This document shows positions 1 through 64,000 of a stretch of DNA of 64,000 bases, piece by piece; position 1 is the stretch's first letter; every line of letters starts with the position of its first letter. Source of the stretch: Trypanosoma brucei (taxonomy: Eukaryota). The stretch spans positions 1,000,673 to 1,064,672 of the forward strand of contig AL929603.2 in assembly GCA_000002445.1 (NCBI GenBank), given 5' to 3'. Below the pieces are notes generated by a model that saw nothing but the letters and a program-made list of their open reading frames with translations, was not told where the DNA came from and ran no database searches. Position numbers and translations under genes: made by a program.

Positions 1-3000
1 TCTACAGGGTCGTCTTGACCTAAAGGAAGAGTGTCAATAATCCAATTCAAGTTCATACCCTCCGCACCAACCGGAGTCTTTACGTCCCCTAGTTTCATTT
101 TAGGGGCGATCGTCTGAGATGGACGTCTGCAACGTCAATAGTATTAAAGGTTTTCAAAACCAACGATAGCTTCGTTCTCGTCAGCAGCCGGCCCGATTTC
201 CCGCTATATGGTATGCGACCCGAGCTCATTTCCGGGGAAGAGAAATCCGAGGCCGGCGAAAGGCCGCAAAGCCAATCGCACACATACGGGAGGGTCGGTT
301 CATGTCTTCCCTCCAGGCTGTTCACTTCAATCGCACTGAGCCGCCCAAGTTCACTTCTTGCCGAATGGAAATGTCTGTATTCGTGACGGTCAGTGCTTTA
401 CCTCCTTTCTTTTTGTTTTAGAGCGTGTCCACGCACATTAATTTCTTGTTCGCACCCGTGACTGAACACCCTGACGCCATTTAAACTATTCAATAGCAGT
501 GCCCCAGGTTGCTGGCTAGAGCACGTACTTCTTTTCCCTTTTTTCTTAAACAAACGCACACGCGTTCCGCTTCATCGCATCGGTTCAAGTTTTCGGAGTA
601 TTTAGTGCCGAGCGGCGATCGCCGTCTCATGGCAACAGTGTCCCCGCTGCCGCCAACAGCTTCAGCGGTGTCAGCTGTGGTATATGAAGGCCGTCCCTTT
701 GCTCTTTTCTTGGGTTGTGCGACCTTTTTTTTTTTTTCAGTCAGTCCATCTCTTCGAGGGAGGTTTCAGTTGCATCTTCAGCCGGTCCCTACAGGTGGGG
801 CTTTCGGCTCCATTATTCTGTTTTCGCAGCGCTTGTTTGTGTTTTCGCGGTAAACTCATCCCCCATTCCTCGGGCGCGTAGCCCCCATCGCCGGTCACGG
901 CGCTTGTCGATGCGCATCCATGCCCCTCCATACCCGTTTTTTAATTTTTTGTTTCTTTGCTTCCACACCGAGCCGCGTAGAATTCCTCGGCGAACTGTTT
1001 CATACACTCAGGTAGTTCCGGCCTCGATTTTCCACGGGATGGCAGACCGAGCTTTAACGTGCGTGCGGCCCGCTGCTTACTTTCTTCCGGGTGATCGCGC
1101 CTCCTCATTTTTATCCTCCGGAGCAATCCTTCTATTTGAGGAACGGGTGTGCACTCCTCATAAAGCTTCAGAGTCTACCGTATGTCCAGTGGCTGGGCAC
1201 TCGAAAGTGTTCGCGCCCTCTTGTTACGTTGAACCATTTTCAATCATCGAGGTGGCTCTTGAGGAACGAAGGAATCGCGTTGGTCGGATGAGTTGGTGCT
1301 TTCGTCTCTTCGCCATCAAGCTTCGCGGGGGCAATCCCACACAATTTCCGCCGCCAGCCAGCTCTGTGGAACACGTTCAAGTTTAAGTGGCATCTCGGCG
1401 CGAGTGGTGCTATCGAGGGTCTGTTGCGATTCGCGTAAGGCTATACAAAGGAATTAAGGGTATGCAAGCACGACGCGGCTGGTCTTTGTGCCGCGTGTTG
1501 CCGTATTCGGAGCTTGCAGAACAGTGTTCTGCGTCCGTGGGAATTCCATTGGTCCCCATTTTCCTCCAAAAAGTCGGTGTAGTTTCGAACTAGATATTCG
1601 TCGGGCAGTCCGTGTGTGGCGTCTATGGGCCAGAGTGCCTCCACCCATTTATTTGGGAGCAACCTCATACGATTTGCAATTGGTGTTGTGTGCCTCTGGC
1701 CCTTGTGGGGAGGAATGGAGGCGTCCAGGTGACAAACCGGTGCGGCGCGCTGTGTTTCGCATAAGTACTGGATTTATTCACTGTTAGTTCTGGAGGTTGG
1801 CTAGTTGCTTGTGTGCGCAGTCAGGTCAGAAACTCGTTTTTTTTCCACATTCAGTGTCTGCGTGAAATGTATCAATGCCTCTTTATCAAATCTGTTTCTG
1901 GACACACTCCACAGTTATGGGTACGTCAGTGATCACCATGACTGCTCAAACCGAGCACCAACAGTAGAACCACCGCGATTTGCTGACGCAAGAAGAGGTT
2001 TCACTGAAATAGCCGGAGTGCGGCGTTCCATTTTCGAAGCCGAAAACATTAAGTGATCTGCGCGGGTTGGATGACGTTTACTTCATGGAGAGTGATTTCT
2101 TTTTTGGAAACTACAGATCAAGGTGGATGCATGTCAAGAGTGCCCGTCAGTGTGGGAACACGAGTGCTGGCGTAGGTGAGAAAATGGGGGATGGAATTGT
2201 GGGATGTAACGACGAAACAAGAGGTTAGGTACTCTGCAAGAGTAGGTTGTTATATGTCCTTCTCTCTTGCTTCCCACTGCTGGACTGCTCATGTGAGCCC
2301 AATTGTTTCTGTCATGCTAACGTTGTTAGTTAACTTATCTGGAGAGTTGAACGTCTAATTCACTTCAAAAATAAGCAAAAGGGCGTATGCGAATTTGTTC
2401 CTTGTCGTTACTACACGCTCTACCCTCTCAAAGAGTAATTTGATTCCATATTATATCCTTTTTTGTTTGGCGAAAGGTGATACGACTCCCGTTCTGTTGT
2501 TGTTTACTTTGTTACGTGGTCGGGTGATGTGTATGCACAGGTACTGCCTTGGAAGTGCAATTATACCTGTGACGTCTCAAACGTTCAGAACTCCGTTGTT
2601 TTCTGGTTATAAAACAAAGGCTGCGAATCTACACTAATGCTGTTTTGTGGGTTACTTCGGTTTGCAGCTTGTTACAAGAGCAGTGTGCTTTGACGGTTTT
2701 TTAAATTCGCTTTATTTTTTTAATAATTATGGGTTAAGTCATGATTGCGCGGTATTTTCAACAGTAGGTTTTGTTATTTTTACAGTTTGGAACAACAAAT
2801 GAAGTGCTGAACACCCCTTTTTTGGTTTTGTATATATATATTTCTACTTCGTCACAGCACTTTAGAATTGTGTGCCGTAATGAGTAAGAGAAAAAATATG
2901 AGCTCTTCTTAAAATTATAAAAATGTTTTTGTGATTTCAAACAGCTTCGCGGAATGACTGTTGTGTACCATTTTCACCAAGTAAACATTTTTATGATTTC

Positions 3001-3635
3001 CTCTTTTTCCGCGCACGGCATACCTGTCCAACACGGGGTTTAGCACTGCACCAATAACTATCTTGAAGGTGTCGTACAGTTGTCTTTCAATGATTTAGTA
3101 TTAGCAGGGGTAAGGTTGAGGTTCACGGGAGGGATGGGAATAGCCACATACAACATGTGTAAAGGAAACTGTCATACAATGCACTCAAGGATTATCTTGC
3201 AGTCATACGCGTCATTTGAACTTTGTGTAACCTTGTTGTACTGTTGAGTGCTTTTGTGCTACTTTTTTTCTCCTGTCTATTTCAATTAGTATGCGTTCTT
3301 TCTTTGTTGGAAGGTTAATGGGAGGTAAAGAGGCCTTTTTTAAACCTCGTATTCGCATTTAGCAGTCGGCACAATGTATATGCCTTCTTAACGTAGGTGA
3401 TGCCAGGTACGTATATATTTTTGTGTTTACGGTAGTCTGCGGTACAAGTAGACCAAGTGAACTGTGTGCTCTTCGATCATGACCAACAACGGCGCTCCAT
3501 GTGTTTTGCAATATTTTTGTCGCTGGTGTTTCCACCGTACACTTGTTTCTTTCGATACCTTTTTTCAGCGAAAATTTCCACCCTTTTTCCCCTTTTTAGT
3601 AACTCATTTACTAGAGAGGCAAGTGAAAGCATAAC

Positions 3636-4451
3636 ATGACAACTGAAGAGGGAAAAGTAGAGACACCAGTGGCCAAAGGAGCGTTTAGCCCGACGCGCCA
3701 CGTCATGTTTGCCGACGAGGTCACGGAAGTGCAACCACAACACAATGATATGAACGCCGGCAATGGGTTGGATGCTGTAGAGGGAAACCACACCAATCAC
3801 GAGGAAGTGCCCCATCATTTGCGTCAAAATTACGGCACCGGTGGCGATTCAAATGACAACGGTGAAGCGGGTGAAGGAGATTTCGGCCGTGGTAAAAGAG
3901 GTGGTCGTAATCGAAACCGTAGGCGTCACAATGCGAAACCAATTTTGAAGGCTCTCGTGACGGAGGCCAATTCCGAAGCGGATGCTGAAGAGGACTTGCG
4001 CGTGCGCACGACACTTGTGGTAGCGGAAGAAAATGCCCAACGCCTTCGCGTTGAACATCAGGAACTTGAAGATCACGCTGATATTGGTTCACTCTTCAAG
4101 GCATCTGACAAGACCTTGTGGGGCCGTTATTCACTAAAAGGTAAGCGAGTGATGAATACTTCCAGTGAAGAAGGCACTCCCATGAGATATTCGACAATGT
4201 GTGATGCTTCAACGACTTCAGACAACTTGAGCTGGAGAAATCAAGAGGAAATGCAAGACGCATCAACGCAAGCTGAATTTGAGGAGATTGTTGAAGACAC
4301 ACCGAGGGCCATCAGTGGTTCGGGTCCGCTGGCGAGATTACTTGGGGGGGTTGGTGGTCACCGTGACGAGTGGTATCGGCGTATTTGGAAATTATTTGTG
4401 CTTCTTGTTGTTCTTTTTTATGTGCGCCGGTTTGTTCCTCGGCTGCGGTAA
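3636..4451 (+). CDS. Hypothetical acidic protein, 271 aa. It has a basic RGG/RNRNRRR patch, a coiled region, and a single C-terminal hydrophobic segment (WKLFVLLVVLFYV), suggesting a tail-anchored membrane protein.
   Basis: Long uninterrupted ORF; a 271-codon random ORF is improbable at this GC. It shares strand with the downstream gene block and is preceded by a polypyrimidine-rich stretch. No family was recognised. Confidence 0.45.
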   Translation: MTTEEGKVETPVAKGAFSPTRHVMFADEVTEVQPQHNDMNAGNGLDAVEGNHTNHEEVPHHLRQNYGTGGDSNDNGEAGEGDFGRGKRGGRNRNRRRHNAKPILKALVTEANSEADAEEDLRVRTTLVVAEENAQRLRVEHQELEDHADIGSLFKASDKTLWGRYSLKGKRVMNTSSEEGTPMRYSTMCDASTTSDNLSWRNQEEMQDASTQAEFEEIVEDTPRAISGSGPLARLLGGVGGHRDEWYRRIWKLFVLLVVLFYVRRFVPRLR

Positions 4452-7062
4452 CTAGTTTGTGATGCAGAGGCTGTGCCTTCTACGGAGTAACACTGTATAT
4501 GACTGTATTTATCTGTGTCCTATTTGTCATGCAACGCAACATGTAAGCGAAGCGGTTTCTCCTCAGTGCCTGCGATGTCAGACATGTTGCTCACTTAGTG
4601 GGGGTAGCATATATGTATATATTTGTGGTGTCATTTTCTTGCAAGACGGACGGTTTCACGTACTAAGAAAAAAGTGTGTGTGTTCGGGGTTAAATATTTC
4701 TATGCAGACAGCAGTGCCACGGTAGTTGGAGTCTCTGCTATTGAAGACTGAAAATTCAGCTTTAAGATAAGATATAGCAAAAAGAGAAAAGAGAACACTT
4801 GATCGAACTAAACAAATCACTATTGCGGAGGGCTTAGTCAGCGGTATCAATGCAAATAAATACATGTGCGTGCATACATATATGTGTATGTGAGTGAGCC
4901 GATTGCCGGCGTGCGTGGCGTAGGTAAAGGAAGGTGATCACATCACCCCCATTTTGCGAAGCGAGGAGAGCGCACAGTTCGGTTGGTTAGCGAGTAGGAG
5001 TAAAAATTGAAGGAAGGACCTTGTCATACTTTGCATTATTTGGAAGTCATAGCACTGTTTCCCGCCCCATTCAAAAGAAAATTTGTTTACATGTTTCGTA
5101 ACAGAGATAGAAACACGGTTTCCACTGTCGTCACCTCCTTCGTTTCAAACCCTATTTCATCCATTTGTTTCCTCTCCCTTTTCGATAGTTTGTGAAAGCC
5201 ACAACCACCTTTTTTTGTACCTTAGTTTACTCTCGTGTCACCACCGAGCTACCAGTTGCATGTCTGGCTAGGCATATGCCGACACATTTTTAGTGGAATC
5301 GCCGTTGACACAATTTGCCAATCAGTGTCTCAGTGCTTGGGTTATAAACGTGCATAACTCGGACACCGGACACGAGCTTGTGCTGAAAATTGTGTCCCTG
5401 TTGTCATCCAGAGGTTCAGGGAGTTTACATTTTGAAGAATGAGGGTCTTCGATTGACTTCCTGGGACGTATCGAATACGTCAAGCACAGTCGAATGCAGT
5501 AAAGCAGTGCCTTGTCGAGAATACATCGAGACAATGGCAGCAGACACACTACTCTACTTCATTTGGTAGTGTAGCATTATTTTTTTTATTTTTGTCCGAA
5601 TACTTTCGTATCCCAACACCAGAGGCTTCTCGAGCTGTTTGCCTTGTTTTGGCTTATGGTGCTATGGTTGTGTGGCCAAGAAGTGAGGTCACAGTTCGCT
5701 AAGGGATGTGCACCAGCACGTTAACGGGGCGGGTATGGGTGCAGTTGTGTTGTATGCATACATCTGTCGGTGTGCCGAGTTATCCTATAGAGCGCAAACG
5801 CCAACCGGTGGGCCGGGAAGTAGAACAGGAGTGTTCATTTCGTTTGAGCCGGAGCGGAAGCAGTGGGTCACAGCACCCAGCTCAAAGAAGGGGAGTTAAC
5901 TGAGGTGTGTGATTATTGAGAAAGGAACTGAAATTGTTGGGAATTGAAGCATCCCGAACTTTCCCCATCCCTTTGGTCATCAGACAGCCGTAATGATTTT
6001 CCCACAATGGGCTCTGTGCAAAGTTCATTTGCTCTAATGGCTGAGATGTGATTCTCGCCCTCGCGCGATCAGCGGGGAGGAACAGCACCGTTACATTGAG
6101 TTAGGAGCCATGTTTAGTTCAACTTTTTCTGTCACTGGGAGTTGATCAGAATGAGAGGATGTGATTTTTATTTCCCCTTAATGGTGTACATTATGTGCGA
6201 CACTGGCGTGTGTCAATTTTAACAGCTAGAATCGTTGGTTTAATTTGCTGTGCGCTAATTAGAGTCGTCGTACGCTCAGGGAAAGGTGGCGCATGCTCTT
6301 CTGGGAAGGGCTGTTTCTCAACTAACCCAGATTAATTGGTTGCTTTGTTGGGTGTGTGTGTGTAATTCCTTTATGTGTTAATTCTCTAGTGAGGTATCTA
6401 GTGCTCTGCCGCTTGGTCACTGTCTCTGTACAGGTGTGGAAGTTGCCATCATCTGATGCCGACCACCCCGTTTCGATGTTAACAAAGACAGTGTTTCTTA
6501 CACGCACCGGGAAAACACTATTTGATGGCGCGTTTACTTGACTAGCCCCATGCTTCTTACGGCCAGCGTATGTAACGCCTTCCAGGAATGGATGAACCGA
6601 ATCGGAGGTGGCAGTGTCTTCAGCCACTTCGCAAGGGACTTAAAGGAACGACAAAGTTGTGTTGTATTGGTGGGGTTCTTCTTCCCGTATCTTCATTTGA
6701 CCGTAAGTTTCCACGACTATTGAAGGGCTCTGTGTTGCGCAATTGAAAATGCGTGTTGTTATGCGATTCTGATATGCTTTTGTAGTCCCGTTTTACTGAT
6801 TTTTCCTCCCCACAAAAGTGGAGGAGCATCCCGTTTTTTTTTCTCGCCGGGGCCAGTCGCCGCTGGTGCGCTGCTGGCTTCTATGGTTGGCTGCCAGGTT
6901 CCGGAGCATTTAGTCCCTAAAGTTCCACGGCAGCGAAGGATTGTGTCTCCCTCCTCTGTTAATCAGTGTCACCACCGGTGTGCATTTCCACGCTATTGCG
7001 CGTACGAAGACTCACTTGCTCCGTATCTCTTTCCCTTTATTTATTTAATATTGTAACCCCTT

Positions 7063-9339
7063 TTGGTGGAGCATTTATTTCCATATAGGGTAGCATTTAC
7101 CTTCAGTGAAATAAAAAGAACAAAGACAGGGATGGGTGGTGTGGTCGGCAAGATACCTGTTCTGCTTCGTGGTGGTAAGACTGTGGATGGACTTAACTTC
7201 CATGGCATGGTACCCATTGATACGGAAGAGCTTACCGAATTGTTGACTGTGTTAAACTGTCGAGGATACGATACGAAGGTGGAAGTCCATCCTTTACCTG
7301 CTGGCTTTCCCCATACGGGTGAGGTATTCAGCACATATGAACTTGTACTGAGGGGTATAGTGCTTGAACGTGGTGATTTGGAGTTCATAGGAAATTATGC
7401 ATCACTTAACAAACTGCATTTTATCGAATGTTCGGGCTCATGCGACCTGGGTATGTTGTCGGGGCATTCGTTTCTTTCAGAGTTGCGCGTGGACGTTGAT
7501 GGTGAAGTGAGCCATTATAAAGCGCTGCGGGAGCTCCCTTCGTTGAGAACCCTTTGGCTGCGCAACAGTAACATGACACTCACTGATTTCTTTCATGTGG
7601 GGGAAGTAGATACATTGGAAAGCCTTACCCTTCGAGGAGCGTTGAACTTCAAGTGTCTGGAGGCTGTAGCGAGGTTGCCGCGGTTGAGGGCGCTGGATTT
7701 GAGTGAGACATTGGTCAATGATAAATGCCTCCACGCTATAAGCGCCTGCAAAACCCTGCAGCAACTTGGCCTCAGCTCCTGCAAGCGGCTGCGAGATGTT
7801 AGCCCCCTTACTCAGATTGCCAGTTTGGAGGAGTTGAACCTTAGTCACTGTGAAAATCTTAAGGAAGTGGGTGCCCTTTACAGACTTAGCCACTTATTTA
7901 GGTTAGACCTTAGGGGTGTGCACCTCACTTATCGTGTTGTTTACAGTCTAAGCAAGTGCACGGGACTGACTGAGCTTTACGTTTCATCCTGCGAAGGGTT
8001 ATCGGGCGTGGCTTGGCTTTCCAACCTTGAATCGCTAGGGGATTTGGATGTTCAGTGGCGTAAAAACTTGAAGCATACTGGGGACGTTCTTGCCTGCTTG
8101 CCGTTGCTACGAGTGCTGGATTTGAGCGGCACATCGATTAGCAACGAATCCCTTTGGAATATTAGTGAAAGTAAGCTTCTGAGAAGGCTTGACCTCTCGT
8201 TCTGTGGCGGTGTGAAAGATATAAGCCCGATATCAGATATTGTAACACTAGAAGAGTTGAATCTTAAGGGTTGCACGAGTATTACCGAAGGAGTGGATAA
8301 ACTTGGAAATTTAGTGAATCTTCATATACTGAATATGAGTAACACCCCTCTTCAATCCGGTTTTCTCTACAATATCAGCAGCATCGAAAGTCTCGTGGAA
8401 CTTGATCTTTCTTCATGCTGGGGTGTAGCATCATTGGATTCTTCAGTGCAGACAGCGGTGCGTATGCGGAAGGGTTCCTATCCATTAGCGCGTCACATCG
8501 AAGGCATAAATGCGCTTGGAAGGCTCCCGAAACTTCGATTGCTAAACATGAGTAGCACTCCCGTAACAGATGAGTGCCTTCATGGATTGCAAATGTGCAA
8601 GAGTTTGGTGTGGCTCAATCTTTCTTTATGTGCCAACCTCACGGATGTAAGTCCCCTTTCAAGTGTCAAAACACTGGAGGAAGTAGACCTCGGTTGTTGT
8701 GGAAACTTGAAGTGGGGTGCAGGTTCCCTCCGCCGACTGCCACAGTTACGCATCCTGGATTTAAAAAATACAGTCATTACTGATCACTGCCTTGGTGATG
8801 TCACTTACGGAGGGGGCGTGGTTAGTCGAATGTTGGGACGGTGTGGGATGGCTGACCTGAGTTTTTCTCGTTGGTCCATCCGTCGTGGTGGCAATTTGGT
8901 GAGGTTGGACCTCTCGTCGTGCTGGGGGCTCACTGATATTGCCCATCTGACAAGCATAACCACACTGGAGGAGTTGAGATTTACGGGATGCAGAAACTTA
9001 AAGGATGGTGTGGATGCCCTCGGCCAATTACCAGTTCTTCACCTGCTGGACTTGAGTGGCACTTCCATAACCGATGACTCTCTCCAAGGATTAAGTACGT
9101 GTAGAAGCCTCGTCACGCTTAATATTTCGTCGTGCGCTAACCTAACAGATGTAAGTCCTCTTTCACGGATTTCATCACTTGAGGAACTAAACCTTCAGAA
9201 AAGCAAACATATCAGGAGAGGCATCGATGAATTAGTGAGCCTTCCGCGTTTGTACCTTGTATATTTGTGTAGAGCAGACTTTAGCCGCGGAGTCGCAGAA
9301 GAGTTAGAAAAACGCGGTATTGTAGTTAAACAAATGTAA
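7063..9339 (+). CDS. Leucine-rich repeat protein of the trypanosome subtelomeric LRRP/ESAG8-related family. No RING finger is visible, so LRRP rather than ESAG8 proper.
   Basis: A 758-aa ORF with >20 tandem ~23-25 aa repeats of the pattern L..L.L..C..L.D.S.L......L..L.L. Repeats carry recurring cysteines (LSSCxxLTDVSPLS, LDLSGTSITD). A polypyrimidine tract (7021-7060) precedes the ORF. The likely true start is the Met at 7132 (MGGVVGKIPVLL). Confidence 0.85.
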   Translation: MVEHLFPYRVAFTFSEIKRTKTGMGGVVGKIPVLLRGGKTVDGLNFHGMVPIDTEELTELLTVLNCRGYDTKVEVHPLPAGFPHTGEVFSTYELVLRGIVLERGDLEFIGNYASLNKLHFIECSGSCDLGMLSGHSFLSELRVDVDGEVSHYKALRELPSLRTLWLRNSNMTLTDFFHVGEVDTLESLTLRGALNFKCLEAVARLPRLRALDLSETLVNDKCLHAISACKTLQQLGLSSCKRLRDVSPLTQIASLEELNLSHCENLKEVGALYRLSHLFRLDLRGVHLTYRVVYSLSKCTGLTELYVSSCEGLSGVAWLSNLESLGDLDVQWRKNLKHTGDVLACLPLLRVLDLSGTSISNESLWNISESKLLRRLDLSFCGGVKDISPISDIVTLEELNLKGCTSITEGVDKLGNLVNLHILNMSNTPLQSGFLYNISSIESLVELDLSSCWGVASLDSSVQTAVRMRKGSYPLARHIEGINALGRLPKLRLLNMSSTPVTDECLHGLQMCKSLVWLNLSLCANLTDVSPLSSVKTLEEVDLGCCGNLKWGAGSLRRLPQLRILDLKNTVITDHCLGDVTYGGGVVSRMLGRCGMADLSFSRWSIRRGGNLVRLDLSSCWGLTDIAHLTSITTLEELRFTGCRNLKDGVDALGQLPVLHLLDLSGTSITDDSLQGLSTCRSLVTLNISSCANLTDVSPLSRISSLEELNLQKSKHIRRGIDELVSLPRLYLVYLCRADFSRGVAEELEKRGIVVKQM

Positions 9340-12300
9340 ACACTTGTACGAATTTAGTGAGTGCTTTCTTAGGGCTGACTCGGGGTTCTGCAGTTCATAT
9401 CGGCGCTCTGCGTCCCTGTTCCCGTGTTACTCTTGGTACAAGCTGCATCTCCCCTTTCTCCACTTCCCCAGCATTAGTTGCTAAATTTATATTCACTTAT
9501 TATGTCAAAAGATCATTGGAGTGTTGTGCAGTTGACTTTGTAAACGCCCCTTTTTACAAAAGCATAGGTATGAGCTGGGCGTATCTCTGCGGTGCCAGTG
9601 GACGTGTATATGTTGATGGAGCAGTCGGCTGGTGTCAAACTTCTTTTTTTCTGGCGTTTTCACTTTGGTGCCGTTCTTCCTGGTGGGGCGGTTACCATCC
9701 CTCATGATGTACTCGTGTTCCTTCTTTCCCCTTCTTTTTCTTTTTCCTCACTTGGCGTCTGCCAAATAAAATCCAGGCAATATCCGAGATGCTTGTTGAA
9801 TTTTCAACCTTACAACTGTGGCTTATATGCTGCAGACGGTTAGGGTGCGCCCAAACTTGCCTGGAAATACTAAGACACTATACTTTGTTTTTTTTCTTTA
9901 TCTATGCGAGTGGGCCTTCCTAAAAAATACGGTACCGTTTCGGCAGGCCCCGTGTGGTGAAGGGCTCCACATTTTGTGTGAGAACTGTCGATATCCCTCT
10001 TATCACCTGCTTTGATGTCTTACACATCTTGTTCTTTGCTTAGTTTTCCTTTTGTTTTATTAGGATCAAACTGTGAATCCAGCAGCTAGCCCACTGTACT
10101 GGGGGATTCACCGTGTTTGTTTGCTTGTGCGTGTGGATCCGTGCTTGTGTTGGGTGCTGTTGCTTTCCGTAAAGTAATCCTGAAACACCAAGGACTGATT
10201 TCGTAGGAACCATAAAAGCAATTTTGCTTCTTTGGAGGTGGGTATCACCATTTTAGTAGTTGCTTAGACACCTGTGATTTCTTTTTTGGGACATATGCGC
10301 GTTGCTATACGGTGACTGTTGAGGTTTGGCTGCCACTGCCTTAAAAAGCAAGAGGCTTTGAGCGGCATCATTCGCTGTGCCATCTTGTAGTGGAAGACTG
10401 GAATTTGAGTTTACTAACAACTAATGTGAGCTGCAAAAGCCGCATAGTTTGTGGGCACGCAAGAGTCTGTACGGTCGATCTTTACTCACCTGAAGTGTTT
10501 TTGTTTTGTTTTGTCGGTGTTTTTTTCCACTCGATGTGCGGACGTTAAATCCTTCGAAGGGTTGTGTTTTCACACATGTGGTTGAGGTGAATTGTTTAAA
10601 TTCTGGGATGTTGTGCGTGCAACACTACCATCCATATCAGTGGATGGGAATTAACGGGGAGATACCAGGGTTCCTATGCATCATGTGAGCAATTGCTTTC
10701 CCTGCTTGCCTTCGGGTAATGACTTCACAACGTACCTTGTGTCGTGTTTGGGAAAATATTCTAACATCTCTGAAGGGCGTCTGATGCGCGGGATGAGGGA
10801 TAACACCATTCATTTTTGGCTTAATGGAATAGTGATGGTACATTTATCCGCCATGTTCACACCATGAGAGAGGAAGCTACATCCCAACGAAATCATTCCA
10901 CCCCCTACGATGGTCGATCATATATGCCAAAATGTTCTGTGGATCTTTAAATAATGAGTGAAACGTTTACTAAACTTCTGAAACCTTGTGCAGGCGAAAT
11001 ATTGAGTAGATCCAACGGAAATAAGATATAGCTTACACACCTCATCGCTAAACGCCACAAAAGTTTCTGTGTGTGTGTGTGGTAAAGGAAACAAACACAG
11101 AAAAAAGGTATAGACGAGGAGAACCGTCTGTATTCTTGTATTTGAACAGTACAAAGTTCTGCGGCGGACACAACAGGTGTTCTGACGTTTTATGGCTGAC
11201 AGAAGCACAACATGCTCAAGCAAGAAAGGATTCACCCCTGAAATAGAGGGTGTGGAGCTATGAACATCACAGAAGTAACAAGGCGAGGAAATTGTGCGCT
11301 AACATCGCAAGAGAACAAGGGCTCTTTGTTACACACGAAGGGACAGTACTCTGTAGTGTATACGGATGCAAATGCCCACAGAGCAACCAAGTGGGCGGTG
11401 CGCATCAATTAAAACCGGACAGCAACAATCCAGCATCAGTACAAAGGCGGGCGCAACTTCAGTGCTCGTGCAAACAACTTAATACTGAAATGCGCGTTCT
11501 GCGGCATCTGTTCGGGGATGAAAAAAGGCCCTGCAATAAGTCAAGGGTTATAACCGTTGCAGTGAAGCGCTATCTGCAGGCATTCACGTCGTCAAAAGAC
11601 AGTATGAACTTAATAAAAATAATGGAACACAAAATGTCAAAACAAGAACTAATCCAACTGTCCCAACGGATGGAAGAAATGCAGCAGCGGATTCTGTAAA
11701 GTGAACGTATTGCAATTTCGTGGATGTACGAGGAGAGGCGTTGACTTTGAAAGCAAAAGCTCGACACTATCAAAAATCAACCGAAGGGAAACACCGCAAG
11801 TACAGAGCCATGATGGTAAGTGACAGAGGAAAGTGAAATACTACCAACTGATGCAACAGTTACTGTTGATGAAGGGGGAGCCCAATGCCCTCAGTACAAG
11901 CATTAACACGCATTGGTGAGTGGCGTGATCAACCACCTCAAGAAAAATGTAGAACACGTACCTCGTTACCAAATATCAGAGTCCAACAAAATCGTCACGG
12001 AGCTTCGGTATTGAAGTATTGAGTCTGCGCTTGTTAAGCCCTCATTGCTATAGAAAAAACAAAATAACACCTTAACTTTTACTTGCAGTTGAGGAGCTGC
12101 CAACATAAGCCGGTGCTTTCTTCATGCGAAGGAAACATAACGCCTCAAGGGCTGAGAGTGTATCAAGTGTTGACATGCCTCCACCTTCGCCCAACGGAAA
12201 AGGGCGTAGGAGTTTCGAACTGAATTCCACTAAACTCGTCACCGCGACGAGAGACTGACAACTTCCAAAAAACTGGCGGTGTGGTTTCCAAAGTTGGTAC

Positions 12301-12592
12301 GATTGGAACGGGTTCTAGCCTTTACGCCTTTGCTGCCAACAAGTTTGTACGGGCTGTGCGGTGCGATGTATTGATTACGCACATCCCACAACCCAGCAGG
12401 TGCGAGATCGATGAGTAGTCCTAAGTTTTTCTTAACTTCCAAATATCCAGAATGGGAAAAGAACCCTCCCAGCGGAAATGTTTCTAAGCGTGCTCTGTTT
12501 ATAATTTTTACACGAACGAAGCGAGAAAATGGCGACTTATCTTCGTAACTACTTTTTAAGAAAGGAGTTTAATTACATAAAGTGGAACAAAA

Positions 12593-13630
12593 ATGTGGAA
12601 GAAATCAGTGGAATTAATTGTGGGCGTGACTTTAGTAATGACATATGTGTCTAGCGCGGAGCAGGTTATACTTAATACGAAGGAGTTCCAAACGTTGTGC
12701 GGATTTGTTAGGTTGACAGAACAAATAAATGAGCTACTGGAGCGAATGAAGGGAAAGCCTGGAGTAGATGTGTTACCTCTACAAAAAAAAGTCAAAGACA
12801 TATTGTTTGGAACGCGAATTGGAGATGTGGGAAAAATGAATTGGGGATATTATAGAGAACTGGATTGTGGCCAAGATAGTGGAAACCATCAAACTAAAGG
12901 GGGAGAAGCTCTCATGAAAGATCTTGTTTGCTTGTGCGAAGGAACGGACCAGCAATCGCCACCCGGGGGACTTTGTTATGAGGGAAACACCAAAAAAAAT
13001 AGCCGCGGCGGATGGAATAATGCAGGAGCCCACAGAAACACATGGACCAGTTTGAAAAGTGAATGTACAAGGGAACATGGAGAAGGTCTGTTAGCCGAGA
13101 GTGAATTTCAAGAGATGAAAAAGCAACTCAAAGAGCGGCTAAAGGAGCGTAAAGATATTCGTACAAGCGCACGTGAAGGCACGTTTTATACTTATGGGGG
13201 TAACACAAGCAATGGATTGCAGACGTGCAGTGGGGCAAAATCAGACAACGACGGCATTTGTGTAATGTATCCAAAGGAATCTGATGGGGACAACACGAGT
13301 GGTATTGAATGGCTTAATGAGCTTGAAGGTCTGGTGAAAGAAGTTGAGAAAATGAACAAGGATGAAAGTGCAGGTGGAAACACAAAACCAAGTACGGACG
13401 GGCAACCAAGCATGGAAAAAAAGCCAAAGTCAAATACAAAGCCAAGCACAGGGGAGAACTCACCAGCTAAGGGGTTAGAAGGATCACAAAAAGATGGAAA
13501 CCCAAATGCGCAAACAACTACCAGTACTGAGAAAGATGCCACTACGGCAAGACCACCAGAAGAACAAAAGAGTTCGTCCAAAATTATTTTACAATTTCTA
13601 TGGATATTTTTATTTTGGTTGTTTGTATAA
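12593..13630 (+). CDS. Surface glycoprotein, 345 aa, with a VSG N-terminal-domain-like start and a non-canonical C-terminal hydrophobic GPI-signal-like tail. The assignment to the VSG-related/ESAG2-like class is speculative.
   Basis: Has a signal peptide (MWKKSVELIVGVTLVMTYVSSA). The N-terminal motif EFQTLCGFVRLTEQ is shared with the ORF at 26574. It has scattered Cys, N-glycosylation sites, a Lys/Thr-rich spacer, and a hydrophobic end (ILQFLWIFLFWLFV). Confidence 0.6.
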   Translation: MWKKSVELIVGVTLVMTYVSSAEQVILNTKEFQTLCGFVRLTEQINELLERMKGKPGVDVLPLQKKVKDILFGTRIGDVGKMNWGYYRELDCGQDSGNHQTKGGEALMKDLVCLCEGTDQQSPPGGLCYEGNTKKNSRGGWNNAGAHRNTWTSLKSECTREHGEGLLAESEFQEMKKQLKERLKERKDIRTSAREGTFYTYGGNTSNGLQTCSGAKSDNDGICVMYPKESDGDNTSGIEWLNELEGLVKEVEKMNKDESAGGNTKPSTDGQPSMEKKPKSNTKPSTGENSPAKGLEGSQKDGNPNAQTTTSTEKDATTARPPEEQKSSSKIILQFLWIFLFWLFV

Positions 13631-14722
13631 ATTGGCTCACAATCCACCATCACGTTTTTTTTTGGAAAATTCATGTCGGTAGAGGAAGTAAAAAGTAGCT
13701 ACCGTTGCAGGGACCAGGAGACAGGGTGGAGGGAATGGAGGAATAATTTTTCTTTTTTACGCCCATTTAAAAAGTTTCTCAAACTGGATAATTTCAATGC
13801 TCAATAAAGAAAATAATCCGTTCACACTTATTAGTAACAACAAAATTTGGGAAGAGTAAAAGCAACAGGGAGTGAAACGTAAACAAATAGGGAATAAGCT
13901 TTATGACTTTTGAGGTTAAGCGAATACAGATTTTAATATCGTTGTTGTGGAATTATGGAATCTGGAAAGACAAAATATATTAAAAGAACCGCGTTACATG
14001 TACACAGGAAGTGAATCTTACGAGGCTTGCAATTGGGCCCATTCAAACATAAGAAACAGAAACAGTGTGACCTCTCTTTGGAAGCTTAGTTGCAGCATTT
14101 AAGAATGGAGAGCAAATAGATAGTTATGTATACAGGAAACCACTGAAACTACGGTCAAGCCCAAGCGTGTTGGTGTGGCGATGAAACCGCCTGCAAGTGG
14201 TGAAGGAAGCGCGAACAAAAGGATTCACGAACTTCGATCAAGTCTCAATTTAAAAAAAAATTGAAAGAACTAGATGTGTGTTTTTTCATTTAATTGGTAG
14301 GAGAGTGAAGCCACCAAAAGACATATTATCTAAGTTGATTTTTATTTGTGTAACCCTGGAGTTCGAGGTATATGGAAAGTTGGGAATCGCGCGAGGAAGC
14401 TGAGGAGCATTCAAGGGAACTATGGGTAGAAGAGAGACTTGAATACACTGACGTGCGTAAATAATGCCTAACGAAAATGAGGTGAGCGTGTACTGAAAGC
14501 TATGGAAGGGGTACTCGTGGCGTTTGAGAGGCTTCTTCATGGCATGGAATAACTGGAATGACATGTGATAAATTAATTTACATGTGTTTACTCCGATACC
14601 AAAATAAAATTATAATTGATTACCATATAGCATGAATAGACAAATGCATGTACATTGGTCTACTTTTTGTTTATTTTTAGTGTTTTGTACCATTTGTTTG
14701 GCTCAACCCCCGGAGGAAGGAA

Positions 14723-15502
14723 ATGCTCGGGCTTACAACAATCTTATTTTCGACACTAATAGTGATTGCATCAAGCGGTGAATCGAAAGCTTCAGTGGGC
14801 ACTTCGGTCGCCGAGCAGAGATGCGATGGATACTGGGACTCCTCCAGTGGGGGCGGACGGTGCCGGCCTTGGAGTACGGGAGCAGTCGATCCAAAGACTG
14901 TAAGCACGCGGCAGACTCCAGTTTCCCCAGTTCTTAAAAGCCAGAAACCAGATGTGACCGGTGACGATGCCCAAGTACACAAAATGCAGGAGGGTGCTGC
15001 ATCGAGTCCAATCGTAGAGAGTGGAGCTAGTCAATCGGCTCCTGGTACTGAGGAAACCTCTAACAAAGTGACCGTGCAACTAAGTGGTGTTGCAATTGGT
15101 GGCAGGAGTGACAAGATTGAACAGCCATCTCTCAGCTCCCGAATCTCCGAGCCGGCGGCAAACGCGGCGACTGACTACAGCGAACAGAAAGTGGGTCAAG
15201 AAGGGCAGAGATTAGGAACTGCAGAGGGACTAGAAGGCGCGAAATACAACGGCAGAGATGGTGGGAAAGAGGGGAAAAAGGTTTCAGAGGAGCAAACACC
15301 AGGGCCTGATAGCCGGCACGCCTTGCAGATGTCGATGCGGGGCGCAGCTTCGCCGCGAGGGCATAGCCATATGGCGGGAGTCACGACAGATGATTTGGAT
15401 GCGCAGGACCCAGCACAAAACAGTGCCCATGAGAGGAGAAGCGCGGCGCAAAAAAGATGTGCAGTAGTGGTCGCCGCAGCGTTCAGCTTCATATGCCTTT
15501 GA
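14723..15502 (+). CDS. Small secreted/GPI-anchored-type protein, 259 aa, Ser/Gly/Glu-rich. It is a paralog of 34588..35481.
   Basis: Signal peptide and a conserved CGESxASV...QxCxGYWDSS N-terminus. Its C-terminal hydrophobic tail is AVVVAAAFSFICL. The upstream flank (14290-14720) and downstream flank (15500-15680) are homologous to the flanks of the 34588 gene. Confidence 0.55.
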   Translation: MLGLTTILFSTLIVIASSGESKASVGTSVAEQRCDGYWDSSSGGGRCRPWSTGAVDPKTVSTRQTPVSPVLKSQKPDVTGDDAQVHKMQEGAASSPIVESGASQSAPGTEETSNKVTVQLSGVAIGGRSDKIEQPSLSSRISEPAANAATDYSEQKVGQEGQRLGTAEGLEGAKYNGRDGGKEGKKVSEEQTPGPDSRHALQMSMRGAASPRGHSHMAGVTTDDLDAQDPAQNSAHERRSAAQKRCAVVVAAAFSFICL

Positions 15503-15980
15503 AACCCGTTGCTACAAGTCCGTGCATAAGTGTGCAAATGCCCAGTAAGGCGGGCGATGCGTGACACAGGGGCTGGACGGAGAGTCAGTAACTAAATCAC
15601 AGCTTCGTTTACGAGAGAAACACGTGTGAAGCGTGATAACGACATAATTTTTGAAAGGACAGTGTGACAACAGGCGTGAATAACCCTAATGTAATCATGA
15701 GTAACGTGCAAGAGTGGAGTGAATGTCCTGAAAGGGAGGGAACCAAGTTAAAGTTCGTAATCTCATACAGCGAAAATGACACAATCGCAAGGGAATAAGC
15801 AGTAGACGGGTTCGATTAAACTAATCGGGTAAAACTCAGGTTCAATACTATTGGGAAGTTTGTGGTTGATGAACTTTTCAAAAGTGTAATGGACGTTGCT
15901 GCATATCAAAAGTTAACCTTATTGCGAGGATGCTGATGGCAGTCGTGAGGGCAAGCTGGATGAAATCGTAAATTTTAATT

Positions 15981-16190
15981 GTGGGGAATTTAGAGACCAC
16001 CTTGTTAATCATATTTGATCCCCTCATCGCACCTTTTGCTGCTGGACAACCGCCTTCAGTACTTGCTGAAATGATGTCCAATATCACTTCACTTTACTTT
16101 CGTTTCAACGAAGTCCACAGGAGTTTCACTTCGCTGCTGTTCGACACGGGTAGCATTGATAATGTGAAAAGCACTAATTCTACCATCTGA
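15981..16190 (+). pseudogene. Orphan C-terminal fragment (~69 aa) of the ~325-aa secreted paralog family.
   Basis: PLIAPFAAGQPPSVLAEMMSNITSLYFRFNEVHRSFTSLL matches the C-termini of the 20200, 31473 and 39136 proteins (PLxxPFAAGxPPSxL..M.NITSLYSxFxxVHxNFTSLL). No upstream N-terminal part is present. Confidence 0.6.
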
Positions 16191-17419
16191 CAGATACTTT
16201 CAGATATTTTCCCTCGTTCCATAATAAAAATAACTTTACGCGTGCGTGCTCTCATCCTTTTCAACTGATAATTTCTTTATCTGGAGTGTCCCTATCTTGG
16301 TTATCTTAATTGTGAGTGGTAGTGACTGTGGTTGTCGCTCCACCATTTGTGTTGTAGGGTAGTGGGGTGTGTTAATTCTTTCTGCATGTGAAGTGAGGAA
16401 GAAATGTTTGGTTTTATGCCCACAAGAGTAGTTTTGTTGCCATTTATTTTTTGGTTATGCAAAGAACCTGTGTGCAGTGAAGATAAATGAGAATTCATTG
16501 AAAGGATGAGCGGTTACGTATGTAACATCCGTTTTTTTCTACCAGCGTATCTCTAAGGATGGTGACTGGTGGGTGTGGCAAATGATCTAAATGGAGGTAA
16601 AAACAGGGAGGGTCACTCGTTATTTTGGAACTGTTCTATTTTTTGGTGTGTTGGTGGCTAACATAATATCCCATCATGTTACCATATAATCAGGGTCTTC
16701 AGTAATGAGCATAATTGTTTGAGACGGTGTTTTGAGAATGCAACTTTTATCTTTTCTAGTGTATGGCTTAAGAAAATGGATGGCAAGCGGTTGTGCATGT
16801 TCACAAAGAGAGGAGCAAAGGCTGTTGTCAATACCTGTATGAAAGGAGGAGGATGTGCTAAATGAAGCTCAGTAGCAAAGTTGTGTGCATTGGATAAGGG
16901 TAAGACATACATGCAAATTAAGCGCGTAATCTATTAGAGAGTAAAGGCATAAAGTAACAACTGAAAGTAATGGGGTCAGAGGAGGGTATGGAAAAACATA
17001 GCATGAATGTGCAAGTACTCATTATGGTAGTGGAAGTGTTCATCTGAAGAGTAGATGAGCTCATTGAGAAACTCAAGAAAGCGGTAGCACAACTAAGTTG
17101 GGAAAGTGTAATTACCTGGCATGGAGAGTAAGGAAGTGAATATGTTGGATGAAGAAATTAGGAGAAATGGTGTAACGAAAAGGAGAATACCGCAGTTGTG
17201 AGGAAGTCTAACGTTGATATCCAGCTTCAGGCAAGGGAACTCATGTAACTGCGTGTTTCCGACGTGTGTTACGTTGTGTTGGGTGCTGCTGTAATTGGTT
17301 TGTGTCAGGCACTTTCAAGATCCGATATTTGCTTGTATATGTCTGTTGAGTGTGTCTGCCAATATCAGTAATGACTGTAATGATAAGTTTGTGATTCTCT
17401 CTTTTTGACTAATTGATGT

Positions 17420-18796
17420 ATGAACAGGATCACGATGAGGTATGAAATAGTGTTTACTGTTGGGCTGTTTGCGACTGTTTTATCTCCTTCCTTTCAGGGC
17501 GATATGGTTGGGTACAAGTGGGCCACAGAATCTATAAACTGGAGTGCGATTACCAGGCTCGTCGGCGTCAACGACAAGTACCACAACGCTGGTGAGTTCG
17601 AGACACTGTGCAGGATTTACAGAATTACGCAGGCTGAAGCTCCACAACCTTCCTTTGAGAATCGCGAAAAGGAAGGAGAGATTATGAATAAGTTGGAGGA
17701 AATGGTCAAACAGACGGCGGGCGCTGGTGTTAATAACAGTTCAAGCAAGTCAGGTAGCAGCACAACAGCATATCAGGAGATAAGGAAACTACTTGAAAAA
17801 GCGAAAAAACTGAAGGAAGAAATTGAGGCGAATAGGACAAAAGCCTTATACGCAAGTCGTTCTGCTGAAGATAATATGCTGAGAGCTGTGTATGGCGACG
17901 CTGTGGATGTTGCAAGAAATGAGAATAAAACTCTAGAGCAAGCCATGAGGGGAAACAAATCACTGCTGTTCAATAATGTCGAAAATGCGGGCACGAGCTG
18001 CGGTTCTTATGGAGACAAGCTAGTTGGAAAGACACTAATTAATGACTTTTTCTGCCTATGTGTGGGAGAGGCTAAGAAAGTACAAATCAAGAAAAGTGTA
18101 GCAAAAGATGAATATGACCCAACCTATGACGGTGTTTATAATGGGTTTAATTGTCCCTGCAAGGATGAGATGAGGAGACCGAGAAGTGGTAGTTGGACCA
18201 TGATGGCTGAATTTTGTGTAAGTGGGGAGGATAATTGTAACCCTGAAAACATAAAATACAACTATACTGAGGCATGGGATGTGATCAGCAAAGCTTGTGT
18301 ATACAAGAATATTGCATCGAATGTGAAAACCTTAAAGAGTGCACTAGCTCACTTTGATTCACTAGTAAATTTGGAACAGGATAAATATCAGGTGAGGGGT
18401 ATTCTTGGGTATGCAAATGCTGAAGAAAACACTGATCACATATGTACGGGTCATACTGCTGGATTCACATGTGTTAGTTACAATCACACACTTGAAAATG
18501 GTGGGATTCCATGGTACAATCGTCTTACTAACGCTACTGAGCAACTGCAAGAAATGGATAAATATGCCAAGGAGGCTGACAGTCATCTTCATGAGTTGGA
18601 AGAATACCAACATGAGGCAGAGGAAATATTTCTTGAGGTGAAGCTAGGAGGTGATGCGGAGCTATGGAAAAGTAGCCAAGGTAAGGGTGATGGTGAGGGT
18701 GATAATACAGTGGTAGATAATGATGGACTTACTCATTTGAATATTGCAACTGGGGGTTTTACATTATTAGTTTTATCTCTTATTTGTACGCTTTAG
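17420..18796 (+). CDS. VSG-related surface glycoprotein, 458 aa. It has a VSG-like N-terminal domain but lacks the canonical VSG C-terminal domain. ESAG2-like is a hypothesis only.
   Basis: Has a signal peptide and the early VSG-type motif GEFETLCRIYRIT. It has a long helical region, a Cys-rich middle, many N-glycosylation sites, and a C-terminal hydrophobic tail (GGFTLLVLSLICTL). An immediately preceding pyrimidine-rich tract is present. Confidence 0.65.
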   Translation: MNRITMRYEIVFTVGLFATVLSPSFQGDMVGYKWATESINWSAITRLVGVNDKYHNAGEFETLCRIYRITQAEAPQPSFENREKEGEIMNKLEEMVKQTAGAGVNNSSSKSGSSTTAYQEIRKLLEKAKKLKEEIEANRTKALYASRSAEDNMLRAVYGDAVDVARNENKTLEQAMRGNKSLLFNNVENAGTSCGSYGDKLVGKTLINDFFCLCVGEAKKVQIKKSVAKDEYDPTYDGVYNGFNCPCKDEMRRPRSGSWTMMAEFCVSGEDNCNPENIKYNYTEAWDVISKACVYKNIASNVKTLKSALAHFDSLVNLEQDKYQVRGILGYANAEENTDHICTGHTAGFTCVSYNHTLENGGIPWYNRLTNATEQLQEMDKYAKEADSHLHELEEYQHEAEEIFLEVKLGGDAELWKSSQGKGDGEGDNTVVDNDGLTHLNIATGGFTLLVLSLICTL

Positions 18797-18972
18797 TTTG
18801 CTTCTACGTTACCTATTATATTATGTTTTCTTTTGTTTTTTTCGCTTCTTTGTTGCTGCGTCTATGTGGTATAATATGCTTATGTATGTATGTTCATATG
18901 TGTGTTAATTTCTCATGAGATGTGAATGTTTTAAATTATCCCATATAAACTTGTTTTGTTTCTAGATAAGTA

Positions 18973-20067
18973 ATGAAGGTGGTATCACTTTTTCTTGCAG
19001 CGTGTCTGGTAATATTGGGTGCTGCCAGTAAGGCAGTGACGGAGCAGCCTTCCGGTAAGGCCATGACACTCAAGGGAGCTGAAACATTATGCAATCTCAG
19101 TCATGCCTTGAGGGTTGTGGGTGCTAAGACTCAGGACAAACAAAAGAATGCGACAGAAATGGTGGATAAGTTTCGGGAGTGGAGACATCAGCATGGTGTA
19201 AAGGGGAGGACATGGAAGGCAATAGTGCAGGGTTTGGAGAAGATAGGTGTTGTTAATGAAAGTTACATGGAAGGTATAAAGAAAACATATGCGAAAATGG
19301 AAAAGATAATGAACAATACAGACAAGGCTCTGCAGGTAATGGATACTAGTTTTTTAAACATTGTAAGAGTTTCCTATCATGTTGTGAATGCATCACTGTC
19401 AATAGGACAAGTATTGAGGGATCTGGTAGTATTGTTTGAGCAAACAAAGGGAAGTGAAAATAGTTGGTGCTGTTTGGTAAAAACTGCCTCTTCAGGAAAT
19501 GGATGTGGAAGTGATGGTAAACGCGAGTTGGCTAGCGCTCCAGAAGAGTGTAATATGTCTGTTACAAAGGATATGTCAGATGATGGTGTGTTGACTACGC
19601 TAAATAATTATAAAACCGATCAACCGGTTGAATTAACGGACAATAACAGCGCTAAGTGCTGGATCATGGGTACGGAAGAGGTTGCAAATGGAGGAGCTGG
19701 ATCTTTTATAGTGGGAACTACTGGAGGTTTCGTTACCTATAGCCAAGGTTCTGCCGTTATCATGAAATCTAGTGACATGGTGCTCAAACTCATCAGCAAT
19801 TACACTTCAATCAGAGACGGGTATGAAAGTATTACACAACAGTACCGTGATGTAGAGCCAACTCTTACTTCCTTTGCCGAACTTGAAAATAAACTAAAAA
19901 AATTGTTAACTCAGAGTCCGATGGTGCGTAGGTATTTCAAGGAGAATGGAAGGAAACGCAAGGGAACTGTCGGTGACGATGATGTTATAGATGAAGAAGG
20001 ATTCACAATGAGGAAGCAACATACCCTAATGGGTTTAATGGCTTTTGCAGCAGTTTTGGTTATGTGA
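18973..20067 (+). CDS. Surface protein, 364 aa, with a hydrophobic C-terminal (GPI-signal-like) tail. ESAG11-like is a hypothesis only.
   Basis: Has a signal peptide MKVVSLFLAACLVILGAAS and an early ETLCNLSHAL motif. Its C-terminus is LMGLMAFAAVLVM. It shares the 5' flank ..ctagataa(g)taatgaaggt.. and the MKV start with the 325-aa family genes. Confidence 0.6.
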   Translation: MKVVSLFLAACLVILGAASKAVTEQPSGKAMTLKGAETLCNLSHALRVVGAKTQDKQKNATEMVDKFREWRHQHGVKGRTWKAIVQGLEKIGVVNESYMEGIKKTYAKMEKIMNNTDKALQVMDTSFLNIVRVSYHVVNASLSIGQVLRDLVVLFEQTKGSENSWCCLVKTASSGNGCGSDGKRELASAPEECNMSVTKDMSDDGVLTTLNNYKTDQPVELTDNNSAKCWIMGTEEVANGGAGSFIVGTTGGFVTYSQGSAVIMKSSDMVLKLISNYTSIRDGYESITQQYRDVEPTLTSFAELENKLKKLLTQSPMVRRYFKENGRKRKGTVGDDDVIDEEGFTMRKQHTLMGLMAFAAVLVM

Positions 20068-20199
20068 TTCAATGTTATATTTTATATGCTACGGTTCTGT
20101 TATTGGTATTGTGCGTTTGTGATACCCACTGCTTTTTTGTGTAATGGAGGACATGTGTTTTTCCTCTTTTATATCTTTCGCCACATGTGATTGTAGGTA

Positions 20200-21183
20200 A
20201 TGAAAGTTACGATAGCGGAATTGGTTGTTTTGTTATTTTCTGTAATTTGTATTGATGGGAAGGAGGAGAATGGGTGCACGTTGATAACAGATTATCACGG
20301 TGACGCACCTTTAAGTGAGTCCGTATGTTATCTCAGTTGTCTTTCAGATGCATTAAATAAATTATACGCTGATGGAGAGAACAAACTGTTTGTGAATGAG
20401 GAAGTGTATGCAAATGCATTTCGTATATTGGATGATATGGAAGGAAGAACAGGTGAAAGTGTTAGATATTTGAGTATTATTAGCGGTGTAATGGAAGGGA
20501 AACATGATAAATTGAAAAAGCTTATATCGTATGGAAATGCAATGGGGGACCTTGTAGCTAAGGCAGGTGGATTATTTGCTGAGGTTAATGAAAGTGTGAG
20601 GGCAGTGAGGAAAGAAATACCTGGTGCCCTTATAAAAGTGAATAAATATTATACGGCTATTGCTGTGATCACAAGGACTGTGTGGGATGATGTTGAGGCA
20701 TTGGAGCGTGACAGTGATCCGAACTGCCATGGCGAAAAAATTAAAAATGTTGGTGAGTTCCAAGTTACGTGTGGCGAACATTTCTGCCCACTAAAAGAAG
20801 GTGTTAACGAAAGTACTCTTCAGAAATATAAGGATGGATGCCTTGAAATAAATGTTCAAGATAAGTCTGGCCAAATAAGTGAATGCCTTAACTTACCAAG
20901 GAATAGTTTGTACAAAAATGGCGCAGTAAAGTATTCAAGTGACGGAACGAATTGGTATGGAAACGGTAATACTTATTTTCAACTCAAACTCCACGTTCAT
21001 AGTATGCTTTCCCCTCTCACAATTCCCCTTGGTGCTGGCCAACCACCTTCTGCACCCCTAGACATGATGGCTAGTATTACTTCCCTGTACTCTCGCTTCA
21101 ACGAGATACACAAAAACTTTACTTCATTGCTACTTAACACCAATTTTACTGGAATTGTGAATAGTAGTAATTCCGATTTTTAA
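20200..21183 (+). CDS. Secreted glycoprotein, member 1 of a ~325-aa paralog family. It has no C-terminal anchor. ESAG1/ESAG9-like is a hypothesis only.
   Basis: A 327-aa ORF with signal peptide and the conserved block LSESVCYLSCLSDALNKLYADGENKLFVNEEVYANAFRILDDMEG...KYYTAIAVITRTVWDD. Three full paralogs and two fragments occur in the window. The conserved 3' flank (caaatgcatgtacgtacatttc...) is shared with its paralogs. Confidence 0.7.
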   Translation: MKVTIAELVVLLFSVICIDGKEENGCTLITDYHGDAPLSESVCYLSCLSDALNKLYADGENKLFVNEEVYANAFRILDDMEGRTGESVRYLSIISGVMEGKHDKLKKLISYGNAMGDLVAKAGGLFAEVNESVRAVRKEIPGALIKVNKYYTAIAVITRTVWDDVEALERDSDPNCHGEKIKNVGEFQVTCGEHFCPLKEGVNESTLQKYKDGCLEINVQDKSGQISECLNLPRNSLYKNGAVKYSSDGTNWYGNGNTYFQLKLHVHSMLSPLTIPLGAGQPPSAPLDMMASITSLYSRFNEIHKNFTSLLLNTNFTGIVNSSNSDF

Positions 21184-24100
21184 CAAATGCATGTACGTAC
21201 ATTTCTTTACCTGTTAGCCAACGCGTTTGCATGCATGTCTGTGTTTCTGTGTGCCCGTGCTCGCTTCCCTCATAAGTTTATCTTGCCTTTCCGTTGCTGC
21301 ATTTTTATGGGAAAAACTGCACAGTTGCGCGCTGGCAACGTAATAATATCTTGAACACGGATATTCATGTTTTCGACTACATGAGCAGTAAACATCTTGT
21401 CTGTTGCTCACATTCCGGAGGTTGCCTGACTTTGTAGAAATGCCAAGCGGCCGCGGTATGTGCCTGTGGTCTCTGACAACGCCGATCACCTTGTTGTGGC
21501 GGCAGTGCCTGATACTCCGGCAGAGAGGAAAACAATATTTAGATTATCACCTGTGATATCGAGATGAAGTTGGTGGTCAATACGTGGTGACCAAAGCAGC
21601 CACGGCCAGAACCACTAGGGGTTCTTGAAGAAGCTATATTCTTTGTGTGCGTGTTCCTGCAGTTGTAAGCGCGCGAGCACGTTTTGTGTTAATTGAATCC
21701 TCTCGCTCTGAAGTGGGGGTGCCGGACAGATCCCAGTCTCCACTCATCACGTAAGCCAGCGGAGCAACGGGAGTTTCCACCACGGAGAATGACCTTCACT
21801 TTCGAAAGTGTTTCACAAAGATGTGATAGCCTTTGAGCGCACCCAAGGGACGCGCCTGAAGGTTGTGAACGTCACACTGTTCACCCTCTACGGTCGCAAG
21901 CACACAAGGTTTTGGCCCGTTTCAAAATGAAAGGCTTCGAGGTGTCCGCACCCCTTAGGAGCATGATGGTTGTCGTCAAATGTCCAAAACAAATGAAGCC
22001 TTAGAAGGTGTAACCGCTACACTGCTGCGTACAAACGGCAAGGAGCTCGTCCTATCCTCTGCAGCATATTTTCCTGAAGGCTTCAACGCGATTACGGGAA
22101 GGCTGAAGCAACTGAGCGAGAATTTAGAGCCGCTGGTTATCAGTAAACGTTAACACCTACCATGATGTTTGAGAGTTCCATGTTTCAAAGGATCTGTGTG
22201 GTGGAATTCGATAGTTAACTAGCGTCTGTAACGGAGCTTCAGAGTTTCCCATAATGAAGCTCCAGCCCAGTAGAGATTAATTGGAGGCTGATTTCCTTCC
22301 GCAGGCATTACCTGAAATAGGGATGGCGAGGTAAATTAGCAGATGGCGGAGAATAGCTTCATTTACGATCACAGTTGTGTGGCTCTCGATGCTGAAGCAG
22401 TGAATGGCATGCAGGGAATATGTACGCCGCATACTCTTTGGGTCAGTGTATTTGTGGAAGAGTGAAAGCTGGCTGATTATATGTAATGAAAAGCAGGTGT
22501 CCTTTAGAAGGACAGAAAGGTGGTGAAGGGAGTGGATGAACTCAATGGAGCTATGCAGCTCTTTTTCTGGTCTCGTCGAGAACGATCCGTGGCGGCACGG
22601 GCACCGCACCACCAAACTGGGCGCCGAACCGACAGTATTCGAAAAAGAAAATAAGACGATACTTGGACTTGACGAAGAGTACGGCTTTCACTTATTCAAG
22701 AAGGAACCCGCTTAATGAAACAGCTTTAGGGGCGTGGAGAGAGGACGATCCCGCGCCATCTACCGCGGAAAGAAAAAATTGGGTGCGCCTTAAACCAGCG
22801 CTCATACAGGTACCGTCATCCAGCATCGCTCTCGCGCAACGGGCAATCGCTCACGAACGGCAAGACGGCGGGTGCAAACCTTGGCGGATATTTATGCGAA
22901 GACTCTTGTAGTCACCCGGATCTGCATCCGATGGCAACGAACACTCTATTTGAACCGTTTGCACGCACCAAAATGACACAGGTCCTTTGGGACCTTTGCA
23001 GATGCGGGACGGCGGGGAGACGATGAGATTCAGTGCGACGATTTGAAGGAGATGGACAGAGTCGGAAGATGGTATTAACAGCAACTCCGAAACCATTTCC
23101 TGGAACAGGCAAAACCCTTGAGTAGTGGAAGCGTGGAATCAACATTTGCTCCTGGAACAAAGCAAGCCGATTGAGGGGATTAAATCATTTTCCGTTGTGA
23201 CGCTGGATGTCGCTGTGAATAAACTGAGGGAGAAGATGCTGATCTGGAGGTTTAAGAACCGTGTATAAGGATGGTTGCTGGTACAATAGTTCAATTTTGT
23301 TCCACAATAATCTATAACCAGCTTCGCTTCAAAGGCGATGAATGCGATCAGACTCGTTTGGATAGAGCGACTGCTTCCCCACACTGTTCACGAGGTGCGT
23401 GCCAACATTCAACTTAGTGAGCTGTCACCGAATTCTTTGCATATGAGCCGTTTAATGTGAATCCGCGCCTGATAAGGTTGGGGGAAAATTTCCTTCCAAG
23501 GAAAATTGCGCGCATTGATATCAAGCTGACGAAAAAGAATGGGATTGATACATGTGGTGCCGCACGGATTGTTTTTTTCCATTTCCCCCATCATGAAAAT
23601 ATAGGGGTTGGGTAAAGAAAAAAATAATATCCGTATCCTTGGCAGTACGCTGAGTCCAAACGCCGGAATGAAGACATCTTAGAAGCGGGGAAAAATTATG
23701 GGGAATTCAGTGGAGACGATCAAAATGAGTAAGGGTGTGGAACCTTGCAGGAGCGGAAATTGAGGGAACAGCGGGGGAAAATTTTAGGTGAGAGGCACGC
23801 GCCATCGAAAACACTGATATTCAATTGGTATATTTTGCAACGACACATACGGAAGGCAGAGGGAAGATGTGGGAGCAAATTACTACCAACTGAACGTGGA
23901 AGCAATGAGAAATACGGTGGGGCTTACCAAAGAGAGCGTGGTCAACCTTCAGGAGCAACATACAGGACGTGCTTGCGTGGTGTGACAAGGCGGTGAAGGA
24001 ACGTGAAATATATCCCTGACTTCCGACGAAACAAGAGGCAGCGATGGATATCACAAAGTTTCAAATAGGAGGCTGAGGAGCATACAATGGCGACATGGCG

Positions 24101-26573
24101 ACATGGCGAAGGTCGACGAGCAATGTAAGCGCGGAGCATGACTGAACATTTGCATGGCAGAAAGGCTTCGTCAGACATAAATGCAGAAAGAAAATGATGC
24201 GGCAGAGGGTAAGGACCAAGTAAAACACGAAACAGCATATGGGGGAAATGTTAAGCAAGATCTGTCGTGTAATTTCTTTTTCAGTAAAATTGGAAGTTAT
24301 GTTGTGTGGACGGTGAGTATGATATGCGAGGAGGGGGGTTGCGCAAAGGCTGATTGAAAATGACTGCTGTTGTGCTCCGTCGGGCAAAGCCGCTGCTGGC
24401 TCAGAAGATATGGCAAAAGAATATCGTAAATTCATGAATAGCACATACAACCTCAAAGTATGCGGCAAGAATTCTGACGGCAAAGCCACCACCAGCACGG
24501 TAAAAGACTGCAACTCTCAAAACCATACCACAGTTATGATATGATTTCCCGCCCAATATGACAGTATACTTTTTGACATGCAGGACCTGAGGAAAAGGGA
24601 GACAATAGATGAGTAAAGACAATAAATCAAGAAGTTGAAGAAACAAAGGTGATAGTTGCTAGAAACACCTCACGAAAGCCGGAGAGCCTTCGCGGATTCA
24701 GTATGTCCTACTTGATGCAGGGGGCGGTAATCTAACGCACACACGGTAGCACGATCCTGGAATTGTCATCGCCCCAGGAACAACTACGGATGGAGGCACA
24801 AAGAGGTGGAACATAACAACGGAAAGCAGGCGGCGTTCAGGGTGCTATTTGAAACTCCTCAGACAAGCCAGACTTACGTGGTGCAAAAACAAAAAATAGT
24901 GCACAGTCGGGAAGGGAAGTGAAGGGAGGTTCGCAACAACGGAAGAACAGAATACCGAGAGACGATCAGGCACTTCCTCCAATACAAGAAACTCGTGCAA
25001 TTCATCACATAACTTCCAACATTCAGTTCAGAGGGACGGTTAAGCCACAAAACAACGGCCACGTAGACAAAGGCGAGAAACGGCAAACCCCAGATGATGA
25101 CAAAACATCTCGTCGCCAAGCTAACAAATCGTTTTGCCCGCGAAAGAAGCTGGGTGCTTGCCAAGTCCCAGAGCACCTTCGCAGGGTAACGAGAACTTGC
25201 CCGTCGATACATGTGTAAAGCGTGGAAAAGGTGCCAGGAAGCGATTCAGACTTTTTGTGAGCTAGCGAATAGAGAAACGGTGATAATGAAGCGCGTGTGC
25301 GGTCATCGCACAAAGAGGAAGAAAGATACTCGCTGAAAGTGCATATGGCGAGTCACAACGAATATTTGGATATTATGGAGTTTAATCCGAAGAAAGCACG
25401 GGATCTTTATGTACAAACTGTTTCATGTGACGACGCAGCTCATCTTTCTGTTCAAGAGTATCTTCAGAAAGCCTTGAACGAAGTCAATGGACGCATTCTT
25501 GGAATACCAAAACAGGAGCAAAGTGGAGAGGATTTGTGCGGCGAGGAAGAACTGGATTATTGTGCACTCTGGCACTGCCTTGAAAATAGACTGGTTGTTT
25601 CAATGTATGTTAGACAAGGGCTGACTTGACATACTTCGGACTTGCCGCAAGGATTGCACAGGGAGAGGGAATCCAGATTATTGTTATGTGGCCCAGAGCA
25701 ACGAGAAAGGATTTTGATTTCGCGCAAAACAAACGAACAGAGTTATTAACAGATTTTCAATTTTCCACGAGTACTGCTTGTAGTTTAATGAATACTTTAA
25801 GTGCCACTAGGAAGAGTTATCACCGCAAAAGGCTTCTGGGAAGTGCTCTAAAAGGTTGAAAACGAGAACTGCATCAATATTGACTCGGGAGTTGACGAGG
25901 CTGTATGTACAACAGGTTTTTCTGGCTTTTGTGAGTTGGAGGTCGAGGCTACAGTGAGCTGTATCCGTAGTTGAGATTATGGGAAACAAGAATTAAGTAA
26001 ATTGGTAAAACGATCGAATTTACTCGCGAAGGATATGTGCAGCGTAATTGTTTTGACAAAGGCTTCCACGGCTATTGGTGGTGTCGTATTGAGGCAGGGC
26101 AAGTGAGGAAAGAATGAGAATAAATGATTTGACTCAGATGATGTTTTAGCGGGCACTGAATTTCAGAGGGATAGGGTGAATTGGCTCAAGCGCATGAACG
26201 CAACTCAAAAAAAAGGAAAATGCCGGAATAACCAACCCTTCTCAAATTCGATGCGACGAATACGTGGGAGAAAACACATATGAAGAAGCAAATTCAGAAC
26301 CGAAATCATCAAAATAAATGATGCAGAACCAATCAATGAACCTCCTGGAGCTGTTTGCACATTTGATACAAACATTTTATAATTAAGTATTTTATGACAC
26401 TGTTTTAGACTGTTTGCTTTCAAACGTTCCGTCAATATAAATTTAGAACCGTTAAAATATACTAACGCACGTAAAATCAATTTTCTTTGGCTAAAACACG
26501 AACCCTGTAAAAAGCAGCTCTGTCTTGGGAAAATTTGCAACCTATTTTTCGCCACGCGAGGAACGAATAGACA

Positions 26574-27935
26574 ATGTGGAAGTTTAAGGTGTTGGTGGCG
26601 GCTGCGGTAGTTATTATAGCAGCACAAATTAATTCAGTGAAAATAGTTAACCAAGAGGAGTTTGAAATACTGTGTGGTTTTGTGCGTTTAACACTTGCAC
26701 CAGCACCACTAATACAATTGTCTCAGAGGATAAAAAATGAAGCTGTGGGTGCGGCGGTGGATGCAATTTATTCTGAGCCCAATCAGGAACATCTGTGGAA
26801 AAAGCTATCACCAAATTGTGAAGCGCACCAAATAAGTGACAGGGAAAGCGTGTGCGATGCCTATGCAAGGTTCAAACATGAGGCGGAAGAGCGATTGAAA
26901 ACGTCTAGACTCACAGAACCAGAACTGACGGACTATTCACCTGATGTTCTCGATCATCTAGAGAAAGCGTTCAAACTCTATCAAGCGAGTGAGCTTGAGG
27001 GTAAACAAACTAGTATCGTAACTTTGCAAGAGGGGATAAACTCAATTATGTATGGAGAGAATGACAGTGGTGGCAATTCCCTGTGGGGAGACCACTTTCG
27101 CAACGAAGATTGCGGAACTGTGCTGGGGCAACGTCCAAAATATGCTGGTGGCGCGCTAGTTACGGACCTTTTGTGCTTATGTGCGCAGCACGTGAATGGA
27201 AGTGACACCAAGCATCTGTGTTGCGAAGGCTGCAGCTGGAGAAGTAATACTACTGTGTGGAGCGAGGAAGGCGGTCTTAAACTACAGTGGGAGATACTCA
27301 GGGAGAAATGTATCGGGTACAACATGGATCTCGCAAATCCAAAAGACAGACTGAAGAGACTACGTGAAGAAATGGAGTGCAGAACCGTGCCAAGAGGCAT
27401 CGGTAGCCGTAAAGGATTGTTTGTTTACACATATGGTGAGCTGGAAAAGCGGGAACTGGTCTCTTGCGGCGGGGAAGACCGACAGGATTCTGGAGCGTGT
27501 GTCCTCTATGAATGGGGAGGAACCCAAATCCAAACCGCAAGAATACCTTGGATGCAGCGACTCGAGAAACTTGTCGACATGTTGCCAAATGTTTCGGAGG
27601 AATCAGACAGAATGGAAAAAAGAAGGAGACAAATAGAGAACATCGTGTATCGAGTAAACGAAACTTCAAAAAAACAGCCCAAATTAGAGAAGAAAGAGGC
27701 GTTATCACAACAAGATACACCACACCCACCTCTCGGAGATGTACTCCAAACATTTACTGACAACCCCAACACTGAGGGCGAAGCTAGGGAAAAGCAACAA
27801 GTAAAGAATGATTCTTCAGACAAATCTGTTGAGATTAAGCCCGCTGAGGGGCGAACCCCAGGAATCGGTATCCGTCCACTAAAAAGTGCGAGTAAAATTG
27901 GTACACCCCTGACGATGTTTTTATTGTTATTATGA
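26574..27935 (+). CDS. Surface glycoprotein, 453 aa, with a VSG-N-terminal-like start. It is a paralog of 12593..13630.
   Basis: Has a signal peptide and the motif EFEILCGFVRLT (compare EFQTLCGFVRLT at 12593). It has conserved LVTDLLCLC / LVCLCEG cysteine clusters, a Lys/Glu-rich spacer, and a C-terminal hydrophobic tail (TPLTMFLLLL). Confidence 0.65.
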   Translation: MWKFKVLVAAAVVIIAAQINSVKIVNQEEFEILCGFVRLTLAPAPLIQLSQRIKNEAVGAAVDAIYSEPNQEHLWKKLSPNCEAHQISDRESVCDAYARFKHEAEERLKTSRLTEPELTDYSPDVLDHLEKAFKLYQASELEGKQTSIVTLQEGINSIMYGENDSGGNSLWGDHFRNEDCGTVLGQRPKYAGGALVTDLLCLCAQHVNGSDTKHLCCEGCSWRSNTTVWSEEGGLKLQWEILREKCIGYNMDLANPKDRLKRLREEMECRTVPRGIGSRKGLFVYTYGELEKRELVSCGGEDRQDSGACVLYEWGGTQIQTARIPWMQRLEKLVDMLPNVSEESDRMEKRRRQIENIVYRVNETSKKQPKLEKKEALSQQDTPHPPLGDVLQTFTDNPNTEGEAREKQQVKNDSSDKSVEIKPAEGRTPGIGIRPLKSASKIGTPLTMFLLLL

Positions 27936-30900
27936 AATACGCCGAAAAGTGGTGACCTTTGTTATTAGTAATATTTGCTGTATTCTACGTGCCACTCCCA
28001 TGGTGTTATATTTTCAAGTTTGACTATTTAAATGTCGAAGAAACGTGCAAGTCTTTGAGAAGTTCATGCGAGCAGGAGAAACGACATCATGTCGAATTGC
28101 TGTTGAGGGGAATTCTTTTGCATTTGAGGGTGTTTTTGACCAGTTTATTACATGTTTTGTGGATGTACTCAAGGTTGAGGAGCTTCCACATATTGTGCGG
28201 GTTACGTAAGCTTGCAATATGTTGGTGTCGTGAGCACTGACAAAGATGTGGTTCACTATTTGTTTCGAGACCCTAGTGGTGTAGTGCTACAAGCTTCATT
28301 GATTCTTGTTAATTTTCTACCTCTCTGTAGATAAGTACGTTTTACAAGCGGAGTAAAGGTAAATTGTCTTGGCAAGTGCACATACATGCAAAAGATATCG
28401 CGCTGACATGAGGTGTATGTGAGCGCATCTCTGACTTACGAACAGTTGAGTAATATTTGATATGTGTTTTTTACGGATTAATTTGGGGGAGCTGAGGGGT
28501 TTTTGAAGGTGAGCCGGGGTGGGAGCGAAAAATTTAGTCTAAAGTGTTGTATTTTTGAATTGTTCTTTGTAGGACTTCCTGTGCAGGGTGCTGAAATTGC
28601 TGATGGTATCGTGAGCGTGAAATAGTTTACTGAGTTGTAAGGATTGGTAGAATTGGCGAATGGGACTATACGATTGATGAGGCAAGCAAAGAAAGGAGGT
28701 CTCTCCGGAGGTTGAAGTGCTCGGTCTTATGCTAGTTAATTCAGACCTTGGAAAAACTGTTGAAAAGAGTCAGCACGGAGACTTGTCTACGCATGCGGGC
28801 CCAGACACAGTATCGAGATCCGCCCTTTACAGATGTGCTTGAGTGAAAGTTAAACAGGAATTGAATGAAGCACGGGAGGCGGAGTACTCGGAGTGGAAGG
28901 CAGCTAAGTTGAAAAAAGTGGGTAATCAACAATCGGAAGTCGGTGCTGAATTAGCCAGTGATATCTATGAGTCTAATCCACAAGTAGTTTCTCCTAAGTA
29001 CCCAACTGAAAACAACATAAAAGACGCACTTCTCCGATACTGTAGAGATGTCGAAGGATATACAGAAAACATAAGCAGCTTGAGTTCATGTTGTGTGGAT
29101 TAAGCGTGAAAGCACCAGGGCTAATGCAGGAACAGCTTTAGGCACTGATCTGTTTTGTATTTGTTTGTGCAGTGGAGACTGGGACGAAAATTTGTGGTGT
29201 GCTGTGCGGATTGTACTGAGGGTGATAATGTAAGAGTATGAGAACAAAAAATGACGATCCCACAAACAAGGTGAAGTAGCTTACGACGAGGTGGTGGAGT
29301 TGTGTAGGGAGCCCTTTGGCGCAAGAGGGACTGGAAAAAGTATTTGCGATTTTTTTTTTGAAGGACATGCAAAGTCAGTCATCACCGTTAGCATTCTTAA
29401 GATTGCTTCATGGGAAAATACACGAATCAGCCTCAACGGTTGAATAGGAGGCGTAGTCTTTGGGGGAGAGGATTTCCACGGGACCCAAAGCAGGAAGCAT
29501 TGATAACCGCAGCACGCTCCCGTGGTATAGAGAATTGTTGGGTGCATCTCGACTGCTAGGGAGGTCGCAGCAAGTAGTACGGGCGGCTGTGACCTACAGG
29601 AATAAGTGAGTTAAAGCTCGACCCCGATAAATTGATCAGAAACAAGAGAAACTCGGTAGCTGAGTACTCCTAACTAACCTTGTCCGAGCAACCAAGTCAG
29701 AGGGAAACCAACCCGATTCATCAACCTAATCCCACGACAACTACCAACATGATGGAGAGCAAATCACCATAAAGTGGCGATGACACAACTGACAACGATG
29801 GTAAAAGCTTCATTGATGCCCTGCCAAAATGTGAGAAACACCGAAATGCGAAGTCTTGCAGTGAAGCAACGTGTGTAAAAGCATTGGATGTGTCAGGCCA
29901 GAGCGAGGACAGGCTGTTTTAAGCAGTGTAGATATTGTCCGTGTACCAACAGGATTAATTGTGTTGATAGCATTCGGGATATGGTCCAACTTCAAGTACA
30001 AACGTTAGCGACTGTGAAGGGATTTTGCTTTACAGTGGAACCCTCCCTTTTACTCTAACACCACAGATATGATAAGCGTGTTTGTACACGTGTGTATTTG
30101 TATGTGTGATGTTTCTCTATAGTTGTTCAACGCTTTTGTTTTCTGTGTATCGTATTGTTTGAAATGAAAACCTTTTCTTTGTGAAATATTGATAATTTGG
30201 GATGCTTTTTGGTAATAGTGGTGATTATATTAGAAGTGACTAACCGATCAGGTGCATATGATGTCGACGTTACCAAATTTCAGTAATCTGTCGCGGATTT
30301 TTTTTGACTGCACTGTCGAAAAAGAAAATTTGTACGTGTTACGTTGACGTCATTTCCGTGTGGAGGGGTGTGGGAAGAATGTGAAGTGCCCCATTTACAC
30401 AAAAAAATTAGATCAGTCGGTGCCTCATTGGGTTCAACGTGAAGGGGGAAATCGAAAAAAATTTGAAGGAAATGTGAGGTACTTTGGTTAGAGGCGGTTG
30501 AGTGGGAACCACAAGCCTGTGTGATCATGGCGACCTGAGGGTGTTGAAAGTCGTCAGAAAATATTGTGTGGAAGAGGACAAACGGTTCCACAAGTTTAAA
30601 TGGCATAGTGTCGCTGGACATACTGCCAACAACTACCTGTTTCTCCGCAATATTTCGGTTTAAAACCCTACTTTTAAGGGCGCTTCCTCGTCGGAGCTCG
30701 TCACAACTTCAGTGACACACGTTTGAGTGATGTACGGATATCCGCATCTAGCCTTATCTTATAATGTTACACTTTGTCACATTTTAGATTTGCTTTCTCG
30801 CGTAATGTTGGCTTCTGCAGGTCTTTGTAGGTTGTTGCATCTTGGGGACTTGGATGGAAGCTATGCATACTACGATCATGGCCAATCTTTTTTCTTTCCA

Positions 30901-31472
30901 TATTACAGGACCTGCTGGGTGATCTCAACCGTTGGCACATAGGTTGGATACTCGTTTGCTCCCCGAGGAATAGTTATGCGCTCCTGGGGACGCAGATGCT
31001 TTCACCATAAGTGATAAGTGCGAGTGATAGCAAGTTATCTTCGAAAAAAGTTTTTTCTTGGTGATAACATACGCGTATGCGGATGACGGCATGATACAGT
31101 AATGTTTGAATTTAGGAGAGCTATAACGGAAGGCAGTGGGTTACCCAGGGGCTTGGCGGTGTGTATGTAAAGGCATTTAAGAGATTTGTGTAATGACGCG
31201 GAGGATTTTTCTTGAATTGGTGACGAACAGACGGAGGTGTGACACCGGAATATCTGTGAAACGACGATACCGCTGCAAACTTTCTTTCCGTTATTTCACC
31301 GCGGAAAAATAACGTTGCGAACTCAGTCATCGGCGACGAGTTGTGGTTGCTCCGATTTACGCTATATTAGAGTGAGGCGCTCCGCCATTGAGATTACGCA
31401 ACTGTTATAAAATTTGTTCCTGCGCGATACACATTCTTTTCTCTCGCATATCCAAGTTTAGTGAACTAGATA

Positions 31473-32444
31473 ATGAAGGTTGCCGTTTTTCAATGGTTAA
31501 TTTGGGCATTTTTAATGGCTTGTGCTTGCGGCAAGGATGACTATACGTTGGTGACTGATCATGAAGGTGACGCGCCTTTAAACGAGTCCGTATGTTATCT
31601 CAGTTGTCTTTCAGATGCATTAAACAACTTATACAGCGATAGTGAGAAGAGGCTGTTTGTGAATGAGGAAGTATACGCAAATGCATCTCGTATATTGGAT
31701 GATATGGAAGGAAAATCAGGTGAAAGCACAAAGTATTTGAGTGTTATTAGTAGTGTAATTTCAAAGCAAAATGATAAATTGGAAAAACTTATATCTTATG
31801 GAAATGAAATGGGGGACCTTGTAGCTAATGTGGGTGGATTATTTTCTGAGGTTAATGAGAGTGTGAGGGCAGTGAGGGAAGTATTGCCAAGTGCTCTCAT
31901 AAGAGCGAATAAATATTATACGGCTATTGCTGAGATTGTTAGGACAGTGTGGGATGATGTTAACAGGCCTTTGAAACAAGATGAGGCTAAATGCGGAAAT
32001 CAAAACTTTGGAAGCGTTGGGGAACCGAAAAACGAGTGTGTTTACCGCACGTGTCCACTGGGAGACGGTGTGAGTGAAGACACTCTTCAGCACTATAAGA
32101 AAGGTGGTATTGAAATAAACGTTCAAACAGGTTCCGTAAGCGAATGCTTTAATAGACCAAGGGACAACTTATATAGGAACGGTGCAGAAAAGCATTCGAG
32201 TGATGTGCTAAAATGGCTTGAGGGTGAAACCACCCGTTTACAACTTACGGTTGAAGTGCAAAAAATATTTGGTCCCCTCATCGTACCTTTTGCTGCTGGA
32301 CAATCGCCTTCTGCACTTCGTGCGATGATGTCCAATATCACTTTCCTCTATTCCCACTTTAAGGAGGTCCACAGCAATTTTACTTTAATGTTACACGACA
32401 CCAACATTACTGATAATTTGAATAGTACTCATTCCACCATTTGA
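31473..32444 (+). CDS. Secreted glycoprotein, member 2 of the ~325-aa paralog family.
   Basis: A 323-aa ORF, about 65-70% identical to the 20200 and 39136 proteins over its full length, as judged by eye. Same 5' start context (ataatgaaggt) and homologous 3' flank. Confidence 0.7.
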   Translation: MKVAVFQWLIWAFLMACACGKDDYTLVTDHEGDAPLNESVCYLSCLSDALNNLYSDSEKRLFVNEEVYANASRILDDMEGKSGESTKYLSVISSVISKQNDKLEKLISYGNEMGDLVANVGGLFSEVNESVRAVREVLPSALIRANKYYTAIAEIVRTVWDDVNRPLKQDEAKCGNQNFGSVGEPKNECVYRTCPLGDGVSEDTLQHYKKGGIEINVQTGSVSECFNRPRDNLYRNGAEKHSSDVLKWLEGETTRLQLTVEVQKIFGPLIVPFAAGQSPSALRAMMSNITFLYSHFKEVHSNFTLMLHDTNITDNLNSTHSTI

Positions 32445-34587
32445 CAAACATGTTCATCTACATTTCCTTTCATAAACATATGTGTTTATATACATGCTTT
32501 TTTGCGTTTCCGCACGCGCACACGTGCTTAACAATTACCTTCCGTTGTTGTTGATCCTTTATGTTTCCATGGGAAAGCCAAACATTCCGCGGTGGTGGTG
32601 TTATGGCGTCTTGAATGCTGAAATGTATCATGTGTGTGTATACGAAGTGAAATCCTCTCTGGTTTCCTACTTTCCTGGGCTTCTGTGTGTGCTTGGGGCT
32701 GCAAAGATATTGTAGGATGTACAGCGGAAAAGTTGGTGCGCATAGTCGGATTGTGGTCACTACATTACGATGTTGGCTCCTGGAGGTGTGGCGGGGAAGC
32801 GTATGATCGGTAGGAGCTCTGTCGAAAGAGCCGTAGGCATGCACTCTAAAGCTTCGTTTGTTTTTCCGGCAGTTGTCGCCGTTTAAGTGATGCTAATTCA
32901 ATGTTTGTTTGTATGCTATTTTGTTGCGGAAAATGCATCGAAAATAATGTGTAGGTGAGGCCGTTCTGTGGGGAATTGCTTAAAGGTGAATTTTGTGCGT
33001 GAAAAAGAGTTGGCGCGGAGTTAAGAAAGCGGGGGTATTAACCTAGGATTTAAGGCTTAGGAAGTTGAAAAAATCTTGATCTATCAGGAGGGGGAAGGGG
33101 TTTAGCCTCTTTGTTAGGGAATGTAGCTGGCGGACTTAATGTAATAGGTTATGCATTTTTCACGTAGTATTATGAGAAAGAAACTCGTGTCCGCTCCAGT
33201 TAAAACGACAAGAATAAATAGCGGGCCTTCTGAAAGGGAAACTCCTAAGCATATTACATTTCACAGTCTTTATGCAGGCAAAATAGAGGACTGACAACGA
33301 ATTCTTTTTACGGTTTTATTTCCTTTAGTGGTAAATTATTACGAGTAGTTAAATGAAAATGTAGTTGGTAGTATTTATGCATGGCTTACTGTAGGCGATG
33401 CCGCATATGTCCGCCACTGCGGAAACCTTAGCGATTGAGGAGAAATTTAAATTGTCGTGCGAATTTGTTAGGGCATCACAACTAAAGAAAACATGTCTCT
33501 TGGAGGAATAAATGAAAAGGCGAAAGAGACGGAAGTTTCTTGTTTCCTCCCCTTCATTTTGCTGATTGATGACCATCGTGGCCACCATATTCCAGCGAAG
33601 AGGAGGGAATGCGTTTGCGCACATAATGTGACAAGACATGATAGTGTGGGACTCAGCCTTGGAGAACGGGTCGCTACGCATTAAAACTCCATTAGGTGGA
33701 GATTATTACACACCCGCTTCGCCAGTGGATGGTGACCACGGTTCGCACGGTGGTCTAAAGGGACGGTCTCCAGTGCAGCCCGCTATCCCTTCCTATATCC
33801 ACTGTGGCGTATCACCCCGCGAAGTCACCACTAGTTATAGAGCTAATGGCATGTATACGACTTTGTTGGGTTCCCGTTAGACAGGGTCCTCAACCGCGAA
33901 ACATGAAGTAGCCACATATTCGCGGATCAATTTGCGCTGCACACACGTAAATTTCTTCAACGTCCAAAAGTGCACTCGCCCTGGCACCACAGCAGTCACT
34001 GTGGCTGATATGCCAGTGTTCATGTGGTAACGATTAGCTTCCCCAGAAGAACTTAATTTTTCCAGGGTGCTAGATCCTGACACCACGGTGAGGCTGCTAC
34101 CACTAATGTCAGGGAAATTCCATGATTAAAAAAATTCCAAGAGCAGACGTATGTTTTTTCGTTTAATTTGTAGTAAAGTGAAGCCACCAAGAGGTATGTT
34201 GTCTATGTCGAATTTTATTTTGTGTAACCCCAAGGTTTGGAGAATATGGAAAATGGGGAATCGTGTAAAGCACCAGAGAGCCTATTAAAAAAATTACTGG
34301 TGGTGGAAGCGCTTAAGTGCGCCAACGTGCTTACACGATACTTAAAAATTGAAGTTCAAAGTCACTGAAGGTGATATAAGGGACCCTCATAGCCTTTGGG
34401 AAGCTTTTTCATGGGAAGATGTAACCGGAATGGTATGTGATATATTAATTTGTGTGTATTCGCTCTAACTCTAAATTTTATTACATTTGTTTACCGTATA
34501 TCATATATGCTCATACGTTGGTCACTTTTATTTGTTTCTTAGCAGTGTTTTGTGTAATTTGTTTGGCCCAGCCCCCGGAGGAAGGCA

Positions 34588-35481
34588 ATGGTCGGGCTTG
34601 CAACAGTTCCATTATTGACGCTAACATTGCTTGCACTATGCGGCGAGTCGGAGGCTTCAGTTGTGGTTTCATCTGGCAGCCAGGAATGTGAGGGATACTG
34701 GGACTCCTCCAGGAGGTACCACTGCACATTACACAATACAGGTGGCGAAGGCCAGAGGAGGGTGCGTCTACCACCAACTCCAGCGGCCCCAGCTCGTGAC
34801 AAAAAAACGTCAGGTGGGACCGGTGTCGACACCCAAGGGCAAGAAGCACGGAAGGATACAGTATTGAGTTCAACCAGTGATGGTCGAACTAGTCAACCGC
34901 CTCCGGCCAATAAAGAAACATTTCCTGCAGTAAACGGGAAATCAAGTGACAGTGTAGGCGGCGGCGTGAGCAAAGATGAAGTTGTGCAGAGATCTGAAAG
35001 CTTCAAAGTCTCGGCGCCGGCGACATCCCCAGCACGTGACTACAGCAAACCGAAAGTGGATCGAGCAAGGCAAGAATTGGGAGACGGGGAAGGTTACGGC
35101 AGAGAAAGTGTAAAAGGAAATGCGATCGTAGGGAAGCAGGTAGCAGGGCCAGATGGCGGAAATGTGGTGCGACCACCTCCACAGGATGTAGTTTCGTGGC
35201 CTGAGCAAAAAAATACACAGGAAGCGGAAACTATGGGGATACAATCGATCCAAAACGGAAAAGATATTTCAGATCGAATAACACAGCATGACAACAGCCA
35301 TGTGATGCGGCCGCCGACTCGGGGGGTGGTTTCGGTGGCTGAGGAAAACGCACAAGAAATAATACGAGAAGACATAGATGGCGAGGCCGCCGGAGAAAAC
35401 AGCTCACGAAAGGAGAAAGGTGCAGCGCACAAAGGGCACGTGATGCTGCTTTCCGCAGTATTGGGTCTCACGTGCTCCTGA
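34588..35481 (+). CDS. Small secreted/GPI-anchored-type protein, 297 aa. It is a paralog of 14723..15502.
   Basis: Has a signal peptide, the CGESEASV..QECEGYWDSS motif, and a C-terminal hydrophobic tail (VMLLSAVLGLTCS). Its upstream and downstream flanks are homologous to those of the 14723 gene. Confidence 0.55.
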   Translation: MVGLATVPLLTLTLLALCGESEASVVVSSGSQECEGYWDSSRRYHCTLHNTGGEGQRRVRLPPTPAAPARDKKTSGGTGVDTQGQEARKDTVLSSTSDGRTSQPPPANKETFPAVNGKSSDSVGGGVSKDEVVQRSESFKVSAPATSPARDYSKPKVDRARQELGDGEGYGRESVKGNAIVGKQVAGPDGGNVVRPPPQDVVSWPEQKNTQEAETMGIQSIQNGKDISDRITQHDNSHVMRPPTRGVVSVAEENAQEIIREDIDGEAAGENSSRKEKGAAHKGHVMLLSAVLGLTCS

Positions 35482-37640
35482 AAATCATTACTTCAAATCT
35501 GTGAACGGGGATGCACACACCTAATAAGGGCGGGGATGCACAATGTGCATACTTCAGCGCGAGAATCAGTAACTATTCTACAGCTTCGTTCACGGGATAA
35601 ACACTTATGGAACGTAGTAAAGACATAATTTCCAGAAGGACGATGTTGCAACGAGTGTAGATAGCTCCAGCATAATCATAAGGAAAATGAAAAAGTAGAG
35701 CGAACGATTTTTGTGGAAGAAGATAGGTTAATGGCTTCCAGACCAGAAGGGGAAAGCCTATTAAAGGCAGACAGGGTAACAAACGAGAAACAGTTAAGAG
35801 CATCACAACATCTTTGATGAGGCAGGGAAAATAAAATTCGATTGTGTTGAAGAGTCCATTCCCGTTTTTCTTTTGCATTCAAAAAAAAAACATAATAGGA
35901 ATCGCTTATCACTTGGGGGATACATTATGAAGAGAGTAAATGTAGGTTACGAAGAATACTATGGAGATCACAAGCTAATATGAAGAGAGAAGCACAGAAC
36001 GGTTCGGCGGCTAGAATTAGGGGTTCTTCGGTAACTTGAAGACCTTTTTAAACTGATACTAATAAAAAATATATATTGAAAAAAAAGTATAATGAATGGG
36101 CGGAGCGCATGCACATGGTCCGGGTACATGAAAAGTTATAACTAAGTGTTGAAAAAAACTCTAAAAGCAGGTAATCGTAACGAAAGAGGTGAGGGATAGC
36201 CAAAGCGGTGCCTGAACGAAATGTGATTAATTAAAATAAAACCCAACTTATTTTCAATAGCGCCCCTGTGTGTCTTTGCTTTAATAGTCTTTATGAGAGT
36301 TAAACCACAACCCATTTAATTAACTGGACGGAGAATTCGTAAGGCAGTAATTCTAACATTTACATACTTCAACTGCCGGGACAGAATAAAAATAATGATA
36401 CGACATCAAACAGGAGATATTTTGACAAATGTGCTATGAGCTGTTTTCACTCCTATGATTGGCTGTATATTTGTGGATGTCAACAATGTTTGACAGTGAT
36501 AGAAGTCAACAATTGAATATTATTCTGCTATTCCAGTTATAACTGATAGTTTTCAAACTCTTATTTTATAAGGGTATCAGCTTAGGCGTTGTTGTGTTGG
36601 TGGTAAGTTTTTGGCGTTCCCTAAAAGAGTATCTCCGGTTGCAACACTTTTGGCTCACAGTGTCAAGCGATGTTTGGGAGAAAATTCGTAGAGTATTGTG
36701 AAACTTCTGTGCGTGATGGTCGGGAGACCTCATCATGTCGCAAAAGAAAACATACACTCATGATATTTTTGTTATTTAAAGAGATTGGCATGACACAACG
36801 AAATTGTAGAAGTGGATATGGGACTTCGAGGGAAAGCTTGGAGTGCTAGCATCAAGCAGGGGGTTAGGGTTATGTCTAGGCTTCGTGGGATTCTAATATA
36901 AAGTGTGATGTGAGGAAAAGCGTTTTTTGTTGCTCAGAGAGCGGTAAAATTCAATAGCAGCTTCTACTCTAAGGTGCGGCGTTTCTCCACACTTGTCCCT
37001 TTTTAGATCAGAGCAGCGTTGGTACTATGTAGGTATCCAGACTTTGTACAGCGCCGGAGGCTTTGTGCGTGTGTGCTTGTCAGCTGCACTTGCGTCACCC
37101 AAATACTTGCTTTGCTGATGGTGTTCAAACCACTTGTTTGACGAACGCAAACGCAATTTTACTTATTTTGTCACCGATAAATAATTTTACTCCTTAAGGC
37201 GTAGTATTTCTATCGAAAAGGGGCAAGTTAAGTAAAAAATACTTTACCTGAGTTTCTGTTGGCTATCATATGCAACATTGTGGCCTAGAAAAGCTAAGGT
37301 GTGAGGATAAAGTTTAACGTGAAGGAGATTTGTTGAAGTCTACGCTTCAGTAAGAAACGTGGGCATTTTTAACTGTAAGTATACGTTTAATAAAACATTG
37401 ATGTGTCAGAACCGTCCTCGTCCAGTAATAGCTCCACTATTTTTTATTTCCTCCGCACTGAAGGTAAGCTATGTTGACGACACAATGGGAAATGATGTGG
37501 TGGTGATTAGGGTAGCGTTTTTCCATGGGGTTAAATTTCCCTCTGTTAGTACTGTCTAAACAGCAATATAAACAAAGCGCCCGCCATTGATTGGATAAAT
37601 GTTGCAATAATCCGTTTTCACGTGATTACATGACCGCCAC

Positions 37641-37898
37641 GTGGGAGACTTTTTGCGATGGAGCAGTAACGGAGATAAAGGAGACAGCGATTATTTTAGT
37701 CTCCACATATACGCAAGCAGAGTGCTCACTGCAGTGTTCTCTCCTTTTGTTATTAACGTAACAACCTCCATTCTATCCCGCGCTTATAGAAGTGGAGGAT
37801 TTATACTCTCACTTCCAAGCATCCACAAGAATTTCACTTCGGTTCTACTCGATGCCAATCTTAACGATGGTGAAATTGACGTTTCTCTTCCTGAGTAG
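37641..37898 (+). pseudogene. Second orphan C-terminal fragment of the ~325-aa family.
   Basis: ..SGGFILSLPSIHKNFTSVLLDANLNDGEIDVSLPE resembles the family C-terminus (EVHxNFTSLLLxTNxT). It sits at the same relative position in the duplicated cassette as the 15981 fragment. Confidence 0.5.
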
Positions 37899-39135
37899 TT
37901 GCATGTTTACATTTTCATACATGTTCCCGTCCCCAAATATAAGCGCATACTTGCTGCAGCGCGCGCTAACGTATAACCTATGAGTGGATGCATCGCTTAC
38001 GTTGACTGATGTGTGTTCATAAAATTATCTTTTCCTTTTGGTTGCTGTGCTTGCTTGTGCAGGTGTGGATGTGCGTGTGCACCGCGTATGCGAAGAAAAA
38101 ATGGGGCGTGGTGGGTTGCACTCGTGCAAATTTCTGTGCTATCATGGTCGGACTGTGGTGCATGGATCATTCGTGAAGTAAAAGCGAACAGAGCTCTGCG
38201 TGGTTGAAGTGTTTCTCGCCTTCACAAACATGTATTGAATGTGGTGTCGCCATAAAACCTGGTGTGTCGCAGTGGTTGTTATGATGAGCATTCGCGCCGT
38301 CCAATAACATTACTCCAGTACAGAATGAGAGGTTGGTCGCTTTGTGCGAAGGGAGATTGCCAGAACGTCCCATATAGAGGAGAGATAGATAAATCATTCA
38401 TGTGTTTTGGAGGCGTATTGACTGCAGAGGGTCTGCAAGCGAAAAGTTCAAAAGTTTGTTGGTGCACCGGTGTGCTACGGAATTTGTGTAATGCAAACCC
38501 TTTGTGCCCTTCTCCTGTGCATCATACGCTGAGTTTTGGCGGGTGCAGAAAAATTGGTAACGCTTGACGGATGCGCTATCTATTGGTGCGTTTGAGTTCA
38601 TCATCAATAAAGACGCGATCTTCCGGATTACGAACAGTGAATATGTTGCAATCGCGGTACATGGATCATTTGCAGTGTAAGATAATAGCGGTTTCTCGCG
38701 TACGATAAACACTCTATTACATGCACAGTTTCAGAGAATGCTGTGGCCTTTTCATAAAAAACGGAACAGTTATGGGTGAATGAAACTCCGTCACTGTATA
38801 ATAAATAGTAACTAAATCAACCCTTTTAGTAACGATACCAACCAAGAAAATAAAATATTTACTGACCCGAAAAACGATAGTACGTTATTATTCAATTAAA
38901 TGTGAGAGAAAATGCAAAGGTAGCTTTACTAACAATGCTGCAGGCGGTGGAAGATTCATAATGATGGACAAGTATACACCAAAGTGTTTAATACCTATTA
39001 CAGCAGCACTGACTGCTCAATTTTACGTGGTGTTGCAAGAACTATTTCCCATCATTATTGATTACCTCTGGTAGTTTGTGCTTTTGTTGTGGCATGGTTT
39101 GCTATCCACTGGTTTTTTGTAGGCAATAATAGAAA

Positions 39136-40122
39136 ATGAAGGTTGTTATTGTAGAGTTAGTGATTTCATTATTGCTTGTAGTTTACGTTTGTGGGGCGGA
39201 AGAAGACGGTACTTGCAGGTTGGTGGCAGATTCTGGGGGACACTCACACTTAAATGAGTCCGTTTGCTATCTCAGTTGCCTTTCGAGTGCGTTGAATAAA
39301 TTATACACTGATGGTGAGAGGAAAATGCTTGTGAATGAGGAAGTATATGCAAATGCGTCTCGTATACTGGATGATATGGAAGGTAAAACAGGTGAAAGCA
39401 CAGAGTATTTGAGTGTTATCAGCGGTGTAATGGAAAGTGAACATGATAAATTGGAAAAGCTTATAACTTATGGAAATGAAATGGGAGATTTTGTAGCTAA
39501 GGCAGGTGGATTATTTGCTGAGGTTAATGAGAGTGTGAGGGAAGTGAGGAAAGTATTACCCAGTGCCCTCATGGAAGCAAATAAATACTATGCAGCCATT
39601 GCTGAGATTACAAGAACTCTTTGGGATGATGCTAAGGCGGTGAAGAGCGACGATGAGGAAGTCTTACAGTGTAGAAACGGGAAAATTATAAGTACAGGGG
39701 AGTTTGCAGTCAAGTGTAGCGCCCATACGTGTCCACTAGAAGCCAATGTGACAGAGAGTAACCTCAAAATGTACAAGGATGGCTGTCTCGAAATAAATGT
39801 AATGGGTGGTTCTGTTAGCAAATGCTTCAATTTACCAAGGAATAACTTGTATATAAGCGGTGCAAGAATTAATTCGAGTGGTGTGTTGGAATGGTTTGAA
39901 AACGGTGCCTCCTTTTTTCGACTTATAGTCAAGGTTCAGGACATCTTCGCACCCCTTATCGCACCTTTTGCAGCCGGGAAACCGCCCTCTGTACTTCTTA
40001 CAAAGATGACAAATATCACTTCCCTTTACTCTCAATTTAACAAAGTTCACAACAACTTTACTTCGCTGCTGCTCGAAAACAATATCACTGGGAATGTGAA
40101 TAAAACAAGATCAAGCTTCTAA
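39136..40122 (+). CDS. Secreted glycoprotein, member 3 of the ~325-aa paralog family.
   Basis: A 328-aa ORF with the conserved LNESVCYLSCLSSALNKLYTDGERKMLVNEEVYANASRILDDMEGKTGES block. Its 3' flank is homologous to the 3' flanks of 21184 and 32445. Confidence 0.7.
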   Translation: MKVVIVELVISLLLVVYVCGAEEDGTCRLVADSGGHSHLNESVCYLSCLSSALNKLYTDGERKMLVNEEVYANASRILDDMEGKTGESTEYLSVISGVMESEHDKLEKLITYGNEMGDFVAKAGGLFAEVNESVREVRKVLPSALMEANKYYAAIAEITRTLWDDAKAVKSDDEEVLQCRNGKIISTGEFAVKCSAHTCPLEANVTESNLKMYKDGCLEINVMGGSVSKCFNLPRNNLYISGARINSSGVLEWFENGASFFRLIVKVQDIFAPLIAPFAAGKPPSVLLTKMTNITSLYSQFNKVHNNFTSLLLENNITGNVNKTRSSF

Positions 40123-41473
40123 CAAGTACGTTTATATACATTTTCTCCTGTCTACTGATGTTTTTGCATACATGCTTTTGTGCGAGTTCGCACGGGTACA
40201 CGTACTTAACAATTTTTGTTGTTATTGACATGCCATGTTTTCATGAAAAAAATCTTTTCTAAACCTTTTGTAGTGTAAGTGTAATTACATCTCGATTAAT
40301 GGAATACATGTTATTCTTCTGTGTGCCTAGTAAGACATATTTCTGGTAGCTTACCTTTCAGAGCTTTTCTTTTATCGTAGGAGTTGAAAAATATGTAGGG
40401 AATGAGAGTGAAGCATTGGCGAGAATAGCGATTAATCAGTTGCCGCGTTGCGACGTTGGATCCGGGGAATGCGACATAGGTGTGATTCGCCAGTTGTCGC
40501 CCTTTCTTTACTAAATTTTGTAGGCGCACCACTGTTTCTTTTCCCTTTTTCGTAGCTGCCTCAGCTATTCTTAGGGTTTCTGTTGCTTCAAAGTTTGTCT
40601 ATCCAGTTTTCTGTTTTCAAAGCGGCTGCTGCCTTGTTTTCCGTCAGCTCTCTGAAGTCAGCGCGCCCTTCGTTGGTTGCCGAGCCACAATTGTCAGCCG
40701 TTGGTTTTGTGCCGAGGTAAACTAAGGCGCCGCTGACCGTTTTTTTGTCTTTTTGTTGTCGCATGTTTGCTGTTTTTGTGTTTTTGCTGCGCTTGTTTCT
40801 TTTGCAAACCTGACTCTTGTGCTAATGCTGCCGCTACTGCGCAGGTGTCTGCCTATAGGAGCTTTTGTTCCGGGCCGTCAGAGCCTGGTTTTATGTGCAG
40901 CTCCTCAAGCTTTTTCAGTAACGCCGGTGAGTCAGCGCCCGCAACGTCTCCGAACAAACCTTTGATTATCCTGGTAAGTTTTGTCGTTTCTGTAACGTCC
41001 TTGTTGCCGACAGGTTCCTTGATTGCATCTGCTAGCCCCGCTGCTGGCGCCTCCGTATTGATGATACTCTTGGTGTCGGCAGTTGTTGTAAATGCCAGTG
41101 CCGCCGTCTCCGCAAATACCGTATCTAGGTCGGTGAGGGTGGACTTGTGTTGCTTCACGCCTTCGAGTTCTCCTATTTTGCTGCCGCAGTTTCTGTCGCC
41201 GGCTAACTCGCTAGTCGATGTTCTACACGAACCAGCACCGAATCTGATGGCACCGTGTGGTGGTTGCCCTTGTAAAAATTTGATGCCGTGGACCGTTTTA
41301 AAGGTGCAGTCGGCCCCCGTTTGTGTGTTTGCCGTTGCAAATTTTCCCTGTGTATTGGTGAGCTCAGGCGAGCTCCTGCAGCCGCCTATATGTCCAGCTA
41401 CGGCGGCTGCACCTCCCGCAATTAAGATGTAGCTGTTGGCTGTGTCGGTGTTGTCATTCTGTTTCCGCTGGCG

Positions 41474-43957
41474 ATGCTGGCCACATCAAGGTGGTGCCAG
41501 GGTCCAGTACCCCGTATCATCGGGGGAAGCCAAGAGCCAGCAGCGTTCCTTTCATGGGGAACAATGCTTTGCTTCGGCTACGGCATCATACAGCACAGGG
41601 ATCAGCAGCGTCTTGCTGGGACACCGTTTTTCATTTGTTGGTCCCTGGGCACGTGCCAGCGTGCCATCAGCAGTATCATCCGCACTAAGATGCTGCTGTC
41701 CGGTGATGTGGAAGAGAATCCCAGCCCGTCGTTGCGCGGGATGCAGTGGAACTGCGCCGGGCTATCTCAAGGAAAGAGATTAGCACTCCACAAAACCCTT
41801 GTTGATGAGCGGATCGCCTTTTGTCTGTTGAGCGAGACAAGGATGACGCCTGGAGAGGCGGCTTGCTTTAGCGTTGCTGGCTGCCAACATCACGGAAAAG
41901 CTCGTAACTGCAAAGGAGGTGGTGTATCAATACTAGTGAGGGAGGACCTACCAATCGAGACAGGTATGGCTGTTGTTGGTCGCATTGAACAAGTGCATGC
42001 AACAATTCACCTTGCACGTGAAACGGCACTGACCGTCACGTCGGCATACATCCCACCAAAACACACCTTCACGGCAACTGACCTAGATACGCTTCTTACG
42101 ACTGACGGTGCCCAGCTCATCGGTGCAGACGCTAACGCACACGCGTTGGCATGGGATCGCGCGAGCCCACCAAATACCAAGGGTGAAACCCTCACACAGT
42201 GGTGCATTGACAACCAGTTTCTGGTCTGCAACACTGGTGAGTGCACCAGGTACGCGCGCCACCACGGGGAGTCCACCCCTGATGTGACACTGTCAAGGAA
42301 TTGCACAGTGTACACGTGGACATCGCTGTATTCTCCCGATAGCGATCACCATCACATATTTTTCGACGTTATCGTTGGAGACGACACAGATGCACTGAGT
42401 TGCCCGCAGCTTCGAAAGCCCATGTACGCATGGCTAAAAGCTAACTGGAGGAATTTCCGTCTCAAGGTTGACGAGCTCTGCAGGAAAATTGGCAGAGAGA
42501 AGAACGTCAACACCCTGGAACAGAAATTGAGCTCCGCCATCCGCACTGCGACGAAGGTCTCCGTCCCCCGTGGCTGCAGAGCAACGCCACCACATTGGAC
42601 ACCTGCGCTCGCGAAACTCGATGAAGAGATCGCTGGATGCGGACCCTCCTACCGAAGGGAAAAGTTGGTAGCCACGCGTAAGCAGATCCTGGACCGTACC
42701 ACAAAGAAGAGATGGAGCACGCTATGCTCCAGACTTGCGGTGTCAGACCGCTGCAGTTGGCACATTGTCAAGAAGGTATATGCGCCACGACCACTAACCA
42801 CACTGACGGTACTGGTTGATAACGTGGCCATCACAGACTACCGTCAAGCTGAGAGGTTCAGTAAACTGTACTTGTCCCGCGCAAGAAGGCACCCCGACTC
42901 ACACCCACCGGCACCAATAAAGACGATAGCGAGTGAGTTCAGTCCCATCACGATGGCTGAACTACGGAGATCGATCAAACTGCTTCCGAGTGGATCCGCA
43001 GCCGGACCTGATTGCTTACACAACGAGGCACTGCAACATCTCGGTAGAACAGCGCTGAATGTTGTTCTGAGGCTATTCAATGAGAGCCTACGAGCGGGAG
43101 TCGTGCCGCCTGCATGGAAGACTGGTGTTATCATCCCCATCCTGAAGGCCGGAAAAAAGGCGGAGGACCTCGAATCTTACAGGCCTGTGACGCTCACGAG
43201 CTGTCTCTGCAAAGTCATGGAACGCATAATTGCCGCGAGGCTTAGAGACACTGTTGAGTCCCAGCTGACGCCGCAGCAATCAGGCTTTCGCCCCGGATGC
43301 TCAACGCTCGAACAACTGCTGCACGTCCGCGCTGCCCTCTGCCGTCCCACGCACCAATATCGTACGGGTGCTGTATTCGTTGACTACGAGAAGGCATTCG
43401 ATACAGTAGACCACGACAAAATTGCGAGGGAAATGCACATAATGAAGGTATCACCCCACATTGTGAAGTGGTGCGTATCATTTCTGAGTAACCGAACTGG
43501 CAGAGTGAGATTCAAGGAGAAGCTTTCCAGAAGCAGAACATTTGAGCGAGGAGTGCCACAAGGAACTGTCCTTGGCCCAATCATGTTCATTATTGTCATG
43601 AACTCGTTGAGCCAACGCCTTGCAGAAGTGCCGTTACTGCAGCACGGATTCTTTGCAGACGACCTGACGCTACTTGCGAGACACACAGAGAGGGATGTCA
43701 TCAACCACACACTACAATGCGGTCTAAACGTGGTGTTACAGTGGTCAAAAGAGTACTTCATGTCTGTCAACGTAGCGAAAACGAAGTGCACACTCTTCGG
43801 GTGTACAGAGCGCCACTTCCTTACATTGCAACTGGACGGCGAAAGAATAGGAGCTGACAGGACACCGAAGCTTCTAGGAGTAACATTCCAGTGTCTGCAA
43901 GGGATGGGAACACATGCGGCCGAAACGAGATGCAAGATGGACTTCAGACTACTGTAG
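41474..43957 (+). pseudogene. ingi ORF fragment: endonuclease plus reverse-transcriptase domains, 827 aa, terminated by an in-frame stop.
   Basis: RT palm motifs include YRPVTLTSCLCKVMERI, VFVDYEKAFDTV and GFFADDLTL. The next ORF at 44042 is in the same frame. Confidence 0.75.
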
Positions 43958-44041
43958 ATAGCAGCCATCTCAGCTTCTACATGGGGGCCAAGACGATAAG
44001 TACTGAGAGCTTTTTATCTAGCACTCGTACAGGCACACACC

Positions 44042-46450
44042 ATGTATGGCATTGAGGTATGGTACTGGGACGCTTCGGAACGAAGTCGCGACCTCCTTGC
44101 ATCAGCACAACACAAAGCCAGTTGCATCATAGCTGGCATACCACATGGGACGCGCAAAGAGGACTCTCTGCTGGAAGCAAACATCCTGCCACTCAAGACG
44201 GCCACTCTTGTGCGCAGCATGAAATTCGTGCTGATGTGTGAGTCACGAGGCGGATGTTTGCGGCGCAGTGCTGAAGAAGTATACCACAGCAAACACCCAG
44301 TCAGAGCCCTACATTCCCGCATCATGCGGTCCTATCCCCACCTCCGCATTGAGCCACGCGAGAACCCACTAGAGACATCGACGCTCCGCCACAGCTGCCG
44401 ACCGCTATTTCACACGCAGATAAAGCCTGTGTGCGCTGGTGACCCTGACGATGTCAAAAGGGAGGCTTCCGAAAAGTGGATTGAACGGCATTTTGCACGG
44501 AGGGGGAAGGAGCCACCGCGGCGAGAGCACTACGAATTGTGGACTGATGGATCCGTGTCCCTCGGTGAGAAGTCCGGAGAAGCTGCCCTTCTCTATAGAA
44601 ACAACACGCTGATTTGCGCACCCAAAACTGGAGCAGGGGAACTCTCATGCAGTTACAGAGCGGAATGCGTAGCATTAGAGATAGGACTGCAACGGCTGCT
44701 GAAATGGCTTCCGGCATACAGAAGCACACCGAGCAGGTTGTCCATCTTCTCTGACTCGCTGTCAATGTTAACAGCACTGCAGACAGGCCCCCTAGCCGTA
44801 ACGGACCCAATTCTGAGACGACTATGGAGGCTTCTGCTTCAAGTTCAGAGAAGGAAGTTGCGTATCCGACTGCCATTTGTGTTTGGCCATTGTGGCGTGA
44901 AACGGAATGACGTTTGCGATGACATGGCGAAAAAGGCCACTGATTTACCACAGTTGCGAGACACATTGATCCCCGACATCATTGCTTATGCGAAGCGAGT
45001 GATTAGGTCGGAAGAAGTCCATGAGAACACTCATAGGTTTGGTATCACGGGAAACCACTTTCCAACAAAACATAAAGAAGAACTGACGAGGGAAGAAGAA
45101 ACGGCACTGGCACGCTTTCGAGTTGGGTCTTCAAGACACTATGGATGGATGTTGCGAAAGATCAACCCGAGTGTGCCTCCACAGTGCCGATGGTGCAACC
45201 CGCAACATGCAGAGATAGGGCCAACAATACAAACGGCCCCAACTGTTGCGACACACACTCTTCAGAGAACCTCCGAACCAACTAAATGTACGGAATGTGA
45301 TGCCACATACCAATGCCGCTCGAGTGCTGTAATGCATATGGTAAACAAACATGGCTTTGTGCGAGCTGATGCCCTCCGGAGGATCAAATACGGCGATGCA
45401 ACACCCGCAGTGGACATCCCCCCGGAGCCCCCTCCAGTGGTGGCGATCGTTCCTCTACCATCGAGCACACGAGTCCCAATGAGACCGCAGGTGCTTCATT
45501 GTACCCTTCTGTGCCTCCAAATTCGCAGTGCCAGGCCGACTATTACACCACCTTAGAACAATACATGGCATAGGCAGCGGTAGTTGCCGCGTGAAAAGGG
45601 GGCGAGAGAACGAAGACTCATTGCAAGGAGATGGTAGAGCCCCAGCAGCGCCAGCCTCTCAGGATACACGGAAGCTGCCGTTTCAATGTGACCTGTGCGA
45701 GGCGAGCTTCGGTACACGTTCTTCCCTGTCACTACACAAGAAATTCAAACATAAAAGCATAGTGACGGAGGACGGTAACTTTGTGGCGGTGGTGCAATTC
45801 CCTCGTAAGCGTGCCCGTGAGGGAAACGTTGACGTCCCGGGGAAAGGCGAGGTGCAGTGTGGTGTGTGCCAAAAAGTGCTCAGTTGCAGGGACTCCCTCA
45901 TCCGACACTGCAAGGCTTTCTATAAAGGTGAGGAAGTCGAACTTAAATACAGCAAGAGCACAAAATTGTGTGCCACTGATTCCCCGCATACAAACGCATC
46001 CATGTTGGTTTGCCCGACATGCGGGAGGCGTGTGCTAGCAAAACTGGCCTCACCCTACATCAAAAGAAGATGCACGGTATGAAGGTAGAGCGCGCTGTTA
46101 CCAGCCAACGCGGCGACTGCGAAGAAACGTCGCTGCACTTGATGAGCTGTCCCGGTTTGAAGGAGTTACGTGTCAGGTTTGCGGTAGAAGGCGTGTGTGT
46201 GCAGGATGTATGTTTCTCTAAAAGGCTGGCGCAGTTTCTCATTGCGGTTGAACGGAGCCGGCCGCAGGTGAAGTCCTCACCTAAGGTAACAGTCATACAA
46301 CCCACTCTCCCTTCTGCAACTTCCCCCCTTATTGCCGAGTGTGGAGCTAGCAGGAAAAGCACCGGACGCAGGAATAGTCCAGACACCCTTAGAGACAGAG
46401 GGGGTATGCAATCAACAAGCAACAGAAACAGAAAGAGGGAGAGAGAATAA
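44042..46450 (+). pseudogene. ingi ORF fragments: RNase H and C2H2 zinc-finger region, split by two frameshifts.
   Basis: RNase H D/E/D signature residues are present. Three CxxC...HxxxH fingers are present. The frame changes at about 45528 and about 46010. Confidence 0.7.
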
Positions 46451-46639
46451 TAAACTAATAACAAAAGTCAAAACAAAAGGATTGCTAATTGACATCTTTG
46501 GGAGAGTCCGGGGTTGGGGGCTTCTCGCCCCATCTGCTGTATTCCGTTCAACTGCGGAGCTACAACAAAAATTATAGAGGTGTTAGGCTTAATAAAAAAA
46601 GGGAGACTCTGCCACAGTCGCCAGACCGATAGCATCTCA

Positions 46640-47300
46640 GGGCTCTACGGTGATAGCTGATGGCCGCGCCAGTGGGGGGAAACTCCCACGAAGGCACGAA
46701 GAAAATTCCAAAAAAAAATCTTTCGAGGTTGGTTGCTTGTCTGTGAGGGTTAGGTCTCCAGTTCTTTGAAAGCGGTTTAAGGTTGTTGACAATTTTTTGT
46801 ATGTATTCACTTGTTTTTTCTTTAAGTGTTCCCCAGCTTCTTGGCGTATGTCTGCTTTTTAGATGACTGGACCTCGCTGAGCTGTTATTTTCGACGTTGA
46901 ACGTCTGGTGTACTGGTTGCCATTGCTGGCAGCTGTACCGCTGAGCTTGTCCGTCGGCCAGGGTGTTTCTGTCTGCTCTTTTGTCGCTGGTTGTGGCTGA
47001 GGTCGTATTTTAAACCCAAAGGCGAAAATCTTCAAAACCGACAACTTTTCTGATGCTATTGGTTTTGGAGTTTGCTGTAGTGGAGTCATCCTAATCCTCT
47101 GATGTTGGTCGCTGCGCTTCCGTTTTTAACTCTGTCTCAACGAAAATAGGTATTGTATTTTAACGCAACAATATCCTTGGGAGCCGGTGCACCTGCAAGT
47201 CCTGAGCTAACTCAGCATTTAAATTTTACAGTTTCTGAGTATTAAAAACATTTCTCGCTTCAAAAGGTCAACCACTAACACTTTCATAACCAATATCTAA
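46640..47300 (+). mobile_element. Possible second retroelement 5' fragment (ingi/RIME-like), truncated.
   Basis: The segment 46720-47300 resembles the 5' leader of the ingi at 40560-40800 in composition and short motifs (ttcaaagcggc / ttgaaagcggtt, agggtt). The junction motif gccgcgccagtggggggaaactcccacgaaggcacgaagaaaattccaaaaaaaaa lies at 46664-46721. This is a weak call. Confidence 0.3.
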
Positions 47301-47330
47301 CTTCTCTCCATGTAGCGCACAAGTTTTCAG

Positions 47331-48375
47331 TTATCCTAGATTCTGGTTTCTAAATTCCTTTCTCTCAAACTTGTTATGCCAAGTTAAGTTTGTCATAATT
47401 TCTTTTGCCCTTTTCTGCCAAGAGAACGCGTTTCCTGCTAGATGAAGTAATTCTGCTTCTCCAATGGCGCCGCTGACGTGTATGGAAAAGAAACGCTCTT
47501 CGTAATCCAATCCAATTATTCTTGGTAAAAGAAGTCTCGTGCCGATATTTTGCTCTTTGTACACACTCCAAAGAAGTAACGGCATATATATGCTCCGCTC
47601 TGACCACTACTCATCGCTCATTTTATGCATTTCATTAAACGCCTTTCCAAACATTCTGAATGCCCAAACTCTTGCTATTATATCACCACCATTCAAGTAT
47701 GCTTTTTGATTTGCAGGCCACTTAATTAAATGCGTTAGGTTCAGCCGCTCTTCCACCAAGTAAGAGACTTTGAAAAACCACGCGCACCTCTCTATATGGC
47801 CTCTCTGTTTTGATTTCAAAATCAAATCCAACTGAGGCGCATAACACTCAGCTGCCGACATGAATAGAATAGGGTAAAATTGTTTCTCTTTTAAATTATC
47901 ATCTTCTCTAAAATTCTCTTCATTTGCAGTAGTATTTTAAATATTCTACCGCATTCTCATACTTATTTTCATCATAAGAAATAACATCAGATCCGTCTAC
48001 AGTTATTACAATATCCTCATCACTTGTATTCTGTTTCTCCAAAAACTCCATGACCCATCTAGGCCTCTTAACATGACTGTACAAAGCTCCCATTTCAATT
48101 GTAATAATTTCGACATTGCTTAGTTTCGCACTCAATATGAGCCTACACCATCCTTGCGTTGCATGAGTTTGAACTCCAACCACAAATACTCTTGGGTTCT
48201 TAGGATAATTCTGTGTTGTGTTTTTTGTGTCATCGTTATCAAGAGATACGGCGCTTACACACACTAAATGTAATAGCAATGGTAATGATAAAGCTCTCGA
48301 GATACCAAATTTCATGCCATAATATACCTTCAAAATTTGAGAAAATACTGTAGAAAAAATAGAACATCGTAACAA
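47331..48375 (-). pseudogene. ESAG3-like or glycosyltransferase-like pseudogene, copy 1. It has an N-terminal signal anchor and is frameshifted into three ORFs.
   Basis: Three consecutive minus-strand ORFs (47920..48375, 47607..47861, 47331..47585) read as one gene (MKFGISRALSLPLLLHLVCVSAVS...VFVVGVQTHATQGW...IVITVDGSDV...). The family assignment comes from memory of array architecture and is not verified. Confidence 0.5.
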
Positions 48376-49189
48376 AGGAACTCAGTTGCGCCAGAAAAGT
48401 GCTTGTTTAAAGAATAATGTTAACAAACGTAAGTAATGCCTTGTTATTTTTATGATATATGTGCTGATGACTGTAAGTTCGGTGTTTTCACAATATTTTC
48501 GAGTACATATCTACGGGATTTATTTTACAAGTAAACTTCTTTTACAAAACCTAGTTCCAAACATTACTTGCATTACACTGTTCGTTGCATTTAAACACCC
48601 CTCTATGTATTCTTTTGCAAACTGTAACGGTGAGGTGCACTCATACGTTGACACATACTATGTATTTAACTGTTTAATCTAAGAACTACCCCAAACATCT
48701 TGTTTCTTGATGAGGGTCCCCTAAATATAGATTCATAAACTACTGCTACTATTGTCTCCACCATTTTCACAGTAGCATCTATCTATATCTGTGTAAATTC
48801 TGCGCACTATTTCTCTTGTGTACTTTTTGATCTGTCTTACTCCACCACTCTTTGTGTTGTTACATTTGGTATTTTCTTTCCTTCTCTTTACTTCTTCTTC
48901 CACTGCTTTTACAGATAACGTCGAGACTCTATTTTGGTCCAACAGTGCATTCTGTTTCTCCATTGTTTTTCCCTTCGTTACCTCCTCCTGTATAATGATT
49001 CCCATACTCGTGTTTCTGTTTAAAACTTCTCATATTCAATTTTTTCTCTCTTACTTTCTATCCATTTCCTTTAATAATGTTTATTGGGCGTAATCACTAA
49101 TTTCCCCCACTGATTAATACCGACTTCATCCTTTCCATTGTTTTAAGTGCTTATATTTTTGTTTCCAGTAGTTTTTCTTTACCATGCAT

Positions 49190-49300
49190 ATCACAGTATT
49201 AGTATATACACACTCACAACACCATCCTATCATTATTATTATAACCATAACTAATATGCACGAAATAAACAAAATAATATTAATTATAATAAGACCCATT
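49190..49300 (-). repeat. Single 70-bp repeat unit in minus orientation.
   Basis: The reverse complement reads ..ataatgataggatggtgttgtgagtgtgtatatac.., matching the core of the 70-bp array at 59.7-60.5 kb. Confidence 0.6.
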
Positions 49301-49496
49301 TTTAATACCCTATTACTATATTTTTTGAAACCCACATGCCACTTTTATATACACATTACTAAATGTATCATTTTAAAATTTTTCTTAAATTTTTATATTT
49401 TCTCAAAGTTTTAAAAAAAGTATTAAAATATTCTTATAAAATAGCAGAATCTCATAAATTTCATAAGATTGAGCATAACGCTTTTACCAATAATTC

Positions 49497-50912
49497 TTAA
49501 AAGTCACACGCTAGAATAAAAAACGCAAGCCAAAGAGGAGCCTTTTTAATGACAAAAGAATTGCTTCCTGTGGTGTTTGTGGTTCCGGTTTTCTCTTTGT
49601 TTTCATCCTCTCCCTTCTTTTTTGGTGTGCAAACTCCCTCTACCATAACGCAAATCCTTGTGCAGTCGGTTCCATTTTTGTCACTGCATTCCTTATTTTG
49701 TTCTTCTTCAGCATTTTTGTTTTTAGTTTCTTTTTCCTCCTCACTTTTTAATTCTTTTAGCAGTAGTCTTGCTACGGAGTCGCCAAGTTGTCTCATAGTT
49801 GTGACGCTGTTTAGTGCTGTATTTTGTTCCTTGCCATCGCCGGTTACGGGGACTTTAATATCGTCGACTAGTTGCCACACGTTAGTGGCGAGCTTTTCGC
49901 CTGTTTGACCATATGCATCCTTTGTGGCGGCTTGGGCCTGCTGATCTCCTGTATCTATCGATTCTTTGTCGTACAGCCGCAATAGCGCCTTTGTTGCTAG
50001 TTTGCCGAATACTTGTGTTCCGGACAATGCTGAGTACTCCCTTAGATCTTTTGAGCATGACTGGTTTTGTAGCAGCTGTTTTGCGGCTGTGAAGTTGGCG
50101 TTTACTTTCTTTAGTAGGTCGCCTGTTATTTTTAGTGGCGTGACCTCGAGATTGATGCCGTTCTCTAGGCTCGTCCCAAGTCTGCTGGCTGCTGTCCCTT
50201 GATTTTGTGCTGGCCCGCCTGTGAGCTCTAGTTCGACGAAGCCATTTTCTGCTATCTGCGTGCTGTGGCAGCTGGCTGCGCCGTTGTGCGTGCATTTGTA
50301 GACGACTTTTAAGGCGTATGCTTGCTCCGGCAGCGCCGGCTGTTTCGCTTCGGTTGCTTTATCTATTTGCAGTAGGTCTTCACTGTCAGTCAAGCTTGGA
50401 CACGGCTTGTCGTCTCGTGCCGCGAGTGCCGACGGCGTCGGGAGCTGTGCGAACGGTGTGCCGCCCGTTGCTGTTACTTTGAACCGTCTTGACGTCGCCG
50501 TCATCGCATCCATAATCTTCCACGAGCGGGTCAGCTGATTTACGCCTTCCGTTAGGTCTTTCGTTTGTTTCTGTAGCTTGTCGGGAAGGTCTGCACATTC
50601 TTCAAGGATTTCCCCGCCGGCCGCTATTACAGGCACAAGCTTGCGTTTTAGGTTGGCGTCACCTACTGTTGCCGCCACAATAAGTTTGTTGTAGTTTTCG
50701 TGGTTGCTTCGCTGTTGGCTGGCTGCCGATGCGTACGTAATTTCATACAGATTTAAGCGTTTGTGAGTGCGAGCGATGCACGCGCACAGGTTTGCGCATG
50801 CCGCGTCGTCCGCCGGCTTTTCCGTTTGCGCGCGCCGTGATGTACTTAGGACCATTATCCCTATTAATACCTGTTGCGGCAATGTCATGGTTTTGTCTAG
50901 TGCTGTTTCCAA
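49497..50912 (-). CDS. VSG: Variant surface glycoprotein (VSG), full length, 471 aa.
   Basis: Has a signal peptide and a helical N-terminal domain with early Cys (ACANLCACIARTH). The C-terminal domain has the VSG cysteine pattern CSDKNGTDCTRICVMVEGVCTPKKKG. The GPI signal is NTTGSNSFVIKKAPLWLAFFILACDF. A 16-mer-like element lies in the 3'UTR just downstream. Confidence 0.9.
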   Translation of the reverse strand: METALDKTMTLPQQVLIGIMVLSTSRRAQTEKPADDAACANLCACIARTHKRLNLYEITYASAASQQRSNHENYNKLIVAATVGDANLKRKLVPVIAAGGEILEECADLPDKLQKQTKDLTEGVNQLTRSWKIMDAMTATSRRFKVTATGGTPFAQLPTPSALAARDDKPCPSLTDSEDLLQIDKATEAKQPALPEQAYALKVVYKCTHNGAASCHSTQIAENGFVELELTGGPAQNQGTAASRLGTSLENGINLEVTPLKITGDLLKKVNANFTAAKQLLQNQSCSKDLREYSALSGTQVFGKLATKALLRLYDKESIDTGDQQAQAATKDAYGQTGEKLATNVWQLVDDIKVPVTGDGKEQNTALNSVTTMRQLGDSVARLLLKELKSEEEKETKNKNAEEEQNKECSDKNGTDCTRICVMVEGVCTPKKKGEDENKEKTGTTNTTGSNSFVIKKAPLWLAFFILACDF

Positions 50913-52554
50913 GCTTGGGCTGCAAAAAAAAAAATGGCGGACGGTGTGAACAATCTTGCTGCTTACAGGTAAACTTCGTCGTTTGCCTTTGTTTTCAAAA
51001 AAATTACAAAGCTTATTTCACTCTTCCACGTTGGTGCGTAGTAGTGACTCAGCTTTAGGTGCCACCGATCTCACCATTTCTTATTTGTACTTAGGGTGCT
51101 TCGCTTTTGCCGAGCAGCATGCACGTTTATTTAGTATCATTTTTCACGTGCTGCCCTAATTAAGCGTCGCCGGTGTTGGAGGGCTTCGTTCTTCTGCGTA
51201 CTTTGCTAGTTTTAATTTCACGACAAAGTCCTTGTTAGATATTTACCTCCGATTGCCATTCAATCTTAGTTGTCTCAATTACGATTGTATTCTCTTCCAC
51301 TCTTCTCTCCTCTCCTTTATTTACTCTGCAACAATCTGGTCCCTCCAAGAATGCGCATCTGCGTTGTGTTTTTCTTCCGTTCTGGAAATTTTGTAAAAAT
51401 GCAGATGGTTTAGTTCATTTATTTTCATGTGAGCGCCAATTGGTCTTTTATTACTGTACTTCTTATTTTAAGCTATTTCGATATCTATTGTGCCTGTCGT
51501 ATCTAGCCGCTATTCCATTCATTTGGATCTTTAAAATTACGTATATGTTAGGACACCTAAAACATTTAACGCTTTTTTGTTTCAGTGGCCTCTAGTACGC
51601 TCCACTTGCATCTGGCTGCATGTCGCTGAAATGACGACATTACTCTGAAGATTCTGTCACATGACCGACCTTGTATATTTTTAGTTGTTTTTTGTCACAA
51701 GCTTACTCTGCTTCTCTTTCATCCATTTGAAGCTTTGGATATGATTTTGCCTTTCACCCCTTTTTCTTTGTTTGTGTCTCCGTGGCAGCTTTGCATTACC
51801 GAGAACTCTTACCTGAATTGGACGATCTAAGGACGTCCTAAACTGCTAGCACTTGCACCAATAGCGCAGAAATGGGTTTCTCTTGTTAATTCCCGCCACT
51901 TTGACAACCACCCTGACAGCTTATACATTGGGTATTTTAGGCAAATCCCCAGAATTTTTGTTTTTCTTCTTCTTCTGCTCTCCACGCTAACTCATTATAA
52001 GCCACAGTTTGAAAATGTTACTTTGAATAATATTATATTGTTTGCCACAAAGTGTTCGTCATTATTTATATATCTAATAAAAAACTTAGGTATTACCTCA
52101 CATATACGAAAAACCCTCTTCCTCATGTTGCCTTTGCTTCTTCACCGCTTATCACTATGATTCACAAGCATTTTAAAAAACATAGACTATACTGTCATCA
52201 CCGCAGTAGCATCCATAGATATTTTAAGTAAATCACAGAGAAACATTGACAATTCCTCTTCCTTCTGATGCACTATCTGCTTTTTCCTCTTCCGCCCCTA
52301 CCTCTGTGGATAGCCTAGCGACTTTCTCTTTCCTATAAAATAAACTTCCTTTTTGCGACTATCCCCTCTATCATCTCCTTGTGCGTATTACCATCAAAAT
52401 AATGCAGTATGAAACTCCGCACATATCATCTTCATCATTTCCGTCTTTTTAGCTTCCCTTTACTAACCTTCCTCTTCCTTAATGTCTCACTCGCTAACTT
52501 TCATTGCATTCCTTTTATTGTTTTAAGTGCGTCTATTTTGGCTTCCTATTGGGC

Positions 52555-52655
52555 TGCTACCACAACTCTTATCATATATTCGTATATATACACACTCACA
52601 ACACACTCCTCTATCATTATTATTATAACCATAGCTAATTTCAATAAAACAAACA
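52555..52655 (-). repeat. Single 70-bp repeat unit in minus orientation, upstream of the VSG at 50912.
   Basis: tatatacacactcacaacacactcctctatcattattattataacc is the reverse-complement form of the 70-bp core. It lies about 1.65 kb 5' of the VSG start, the usual co-transposed-region spacing. Confidence 0.55.
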
Positions 52656-53039
52656 AAACAAATATAATTAGAAACTTTAAAAATAGTTCTTATTTTTCTC
52701 ACCCTGTTATCCCATTACTTTACACCCATAGTCCTCTATTATGCATATTATAAAAAAAGTTTATTTTTTCAAATTCGAAAAATTATCAAATTTCTCAAAG
52801 ATCTTACAGAAGTTTTAAAATATATAAATTTTATTAAATTCTCTTTATATAGCAAACTGTTTCAAAATTAAAAATTTTCATAATTATATAAAATAAATAA
52901 AACATAATATTCTTAAAATCTTATAATTCTAAAGTGCTACAAAACTCACGAAAAAAGTAGTCATACTCAGAGCCAATTTGTTATTGACGAGAAAACTTCC
53001 ATTTCGGCACATTTCTTTATCCTGTTCAGGGTTTTAACT

Positions 53040-54500
53040 TTTACCTTTTCTCTAGCCACAAACAGGGCTTAATTTTTCAACATTTTCTTCTTACGAGTTG
53101 CTCTATCATTGTGGAAAGTATAGGTAACAGTAAGTGTTCCTGAATTTTGAGCTTGTGTTACAGGGAATCTGCTTTTTGAAACTTTTGATTCATTAAATTT
53201 GCACTTTTTAGTTCTGTCGGTTTCTGTTTCGTTGTAACTGCAGAAAGGCTTGTTGTTGCATTCTACTACGTCCTTAATTTTATTTCAGATGTTTTCTGGT
53301 GCTTTAGTATCTTTGCCTTGTTTTGCTTCGTAAAGTTCCTTGCTAAGGCTGGCGAATTTGATTGCGGCTTGCAGCTCATAATAGCTAACGAGTTCGGCTA
53401 GTTCATCGCTTTGCCTTGTCGTACCGAGCTTTGCTGCGCTTGTGCGACCTGCGGCGCCGCTGGGGATGTCTTCTGCAATCACTAGGTCGTTTATGTCTTT
53501 GTCTACTGTGCTCTTGTGGCCGCCAAATGCTGTCTTGACTTCAGTTTCTACGGCACACTTGGTTGCATCTCTATTGCTCAGCAAAACATTTTTGATGACT
53601 TATGTTAGTGCGGGCCTCTGTGATAGCCTGTCAGTTTCATTTGTGAATTCACCGGCTGTCCGTGGCTGTTGGCGCTGACTTCTGACTGTCGGCTTCCGCG
53701 GCCCAAGCTGTCGCTTTGCCTTCATTGCCGCCTTCGACCGCGTCTCTGTTGCGCATTGTCGGCTAGGAGTTGCCGGCCAGTAGAGTTAGGTAGCCATCCA
53801 GTATCTCTACAGTTGCTGCAGCGCACTGTCCTCCGTTCATGAACCCGGTTGTGCCGTGAGCTGCTGGTAGATTGCACTTGTTTTTTCCCGTTGGTGCCCT
53901 GTATTTGAGTCTTACGTGTCTCCCGGTTTGCCGAACACAATACCTTTTAAGCCGGTGACACCTAAAAATTCGCTTGTTGTGCCGCCCGCTTGGAGGGATG
54001 TTAGTTTTGTGTTGCAGTCATACTTGCAGAGCTTTCCGTGTTTACGATCTGAACCCGCTGTATCCGAGTCGTTTTCAACTAGACACGCATTGTTGTTTCC
54101 ATTCGCTCCTTCTAGGAGGTTAAGGTACTCGTCGATGCGCCCTTTCAGGTGGGTGGCCGTGCGCACCGTGTCTATTTGCTTTTGGACTACGGTTTCTTTT
54201 TACACAGCTGCTGCTCTCACCGCTTTTACGCTGTAATATGCTCGCAAAGCTGCTATCGCCTTGGTCTTTTGATGCTTTAGGTTTTTAGCGGTAAAATCTC
54301 CGTTCACGGCGGCATCGCCGAGTTCCTTCCAAACGGCCAGGACGCTGTCGAGAGATTTTAGTATCCCGTTGTTTTTGGTGTTAAGTTCGTCAGTTAGGCC
54401 GCATAGAGGCTCCCACACCTTCTTTAGCAGTCCATGTTTCTTTGTTGCGTGGACCACTGCAGGCAGCGTCAGCAGCGTGACAAAAAGTTTTATCTTGAAG
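53040..54500 (-). pseudogene. VSG pseudogene: frameshifted, with no start codon and a non-canonical C-terminus.
   Basis: Minus-strand fragments 54200..54457 (..TLLTLPAVVHATKKHGLLKKVWEPLCGLTDEL..), 53912..54166, 53722..53940 and 53285..53584 are VSG N-terminal-domain-like. A VSG-type C-terminal domain is readable at 53230-53045 (CNNKPFCSYNETETDRTKKCKFNESK...) but ends ..TFHNDRATRKKKMLKN instead of a GPI signal. Confidence 0.75.
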
Positions 54501-55379
54501 TATGTGCGTTTCGAATACGTAGCAGTTAAGCCTTTTTACCAAAGCCAGCTACTCTTTTTTTTCTTCACCAAAAGAACATTAAAAATGCGTTTAAGTATTT
54601 CTATTAGACACTTATTGGCATTGAAAATTTATAGAAAGGTCCACAGCCACCGGATAAAAGTGCTCTTTTTCTCCTTATTGGTGATGTTTCTGCCATATTG
54701 TAACAGATAACGGGTCCTATCCAAGTTTCTAATTATGTGGTTTCGAGTTCGCCGCCACTATCCTTTGTTAAAAAGTTGTACTATGTCCTCTTGAATGCGG
54801 CACCAGCCCTGGCGTTAAAAGAAATATCGTTCAGTGCATCTGTCCCTTCTCTCCGACTTTGCGGTGTGTGTTAGCATTATTCTCATTGTTTCTCAAACTC
54901 ACAAAAAAAAGCATTTACATTTTGCATTCTATGAGTAGAGAGTTTCTGACGCGTCTCGTAACACCCAGTGATTCACGAAGGTGCTGCATCTCTTTCCTAC
55001 CACTTCAGATGGGGATACACCATTAGATTTAAAAGCATAGCAAAAGCATAATCTCTTGTTGTTACAGCCGTACTTTTGCTCTGTTTTTCAGCCCGACTGC
55101 TTTATACAAAGCTTTTTTCACTGTATATACCGTTGCGACTCCGTTTCTCCTGTACACTGCATTCTGTTTCCCCCTCATTGTCATCTCCGTCGGTTCCTCG
55201 ACTAAAATGATGGCCATCGTTATATTTGTGTTTTAAACTGAACATGTTCCGTCTCCATAACACTTTATGCATGTCTATTAATAATAATATTTCTTGTCCT
55301 ATGCCTGTTTGTTATATATCACCCTAACCATTATTTTAGCTGTTTATATTTGTACGATTCATTTTTTCCAACACCCATA

Positions 55380-55470
55380 TTAAAAAACTTGTACATACAC
55401 ACTCACAATACTTTCCTATCACTACTACTTTACACACTCACGTTACTATTATTCACATATAAAATATTTC
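55380..55470 (-). repeat. Single 70-bp repeat unit in minus orientation, downstream of the VSG 3'UTR and upstream of the VSG pseudogene.
   Basis: The reverse complement reads ..gtgataggaaagtattgtgagtgtgtatgtac... Confidence 0.6.
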
Positions 55471-55511
55471 ATATTTACCAAATTTGCACTTTTTTACAAA
55501 GCTTTACAAAA

Positions 55512-55528
55512 GTGTTAAAATATATAAA
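55512..55528 (-). promoter_or_regulatory. VSG 3'UTR 16-mer-like element (TTATATATTTTAACAC on the minus strand, one mismatch to the conserved TGATATATTTTAACAC).
   Basis: Lies about 45-60 nt downstream of the stop of the VSG at 55570. A more diverged copy sits at 52812..52828 (TTTATATATTTTAAAAC). The 16-mer consensus is recalled from the VSG mRNA-stability literature. Confidence 0.45.
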
Positions 55529-55569
55529 TTTAGCATATTTTGTAAATATCACAAAACTGAGCAAAATTC

Positions 55570-57183
55570 CTAAAAGTCTTTACAATTCTGAAATGCTTCC
55601 AAACTAAAAAATGCAGCAGCTATCAGAGCCAATTTATTATTTACAATAAAGCTACAAAGGCTGTGCTTTTCTTTTTCTGGCTCATCTTCACTTTCTTTTC
55701 CCTTTCTGAATGCGCAATTTTGTTTATCCCCCGTTTTGTCATTTTCACAAGCTGTCTCGTCAGTGCCGTGTTTTGCACACCAAGCTGAAGCTGCTCTCTC
55801 TTTCTTTTGATCTCCTGCAGTTCCTGTTCCTGTTCCTGCTGCTGCATTTGTTTGTCCTTCTCCATCTTTAGGTTTGCAGGGACCATCTGTTTCAGTTTTT
55901 CCTTGCCATTTGCAGTTAGCCTCTGTGCATGCAGTTTTATTGCTTTTTTGTTGTTTGCATCCTTCTTTATCTTCTTTGGTCTTTGAGCTTAAGCTCTTTG
56001 TCTCGACGGTTGTGGGGGGTTCTGTTAGCGCTGTCGCACAAGCATACGCTGCTTCTCGTTCTGCTTTTAGTTGGTGGTTTATATTTTTTATCGCCGCGGC
56101 CGCCGCTTCCCGTAGCTGTAGGTCTTGGGCGAGGTTTACAAGTTTCACTACCCATGGGATGTCCGTGAACTTTTTGTCGCCCTTCCCCGTGAAATCGCTG
56201 TATTTGACGCATACCCCCGCGTCTGAGCTTCCGTCGCAGTTGCTTTTGGTTACTGTTTTGCCGAGGAAACCGGCGTTGTTAAGTTTGACTACCATGCTGT
56301 TCAGTTCTCTTATCGGAGTTAGGAGCGCATCGGCACTGATCACCGCTCCGTCGTCGTCTGGGCATTCGCCGGCTAGCTGTGTCCACACTCCTAAGGCCGG
56401 GGGTGCCGCCGTTGTCCAGGTCGTTGTTACAGTTTGGCCAGATATGCAGGCTCCGCCCGGTTGGTTTGCGGCTGCTTCGGCGCATACGCACATTAGCGTC
56501 GCGGCTGCTGTCGTTGCTGGGTGGTTGGCGATGTTTCCACCGCAGGCATTCGAGCGTCCGCTGTTGGCGCCTCCTGAGAAAGTTTTTGCTATTGTGACAC
56601 TTGCTTTATTACCGACGTCATCCCCCAACACCGCGTCTTTAAGCTTCTTGGGGTAATCAGCTGCTGTTGGTTTTGCTGCTGCTGCTGAGTATTGTTTTCC
56701 TTCTGTTAATAGGGCCTGCGCCCGTGCTAAGTGTGCTTGGACTCTCATTTGTGCTGCCCATCTTCTTCCGGGCGTAAGGTTGTTGAAGCCTGCTTCTTTT
56801 ATTCTTGTAGCCGCTGCTGTGTCCGGCCGCGTGGCTTTGTAAGCTAGAACCCATTGTCGCCATTTGTTGTGCCAGTCCTTAGCGATATTGTCGTCCGTTA
56901 CGTTAGCCTTTGTTTTCATCTCCTCTAGGGTGTCTGTGACTTCGGCTTTTGCAAATTTTGCTTGCCATGTTGCTGGGCTTAGACTGATGTTTAGTTCTTC
57001 CATTTCTGTGACAGCTGCCGTGTTTAGCGTCGCGTGCGGTCCTAGCGCTGGTGATTTTTCCGCAAGGGCCACAAGCTTGCACAGTTGTCGGAACACTGCT
57101 CCGTTGTCGGCCGGTCCGACGTCGCTAGTGGCTTGTTTGGCTGAGAGGAAAAGTGCCAGGAAAAGAAATACCGGCAGTAGCAT
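55570..57183 (-). CDS. VSG: VSG, 537 aa, with an aberrant C-terminal extension. It may be a nonfunctional or archive copy.
   Basis: Has a signal peptide MLLPVFLFLALFLSA, an N-terminal VSG domain with an early Cys (FRQLCKLVALAEK), and a C-terminal domain cysteine pattern (CKPKDGEG...CAKHGTDETACENDKTGDKQNCAF). Its GPI-signal-like end is SLCSFIVNNKLALIAAAFFSL, but it continues EAFQNCKDF past the expected stop. Confidence 0.85.
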   Translation of the reverse strand: MLLPVFLFLALFLSAKQATSDVGPADNGAVFRQLCKLVALAEKSPALGPHATLNTAAVTEMEELNISLSPATWQAKFAKAEVTDTLEEMKTKANVTDDNIAKDWHNKWRQWVLAYKATRPDTAAATRIKEAGFNNLTPGRRWAAQMRVQAHLARAQALLTEGKQYSAAAAKPTAADYPKKLKDAVLGDDVGNKASVTIAKTFSGGANSGRSNACGGNIANHPATTAAATLMCVCAEAAANQPGGACISGQTVTTTWTTAAPPALGVWTQLAGECPDDDGAVISADALLTPIRELNSMVVKLNNAGFLGKTVTKSNCDGSSDAGVCVKYSDFTGKGDKKFTDIPWVVKLVNLAQDLQLREAAAAAIKNINHQLKAEREAAYACATALTEPPTTVETKSLSSKTKEDKEGCKQQKSNKTACTEANCKWQGKTETDGPCKPKDGEGQTNAAAGTGTGTAGDQKKERAASAWCAKHGTDETACENDKTGDKQNCAFRKGKESEDEPEKEKHSLCSFIVNNKLALIAAAFFSLEAFQNCKDF

Positions 57184-57599
57184 TGGCTGCTGTGTAACTT
57201 ACTTTGTCGGCGTATGTGACTCTGTGTTGGCTGCAGTTGCTGGCCCCTGCCCTTGGATTCCGCCTATGTATATTTTTTTACTCGTGAATTACTTGGTATG
57301 TTCTTTTCGTTTGCGTCTAATCTTCAGCGTGGAATTATTTTGTGTGTAACTAGTGATAGTTGTGTGGTATTTGACGGTATTTGCAGACTGTGCTCGTGCA
57401 TGTACATTATTCTTTGGTTTTGCTTGGACTTTTGCTGTTTTTACTCAGATTAGTAGACTTTCATAAGGTATTTTTTTAGTTGTAAGCATGGCATCGATGT
57501 GTGTCGCTGTTGCCTGCTTCTTCTTTTTGAGTCTTGTACTTGCCAGTGCGTATGCTTTCTCACTTTATATTTATTGGAATTTGTTAGTTGACGTTGTCA

Positions 57600-58653
57600 A
57601 AACCATTTTGCGACTGCTGATTGGCATCGCAACTTCTTCGCTACAAATAATTCCCTTTCTTTTAACGTATCACCACATATTTTCTGATCTTCAAAATCTC
57701 ACCAACCCCCATCCACCGCATAGCTTTGAATTTCACCAAAATCCTTCGCACTAAGCTGCTTCTTTTCCAATTCTCTATCCAAAATATGATTCTTCACAAT
57801 CAATTTCGCTTTTTCCTCCCACGCAATAGGCTGTGCCGGAAAGTGAACAGATACCACCTATCCAACTTCACCATTATTTGGAATAGAAAAGCCTCTTCTC
57901 ATAATCCAATGCAATCATTCCTCTCTACAAAACAAATCACTGTCCAACAGCTTCTTCCTGAGTGGCACTCCATATTAACAACGGTTTGTAAATACTCTGC
58001 TCTGACCACCACTCCTCACTTCCCTTTAGTAACTCTCCAAAAGCATATTCAAATTTTATTAAATGCCCAAACTCTTGCGATTATATTTCCACCTCCAAGG
58101 TAAGGGTTTCCACTAGGAGGTGATTTCAGTAAATGCGGTAATTTTTTATCTTATTCTTTTCTGTAACCGACATTAAAGAGCCAATAGCATCTTACTCTAT
58201 GGTCTTTGTAATCTGAGCTCATAAGTAAATCAAACTGAGGAGCATAACACTCTGATGTTATCATGAGTAGAGTATTTCACAGCATTTTCATACTTTTCTC
58301 CATCACTGACAATAACGTCAGAACCCATCAAAATGAATTACAATATCCTCATCGCTTGCATTCTGTTTCCCTAAAATTCCATAACCTATCTACGCCTCTT
58401 AGCATGACTATACAAACCTCCCATTGAAATTGTAATAATTTCAATATGGCTTAGTTTCGCACTCAATATTTTTCTATATTATCCTTGAGTTGTATGAATA
58501 TGAACAACAACCACAAATACTTATGTTTCTTAGCGTCATTCTCTACTACATTTGTTATAATTGCCTTTATGTGTTATTGAATTTTTTAAAGCTTTAATAT
58601 ACTACATGTAACAGTAACAGTAATAGTAAAGTTCTCAAAATAAGAAATCTCAT
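57600..58653 (-). pseudogene. ESAG3-like or glycosyltransferase-like pseudogene, copy 2. It is a diverged duplicate of 47331..48375.
   Basis: The nucleotide sequence 57.7-58.6 kb aligns with 47.4-48.35 kb, for example atcctcatcgcttgcattctgtttccc with atcctcatcacttgtattctgtttctcc. No long ORF remains. Confidence 0.5.
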
Positions 58654-59408
58654 GACGTAATCTTCCTTTAAAATTTAAGCGCGTTATAAGAAAAGTATTA
58701 GAAGCCTTAATAAAGAAAAAACGTCGCGAGACTCACTGTTAAGTTAAGGAAACAGCATTTTCATATATGAGTATTTACTTTATATTGTTATGTTGTTTCT
58801 GTTGAGTGTATTTTCAGCGTATGAACCTTGTCTTTCATTAGTTACCCACAGTGTTTTCTATGTCAGCTTTAGTTACACCTAGTTCTGTAAACTACGTGAA
58901 TTTCACTATTTGTTTCATTTACATTTCTTTTCTATGTATTTCTGTTGTTATTTAAGATGGTATTTACACTATTCCCTTTGTATATGCTAAAATGCTTACC
59001 CTTTTACTTTGATAAGTGCTTCGACCATTCGCTTTTGTCACAATATTAATATCACTATAGCTCTATAAGTTACTTCTAACATTGTAGCTACTCCATTTAC
59101 AGAATAACACTCATTTATTCTGCATCAACTACGTGGTGTCATTGGTTTATTTTTTTATTTGGCGCTACGCTTCACTGTGCGATACTCTGTCGTTTCACTC
59201 TGGATTTTCTTTTTTGTTTTCTGTTATATTATCGCTCTCTCAGCGAAAAAGGTAGTACCTCCATTTGTCCAGTACACTAGACTCTGTCTCTTCCTACTAT
59301 ATTGTTCAATTAAAAACCTCCTTTTTATCAACAATGATATTGATCGTCATGTTTAAGTTTGAAACTGTGCATATTTTAATCCTTTCTCATTTTCACACTT
59401 TATTTCTC

Positions 59409-59641
<233 letters not shown>

Positions 59642-59699
59642 AAATATAATAATAATATTAATATTATAAATAATAAAATGATCATAATGATGGTAATAC

Positions 59700-60527
59700 A
59701 ATAACTAGCAGAGTGTGTCGTGAGTGTGCATATACGAATATACTATACGAGCAGTAATGATAATGATAATGATAATGATAGGAGAGTGTTGTGAGTGTGT
59801 ATATACGAATATTATGATGAGAGCAGTAATAATAATAATGATGATGATGATAATTATAATAGGAGAGTGTTGTGAGTGTGTGTATACGAATATTATAATA
59901 AGAACAGTAATAAATATGATGATGATAATAATAACAGGAGAGTGTTGTGAGAGTGTGTATATACGAATATTATGATGAGAGCAGTAATAATAATAATGAT
60001 GATGATGATAATTATAATAGGAGAGTGTTGTGAGTGTGTATATACGAATATTATAATAAGAACAGTAATAAATATGATGATGATAATAATAACAGGAGAG
60101 TGTTGTGAGAGTGTGTATATACGAATATTATAATAAGAGCAGTAATAATGATGATGATGATAATGATAATAATAGGAAAGTGTGGTGAGTGTGTAGATAC
60201 GAATATTATAATAACACCAGTAATAGTAATAATAATAATAGGAATGTGTTGTGAGTGTGTGCATATACGAATATTGTAATGAGAGCAGTAATAATGATAA
60301 TAATAATAGGAGAGTGTTGCGAGTGTGTGTATACGAATATTATAATAACACCAGTAATAGTAATAATAATAATAATGATAATAGGAGAGTGTTGTGAGTG
60401 TGTGTATACGAATATTATAATAAGAACAGTAATAATAGTAATGATAATGATAGGAGAGTGTTGTGAGTGTGTATACACGAATATTATAATAAGAGCAGTA
60501 ATAAATATGATGATGATAATTATAATA
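59700..60527 (+). repeat. Tandem array of about 11 T. brucei-type 70-bp repeats (70-84 bp units) in + orientation, toward the telomere. The assembly gap truncates it.
   Basis: The repeated unit is (TAA/TGA)n ATAGGAGAGTGTTGTGAGTGTGTATATACGAATATTATAATAAGAGCAGTAATAA, with variants ggaaagtgtggtgag and ggaatgtgttgtgag. Confidence 0.9.
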
Positions 60528-60627
60528 NNNNNNNNNNNNNNNNNNNNNNNNNNNNNNNNNNNNNNNNNNNNNNNNNNNNNNNNNNNNNNNNNNNNNNNNN
60601 NNNNNNNNNNNNNNNNNNNNNNNNNNN
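60528..60627. other. Assembly gap: a run of 100 N.
   Basis: Direct read. Confidence 1.
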
Positions 60628-60690
60628 AGGATTAGGATTAGGATTAGGCTTAGGATTAGGATTAGGATTTTGGTTACTCGGTTAGGGTTA
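60628..60690 (+). repeat. Variant telomere-like hexamers, (TTAGGA)~6 with one TTAGGC, degrading into ..ggttactcggttagggttaa.
   Basis: Direct read: aggattaggattaggattaggcttaggattaggattaggattttggttactcggttagggttaa. Confidence 0.85.
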
Positions 60691-60899
60691 ATTTTTTCCT
60701 CTTTTTTTTAAGTCATTTTTTAGTCATTTAGTGATGCAAGGGCTCTTTTCTTATATTTTGCGGCGGCGCTGGCAATGCGGTTTTTAAGTCTTTTTTTATT
60801 AACGACAGGTTGCTGATTTCTTAATTCACTTTCTTAATTCATTTTTTTTAATTTTCGGTTTGTCGCGGGTTTGTGGTTATTTATTTTAAATTTTCTTTA

Positions 60900-63436
60900 A
60901 CCATGCAGCGGCTGTTTTATTATGCGAACCCTAACCCTCCTCGCCCCCCGCGCCCGCACGCCCTCCGCGGGGACTCCAGTCTTTATTCACGATTTATTAT
61001 TTTTTTTTAGCGCAAGCACCTCCACTTTTTTTGTCGCCCTGACACTTAATTTTCATTTTTCATTTCGAATTTTTTTCACTTGTTTATTTAAATTGTTAAT
61101 TTTTCTTTAACCATGCACCAGCTGTTTTATTATGCGAACCCTAACCCTCCTCCCCCAACGCACGCACCCCGCGCCACACCTCCAGTTTTTTTAATTTTTA
61201 ACATCGGTTTTCGCGTTTAGTTCTTTTTAAATCTTGTCTTTTTTGTTTTGAATTTGAATTTTAATTTTTTTGTATTTTAATTTTCCGAAGTTTTGATTTT
61301 AATTTTTTTACAACCACAACTGCGAACTTTTTTTTGTCTTCTTGGTTTTTCGAATTTTTTTTTGACACCGCCTTTTTTTTGTTTTCAATCTTTTTAGTTT
61401 TTTTTCAGTTATTTTCTTTAATCCTTTTTTTTATTTTTCGAATTGTTTTTCGGTTTTTTGCGCGGTTTGTGGTTAGTTTTTTTAATTAGTGATGCAGCTG
61501 CAATTTTATTATGCGGACCCTAACCCTCCTCCCCCCCCGCCCCACGCGCCCCCCGCGCACGCAGCTCCAGTTTTTTTTCATGATTTATTATTTTTTTTAG
61601 CCATTCACGGCTCATTTTTTTTTCGCTCTGACGTTCAATTTTTTTTTTGTTTTTTTTAATTTTTTAAAAAAGTGATGCCGCGGCTCGATTTTACATTTAT
61701 TTTTTTGTATTTTAATTTTTTCGAATTTTTCGGTTTGAATTTTTTTTCTTTAGCCGTGCAGCGGCTGTTTTATTATGCGAACCCTAACCCTCCTCTCCCC
61801 CCCGCCCCACGCGCCCCCCGCGCACGCAGCTCCAGTTTTTTTTTTAGAATTGTTTTTTCGTGATTCTTTTTTAGATATTTCCAATTTTGCAATGCACGAA
61901 TTTTTTTTTAGCGCGGCTTTCCACGGCACTTTTTTTAACCCTTTTTTTCACTCTTCATTTTTGTATTTCGTTTTTTTTCTATTTTCCGAGTTTTTGAATT
62001 TTTTTTAGGGCTAGGTTTTTTTAAAGGTTTTTAGATTTTTTCTTTAATCCCTTTTTTGTTTTCTTTCTTTTGCGCGGTTTTTTTTGCGTTCATTTTTGGC
62101 CTTTTTTCGAATTTTTTTGTTTTTATTTTTGACCCCCGCCGAAACTTTTCGTTTAATTTTTTATTTTTTAAAATTTTTAAAAATTTTTTGTTTTAGCGCT
62201 CAATTTTTTTTTACGACCATTTTTGTTCGAAGCACACAAAGCGGTGTTTCGGGTTAGCGGGTTCGGGTTAGGGTTAATTTTTTTCATTCCAGTTTTTTTA
62301 TTCCGCAACTCTGTCCTGCGTTGTTCTGATTTTTTATTAATACTGCGGCGGCAGTTTTATCTTGCGGTGGCGTTTAATTTATTTTTTTGTGTGTTATTTA
62401 AATTTTTTTTTAAATGATGCAGCTGCAATTTTATTATGCGGACCCTAACCCTCCTCCCCCGCCCCCCGCCCGCGACCCACGAGAAGCTTTTTTTAAATTT
62501 TTAATTTTAATCCTTTTTTTTGTATTTTGATTTTTTCGAATTTTTCGGTTTGGTTTTTTTTTGCACCACTTTTCAATTTTTTAATTTTTTTAAAAGTGAT
62601 GCAGCGGCTCTTTTATTATGCGGAGCCTAACCCTCCTCCCCCCCGCACGCGCCCCCCGCAAACGCACCTCTTTTTTTTTAAATTTTTTTTAGCGCGTCCT
62701 TCAACCACAATTTTTAACCTTTTTTTTATTTTCCGACTTTTTAAATTTTATTTTTTTTGTTTTTTGAGTTTTTCGAATTTTTCAGTTTGTGGTTAGTTTT
62801 TTTAATTAGTGATGCAGCTGCAATTTTATTATGCGGACCCTAACCCTCCTCCCCCCCCGCACACGCACCCCCCGCGCAACCACCTCCAGTTTTTTAAATT
62901 TTAAATTGTTTTTTTTGTTTTGAATTTGAATTTTTTAATTTTTTAAAATTTTTTTTTAATTCAATTTTTAAATTTTTAATGACGATGCAGCGGCTATTTT
63001 GTTATGCAAACCCTAACCCTCCTCCCCCCCCCGCGCACGCCCTCGCACGCGCACCTGTTTTTTTTAAATTTTTTGGTTTTTTTTTCGCGGTTTGATTTTT
63101 TTTTTGTATTCTTGACTTTTTCGAATTTTTTTGACCTCAATGTTTTTAGATTTTCAGATTTTTCGAATTTTCTATTTTTAAACTTTCCGTTTTTTTTGGT
63201 TTTAATATTTAAATTTTTGATTCTTTTTTTTTATTTTTGCGAGATTTTAATTTTTTTTATATTTTTGAGTTTTTGTTTTTTTTTAACGAGCGCCAGCAGT
63301 TTATTTATATGTTTTTTTTTATTTTTGATCCCCGCCGAATCGTTTCGTTCAATTTTTTATTTTTTATTTTTTTAAATATTTTAAAATTTTTTGTTTTAGC
63401 GCTCAACTTTTTTTTTTTGCGGCCATTTTTGTTCAA
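60900..63436 (+). repeat. T-rich subtelomeric higher-order repeat with eight copies of a ~60-bp core carrying an inverted telomere hexamer pair.
   Basis: The core is GTGATGCAGC(G/T)GCnnTTTTATTATGCG(G/A)ACCCTAACCCTCCTCCCCCC..CGCxCACGCAxCTCCAGTTTTTT. Copies lie near 60905, 61115, 61490, 61755, 62415, 62600, 62810 and 62990. An interstitial seed ..gggttagcgggttcgggttagggttaa sits at 62248-62290. The segment 62130-62290 is duplicated at 63320-63480. Confidence 0.85.
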
Positions 63437-64000
63437 AACGGAACCCGCTGTGTGACGGGTTCGGGTGTTTCGGGTTAGCGGGTTCGGGTTCGGGTGTTTC
63501 GGGTTAGCGGGTTCGGGTTAGGGTTAGGGTTAGGGTTAGGGTTAGGGTTAGGGTTAGGGTTAGGGTTAGGGTTAGGGTTAGGGTTAGGGTTAGGGTTAGG
63601 GTTAGGGTTAGGGTTAGGGTTAGGGTTAGGGTTAGGGTTAGGGTTAGGGTTAGGGTTAGGGTTAGGGTTAGGGTTAGGGTTAGGGTTAGGGTTAGGGTTA
63701 GGGTTAGGGTTAGGGTTAGGGTTAGGGTTAGGGTTAGGGTTAGGGTTAGGGTTAGGGTTAGGGTTAGGGTTAGGGTTAGGGTTAGGGTTAGGGTTAGGGT
63801 TAGGGTTAGGGTTAGGGTTAGGGTTAGGGTTAGGGTTAGGGTTAGGGTTAGGGTTAGGGTTAGGGTTAGGGTTAGGGTTAGGGTTAGGGTTAGGGTTAGG
63901 GTTAGGGTTAGGGTTAGGGTTAGGGTTAGGGTTAGGGTTAGGGTTAGGGTTAGGGTTAGGGTTAGGGTTAGGGTTAGGGTTAGGGTTAGGGTTAGGGTTA
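63437..64000 (+). repeat. Telomere: a degenerate transition (gggttc / gggtgtttc / gggttagc) into about 85 perfect GGGTTA (= TTAGGG) hexamers running off the window end.
   Basis: Direct read. The G-rich strand runs 5' to 3' toward the window end, as expected for a right chromosome terminus. Confidence 0.97.

What the first reader, a model, noticed from the sequence alone, without database searches (positions are those of the whole stretch)
55570..57183. VSG with read-through of its GPI-signal terminus (..AAAFFSLEAFQNCKDF)
The C-terminus looks like a normal 17/23-aa GPI signal (SFIVNNKLALIAAAFFSL). The expected stop is missing, and nine extra residues follow. The neighbouring VSG (49497..50912) also ends with an extra ..ILACDF. 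Both are therefore probably unusable as complete genes. They are available as N-terminal-domain donors for segmental (mosaic) gene conversion.
Basis: partly seen in the sequence, partly recalled or inferred. Interest (0 to 1): 0.5.

Follow-up and report, generated by a model that had tools for sequence, protein, structure and literature searches.

The report
Known atypical VSG gene, damaged tail
This is an already-annotated silent surface-coat (VSG) gene at the end of Trypanosoma brucei chromosome 1 whose membrane-anchor signal is damaged, a common and well-described state in the parasite's archive of antigen genes, so it is ordinary.

Summary
The ORF at 55570..57183 (-) is real. It is 100% identical to CAJ16740.1/XP_001219221.1/Q4GY50, which NCBI names "variant surface glycoprotein (VSG, atypical), putative", T. 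b. brucei TREU927. The window is a chromosome end: ESAG-like genes, an ingi retroposon, three inverted VSG sequences, a 70-bp repeat array and a GGGTTA telomere.

The details need correcting. By homology the lost stop is a TAG that became CAG (Gln532), so six residues (QNCKDF) are added, not nine. A second, larger anomaly was missed. The C-R-N motif carrying the GPI attachment (omega) Asn is H-S-L here, so the tail is not a normal signal plus extras.

Over-long tails are common: 14 of 71 related VSGs from several strains have them. The neighbour's tail is 4 residues longer than its 17-residue class, but that gene is annotated as an ordinary putative VSG and its stop aligns with canonical stops. 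"Unusable" is therefore not supported for the neighbour.

Use as an N-terminal-domain donor through 3' donation is the published general model. It is not shown for this gene, which has no upstream 70-bp repeat in its own orientation. Already known; low interest.

The parts
55570..57183 (-). Intact 537-codon VSG ORF (stop TAG at 55570..55572). It is CAJ16740.1 / XP_001219221.1 / Q4GY50, 'VSG, atypical, putative', T. b. brucei TREU927.
   Evidence: ORF list; 100% identity and source name.
56065..57156 (-). B-type VSG N-terminal domain (residues 10-373), apparently intact, preceded by a hydrophobic N-terminal signal peptide (MLLPVFLFLALFLSA...).
   Evidence: Pfam VSG_B E 5.7e-78, profile positions 2-351 of 352. 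77% identical to Lister 427 VSG 1199. Used as a class B example in PMC10501684.
55600..55959 (-). C-terminal domain with two four-cysteine subdomains (residues 409-528).
   Evidence: Pfam Trypan_glycop_C E 1.4e-21; alignment-free comparison with 86 relatives.
55657..55665 (-). H507-S508-L509, where relatives have C-R-N. The conserved Cys and the omega Asn (GPI attachment residue) are replaced, and a Cys follows at 55654..55656.
   Evidence: Restoring CRN raises the profile score from 31 to 56 bits.
55591..55656 (-). Ancestral 22-residue GPI signal by homology (CSFIVNNKLALIAAAFFSLEAF).
   Evidence: 16/22 identical to the 22-residue signal of P0019. Signal lengths of 21-23 residues in 54 of 71 relatives.
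55588..55590 (-). CAG (Gln532) at the position of the canonical stop codon; inferred TAG to CAG stop loss.
   Evidence: DNA alignment A1 with the neighbouring pseudogene's TAG; sequence.
55573..55587 (-). The five codons after Gln532 (N-C-K-D-F), translated from what is 3' UTR in relatives. With Gln532 they make the six-residue extension.
   Evidence: Post-stop AATTATAAGATTTTAAGAAT of the pseudogene aligns with AATTGTAAAGACTTTTAGGAAT. Related read-through tails are KNSKRFF (VSG 791/1125.2114) and NCSNILRIFA (VSG 793).
55512..55527 (-). VSG 3'-UTR 16-mer with one mismatch (TTATATATTTTAACAC versus TGATATATTTTAACAC).
   Evidence: the role of the 16-mer is described in PMC5698767.
55397..55441 (-). 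Single partial 70-bp repeat downstream of this gene (that is, upstream of the next VSG in the array).
52929..54295 (-). Degenerate VSG pseudogene that keeps a canonical 23-residue signal (CRN|GSFLVNNKLALSMTTFFVSFVAL) and a TAG stop at 52929..52931. It serves as the in-window reference for the lost stop.
49497..50888 (-). Neighbouring A-type VSG (463 aa from its ATG), annotated 'VSG, putative'. Its signal is 21 residues (NSFVIKKAPLWLAFFILACDF) against 17 in its class.
59687..60527 (+). Array of about 11 copies of the 70-bp repeat, in the opposite orientation to the three VSG sequences, followed by a 100-N gap (60528..60627).
63509..64000 (+). Telomere repeats (GGGTTA)n; the window is a chromosome end.

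Best explanation
This is a silent, subtelomeric archive VSG gene of T. brucei TREU927 chromosome 1. Its N-terminal domain and C-terminal domain are intact, but its 3' end has drifted from the canonical 21-23-residue, Asn-omega GPI signal in two ways. First, the C-R-N motif holding the attachment residue has become H-S-L. Second, the stop codon TAG has become CAG, so translation runs six codons into the 3' UTR and ends the protein in a polar stretch (EAFQNCKDF) instead of a hydrophobic one. As it stands the gene probably cannot yield an efficiently GPI-anchored coat protein. If it contributes to antigenic variation at all, it does so by gene conversion in which its N-terminal-domain coding region is copied into an expression site while the C-terminal end, GPI signal and 3' UTR are kept from the resident gene ('3' donation' or segmental conversion). 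Shown here: identity, anatomy, the homology-based stop loss, the omega-motif loss, and how common such tails are. Inferred: loss of anchoring competence and the donor role.
For: Identity and the curators' 'atypical' label. Domains. Stop loss. Omega-motif loss and profile scores (31 bits versus 51-76; 56 after restoring CRN). Mean Kyte-Doolittle hydropathy of the last 10 residues is -0.42, below every canonical-length relative (0.95-3.07). Over-long tails occur in 14 of 71 relatives from Lister 427, EATRO 1125 and SCU-series genome records. Definition of 'atypical' and the note that GPI signals vary more in silent arrays than in expressed genes: PMC1868767. 3' donation is frequent and rescues damaged C-terminal regions, and a donor with an atypical GPI signal was used without its signal ever appearing in expressed clones: PMC3708902. 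Established knowledge (my memory, not tested here): the omega residue must be small (G, A, S, N, D, C).
Against: No GPI predictor and no experiment was run. Substantial changes to omega-plus residues of a VSG were tolerated (Bohme and Cross 2002, as cited in PMC11298655). Other trypanosome GPI signals are 21-32 residues long with Cys, Thr, Asn or Ser as omega, so Ser508 or Cys510 might serve as an alternative omega. The region upstream of omega and the C-terminal-domain cysteines are experimentally flexible or dispensable (PMC12226131). The donor role is not documented for this gene: no chromosome 1 donors appear in the held Hall 2013 supplement. There is no own-orientation 70-bp repeat in the 2.2 kb upstream. 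My profile was trained on tails selected with a regex that required N/S/D at omega, so part of the 25-bit deficit is circular.
Confidence: 0.72

Rival explanations
1. The gene is a fully functional VSG. The trypanosome GPI transamidase uses an alternative omega (Ser508 or Cys510) and tolerates the 28-29-residue signal with a polar end, so 'atypical' is only conservative annotation.
For: The ORF, N-terminal domain and eight cysteines are intact. VSGdb states that annotation was deliberately parsimonious. Trypanosome signals span 21-32 residues, with Cys commonly predicted as omega, and omega-plus changes are tolerated. The region upstream of omega is flexible. The 16-mer is nearly intact.
Against: With omega = Ser508, omega+2 would be Cys; with omega = Cys510, omega+2 would be Phe. 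Both are poor by general GPI rules (my memory, not tested here). The uncharged run is only 11 residues and is followed by 9 residues that include E, Q, N, K and D. No relative among about 100 carries this tail. An atypical signal was never seen in expressed clones in Hall 2013.
Confidence: 0.15
2. The gene is simply decaying and plays no part in antigenic variation. It is stranded in inverted orientation next to a telomeric 70-bp array, lacks upstream recombination homology, and its intact ORF is a matter of recent origin rather than use.
For: There is no minus-strand 70-bp repeat between 57184 and 59400, whereas each of the three VSG 3' ends has one downstream. The next gene in the array is already a heavily degenerate pseudogene. 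It is not among the donors in the held supplement of Hall 2013. No close TREU927 paralogue was found in the protein search.
Against: A 537-codon ORF with a full-length domain match has survived. A 77%-identical N-terminal domain exists in another strain (VSG 1199), so the lineage persists. Segmental conversion can use coding-sequence homology and pseudogenes.
Confidence: 0.1
3. The missing stop is a base-calling or assembly error (T read as C at 55590 on the minus strand).
For: It is a single-base difference from TAG, and there is an assembly gap elsewhere in the window.
Against: The same region carries many other substitutions relative to its relatives, about 7 within the 15 nt of the CRN region. 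Stop-to-Gln tails (...VVFQ...) occur independently in VSG 803 and VSG 1125.4096. The omega-site anomaly would remain in any case.
Confidence: 0.03

Closest known systems
'Atypical' VSG genes of the T. brucei TREU927 silent archive (GeneDB/VSGdb category; PMC1868767)
   Same: Intact ORF with recognisable N- and C-terminal domains, subtelomeric, with a GPI signal that does not meet the curators' criteria. This very gene carries that label.
   Different: Nothing of substance differs. This work only adds which changes make it atypical: TAG to CAG stop loss, and C-R-N to H-S-L.
Canonical 23-residue, Asn-omega VSG GPI signal (e.g. CRN|GSFLLNKQFALSVVSAAFVALLF in many Lister 427 / EATRO 1125 VSGs)
   Same: Same C-terminal-domain type; the same spacer and start of the hydrophobic core (SF[IL]VN[NK]KLAL...); omega+2 Ser is kept; the same 3'-UTR family with the 16-mer.
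   Different: Omega is Leu instead of Asn/Ser/Asp; His replaces Cys at omega-2; a Glu lies in the hydrophobic core; the stop is lost with six extra polar residues.
Other read-through VSG tails: Lister 427 VSG 791 / EATRO 1125.2114 (...LLVFFKNSKRFF), VSG 793 (...LFFNCSNILRIFA), VSG 803 / 1125.4096 (...VVFQVFLNYRC...)
   Same: Same C-terminal-domain class, loss of the canonical stop, and translation into the 3' UTR. Some appear to translate the same UTR family (K/Q-N-S/C-K-R/D-F).
   Different: Those keep the C-R-N (VSG 793: C-L-D) omega motif. The tails are not identical to QNCKDF, and whether any is expressed is unknown.
3' donation / segmental gene conversion of VSGs (Hall, Wang and Barry 2013, PMC3708902)
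   Same: It provides the route by which a VSG with a damaged C-terminal end can still supply its antigenic N-terminal domain.
   Different: Not demonstrated for this gene, and the usual upstream 70-bp homology is missing in its orientation.

Membership tests
T. brucei variant surface glycoprotein (VSG) | N-terminal domain of A or B type | tested here: met
   Pfam VSG_B E 5.7e-78, covering profile positions 2-351 of 352.
T. brucei variant surface glycoprotein (VSG) | Cysteine-containing C-terminal domain | tested here: met
   Pfam Trypan_glycop_C E 1.4e-21. Eight Cys in two subdomains, with the last one displaced by three residues.
T. brucei variant surface glycoprotein (VSG) | N-terminal secretory signal peptide | tested here: inconclusive
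   A hydrophobic N-terminus (MLLPVFLFLALFLSAKQ) was read directly; no signal-peptide predictor was available.
T. brucei variant surface glycoprotein (VSG) | Canonical GPI signal: 17 or 23 residues, omega Ser/Asp/Asn, omega+2 Ser, omega+7 usually Lys, hydrophobic to the C-terminus (PMC11298655) | tested here: not met
   By homology omega = Leu, and the signal is 28 residues ending EAFQNCKDF. Omega+2 Ser is kept; omega+7 is Asn, as in several relatives.
T. brucei variant surface glycoprotein (VSG) | Conserved 16-mer in the 3' UTR | tested here: inconclusive
   15/16 match at 55512..55527. The effect of the single G-to-T change is unknown; scrambling the whole 16-mer destabilises the mRNA.
T. brucei variant surface glycoprotein (VSG) | Subtelomeric location with 70-bp repeat(s) upstream | tested here: inconclusive
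   The gene lies 6.3 kb from the telomere repeats. No 70-bp repeat lies upstream in its own orientation; an inverted array lies 2.5 kb upstream.
'Atypical' VSG (VSGdb/GeneDB class) | Intact ORF without frameshift or internal stop | tested here: met
   537 uninterrupted codons.
'Atypical' VSG (VSGdb/GeneDB class) | GPI signal and/or C-terminal cysteine pattern not convincingly canonical | tested here: met
   class definition in PMC1868767; the source's own label.
VSG pseudogene | Frameshifts and/or in-frame stop codons | tested here: not met
   There are none in 55570..57183, in contrast to the element at 52929..54295.
Documented mosaic / 3'-donation donor | Its sequence found in expressed VSGs joined to another C-terminus | tested here: inconclusive
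   No 'Tb927.1.' donors appear in the held supplementary text of Hall 2013. Expressed-VSG read sets cannot be searched with these tools.

The most novel reading that the evidence does not exclude
Stop-loss tails that read into a shared 3'-UTR family recur in several strains (QNCKDF here; KNSKRFF in VSG 791/1125.2114; NCSNILRIFA in VSG 793; FQVFLNY... in VSG 803/1125.4096). They might not be mere decay. They could be a maintained class: either a working long GPI signal, or a built-in handicap that forces 3' donation and so delays when a given N-terminal domain can first appear in an infection.
Probability: 0.06. Interest if true: 0.45.

Novelty: already known. Interest (0 to 1): 0.1.

Why it matters
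It matters little beyond bookkeeping. The gene has been annotated as an atypical VSG since the TREU927 genome project, and the fate of such genes (rescue of the N-terminal domain by 3' donation or mosaic formation) is established in the literature. The small additions here are three. The exact lesions are named: TAG to CAG at 55588..55590, and C-R-N to H-S-L at 55657..55665. The neighbour should not be lumped in with this gene. About one in five related VSG tails in public repertoires are over-long, which supports the VSGdb remark that archive GPI signals vary far more than expressed ones.

Tried and rejected
(1) A homologue search with only the last 76 residues returned nothing, probably a word-index limitation, and it cost one capped search. 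(2) look-up of encoding contigs had no record for the protein, so no independent DNA copy could be compared and the TriTrypDB gene ID was not recovered. (3) The chromosome I paper (Hall et al. 2003) is not held, and Cross et al. 2014 (VSGnome) has no PMC copy listed. (4) Accession searches for the extended-tail entries (ARB50...) found no paper, so I cannot say whether any of them comes from an expressed-VSG catalogue. (5) The local profile HMM cannot penalise a C-terminal extension, so restoring the stop left the score unchanged (31.0 versus 31.6 bits). It speaks only to the omega region, and it is partly circular because the training tails were picked with a regex that required N/S/D at omega. 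(6) I first read the neighbour's tail as sharing the same read-through (TGTGACTTTTAAGAAT versus TGTAAAGACTTTTAGGAAT). MAFFT instead aligns the neighbour's true stop with the canonical stop column, and the short motif TTT[TC]A[AG]GAAT occurs twice in this UTR family, so that alignment is ambiguous and I do not claim read-through for the neighbour. (7) I rejected 'pseudogene' (no frameshift or stop) and 'chance ORF' (537 codons with two strong domain matches).

Full report
WHAT IS THERE. The minus strand of 55570..57183 carries an uninterrupted 537-codon ORF ending ...KEKHSLCSFIVNNKLALIAAAFFSLEAFQNCKDF, with the stop TAG at 55570..55572. Pfam finds a full-length B-type VSG N-terminal domain (VSG_B, E 5.7e-78, profile positions 2-351 of 352) and a VSG C-terminal domain (Trypan_glycop_C, E 1.4e-21). 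The protein is 100% identical over its whole length to CAJ16740.1 / XP_001219221.1 / UniProt Q4GY50. NCBI and UniProt name it [quoted passage not shown], on a contig of 1,064,672 bp. The closest relative is Lister 427 VSG 1199, 77% identical over the N-terminal 85%. Q4GY50 has been used as a class B example in a structural survey of VSGs, which says nothing about its tail (PMC10501684).

SETTING. The window is a chromosome end. (GGGTTA)n runs from 63509 to 64000 and is preceded by 29-bp subtelomeric repeats. A plus-strand array of about 11 copies of the 70-bp repeat lies at 59687..60527, next to an (ATA)93 tract and a 100-N gap. Further in are plus-strand ESAG-type genes: an ESAG8-like LRR protein, three ESAG1 copies and several VSG_B-domain ORFs. 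An ingi-type retroposon with endonuclease, reverse transcriptase and RNase H follows. Between the retroposon and the 70-bp array sit three VSG sequences, all on the minus strand and so pointing away from the telomere. They are the gene in question; a degenerate pseudogene at about 52929..54295; and an A-type VSG at 49497..50888. Each of the three 3' ends is followed within about 130-330 nt by a single partial 70-bp repeat on the minus strand (55397..55441, 52585..52626, 49197..49239). No such repeat lies upstream of the gene in question in its own orientation, between 57184 and 59400.

THE MISSING STOP. The pseudogene next door supplies an in-window reference. It reads ...DKEMCRN|GSFLVNNKLALSMTTFFVSFVAL, a 23-residue signal after Asn, followed by TAG and AATTATAAGATTTTAAGAAT. 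MAFFT aligns the finding's CAG (Gln532, 55588..55590) on that TAG, and its AATTGTAAAGACTTTTAGGAAT on the post-stop sequence. I also ran a search of 1.84 billion representative proteins with the last 105 residues. It gave 86 relatives, and most alignments stopped at query positions 94-99. Among the 71 relatives with a recognisable signal start, signal length is 21, 22 or 23 residues in 54 (76%). The finding's signal would be 22 residues if it ended before Gln532. The most similar canonical-length tail (P0019, GSFIVNKKLALIAVAFVSLLKF, 16/22 identical) ends exactly there. So the stop loss is real. It is best explained by a single T-to-C change (TAG to CAG), and it adds six residues (QNCKDF), not nine. 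Canonical-length relatives with Glu in that region exist (...FVSFVEF...FLEFATF).

In relatives the signal is preceded by C-R-[N/S/D]. The last of these three residues is the omega (attachment) residue, in keeping with the published description of VSG signals: omega Ser, Asp or Asn, omega+2 Ser, omega+7 usually Lys (PMC11298655). The finding has H-S-L at these three positions (55657..55665), followed by Cys. By homology the attachment residue is therefore Leu, and the fourth cysteine of the last subdomain is displaced by three residues. My regex for locating signal starts required N/S/D at omega, so the 71/71 figure is circular. Even so, among proteins with a complete in-frame tail only one other (P0044) lacked the motif, and 64 of 71 have Cys at omega-2. 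A profile built from the 54 canonical-length tails scores them at 50.9-76.3 bits (mean 65.4, SD 5.6). The finding scores 31.0 bits. Changing HSL to CRN alone gives 56.0 bits. Restoring the stop changes nothing, because the model is local and cannot see an extension. Mean Kyte-Doolittle hydropathy of the last ten residues is -0.42, against 0.95-3.07 for canonical-length tails. The 3'-UTR 16-mer is present with one mismatch. That element is essential for VSG mRNA stability (PMC5698767); the effect of this single change is unknown.

HOW COMMON IS THIS. Fourteen of the 71 relatives (20%) have signals of 25-43 residues. They come from the Lister 427 repertoire (VSG 325, 360, 791, 793, 803), from the EATRO 1125 repertoire (1125.2098.2114.3137.4096) and from SCU-series genome records. 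Some appear to translate the same UTR family as here: KNSKRFF, NCSNILRIFA. Two share a Phe-Gln junction (...VVFQ...), which suggests the same TAG-to-CAG route. This fits VSGdb's statement that GPI signals are much more varied in the silent arrays than in expressed VSGs, and that doubtful cases were conservatively labelled 'atypical' (PMC1868767).

THE NEIGHBOUR. Read from its ATG (50888), the neighbour is a 463-residue protein annotated simply 'VSG, putative', neither atypical nor pseudogene. Its class has a 17-residue signal after Ser...TTNTTG-S-NSFVI[KN]KAPLWLA[FV]LLF, as in the Swiss-Prot T. equiperdum VSG 20 entry. The neighbour's signal is NSFVIKKAPLWLAFFILACDF, four residues longer. Its omega context is intact, and its uncharged run (APLWLAFFILAC) is unbroken for 12 residues. 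MAFFT aligns its true stop with the canonical stop column. I therefore do not accept that it is a read-through or 'probably unusable'.

MECHANISM. Best-supported reading (confidence about 0.7): the gene is an archive VSG whose 3' end has drifted out of specification. It is probably not competent on its own to make an efficiently GPI-anchored coat. It is usable only if its N-terminal-domain region is copied into an expression site while the resident C-terminal end, signal and UTR are retained. That route is documented. 3' donation was seen in 57% of expressed sequences in TREU927 infections, and in 25% of those the boundary lay within the GPI-signal region alone. 42% of N-terminal-domain donors were pseudogenes. 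One donor had an atypical GPI signal that never appeared in expressed clones (PMC3708902). For this particular gene the donor role is inference only. No chromosome 1 donor appears in the held supplement, and the lack of an own-orientation upstream 70-bp repeat removes the usual 5' homology for whole-gene conversion.

Against 'unusable': omega-plus changes in a VSG were tolerated, and other trypanosome signals are 21-32 residues long with Cys, Thr, Asn or Ser as omega. The region upstream of omega and the C-terminal-domain cysteines are experimentally flexible or dispensable (PMC12226131). So the Cys-to-His change weighs little. The Leu at omega and the polar end carry the argument. That argument rests on general GPI-signal rules recalled from memory, not on a predictor or an assay.

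COMPARISON AND VERDICT. The feature is a member of a known, named category and is individually annotated as such. Nothing in its anatomy departs from what that category already covers. Novelty: already known. Interest: low (0.1). The only mildly open question is whether recurrent read-through tails are maintained for a reason, and I rate that unlikely (about 0.06).

Noticed in passing
window 59409..60627 and 60628..63508: An (ATA)93 tract and an array of about 11 copies of the 70-bp repeat on the plus strand are followed by a 100-N assembly gap. Then come about 2.9 kb of T-rich sequence with no VSG ORF or remnant before the telomere. This is an expression-site-like telomere whose VSG is either absent or lost in the gap.
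   Followed up: partly
window 49197..57183 (minus strand): Three VSG sequences lie in inverted orientation (pointing away from the telomere) between an ingi retroposon and the telomeric 70-bp array. Each has a single partial 70-bp repeat downstream of it, but the most telomere-proximal one has none upstream.
   Followed up: partly
window 52929..54295 (-): This is a heavily degenerate VSG pseudogene that nevertheless keeps a canonical 23-residue GPI signal, its stop codon and a 16-mer-like motif (TTATATATTTTAAAAC, starting at 52827 on the minus strand). Its damage is complementary to that of the intact-ORF gene next to it.
   Followed up: partly
window 20200..21183, 31473..32444, 39136..40122 (+): There are three ESAG1-family paralogues; the first scores Pfam ESAG1 at E 1.4e-116. 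They are interspersed with two copies of a Ser/Gly/Pro-rich ORF without any Pfam match (14723..15502 and 34588..35481), which suggests a segmental duplication within the ESAG region.
   Followed up: no
window 12593..13630, 17420..18796, 26574..27935 (+): These are ORFs with VSG_B-type domains but hydrophobic non-VSG C-termini. They are probably ESAG2-like or VSG-related genes rather than VSGs.
   Followed up: no
window 41474..45556 (+): An ingi-type non-LTR retroposon is split into two long ORFs (endonuclease plus reverse transcriptase, then RNase H). It separates the ESAG block from the inverted VSG cluster.
   Followed up: no
P0043, P0114 (relatives, not in the window): Two VSGs from other repertoires have tails reading ...FLIPPPQLFS..., a translation of the canonical C-rich VSG 3' UTR after stop loss or frameshift. 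This shows a second, independent family of read-through tails.
   Followed up: no

What the first reader, a model, noticed from the sequence alone, without database searches (positions are those of the whole stretch)
60628..63518. Telomere-adjacent higher-order repeat built from inverted CCCTAA cores and three telomere-seed junctions
Between the 70-bp repeats and the true telomere lie about 2.9 kb of extremely T-rich sequence (on the + strand) with strong strand asymmetry. This sequence contains eight copies of a ~60-bp GC-rich core. Each core carries CCCTAACCCT, the telomere hexamer in the opposite, C-strand orientation, followed by a C-rich run and CTCCAGTTTTTT. In addition, the same short junction (degenerate GGGTTx hexamers, then gggttagggttaa, then a T-run) appears three times, at about 60.67 kb, 62.28 kb and 63.48 kb. 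Only the last of these continues into a real telomere. The roughly 160 bp upstream of the junction is also duplicated (62130-62290 matches 63320-63480). This is the pattern expected if a terminal block was tandemly duplicated 2-3 times. It is also the pattern expected from successive breakage and telomere healing that left interstitial telomere seeds. From memory I cannot match this architecture to the 29-bp subtelomeric repeats, the 177-bp repeats or the 50-bp repeats known in T. brucei. It may therefore be an undescribed or poorly assembled terminal repeat class. The inverted CCCTAA pairs could form binding sites for duplex telomere-binding factors in reverse orientation.
Basis: seen in the sequence. 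Interest (0 to 1): 0.75.

Follow-up and report, generated by a model that had tools for sequence, protein, structure and literature searches.

The report
Trypanosome chromosome-end repeat block, duplicated
The 2.9 kb next to this Trypanosoma brucei telomere is non-coding, repetitive "telomere-associated" DNA made of two tandem copies of a 1.2–1.6 kb module, a real but ordinary kind of chromosome-end structure that appears to match one described for this parasite in 1991.

Summary
The window is the VSG-array end of T. brucei TREU927 chromosome 1 (exact protein matches). This DNA holds eight copies of an ~85-bp G+C-rich element. Its invariant 13-mer CCTAACCCTCCTC occurs 8 times against 0.08 expected, and nowhere else in the window.

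The block consists of two colinear modules of four cores each. Each module ends in a conserved ~160-bp segment, a 29-bp telomere-derived repeat and GGGTTAGGGTTA. The inner module end abuts the next module's T-run. The outer one continues into (GGGTTA)82. A third seed with the same boundary opens the contig.

The whole layout fits, from my memory of Weiden et al. 1991, the described VSG-less telomere structure.

My best reading is a non-coding telomere-associated sequence array, expanded by unequal recombination or break-induced copying between chromosome ends. I found no coding or RNA signal. I could not test recurrence at other telomeres with these tools. Interest is low to moderate.

The parts
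60528..60627 (.). 100-N scaffold gap between the 70-bp repeat array and the terminal contig. This is context, not part of the repeat.
   Evidence: the only N run in the window
60628..60694 (+). J1: an interstitial, degenerate telomere tract that opens the contig. It reads (AGGATT)7, then TTTGGTTACTC, then GGTTAGGGTTAA, and abuts a T-run.
   Evidence: period 6, 7 copies, 60628-60669
60695..62242 (+). Module B1: T-rich DNA with degenerate half-boxes, four G+C-rich cores, a T-rich stretch, and a conserved segment before the junction.
60892..60979 (+). Core 1 (GC dyad box, TTTTATTATGCG, CCCTAACCCTCCTC, C-rich tail, CTCCAG)
61102..61185 (+). Core 2
61481..61570 (+). Core 3. Positions 61465-61540 are 100% identical to 62785-62860 in core 7.
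   Evidence: (D1)
61745..61835 (+). Core 4
62111..62242 (+). Conserved segment before the junction, inner copy. It matches 63307-63455.
   Evidence: D16 83%, D18 92%, D20 73%
62243..62277 (+). J2: one 29-bp telomere-derived unit plus GGGTTAGGGTTA. 62243-62276 is 34/34 identical to 63493-63526. It is followed by A and the T-run that starts module B2.
   Evidence: (D17)
62278..63455 (+). Module B2: a colinear copy of B1 with four cores, and shorter spacers.
62406..62487 (+). Core 5
62588..62670 (+). Core 6 (variant GCCTAACCCT)
62801..62889 (+). Core 7
62974..63057 (+). Core 8
63307..63455 (+). Conserved segment before the junction, terminal copy
   Evidence: D16, D18, D20
63456..63524 (+). J3: 29-bp telomere-derived repeat, CGGGTTCGGGTGTTTCGGGTTAGCGGGTT, 2.4 copies
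   Evidence: period 29, 97% matches, score 131
63509..64000 (+). Terminal telomere tract (GGGTTA)82, G-strand on the + strand, running to the window end

Best explanation
The block is the non-coding telomere-associated sequence (TAS) of a VSG-less end of T. brucei TREU927 chromosome 1.

Structure (shown). It is a short tandem array of ~1.25-1.6-kb modules. Each module:
- begins with a T-run that directly abuts a truncated telomere tract (...GGTTAGGGTTA|ATTTTTT);
- carries four ~85-bp G+C-rich elements separated by 84-295 bp of DNA rich in T-tracts;
- ends in a conserved ~160-bp segment and a 29-bp telomere-derived repeat.
The outermost module runs into the real (TTAGGG)n tract.

Origin (inferred).
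- One ancestral fusion of a very short telomere to the start of a TAS created the seed|T-run boundary.
- Unequal sister-chromatid or ectopic exchange, or break-induced replication primed from an eroded end on another TAS, then copied whole modules together with their seeds.
- Gene conversion kept parts of the cores and the junction nearly identical, while the slippage-prone T-rich spacers drifted.

Function (inferred). The block acts mainly as a structural buffer and as a recombination substrate between chromosome ends. The cores offer a single inverted TTAGGG 1.7-mer and a G-quadruplex-type motif on the strand opposite the telomeric G-strand. Whether these are used is not shown.

As I recall it, this is the same architecture that Weiden et al. 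1991 described for minichromosome telomeres lacking VSG genes: GGGTTA repeats, a 29-bp telomere-derived repeat, then 74-bp G+C-rich direct repeats separated by ~155 bp of bent A+T-rich DNA.
For: - Provenance: five window ORFs are exact matches to TREU927 proteins on a 1,064,672-bp record. The last VSG is annotated 'VSG, atypical' in TREU927.
- Repeat family: 8 cores, with the 13-mer found 8 times against 0.08 expected.
- Module colinearity: the longest self-alignment, 61058-62271 against 62373-63478, has 64% identity over 1265 columns. In the global alignment all four cores and both module ends are in register.
- Boundaries: J2 and J3 share 34/34 identical bases up to GGGTTAGGGTTA (D17). J1 and J2 share the same seed|T-run boundary.
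- A 29-bp repeat lies at the telomere junction.
- Reticulate similarity among cores. In the left halves, core 3 is 95% identical to core 7 and core 1 is 88% identical to core 2. In the right halves, core 3 is 82% identical to core 4. This fits gene conversion.
- Non-coding: no frame is conserved across the copies, there are no Pfam hits, no Rfam hit, and single-strand folds are not better than shuffles (z from -0.4 to -1.8).
- T-tract starts are enriched at 9-10 bp spacing (z 4.7-4.9). This is compatible with the reported bent character.
- 7 of 8 cores carry a G4-type motif on the minus strand, against none in the other 60.5 kb.
- Roughly one third of minichromosome telomeres lack a VSG (PMC8402208).
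Against: - The link to Weiden et al. rests on my memory of the abstract. The paper and its sequences could not be read or aligned.
- The sizes fit only loosely. The G+C-rich part is 51-60 bp, or 82-91 bp with the left box, against the recalled 74 bp. Spacers are 84-174 bp in five intervals, but 295 and 570 bp in two (the 570-bp interval spans the module boundary at J2).
- This end has no 177-bp repeats. It lies on a megabase chromosome next to a VSG array.
- No other T. brucei chromosome end could be examined. So the claim that this is a family shared between ends, and the recombination mechanism itself, are inferences from a single locus.
- Global T-tract periodicity is not significant.
- Identity between the modules' spacers is only ~64% in low-complexity sequence.
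Confidence: 0.7

Rival explanations
1. Successive independent chromosome breaks, each healed by telomerase on a short seed and each followed by addition of new terminal DNA, left the interstitial seeds.
For: Three telomere-like tracts occur in the same orientation. J1 differs in composition from J2 and J3: it has (AGGATT)7 and no 29-bp unit, so it is older or of separate origin. From my own knowledge (Horn and colleagues, 2000-2007), de novo telomere addition on TTAGGG seeds is established in T. brucei.
Against: Healing adds telomere repeats, not a 1.2-kb module. J1 and J2 have the same seed|T-run boundary (GGTTAGGGTTAA|TTTTTT). The DNA between the junctions is colinear, with four cores in each module. 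That pattern fits one junction copied with its module, not repeated independent events.
Confidence: 0.12
2. Assembly or scaffolding artefact. On this view the 3.4-kb terminal contig belongs to another chromosome end, for example a minichromosome. Alternatively its two modules are a mis-join of reads from different, similar ends, and it is not truly adjacent to the 70-bp repeats of chromosome 1.
For: - A 100-N gap lies at 60528-60627.
- The contig starts inside a simple telomere-like repeat.
- The block has no similarity to the rest of the window.
- The plus-oriented 70-bp array points at a VSG that is absent.
- Stretches of up to 76 nt are identical between modules (D1).
Against: The modules differ at about a third of spacer positions and in length (1583 against 1249 bp), so reads of Sanger length would tell them apart. 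The contig ends in a long telomere tract, as expected of a genuine end. Even if it is misplaced, the block would still be a real T. brucei TAS.
Confidence: 0.15
3. The cores are selected cis-elements rather than passive repeats. They might be binding sites for TRF or another Myb protein in reverse polarity. They might be G4 or i-motif elements on the strand opposite the telomeric G-strand. They might act as a boundary, position nucleosomes, or serve as origins or TERRA-type promoters.
For: - The 13-mer containing the telomere motif is the only invariant segment in all 8 copies, while its flanks vary.
- Minus-strand G4 motifs occur in 7 of 8 cores and nowhere else in 60.5 kb.
- Core spacing of 173-264 bp in 5 of 7 intervals is on the scale of a nucleosome repeat.
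- In budding yeast, Tbf1 binds subtelomeric TTAGGG repeats (PMC8402208).
Against: Eight paralogous copies at one locus cannot separate selection from gene conversion. Each core holds only about 1.7 hexamers, whereas robust TRF binding usually needs two Myb domains on repeated sites (PMC8402208). No functional or comparative data were available.
Confidence: 0.12

Closest known systems
T. brucei VSG-less minichromosome telomere structure (Weiden, Osheim, Beyer & Van der Ploeg 1991, Mol Cell Biol 11:3823; content recalled from memory, citation confirmed)
   Same: The order from the chromosome tip inwards is the same: GGGTTA repeats, a 29-bp telomere-derived repeat, then G+C-rich direct repeats of tens of bp set in A+T-rich DNA rich in T-tracts. 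There is no VSG between these repeats and the telomere.
   Different: Here the block lies on (or is scaffolded to) megabase chromosome 1, next to 70-bp repeats and a VSG array, not next to 177-bp repeats. The unit sizes fit only loosely. I do not recall the two-module organisation with interstitial telomere seeds from that paper. Sequence identity could not be checked.
S. cerevisiae tandem Y' elements separated by short internal TG1-3 tracts, and subtelomeric Tbf1/TTAGGG sites (own knowledge; Tbf1 statement from PMC8402208)
   Same: Subtelomeric modules are repeated in tandem, with a short telomere tract at each module boundary. The arrays expand by recombination or break-induced replication between ends. 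Telomere-like motifs lie inside the subtelomere.
   Different: Y' elements are 5-7 kb and encode a helicase. The modules here are 1.2-1.6 kb and non-coding. There is no sequence relationship.
Leishmania conserved telomere-associated sequences (LCTAS, ~100 bp with two conserved blocks, CSB1 and CSB2; PMC8621916)
   Same: Both are short conserved non-coding blocks repeated next to the hexamer repeats in a kinetoplastid, with proposed but unproven protein-binding roles.
   Different: The sequence and unit size differ. No homology was tested or seen.
T. cruzi 189-bp telomere junction (PMC6967402)
   Same: A conserved element of under 200 bp lies immediately internal to the hexamer repeats. Compare the ~160-bp conserved segment plus 29-bp repeats here. 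The T. cruzi element has been proposed to act as a seed or stabiliser for new telomeres.
   Different: The T. cruzi junction derives from gp85/trans-sialidase UTRs. The element here is T-rich with no recognisable gene-derived part.
Human subtelomeric duplicon boundaries with degenerate interstitial (TTAGGG)n, and the CpG-rich 61-29-37-bp repeat TERRA promoters (own knowledge)
   Same: Interstitial telomere tracts mark the borders of duplicated subtelomeric blocks. G+C-rich tandem elements lie within ~1-3 kb of the telomere.
   Different: There is no evidence of transcription here. As far as I know, T. brucei TERRA has been attributed to read-through from the active expression site.

Membership tests
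Weiden-type T. brucei VSG-less telomere-associated sequence | Terminal GGGTTA/TTAGGG repeats with the G-strand running 5'->3' to the end | tested here: met
   (GGGTTA)82 at 63509-64000 on the + strand
Weiden-type T. brucei VSG-less telomere-associated sequence | A 29-bp telomere-derived repeat immediately internal to the hexamers | tested here: met
   TRF reports period 29, 2.4 copies, 97% matches at 63456-63524. An interstitial unit lies at 62243-62271. Identity to the published 29-mer could not be checked.
Weiden-type T. brucei VSG-less telomere-associated sequence | G+C-rich direct repeats of ~74 bp | tested here: inconclusive
   There are eight direct repeats. The G+C-rich part is 51-60 bp (GC 0.70-0.80), and the whole conserved unit is 82-91 bp.
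Weiden-type T. brucei VSG-less telomere-associated sequence | Repeats separated by ~155 bp of A+T-rich DNA | tested here: inconclusive
   The spacers are 122, 295, 174, 570, 100, 130 and 84 bp (from the coordinates). Start-to-start spacings are 210, 379, 264, 661, 182, 213 and 173 bp. This is the same order of magnitude, but irregular.
Weiden-type T. brucei VSG-less telomere-associated sequence | Bent (curved) character of the A+T-rich DNA | tested here: inconclusive
   There are 163 T-tracts of 4 or more bases. Their starts are enriched at 9-10 bp spacing (z 4.7-4.9), but there is no significant global ~10.5-bp periodicity (z 2.2). Anomalous gel migration cannot be tested here.
Weiden-type T. 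brucei VSG-less telomere-associated sequence | No protein-coding gene (VSG) between the repeats and the telomere | tested here: met
   No conserved frame, no Pfam hit, and only mechanical F-rich ORFs
T. brucei minichromosome | 177-bp repeat array internal to the subtelomere | tested here: not met
   There is no long-period tandem repeat in 1-59400. The window holds VSG/ESAG genes and an ingi element of chromosome 1. What lies in the N gap is unknown.
Bloodstream or metacyclic VSG expression-site telomere | A VSG gene between the 70-bp repeats and the telomere | tested here: not met
   The 70-bp array at 59687-60527 is plus-oriented, but only the gap and non-coding TAS follow it.
Structured RNA gene (including telomerase RNA, whose template is also CCCUAA-like) | A match to a curated covariance model, or a fold better than shuffled sequence | tested here: not met
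   No Rfam match at E<=1 in 57000-64000. Fold z-scores range from -0.4 to -1.8.

The most novel reading that the evidence does not exclude
The G+C-rich cores are conserved functional cis-elements of VSG-less trypanosome chromosome ends. Each would present an inverted TTAGGG half-site plus a G-quadruplex on the strand opposite the telomeric G-strand. They would recruit TRF or a G-strand-binding protein to form a subtelomeric boundary, position nucleosomes, or act as an origin or TERRA-type promoter. On this reading the module-plus-seed array would be a built-in set of back-up telomere seeds that allow rapid healing after terminal loss.
Probability: 0.1. Interest if true: 0.55.

Novelty: already known. 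Interest (0 to 1): 0.25.

Why it matters
If the reading is right, this is the ordinary, long-public telomere-associated DNA of a reference-genome chromosome end. Its value is mainly practical:
- It shows that the 29-bp repeats and the G+C-rich/A+T-rich repeats first described on minichromosomes also cap (or are scaffolded onto) a megabase chromosome.
- The interstitial seeds mark module borders and record recombination between ends.
- The junction with the 70-bp array is an unresolved gap, not sequence.

It would matter more only if the invariant inverted telomere motif and the opposite-strand G4 in each core prove to be conserved across ends and bound in vivo.

Tried and rejected
- Protein-coding reading: rejected. 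ORFs are F- or K-rich and mechanical, no frame is conserved among the eight copies, and there are no Pfam hits.
- RNA gene or telomerase-RNA-like template: rejected. There is no Rfam hit and no fold signal.
- Hairpin or cruciform in the cores: only 3-5-bp dyad symmetry in the left box, and the folds are not significant. I leave this as a passing note.
- Global helical phasing of T-tracts: not significant. Only local 9-10 bp spacing stands out.
- Copies of the block elsewhere in the window: none.
- Recurrence outside the window, all attempts empty:
  - exact look-up of three block ORFs;
  - profile search with the frame shared by the cores (one hit at E=4.5, ignored);
  - DNA pattern scans of metagenome contigs and of bacterial/archaeal genomes;
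  - look-ups of encoding contigs for the terminal VSG.
- The VSG search returned no hits from read-assembly sources. I took this to mean that T. brucei sequencing runs are not represented, so I did not spend the third protein search or the representative search.
- Literature:
  - Ten full-text searches found no CC-licensed paper describing these repeats or containing their sequence; one further query failed on a term-length limit.
  - Weiden 1991, Hall 2003, Wickstead 2004 and Callejas 2006 are not held.
Full report
**Where the window comes from.** Five ORFs of the window are exact matches to annotated proteins of Trypanosoma brucei brucei TREU927 on a record of 1,064,672 bp, which is chromosome 1. 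The last intact VSG (55570-57183, minus strand) is that strain's 'VSG, atypical'. Pfam shows VSG domains, a leucine-rich-repeat protein and an ingi-type reverse transcriptase with RNase H. From my own knowledge, the abstract of Hall et al. 2003 (NAR 31:4864) describes one end of chromosome I as about 50 kb of VSG and ESAG genes and pseudogenes, in which the telomere-proximal VSG is, unusually, oriented away from the telomere. That fits this window. The paper is not held.

**Checking the observation.** The sequence shows a 70-bp repeat array at 59687-60527, then a run of exactly 100 N at 60528-60627, and then the block. So the block is a separate contig joined by scaffolding, and its adjacency to the 70-bp repeats is not shown by sequence.

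Within 60695-63455 the plus strand is 48.8% T and 17.6% A, with AT skew of -0.41 to -0.53.

Eight homologous cores are present (D1; alignment).
- The 13-mer CCTAACCCTCCTC is invariant in all eight. It occurs 8 times against 0.08 expected, and nowhere else in the 64 kb.
- CCCTAACCCT is present in 7 of 8 cores, and CTCCAGTTTTTT in 4 of 8.
- The conserved unit runs from a short GC-rich dyad box (for example TGCAGCTGCA or CAGCgGCTG), through TTTTATTATGCG and the telomere-like motif, into a C-rich/CGC tail that usually ends in CTCCAG. That is 82-91 bp, of which 51-60 bp are 70-80% G+C.

**The junctions.**
- J3 (63456-63524) is a 29-bp repeat, CGGGTTCGGGTGTTTCGGGTTAGCGGGTT, in 2.4 copies at 97% matches. 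It runs into (GGGTTA)82, which reaches the window end.
- J2 (62243-62277) is one such unit plus GGGTTAGGGTTA, identical over 34/34 bases to the terminal copy (D17). It then continues with A and a T-run instead of further hexamers.
- J1 (60628-60694) opens the contig with the variant hexamer (AGGATT)7 and ends in GGTTAGGGTTAA followed by the same T-run.
- The ~160 bp before J2 and J3 match in pieces of 83%, 92% and 73% identity (D16, D18, D20).

**Higher-order structure.** The strongest self-alignment is 61058-62271 against 62373-63478, at 64% identity over 1265 columns. A global alignment of 60683-62277 with 62266-63526 is colinear.
- The seed|T-run start aligns.
- The four cores pair in order (60930/62444, 61140/62626, 61519/62839, 61783/63012).
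- The conserved segment before the junction and the 29-bp unit with its seed also align.

The inner module is longer (1583 against 1249 bp) because of insertions in the T-rich spacers. So the block is two tandem modules of four cores each, plus the distal stub of a third. Because J1 and J2 share the same boundary, the seed-to-module junction arose once and was copied with the module.

Similarity among the cores is reticulate.
- In the left halves, core 3 and core 7 are 95% identical, with 76 nt identical (D1), and cores 1 and 2 are 88% identical.
- In the right halves, core 3 groups with its neighbour core 4 (82%).

This mosaic suggests gene conversion on top of duplication. Degenerate 'solo' left boxes without the C-rich part lie at about 60731, 61672 and 62340.

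**What the block is not.** No reading frame is conserved across the copies, and the ORFs are F-rich or K-rich with no Pfam match. There is no Rfam match at E<=1 on either strand of 57000-64000. Single-strand folds of three cores, on both strands, are not better than shuffles (z from -0.4 to -1.8). The block has no similarity to the other 60.5 kb, and there is no 177-bp or other long-period tandem array in the rest of the window.

**Physical features.**
- Seven of eight cores contain four C-runs spaced as a G-quadruplex motif on the minus strand. That is the strand opposite the telomeric G-strand. There are none in the other 60.5 kb.
- There are 163 T-tracts of 4 or more bases against 7 A-tracts. 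T-tract starts are over-represented at 9-10 bp spacing (z 4.7-4.9). There is no coherent global periodicity. This is compatible with intrinsic curvature but is not proof of it.

**Most likely explanation.** The anatomy shown is that of a telomere-associated sequence array. The origin is inferred as follows.
1. A very short telomere became joined to the start of a TAS module. This step happened once.
2. Whole modules, with their terminal seed, were then duplicated. The likely routes are unequal exchange, or break-induced copying from an eroded end onto another TAS.
3. Gene conversion homogenised parts of the cores and the junction.

This is the logic of tandem Y' elements separated by internal TG1-3 tracts in yeast, and of degenerate TTAGGG tracts at human subtelomeric duplicon borders (both from my own knowledge).

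Independent break-and-heal events are a weaker explanation, because healing adds hexamers rather than modules, and because the boundaries are shared.

A functional role for the cores is possible but untested. Candidate roles are a TRF or Myb half-site, a G4, a boundary, or a promoter or origin. Robust TRF binding normally needs two Myb domains on repeated sites (PMC8402208), and each core has only about 1.7 hexamers.

**Comparison with what is known.** As I recall the abstract of Weiden et al. 1991 (the citation is confirmed; the text is not held), a subset of minichromosome telomeres without VSG genes carries, from the tip inwards: GGGTTA repeats, a 29-bp telomere-derived repeat, 74-bp G+C-rich direct repeats separated by about 155 bp of bent A+T-rich DNA, and then 177-bp repeats.
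- Three of these features are met here: the hexamers, the 29-bp repeat, and the absence of a gene.
- Three are compatible but inconclusive: repeat size, spacer size, and bending.
- The 177-bp array is absent, which reflects the chromosome class rather than the TAS.

Related concepts in other kinetoplastids are the Leishmania LCTAS blocks (PMC8621916) and the T. cruzi 189-bp junction (PMC6967402).

**Limits.** I could not examine any other T. brucei chromosome end.
- The exact ORF look-ups, a profile search, three DNA pattern scans and two encoding-contig look-ups were all empty.
- The collections evidently lack T. brucei read assemblies, since the VSG search returned no such source.
- Ten literature searches found no accessible description of these repeats or of their sequence; one further query failed on a term-length limit.

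The identification with the 1991 repeats is about 70% confident, not certain.

**Verdict.** This is a real, well-defined structure, and most of its details were described correctly. It is best read as ordinary non-coding telomere-associated DNA of a kind already described for this organism, sitting in a reference genome that has been public since 2003. The tandem-duplication reading is supported. The claim of an undescribed repeat class is not. The scaffold gap is an important caveat. Interest is 0.25.

Noticed in passing
window 60528-60627: A run of exactly 100 N (a scaffold gap of unknown size) separates the 70-bp repeat array from the terminal contig. Everything distal to it is linked to chromosome 1 only by scaffolding.
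   Followed up: partly
window 59687-60527 (also 49208, 52590, 55397): The 70-bp-repeat core motif lies on the same strand as the VSG it precedes: three minus-strand copies lie just upstream of minus-strand VSG genes or pseudogenes. The large terminal array is plus-oriented, so it points at a telomere-ward VSG that is not in the assembly. Either a VSG is hidden in the gap or this end has lost it.
   Followed up: partly
window 55570-57183 (-): The telomere-proximal intact VSG (537 aa, VSG_B plus C-terminal domain, annotated 'atypical' in TREU927) is transcribed away from the telomere. It has no minus-oriented 70-bp motif upstream of it.
   Followed up: partly
window 59409-59688: A pure (ATA)n tract of about 94 copies leads directly into the 70-bp repeat array.
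   Followed up: no
window 60628-60669: The terminal contig opens with seven copies of the variant hexamer AGGATT (TTAGGA rather than TTAGGG), with one AGGCTT among them. This is a degenerate interstitial telomere tract unlike J2 and J3.
   Followed up: no
window ~60731, 61672, 62340-62380: 'Solo' copies of the left-hand box of the core (GATGC..GCGGC..TTTTAT) lack the CCCTAA and C-rich part. The box shows short dyad symmetry that varies in sequence between copies: TGCAGCTGCA, CAGCgGCTG, GCCGCGGC and CTGCggcgGCAG.
   Followed up: partly
window 61465-61540 and 62785-62860: These 76 nt are 100% identical between core 3 and core 7, while their right halves group with other cores. This mosaic suggests recent gene conversion between modules.
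   Followed up: partly
window 60922, 61775, 63004 (+): Several mechanical ORFs start at the ATG inside TTATTATGCGAACCC (MRTLTLL... and MQTLTLL...). They have no Pfam match and their exact sequences are not in the protein collection, so they are not genes.
   Followed up: yes
window 41474-45556 (+): An ingi-type non-LTR retroelement (endonuclease, reverse transcriptase and RNase H in two ORFs) is embedded in the VSG/ESAG array.
   Followed up: no

What the first reader, a model, noticed from the sequence alone, without database searches (positions are those of the whole stretch)
60628..60665. TTAGGA/TTAGGC variant telomeric hexamers in an interstitial position
Six hexamers differ from the canonical TTAGGG at the last G (TTAGGA x5, TTAGGC x1). 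They degrade into ttttggttactcggttagggttaa. Variant repeats like these are typical of error-prone de novo telomere addition or of ancient decayed telomere tracts. They are unusual directly downstream of 70-bp repeats.
Basis: seen in the sequence. Interest (0 to 1): 0.55.

Follow-up and report, generated by a model that had tools for sequence, protein, structure and literature searches.

The report
Variant telomere-like tract at gap edge
A 40-base run of TTAGGA/TTAGGC repeats near the right end of Trypanosoma brucei chromosome 1 is most likely a decayed, internal telomere-like remnant at the boundary of a duplicated sub-telomere block, an ordinary kind of feature, and because it touches an assembly gap it still needs checking against raw reads.

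Summary
The hexamers are there: AGGA + TTAGGA x2 + TTAGGC + TTAGGA x3 at 60628-60667. That is far more than chance (5 matches to TTAGGATTAGGA against 0.24 expected).

The window is the right end of T. brucei TREU927 chromosome 1. The tract is the first sequence after a 100-N scaffold gap (60528-60627). Its position "directly downstream of 70-bp repeats" is therefore a scaffolding statement, not a physical one.

To the right, the tract runs into a degenerate copy of the telomere-derived 29-bp repeat, then a canonical TTAGGGTTA, then the junction TTAGGGTTA|ATTTTTT. The same junction recurs at 62268-62283. There a 34-nt telomere-like tract, identical to the terminal one, separates two homologous blocks of about 1.2-1.6 kb. 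Each block holds four GC-rich units in T-rich DNA. The true (TTAGGG)n array starts 2.85 kb further out.

Best reading (about 0.6): a relic telomere-derived tract at a boundary between stacked terminal modules, with one variant repeat spread by slippage. Random base-call error is excluded by the pattern, but a systematic artefact at the contig edge is not. No independent T. brucei sequence could be reached with these tools.

De novo telomere addition is not supported. Interest is low.

The parts
59409..59688 (+). (TAA)n tract of about 93 units that leads into the 70-bp repeat array
   Evidence: TRF period 3, 93.7 copies; sequence
59687..60527 (+). About 11 copies of the T. brucei 70-bp (75-81 nt) repeat in '+' orientation, facing the telomere. 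The left contig ends inside this array.
   Evidence: TRF period 75, 11.2 copies. Core motifs occur 10-11 times on the + strand. Single copies on the - strand lie upstream of - strand VSGs, which sets the sense orientation.
60528..60627 (.). 100-N scaffold gap of unknown true size
   Evidence: The only N run in the window
60628..60667 (+). The finding: AGGA (TTAGGA)2 TTAGGC (TTAGGA)3, variant telomere hexamers that form the first bases of the right-hand contig
60668..60691 (+). TTTTGG TTACTCGG TTAGGG TTA: a degenerate copy of part of the 29-bp telomere-derived repeat, ending in one canonical repeat
   Evidence: Aligns to TTTCGGG TTAGCGGG (TTCGGG) TTAGGG TTA of 62246-62276 and 63496-63526
60680..60699 (+). 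Junction motif GGTTAGGGTTAATTTTTTCC (boundary J1), shared with 62266-62285
   Evidence: Local alignment score 38, against shuffles of 20.9 +/- 2.9 with maximum 30; alignment A1
60692..62242 (+). Sub-telomeric module 1. T-rich DNA (49% T) with a truncated first unit at about 60719-60790 and four GC-rich units (60876-60984, 61086-61184, 61465-61571, 61729-61835). Each GC-rich unit carries an inverted CCCTAACCCT. The module ends in a pre-telomere block at 62111-62242.
   Evidence: Repeat families D1, D2, D16, D18, D20; alignment A2; GC-rich cores
62243..62276 (+). Second internal telomere-like tract (J2), GGTGTTTCGGGTTAGCGGGTTCGGGTTAGGGTTA. It is 100% identical to the terminal 63493-63526 and is followed by ATTTTTTTC.
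   Evidence: Family D17; blastn 100% over 34 nt
62277..63455 (+). Sub-telomeric module 2. It has a truncated first unit at about 62340-62375, four GC-rich units (62390-62486, 62572-62668, 62785-62887, 62958-63058) and a pre-telomere block at 63307-63455. It is colinear with module 1.
   Evidence: blastn 61058-62271 vs 62373-63478: 63.7% identity over 1265 columns, E 1e-99; families D16, D18, D20
63456..63524 (+). 29-bp telomere-derived repeats (CGGGTTCGGGTGTTTCGGGTTAGCGGGTT), 2.4 copies
   Evidence: TRF period 29, 97% matches
63509..64000 (+). Terminal canonical (TTAGGG)n array with the G-strand 5'->3' towards the end; 82 units to the window end
   Evidence: TRF period 6, 82 copies, 99% matches

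Best explanation
The tract is a real, non-functional relic. It is a short interstitial telomere-derived tract that marks the distal end of an older sub-telomeric module (now inside the gap) on the right arm of T. brucei TREU927 chromosome 1.

This chromosome end is built from tandemly stacked terminal modules. Each module is T-rich DNA with four roughly 75-nt GC-rich units and a pre-telomere block, and each ends in a telomere-like tract followed by the same junction, TTAGGGTTA|ATTTTTT. The stacking is inferred to have arisen by unequal exchange or break-induced replication between telomere-like tracts. This resembles the tandem yeast Y' elements, which are separated by short TG1-3 tracts.

Once internal, the tract was no longer renewed by telomerase. 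It accumulated substitutions, and one variant unit (G6 to A) was spread over neighbouring units by replication slippage or unequal exchange, with TTAGGC as a further change at the same position.

Shown: the sequence, its statistical excess, its orientation, the shared junction and the module homology. Inferred: the duplication mechanism, the homogenisation, and the lack of function. A G-to-A change in the GGG core would be expected to weaken TTAGGG-specific Myb (TbTRF) binding; that expectation comes from general knowledge and was not tested.
For: 1. The hexamers are present and non-random.
2. The tract has the same strand and orientation as the terminal array 2.85 kb away.
3. The tract's tail, TTTTGG TTACTCGG TTAGGG TTA, aligns with the 29-bp-repeat-derived tract at 62243-62276 and at the terminus.
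4. An 18-nt junction, GGTTAGGGTTAATTTTTT, is shared with the second internal junction. The local alignment scores 38 against shuffles of 20.9 +/- 2.9.
5. Both junctions are followed by a truncated GC unit that lacks the CCCTAACCCTCCTC core, and then by four full units.
6. The two modules are colinear (E 1e-99). The block before J2 (62111-62276) matches the block before the real telomere (63307-63526) at 73-100% (D16, D17, D18, D20). J2 is therefore demonstrably a copy of a chromosome terminus that is now internal, which sets a precedent within the same window.
7. All six changes hit hexamer position 6, while the other 34 tract positions are canonical. This excludes random low-quality miscalls. 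The chance that 6 independent errors share one position is about (1/6)^5, or 1e-4.
8. Blocks of variant repeats formed by mutation plus local homogenisation are documented next to canonical arrays in other organisms (PMC11406999). TTAGGA is a catalogued human telomere variant (PMC6007693).
Against: The tract is the first 40 nt of a contig at a scaffold gap. That is the place where assembly or base-calling problems concentrate, and no read data or independent assembly could be reached.

The proximal side of the tract, which should show the pre-telomere block if the module model is right, lies in the gap.

The other telomere-derived repeats at this end are TTCGGG-type (position 3). The tract is TTAGGA-type (position 6), so it is not a simple copy of them.

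The shared junction is short and partly low-complexity. Module identity of about 64% in T-rich DNA is inflated by base composition.
Confidence: 0.6

Rival explanations
1. Assembly or base-calling artefact. The true sequence at the contig edge is canonical or otherwise different telomere-like repeat. The third G of each unit was miscalled systematically, or the contig end was extended or 'corrected' wrongly in repetitive DNA.
For: The tract touches the 100-N gap. Both variants (A and C) fall at the same hexamer position, as an ambiguous peak in a fixed sequence context would. Both contig ends at this gap lie inside tandem repeats, where assemblies break. A published comment notes that trypanosome assemblies are least reliable near the sub-telomeres (PMC4858185).
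Against: Random error is excluded by the strict periodicity: 6 of 6 changes at position 6 and 34 of 34 other positions canonical. Thirteen bases further on, the sequence matches a paralogous junction perfectly for 18 nt, so quality would have to recover abruptly. The left contig edge shows no sign of degradation. Even if every A or C were really G, the region would still be an interstitial telomere tract at a module boundary, so only the 'variant' part of the finding would fall.
Confidence: 0.2
2. Scar of chromosome healing. A break in or just beyond the fragile 70-bp repeats was capped by imprecise de novo telomere addition. Distal sub-telomeric modules were acquired later by recombination.
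For: The scaffold places the tract after a 70-bp repeat array that faces the telomere with no assembled VSG behind it. The tract is oriented like a telomere.
Against: The defining junction between non-telomeric DNA and the repeats is not in the sequence, because it lies in the gap. Telomerase copies a fixed template, so a homogeneous run of a non-template unit is not the expected product (general knowledge). The distal end of the tract shares its 29-bp-like tail and junction with another internal tract, which indicates inheritance by duplication rather than a new addition.
Confidence: 0.08
3. Tip of a much longer (TTAGGA)n array hidden in the gap. This would be a distinct satellite or variant-telomere block with a role of its own, for example a protein-binding or boundary element, or a seed for telomere repair.
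For: The contig starts in mid-unit, so the array is truncated by the assembly and not by biology. Assemblies typically break inside long perfect tandem arrays.
Against: There is no other TTAGGA tandem in the 64-kb window. No paper among those searched pairs TTAGGA with trypanosome telomeres. Nothing here bears on function.
Confidence: 0.12

Closest known systems
T. brucei telomere-adjacent repeats: GGGTTA array, 29-bp telomere-derived repeat, and about 74-bp G+C-rich repeats separated by about 155 bp of A+T-rich DNA (Blackburn & Challoner 1984; Van der Ploeg et al. 1984; Weiden et al. 1991). Recalled from memory; these papers are not held in the library.
   Same: The DNA to the right of the tract has exactly this layout. 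There are 8 GC-rich units (cores of 52-84 nt, 65-75% GC) spaced mostly 173-264 bp apart in T-rich DNA, then 29-bp repeats, then (TTAGGG)n. The tract's tail is a degenerate piece of the 29-bp repeat.
   Different: The tract itself has period 6, not 29. It carries a position-6 change (TTAGGA or TTAGGC), whereas the known derived repeats carry TTCGGG or TTAGCGGG. It lies 2.85 kb internal to the 29-bp repeats. Stacking of two or more modules, each ending in a telomere-like tract, is not part of the description as I recall it.
Short internal TG1-3 tracts between tandem Y' elements, and between X and Y', in Saccharomyces cerevisiae sub-telomeres (general knowledge)
   Same: Tandem sub-telomeric modules are separated by short telomere-repeat tracts in the same orientation as the terminal array. 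The likely origin is recombination between telomere-like tracts.
   Different: The modules here are 1.2-1.6 kb, non-coding, T-rich repeats rather than 5-7 kb helicase-encoding elements. The repeat is a homogenised variant. Only two complete modules are seen.
Proximal telomere variant repeats and sub-telomeric interstitial (TTAGGG)n islands in humans and plants
   Same: These are blocks of single-substitution variants of the telomere unit, internal to the canonical array, and are explained by mutation without telomerase renewal plus slippage or unequal exchange (PMC11406999). TTAGGA is among the listed human variants (PMC6007693).
   Different: In those systems the variant blocks are usually contiguous with the canonical array. 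Here 2.85 kb of non-telomeric repeats lies between them.
De novo telomere addition (chromosome healing)
   Same: Telomere-type repeats in telomere orientation at an internal site near a known fragile element, the 70-bp repeats.
   Different: The healing junction is not observable. The repeats are non-canonical and homogeneous. The position is not terminal. The distal end is shared with a paralogous tract.

Membership tests
Interstitial telomeric sequence (sub-telomeric type) | Tandem units derived from the species' own telomere repeat (at most 1 change per unit) | tested here: met
   Six full units each differ from TTAGGG at one base. The terminal array of the same window is TTAGGG.
Interstitial telomeric sequence (sub-telomeric type) | Non-terminal position, separated from the terminal array by non-telomeric DNA | tested here: met
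   About 2.85 kb of GC-unit and T-rich repeats lies between 60691 and 63456/63509
Interstitial telomeric sequence (sub-telomeric type) | Head-to-tail orientation with the terminal array (relic or stacked telomere, not a fusion) | tested here: met
   The G-rich strand is on + in both
Interstitial telomeric sequence (sub-telomeric type) | Presence in the organism's DNA confirmed independently of this assembly | not testable with these tools
   No T. brucei reads or other assemblies could be reached
T. brucei 29-bp telomere-derived repeat | 29-bp period built from TTCGGG / TGTTTCGGG / TTAGCGGG pieces | tested here: not met
   The tract has period 6 and holds only TTAGGA and TTAGGC. Only the 24-nt tail at 60668-60691 aligns, imperfectly, to part of the 29-bp unit.
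T. brucei telomere-adjacent repeat organisation (Weiden-type, for the flanking DNA) | GC-rich repeats of about 74 bp separated by AT-rich spacers, then 29-bp repeats, then GGGTTA | tested here: met
   Eight GC-rich units, spacing 173-661 bp (median about 213); 29-bp repeats at 63456-63524; (TTAGGG)82+. The family definition is recalled from memory.
T. brucei telomere-adjacent repeat organisation (Weiden-type, for the flanking DNA) | 'Bent' character of the AT-rich spacers (helically phased A/T tracts) | tested here: inconclusive
   T-tract spacing peaks at 8-9, 16, 25 and 32-33 nt rather than about 10.5. Bending itself was not measured.
De novo telomere addition site | Direct junction of unique non-telomeric DNA to telomerase-made repeats | not testable with these tools
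   The proximal side of the tract is the 100-N gap
De novo telomere addition site | Added repeats match the telomerase template (canonical TTAGGG) | tested here: not met
   None of the six full units in the tract is canonical
Sequencing or assembly artefact | Located at a contig edge or gap | tested here: met
   The tract starts at the first base after the N run
Sequencing or assembly artefact | Errors scattered as expected of low-quality sequence | tested here: not met
   All changes are at hexamer position 6 and the other 34 positions are canonical. There is a perfect 18-nt match to a paralogous junction 13 nt downstream.
Sequencing or assembly artefact | Not supported by raw reads | not testable with these tools
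   No read data are available

The most novel reading that the evidence does not exclude
The 40 nt are the visible tip of a longer natural (TTAGGA)n block hidden in the gap. On this reading the block is a fossil chromosome end made of non-canonical repeats, possibly lying behind an unassembled telomeric VSG that the telomere-facing 70-bp array predicts. It was later capped by Y'-like, recombination-driven stacking of terminal modules. That would show that trypanosome chromosome ends can grow by module amplification and can tolerate blocks of variant telomere repeats.
Probability: 0.12. Interest if true: 0.45.

Novelty: new member of a known kind. Interest (0 to 1): 0.2.

Why it matters
It matters little on its own. 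Telomere-derived repeats inside T. brucei sub-telomeres have been known since the 1980s, and variant-repeat blocks are common in eukaryotes.

The modest value lies in three points.

1. This chromosome end carries at least two, and probably three, stacked terminal modules, each ending in a telomere-like tract. That records past recombination at a telomere in an organism whose antigenic variation depends on telomere-proximal recombination.
2. A 70-bp repeat array faces the telomere with no VSG assembled behind it. The reference gap may therefore hide a telomeric VSG.
3. The tract is a useful unique k-mer for closing that gap with long reads.

Tried and rejected
**Attempts to reach independent copies of the locus**
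- Exact-protein look-ups failed for VSG 55570-57183, VSG 26574-27935, ORF 63004-63375 and the identical database protein P0001.
- A homology search with ORF 60922-61107, which lies just distal to the tract, found no candidate.
- Collection scans for the GC-unit core, the 70-bp repeat and the tract itself returned nothing. These collections evidently hold no T. brucei DNA.

**Literature**
- No paper among those searched pairs TTAGGA with trypanosome telomeres. The hits are primers or unrelated work.
- Hall et al. 2003 (the chromosome I paper), Wickstead et al. 2004 and Weiden et al. 1991 are not held. What I say about them is from memory.

**Other negative results**
- An Rfam scan of 57000-64000 found nothing.
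- I considered the tract as a variant of the purine-rich part of the 70-bp repeat (TAATAGGAGAG) and rejected it. There is no alignment beyond AGGA, and the tract continues into telomere-derived sequence.
- I considered insect TTAGG or nematode TTAGGC contamination and rejected it. The tract is contiguous with T. brucei-type 29-bp-like sequence and with a junction that is paralogous within the same contig.
- I tested helical phasing of T-tracts as a proxy for 'bent' DNA. The spacing is about 8 nt, not 10.5.

Full report
**Where the window comes from**

The window carries an ESAG8-like LRR gene, three ESAG1 copies, VSG-domain genes and pseudogenes, and an ingi-type retroelement (RT/endonuclease/RNase H at 41474-46082). 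It also carries two VSG genes on the minus strand, at 49497-50912 and 55570-57183.

The 537-aa VSG at 55570-57183 is 100% identical to an NCBI protein named 'variant surface glycoprotein (VSG, atypical), putative [Trypanosoma brucei brucei TREU927]', which lies on a 1,064,672-bp contig. That size matches TREU927 chromosome 1 as I recall it.

The window ends in at least 82 perfect TTAGGG units with the G-strand running 5'->3' towards the end. It is therefore the right end of that chromosome. As I recall the chromosome I paper (Hall et al. 2003, not held), this end was described as about 50 kb of VSG and ESAG genes and pseudogenes whose telomere-proximal VSG points away from the telomere. That matches what I see.

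**The observation**

The only N run in the window is 60528-60627, 100 bases long. The next bases read AGGA TTAGGA TTAGGA TTAGGC TTAGGA TTAGGA TTAGGA (60628-60667). They are followed by TTTTGG TTACTC GG TTAGGG TTAA TTTTTT.

- Tandem Repeats Finder gives period 6, 7.0 copies and 94% matches.
- TTAGGATTAGGA with up to one mismatch occurs five times, all here, against 0.24 expected.
The end coordinate should be 60667.
- The tract is interstitial. The 29-bp repeats begin at 63456 and the canonical array at 63509/63518.

The tract is the first sequence of the contig to the right of a scaffold gap of unknown size. The left contig ends inside the 70-bp repeats, and the right contig begins in the middle of a hexamer. 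Two things follow. 'Directly downstream of 70-bp repeats' is not a physical statement, and the tract may be longer than 40 nt.

**Surroundings to the right**

Positions 60692-63455 are 49% T on the + strand.

- They contain eight copies of a GC-rich unit with consensus GATGCAGCGGCTnTTTTATTATGCGrACCCTAACCCTCCTCCCCCCC...CGCGCACGCAnCTCCAG.
- The unit cores are 52-84 nt at 65-75% GC, spaced 173-661 bp apart.
- Each unit holds an inverted 1.6-unit telomere motif, CCCTAACCCT.
- Then come 2.4 copies of a 29-bp repeat, CGGGTTCGGGTGTTTCGGGTTAGCGGGTT, and then the telomere.

This is the telomere-adjacent organisation that I recall from Weiden et al. 1991 for T. brucei minichromosomes: GGGTTA, a 29-bp telomere-derived repeat, and about 74-bp G+C-rich repeats separated by about 155 bp of A+T-rich DNA. 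That paper is not in the library, so the comparison rests on memory.

**A second internal telomere-like tract and a module structure**

Positions 62243-62276 read GGTGTTTCGGGTTAGCGGGTTCGGGTTAGGGTTA. This is 100% identical to the terminal 63493-63526.

The about 130 bp before it (62111-62242) are homologous to the block before the real telomere (63307-63455), at 73-92% identity (D16, D18, D20). So 62243-62276 is a copy of a chromosome terminus that now lies 1.25 kb inside.

More broadly, 61058-62271 aligns colinearly with 62373-63478 (63.7% over 1265 columns, E 1e-99). The terminal 2.9 kb is therefore two tandem modules. Each has a truncated first unit lacking the CCCTAACCCTCCTC core, then four full GC units, then a pre-telomere block, then a telomere-like tract.

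**How the TTAGGA tract fits**

The tract occupies the same place relative to module 1 that 62243-62276 occupies relative to module 2.

- The 18 bases GGTTAGGGTTAATTTTTT at 60680-60697 are identical to 62266-62283. The local alignment extends to 35 columns and scores 38, against 20.9 +/- 2.9 (maximum 30) for shuffles.
- The tail TTTTGG TTACTCGG TTAGGG TTA aligns with TTTCGGG TTAGCGGG (TTCGGG) TTAGGG TTA of the 29-bp-derived tract.

The simplest reading is that the tract is the telomere-like end of a third, more internal module whose body lies in the gap. It is also more decayed than the second junction, as expected for an older and more internal copy.

The variant type is distinct. The other telomere-derived repeats at this end are TTCGGG (position 3), whereas the tract is TTAGGA/TTAGGC (position 6). 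A run of one variant is best explained by one mutation that spread through slippage or unequal exchange. This is the explanation given for variant-repeat blocks next to plant telomeres (PMC11406999). TTAGGA is also one of the catalogued human telomere variants (PMC6007693).

**Artefact or real?**

Random low-quality errors are excluded. All six changes fall on hexamer position 6, while the other 34 positions are canonical, and 13 nt further on the sequence matches a paralogue perfectly.

A systematic, context-dependent miscall, or a faulty extension of the contig end, cannot be excluded without reads. That both A and C occur at the same position is compatible with an ambiguous call.

I could not reach any independent T. 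brucei sequence:
- Exact-protein look-ups failed.
- A homology search with an ORF next to the tract found nothing.
- The DNA collections contain no T. brucei repeats.

Even if every A or C were really a G, the region would remain an interstitial telomere tract at a module boundary. Only the 'variant' part of the finding depends on base accuracy.

**De novo telomere addition**

The junction that would define a healing event lies in the gap. The units are not the template product. The distal part of the tract is shared with a paralogous junction. I therefore rate this reading low.

**The 70-bp repeats**

Single 70-bp repeat copies on the minus strand lie upstream of minus-strand VSGs. One example is 52590-52606, upstream of the VSG at 49497-50912. 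The sense orientation is therefore GAGTGTTGTGAGTGTGT on the VSG coding strand.

The 11-copy array at 59687-60527, preceded by (TAA)93, is on the plus strand. It faces the telomere and not the minus-strand VSG at 55570-57183.

In T. brucei, 70-bp repeats precede a VSG that lies a short distance upstream of the telomere (PMC4858185), within 2 kb in expression sites (PMC10813129). The gap may therefore hide a telomeric VSG as well as further sub-telomeric modules. This is an inference.

**Function**

Nothing suggests a function. Rfam finds nothing in 57000-64000. By analogy with TTAGGG-specific Myb proteins, a change in the GGG core should weaken TbTRF binding; this was not tested. The tract might serve as a seed for telomere repair after distal loss, but that is speculation.

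**Verdict**

The feature is an ordinary kind of sub-telomeric sequence, in a known T. brucei repeat context, at an assembly gap. The TTAGGA variant itself did not appear in the trypanosome literature I could search. Interest is low (0.2). Its main use is as a marker for closing the reference gap.

Noticed in passing
window 59409-60527 versus 55570-57183: The (TAA)93 tract plus the 11-copy 70-bp repeat array lies on the + strand and faces the telomere. The nearest VSG (55570-57183) is on the - strand and has no 70-bp repeat of its own between 57184 and 59400. The 100-N gap may therefore hide a telomeric VSG.
   Followed up: partly
window 62243-62276 and 62111-62242 versus 63307-63526: A 34-nt telomere-like tract identical to the terminal one, together with its upstream block, is duplicated 1.25 kb inside the chromosome end. 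The terminal 2.9 kb is two tandem modules with four GC-rich units each.
   Followed up: yes
window 60930, 61140, 61519, 61783, 62444, 62626, 62839, 63012: Every GC-rich sub-telomeric unit contains CCTAACCCTCCTC. This is a 1.6-unit telomere repeat in the inverted (C-strand) orientation, followed by a C-rich run. The units themselves look telomere-derived.
   Followed up: partly
window 61465-61540 and 62785-62860: Two GC-rich units in different modules are 100% identical over 76 nt, although the modules are otherwise about 64-70% identical. This suggests recent gene conversion between units.
   Followed up: no
window 60692-63455: The + strand is 49% T. The centres of T-tracts of 4 or more bases are spaced with peaks at 8-9, 16, 25 and 32-33 nt, a period of about 8 nt rather than the helical 10.5.
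   Followed up: partly
window 59700-60527: The 70-bp repeats show a higher-order period of about 158 bp (5.5 copies, 83% matches). Two alternating subtypes form dimers.
   Followed up: no
window 62005-62016: An isolated telomere-like remnant, TTAGGGCTAGGT, sits inside module 1 and away from any module boundary.
   Followed up: no
window 20200-21183, 31473-32444, 39136-40122, 41474-46082: Three ESAG1 copies (Pfam E about 1e-116 each) and an ingi-type retroelement (endonuclease/RT, RNase H, zinc finger) lie in a degenerate expression-site-like region. All are on the + strand, and the strand switches to - for the two distal VSGs.
   Followed up: no
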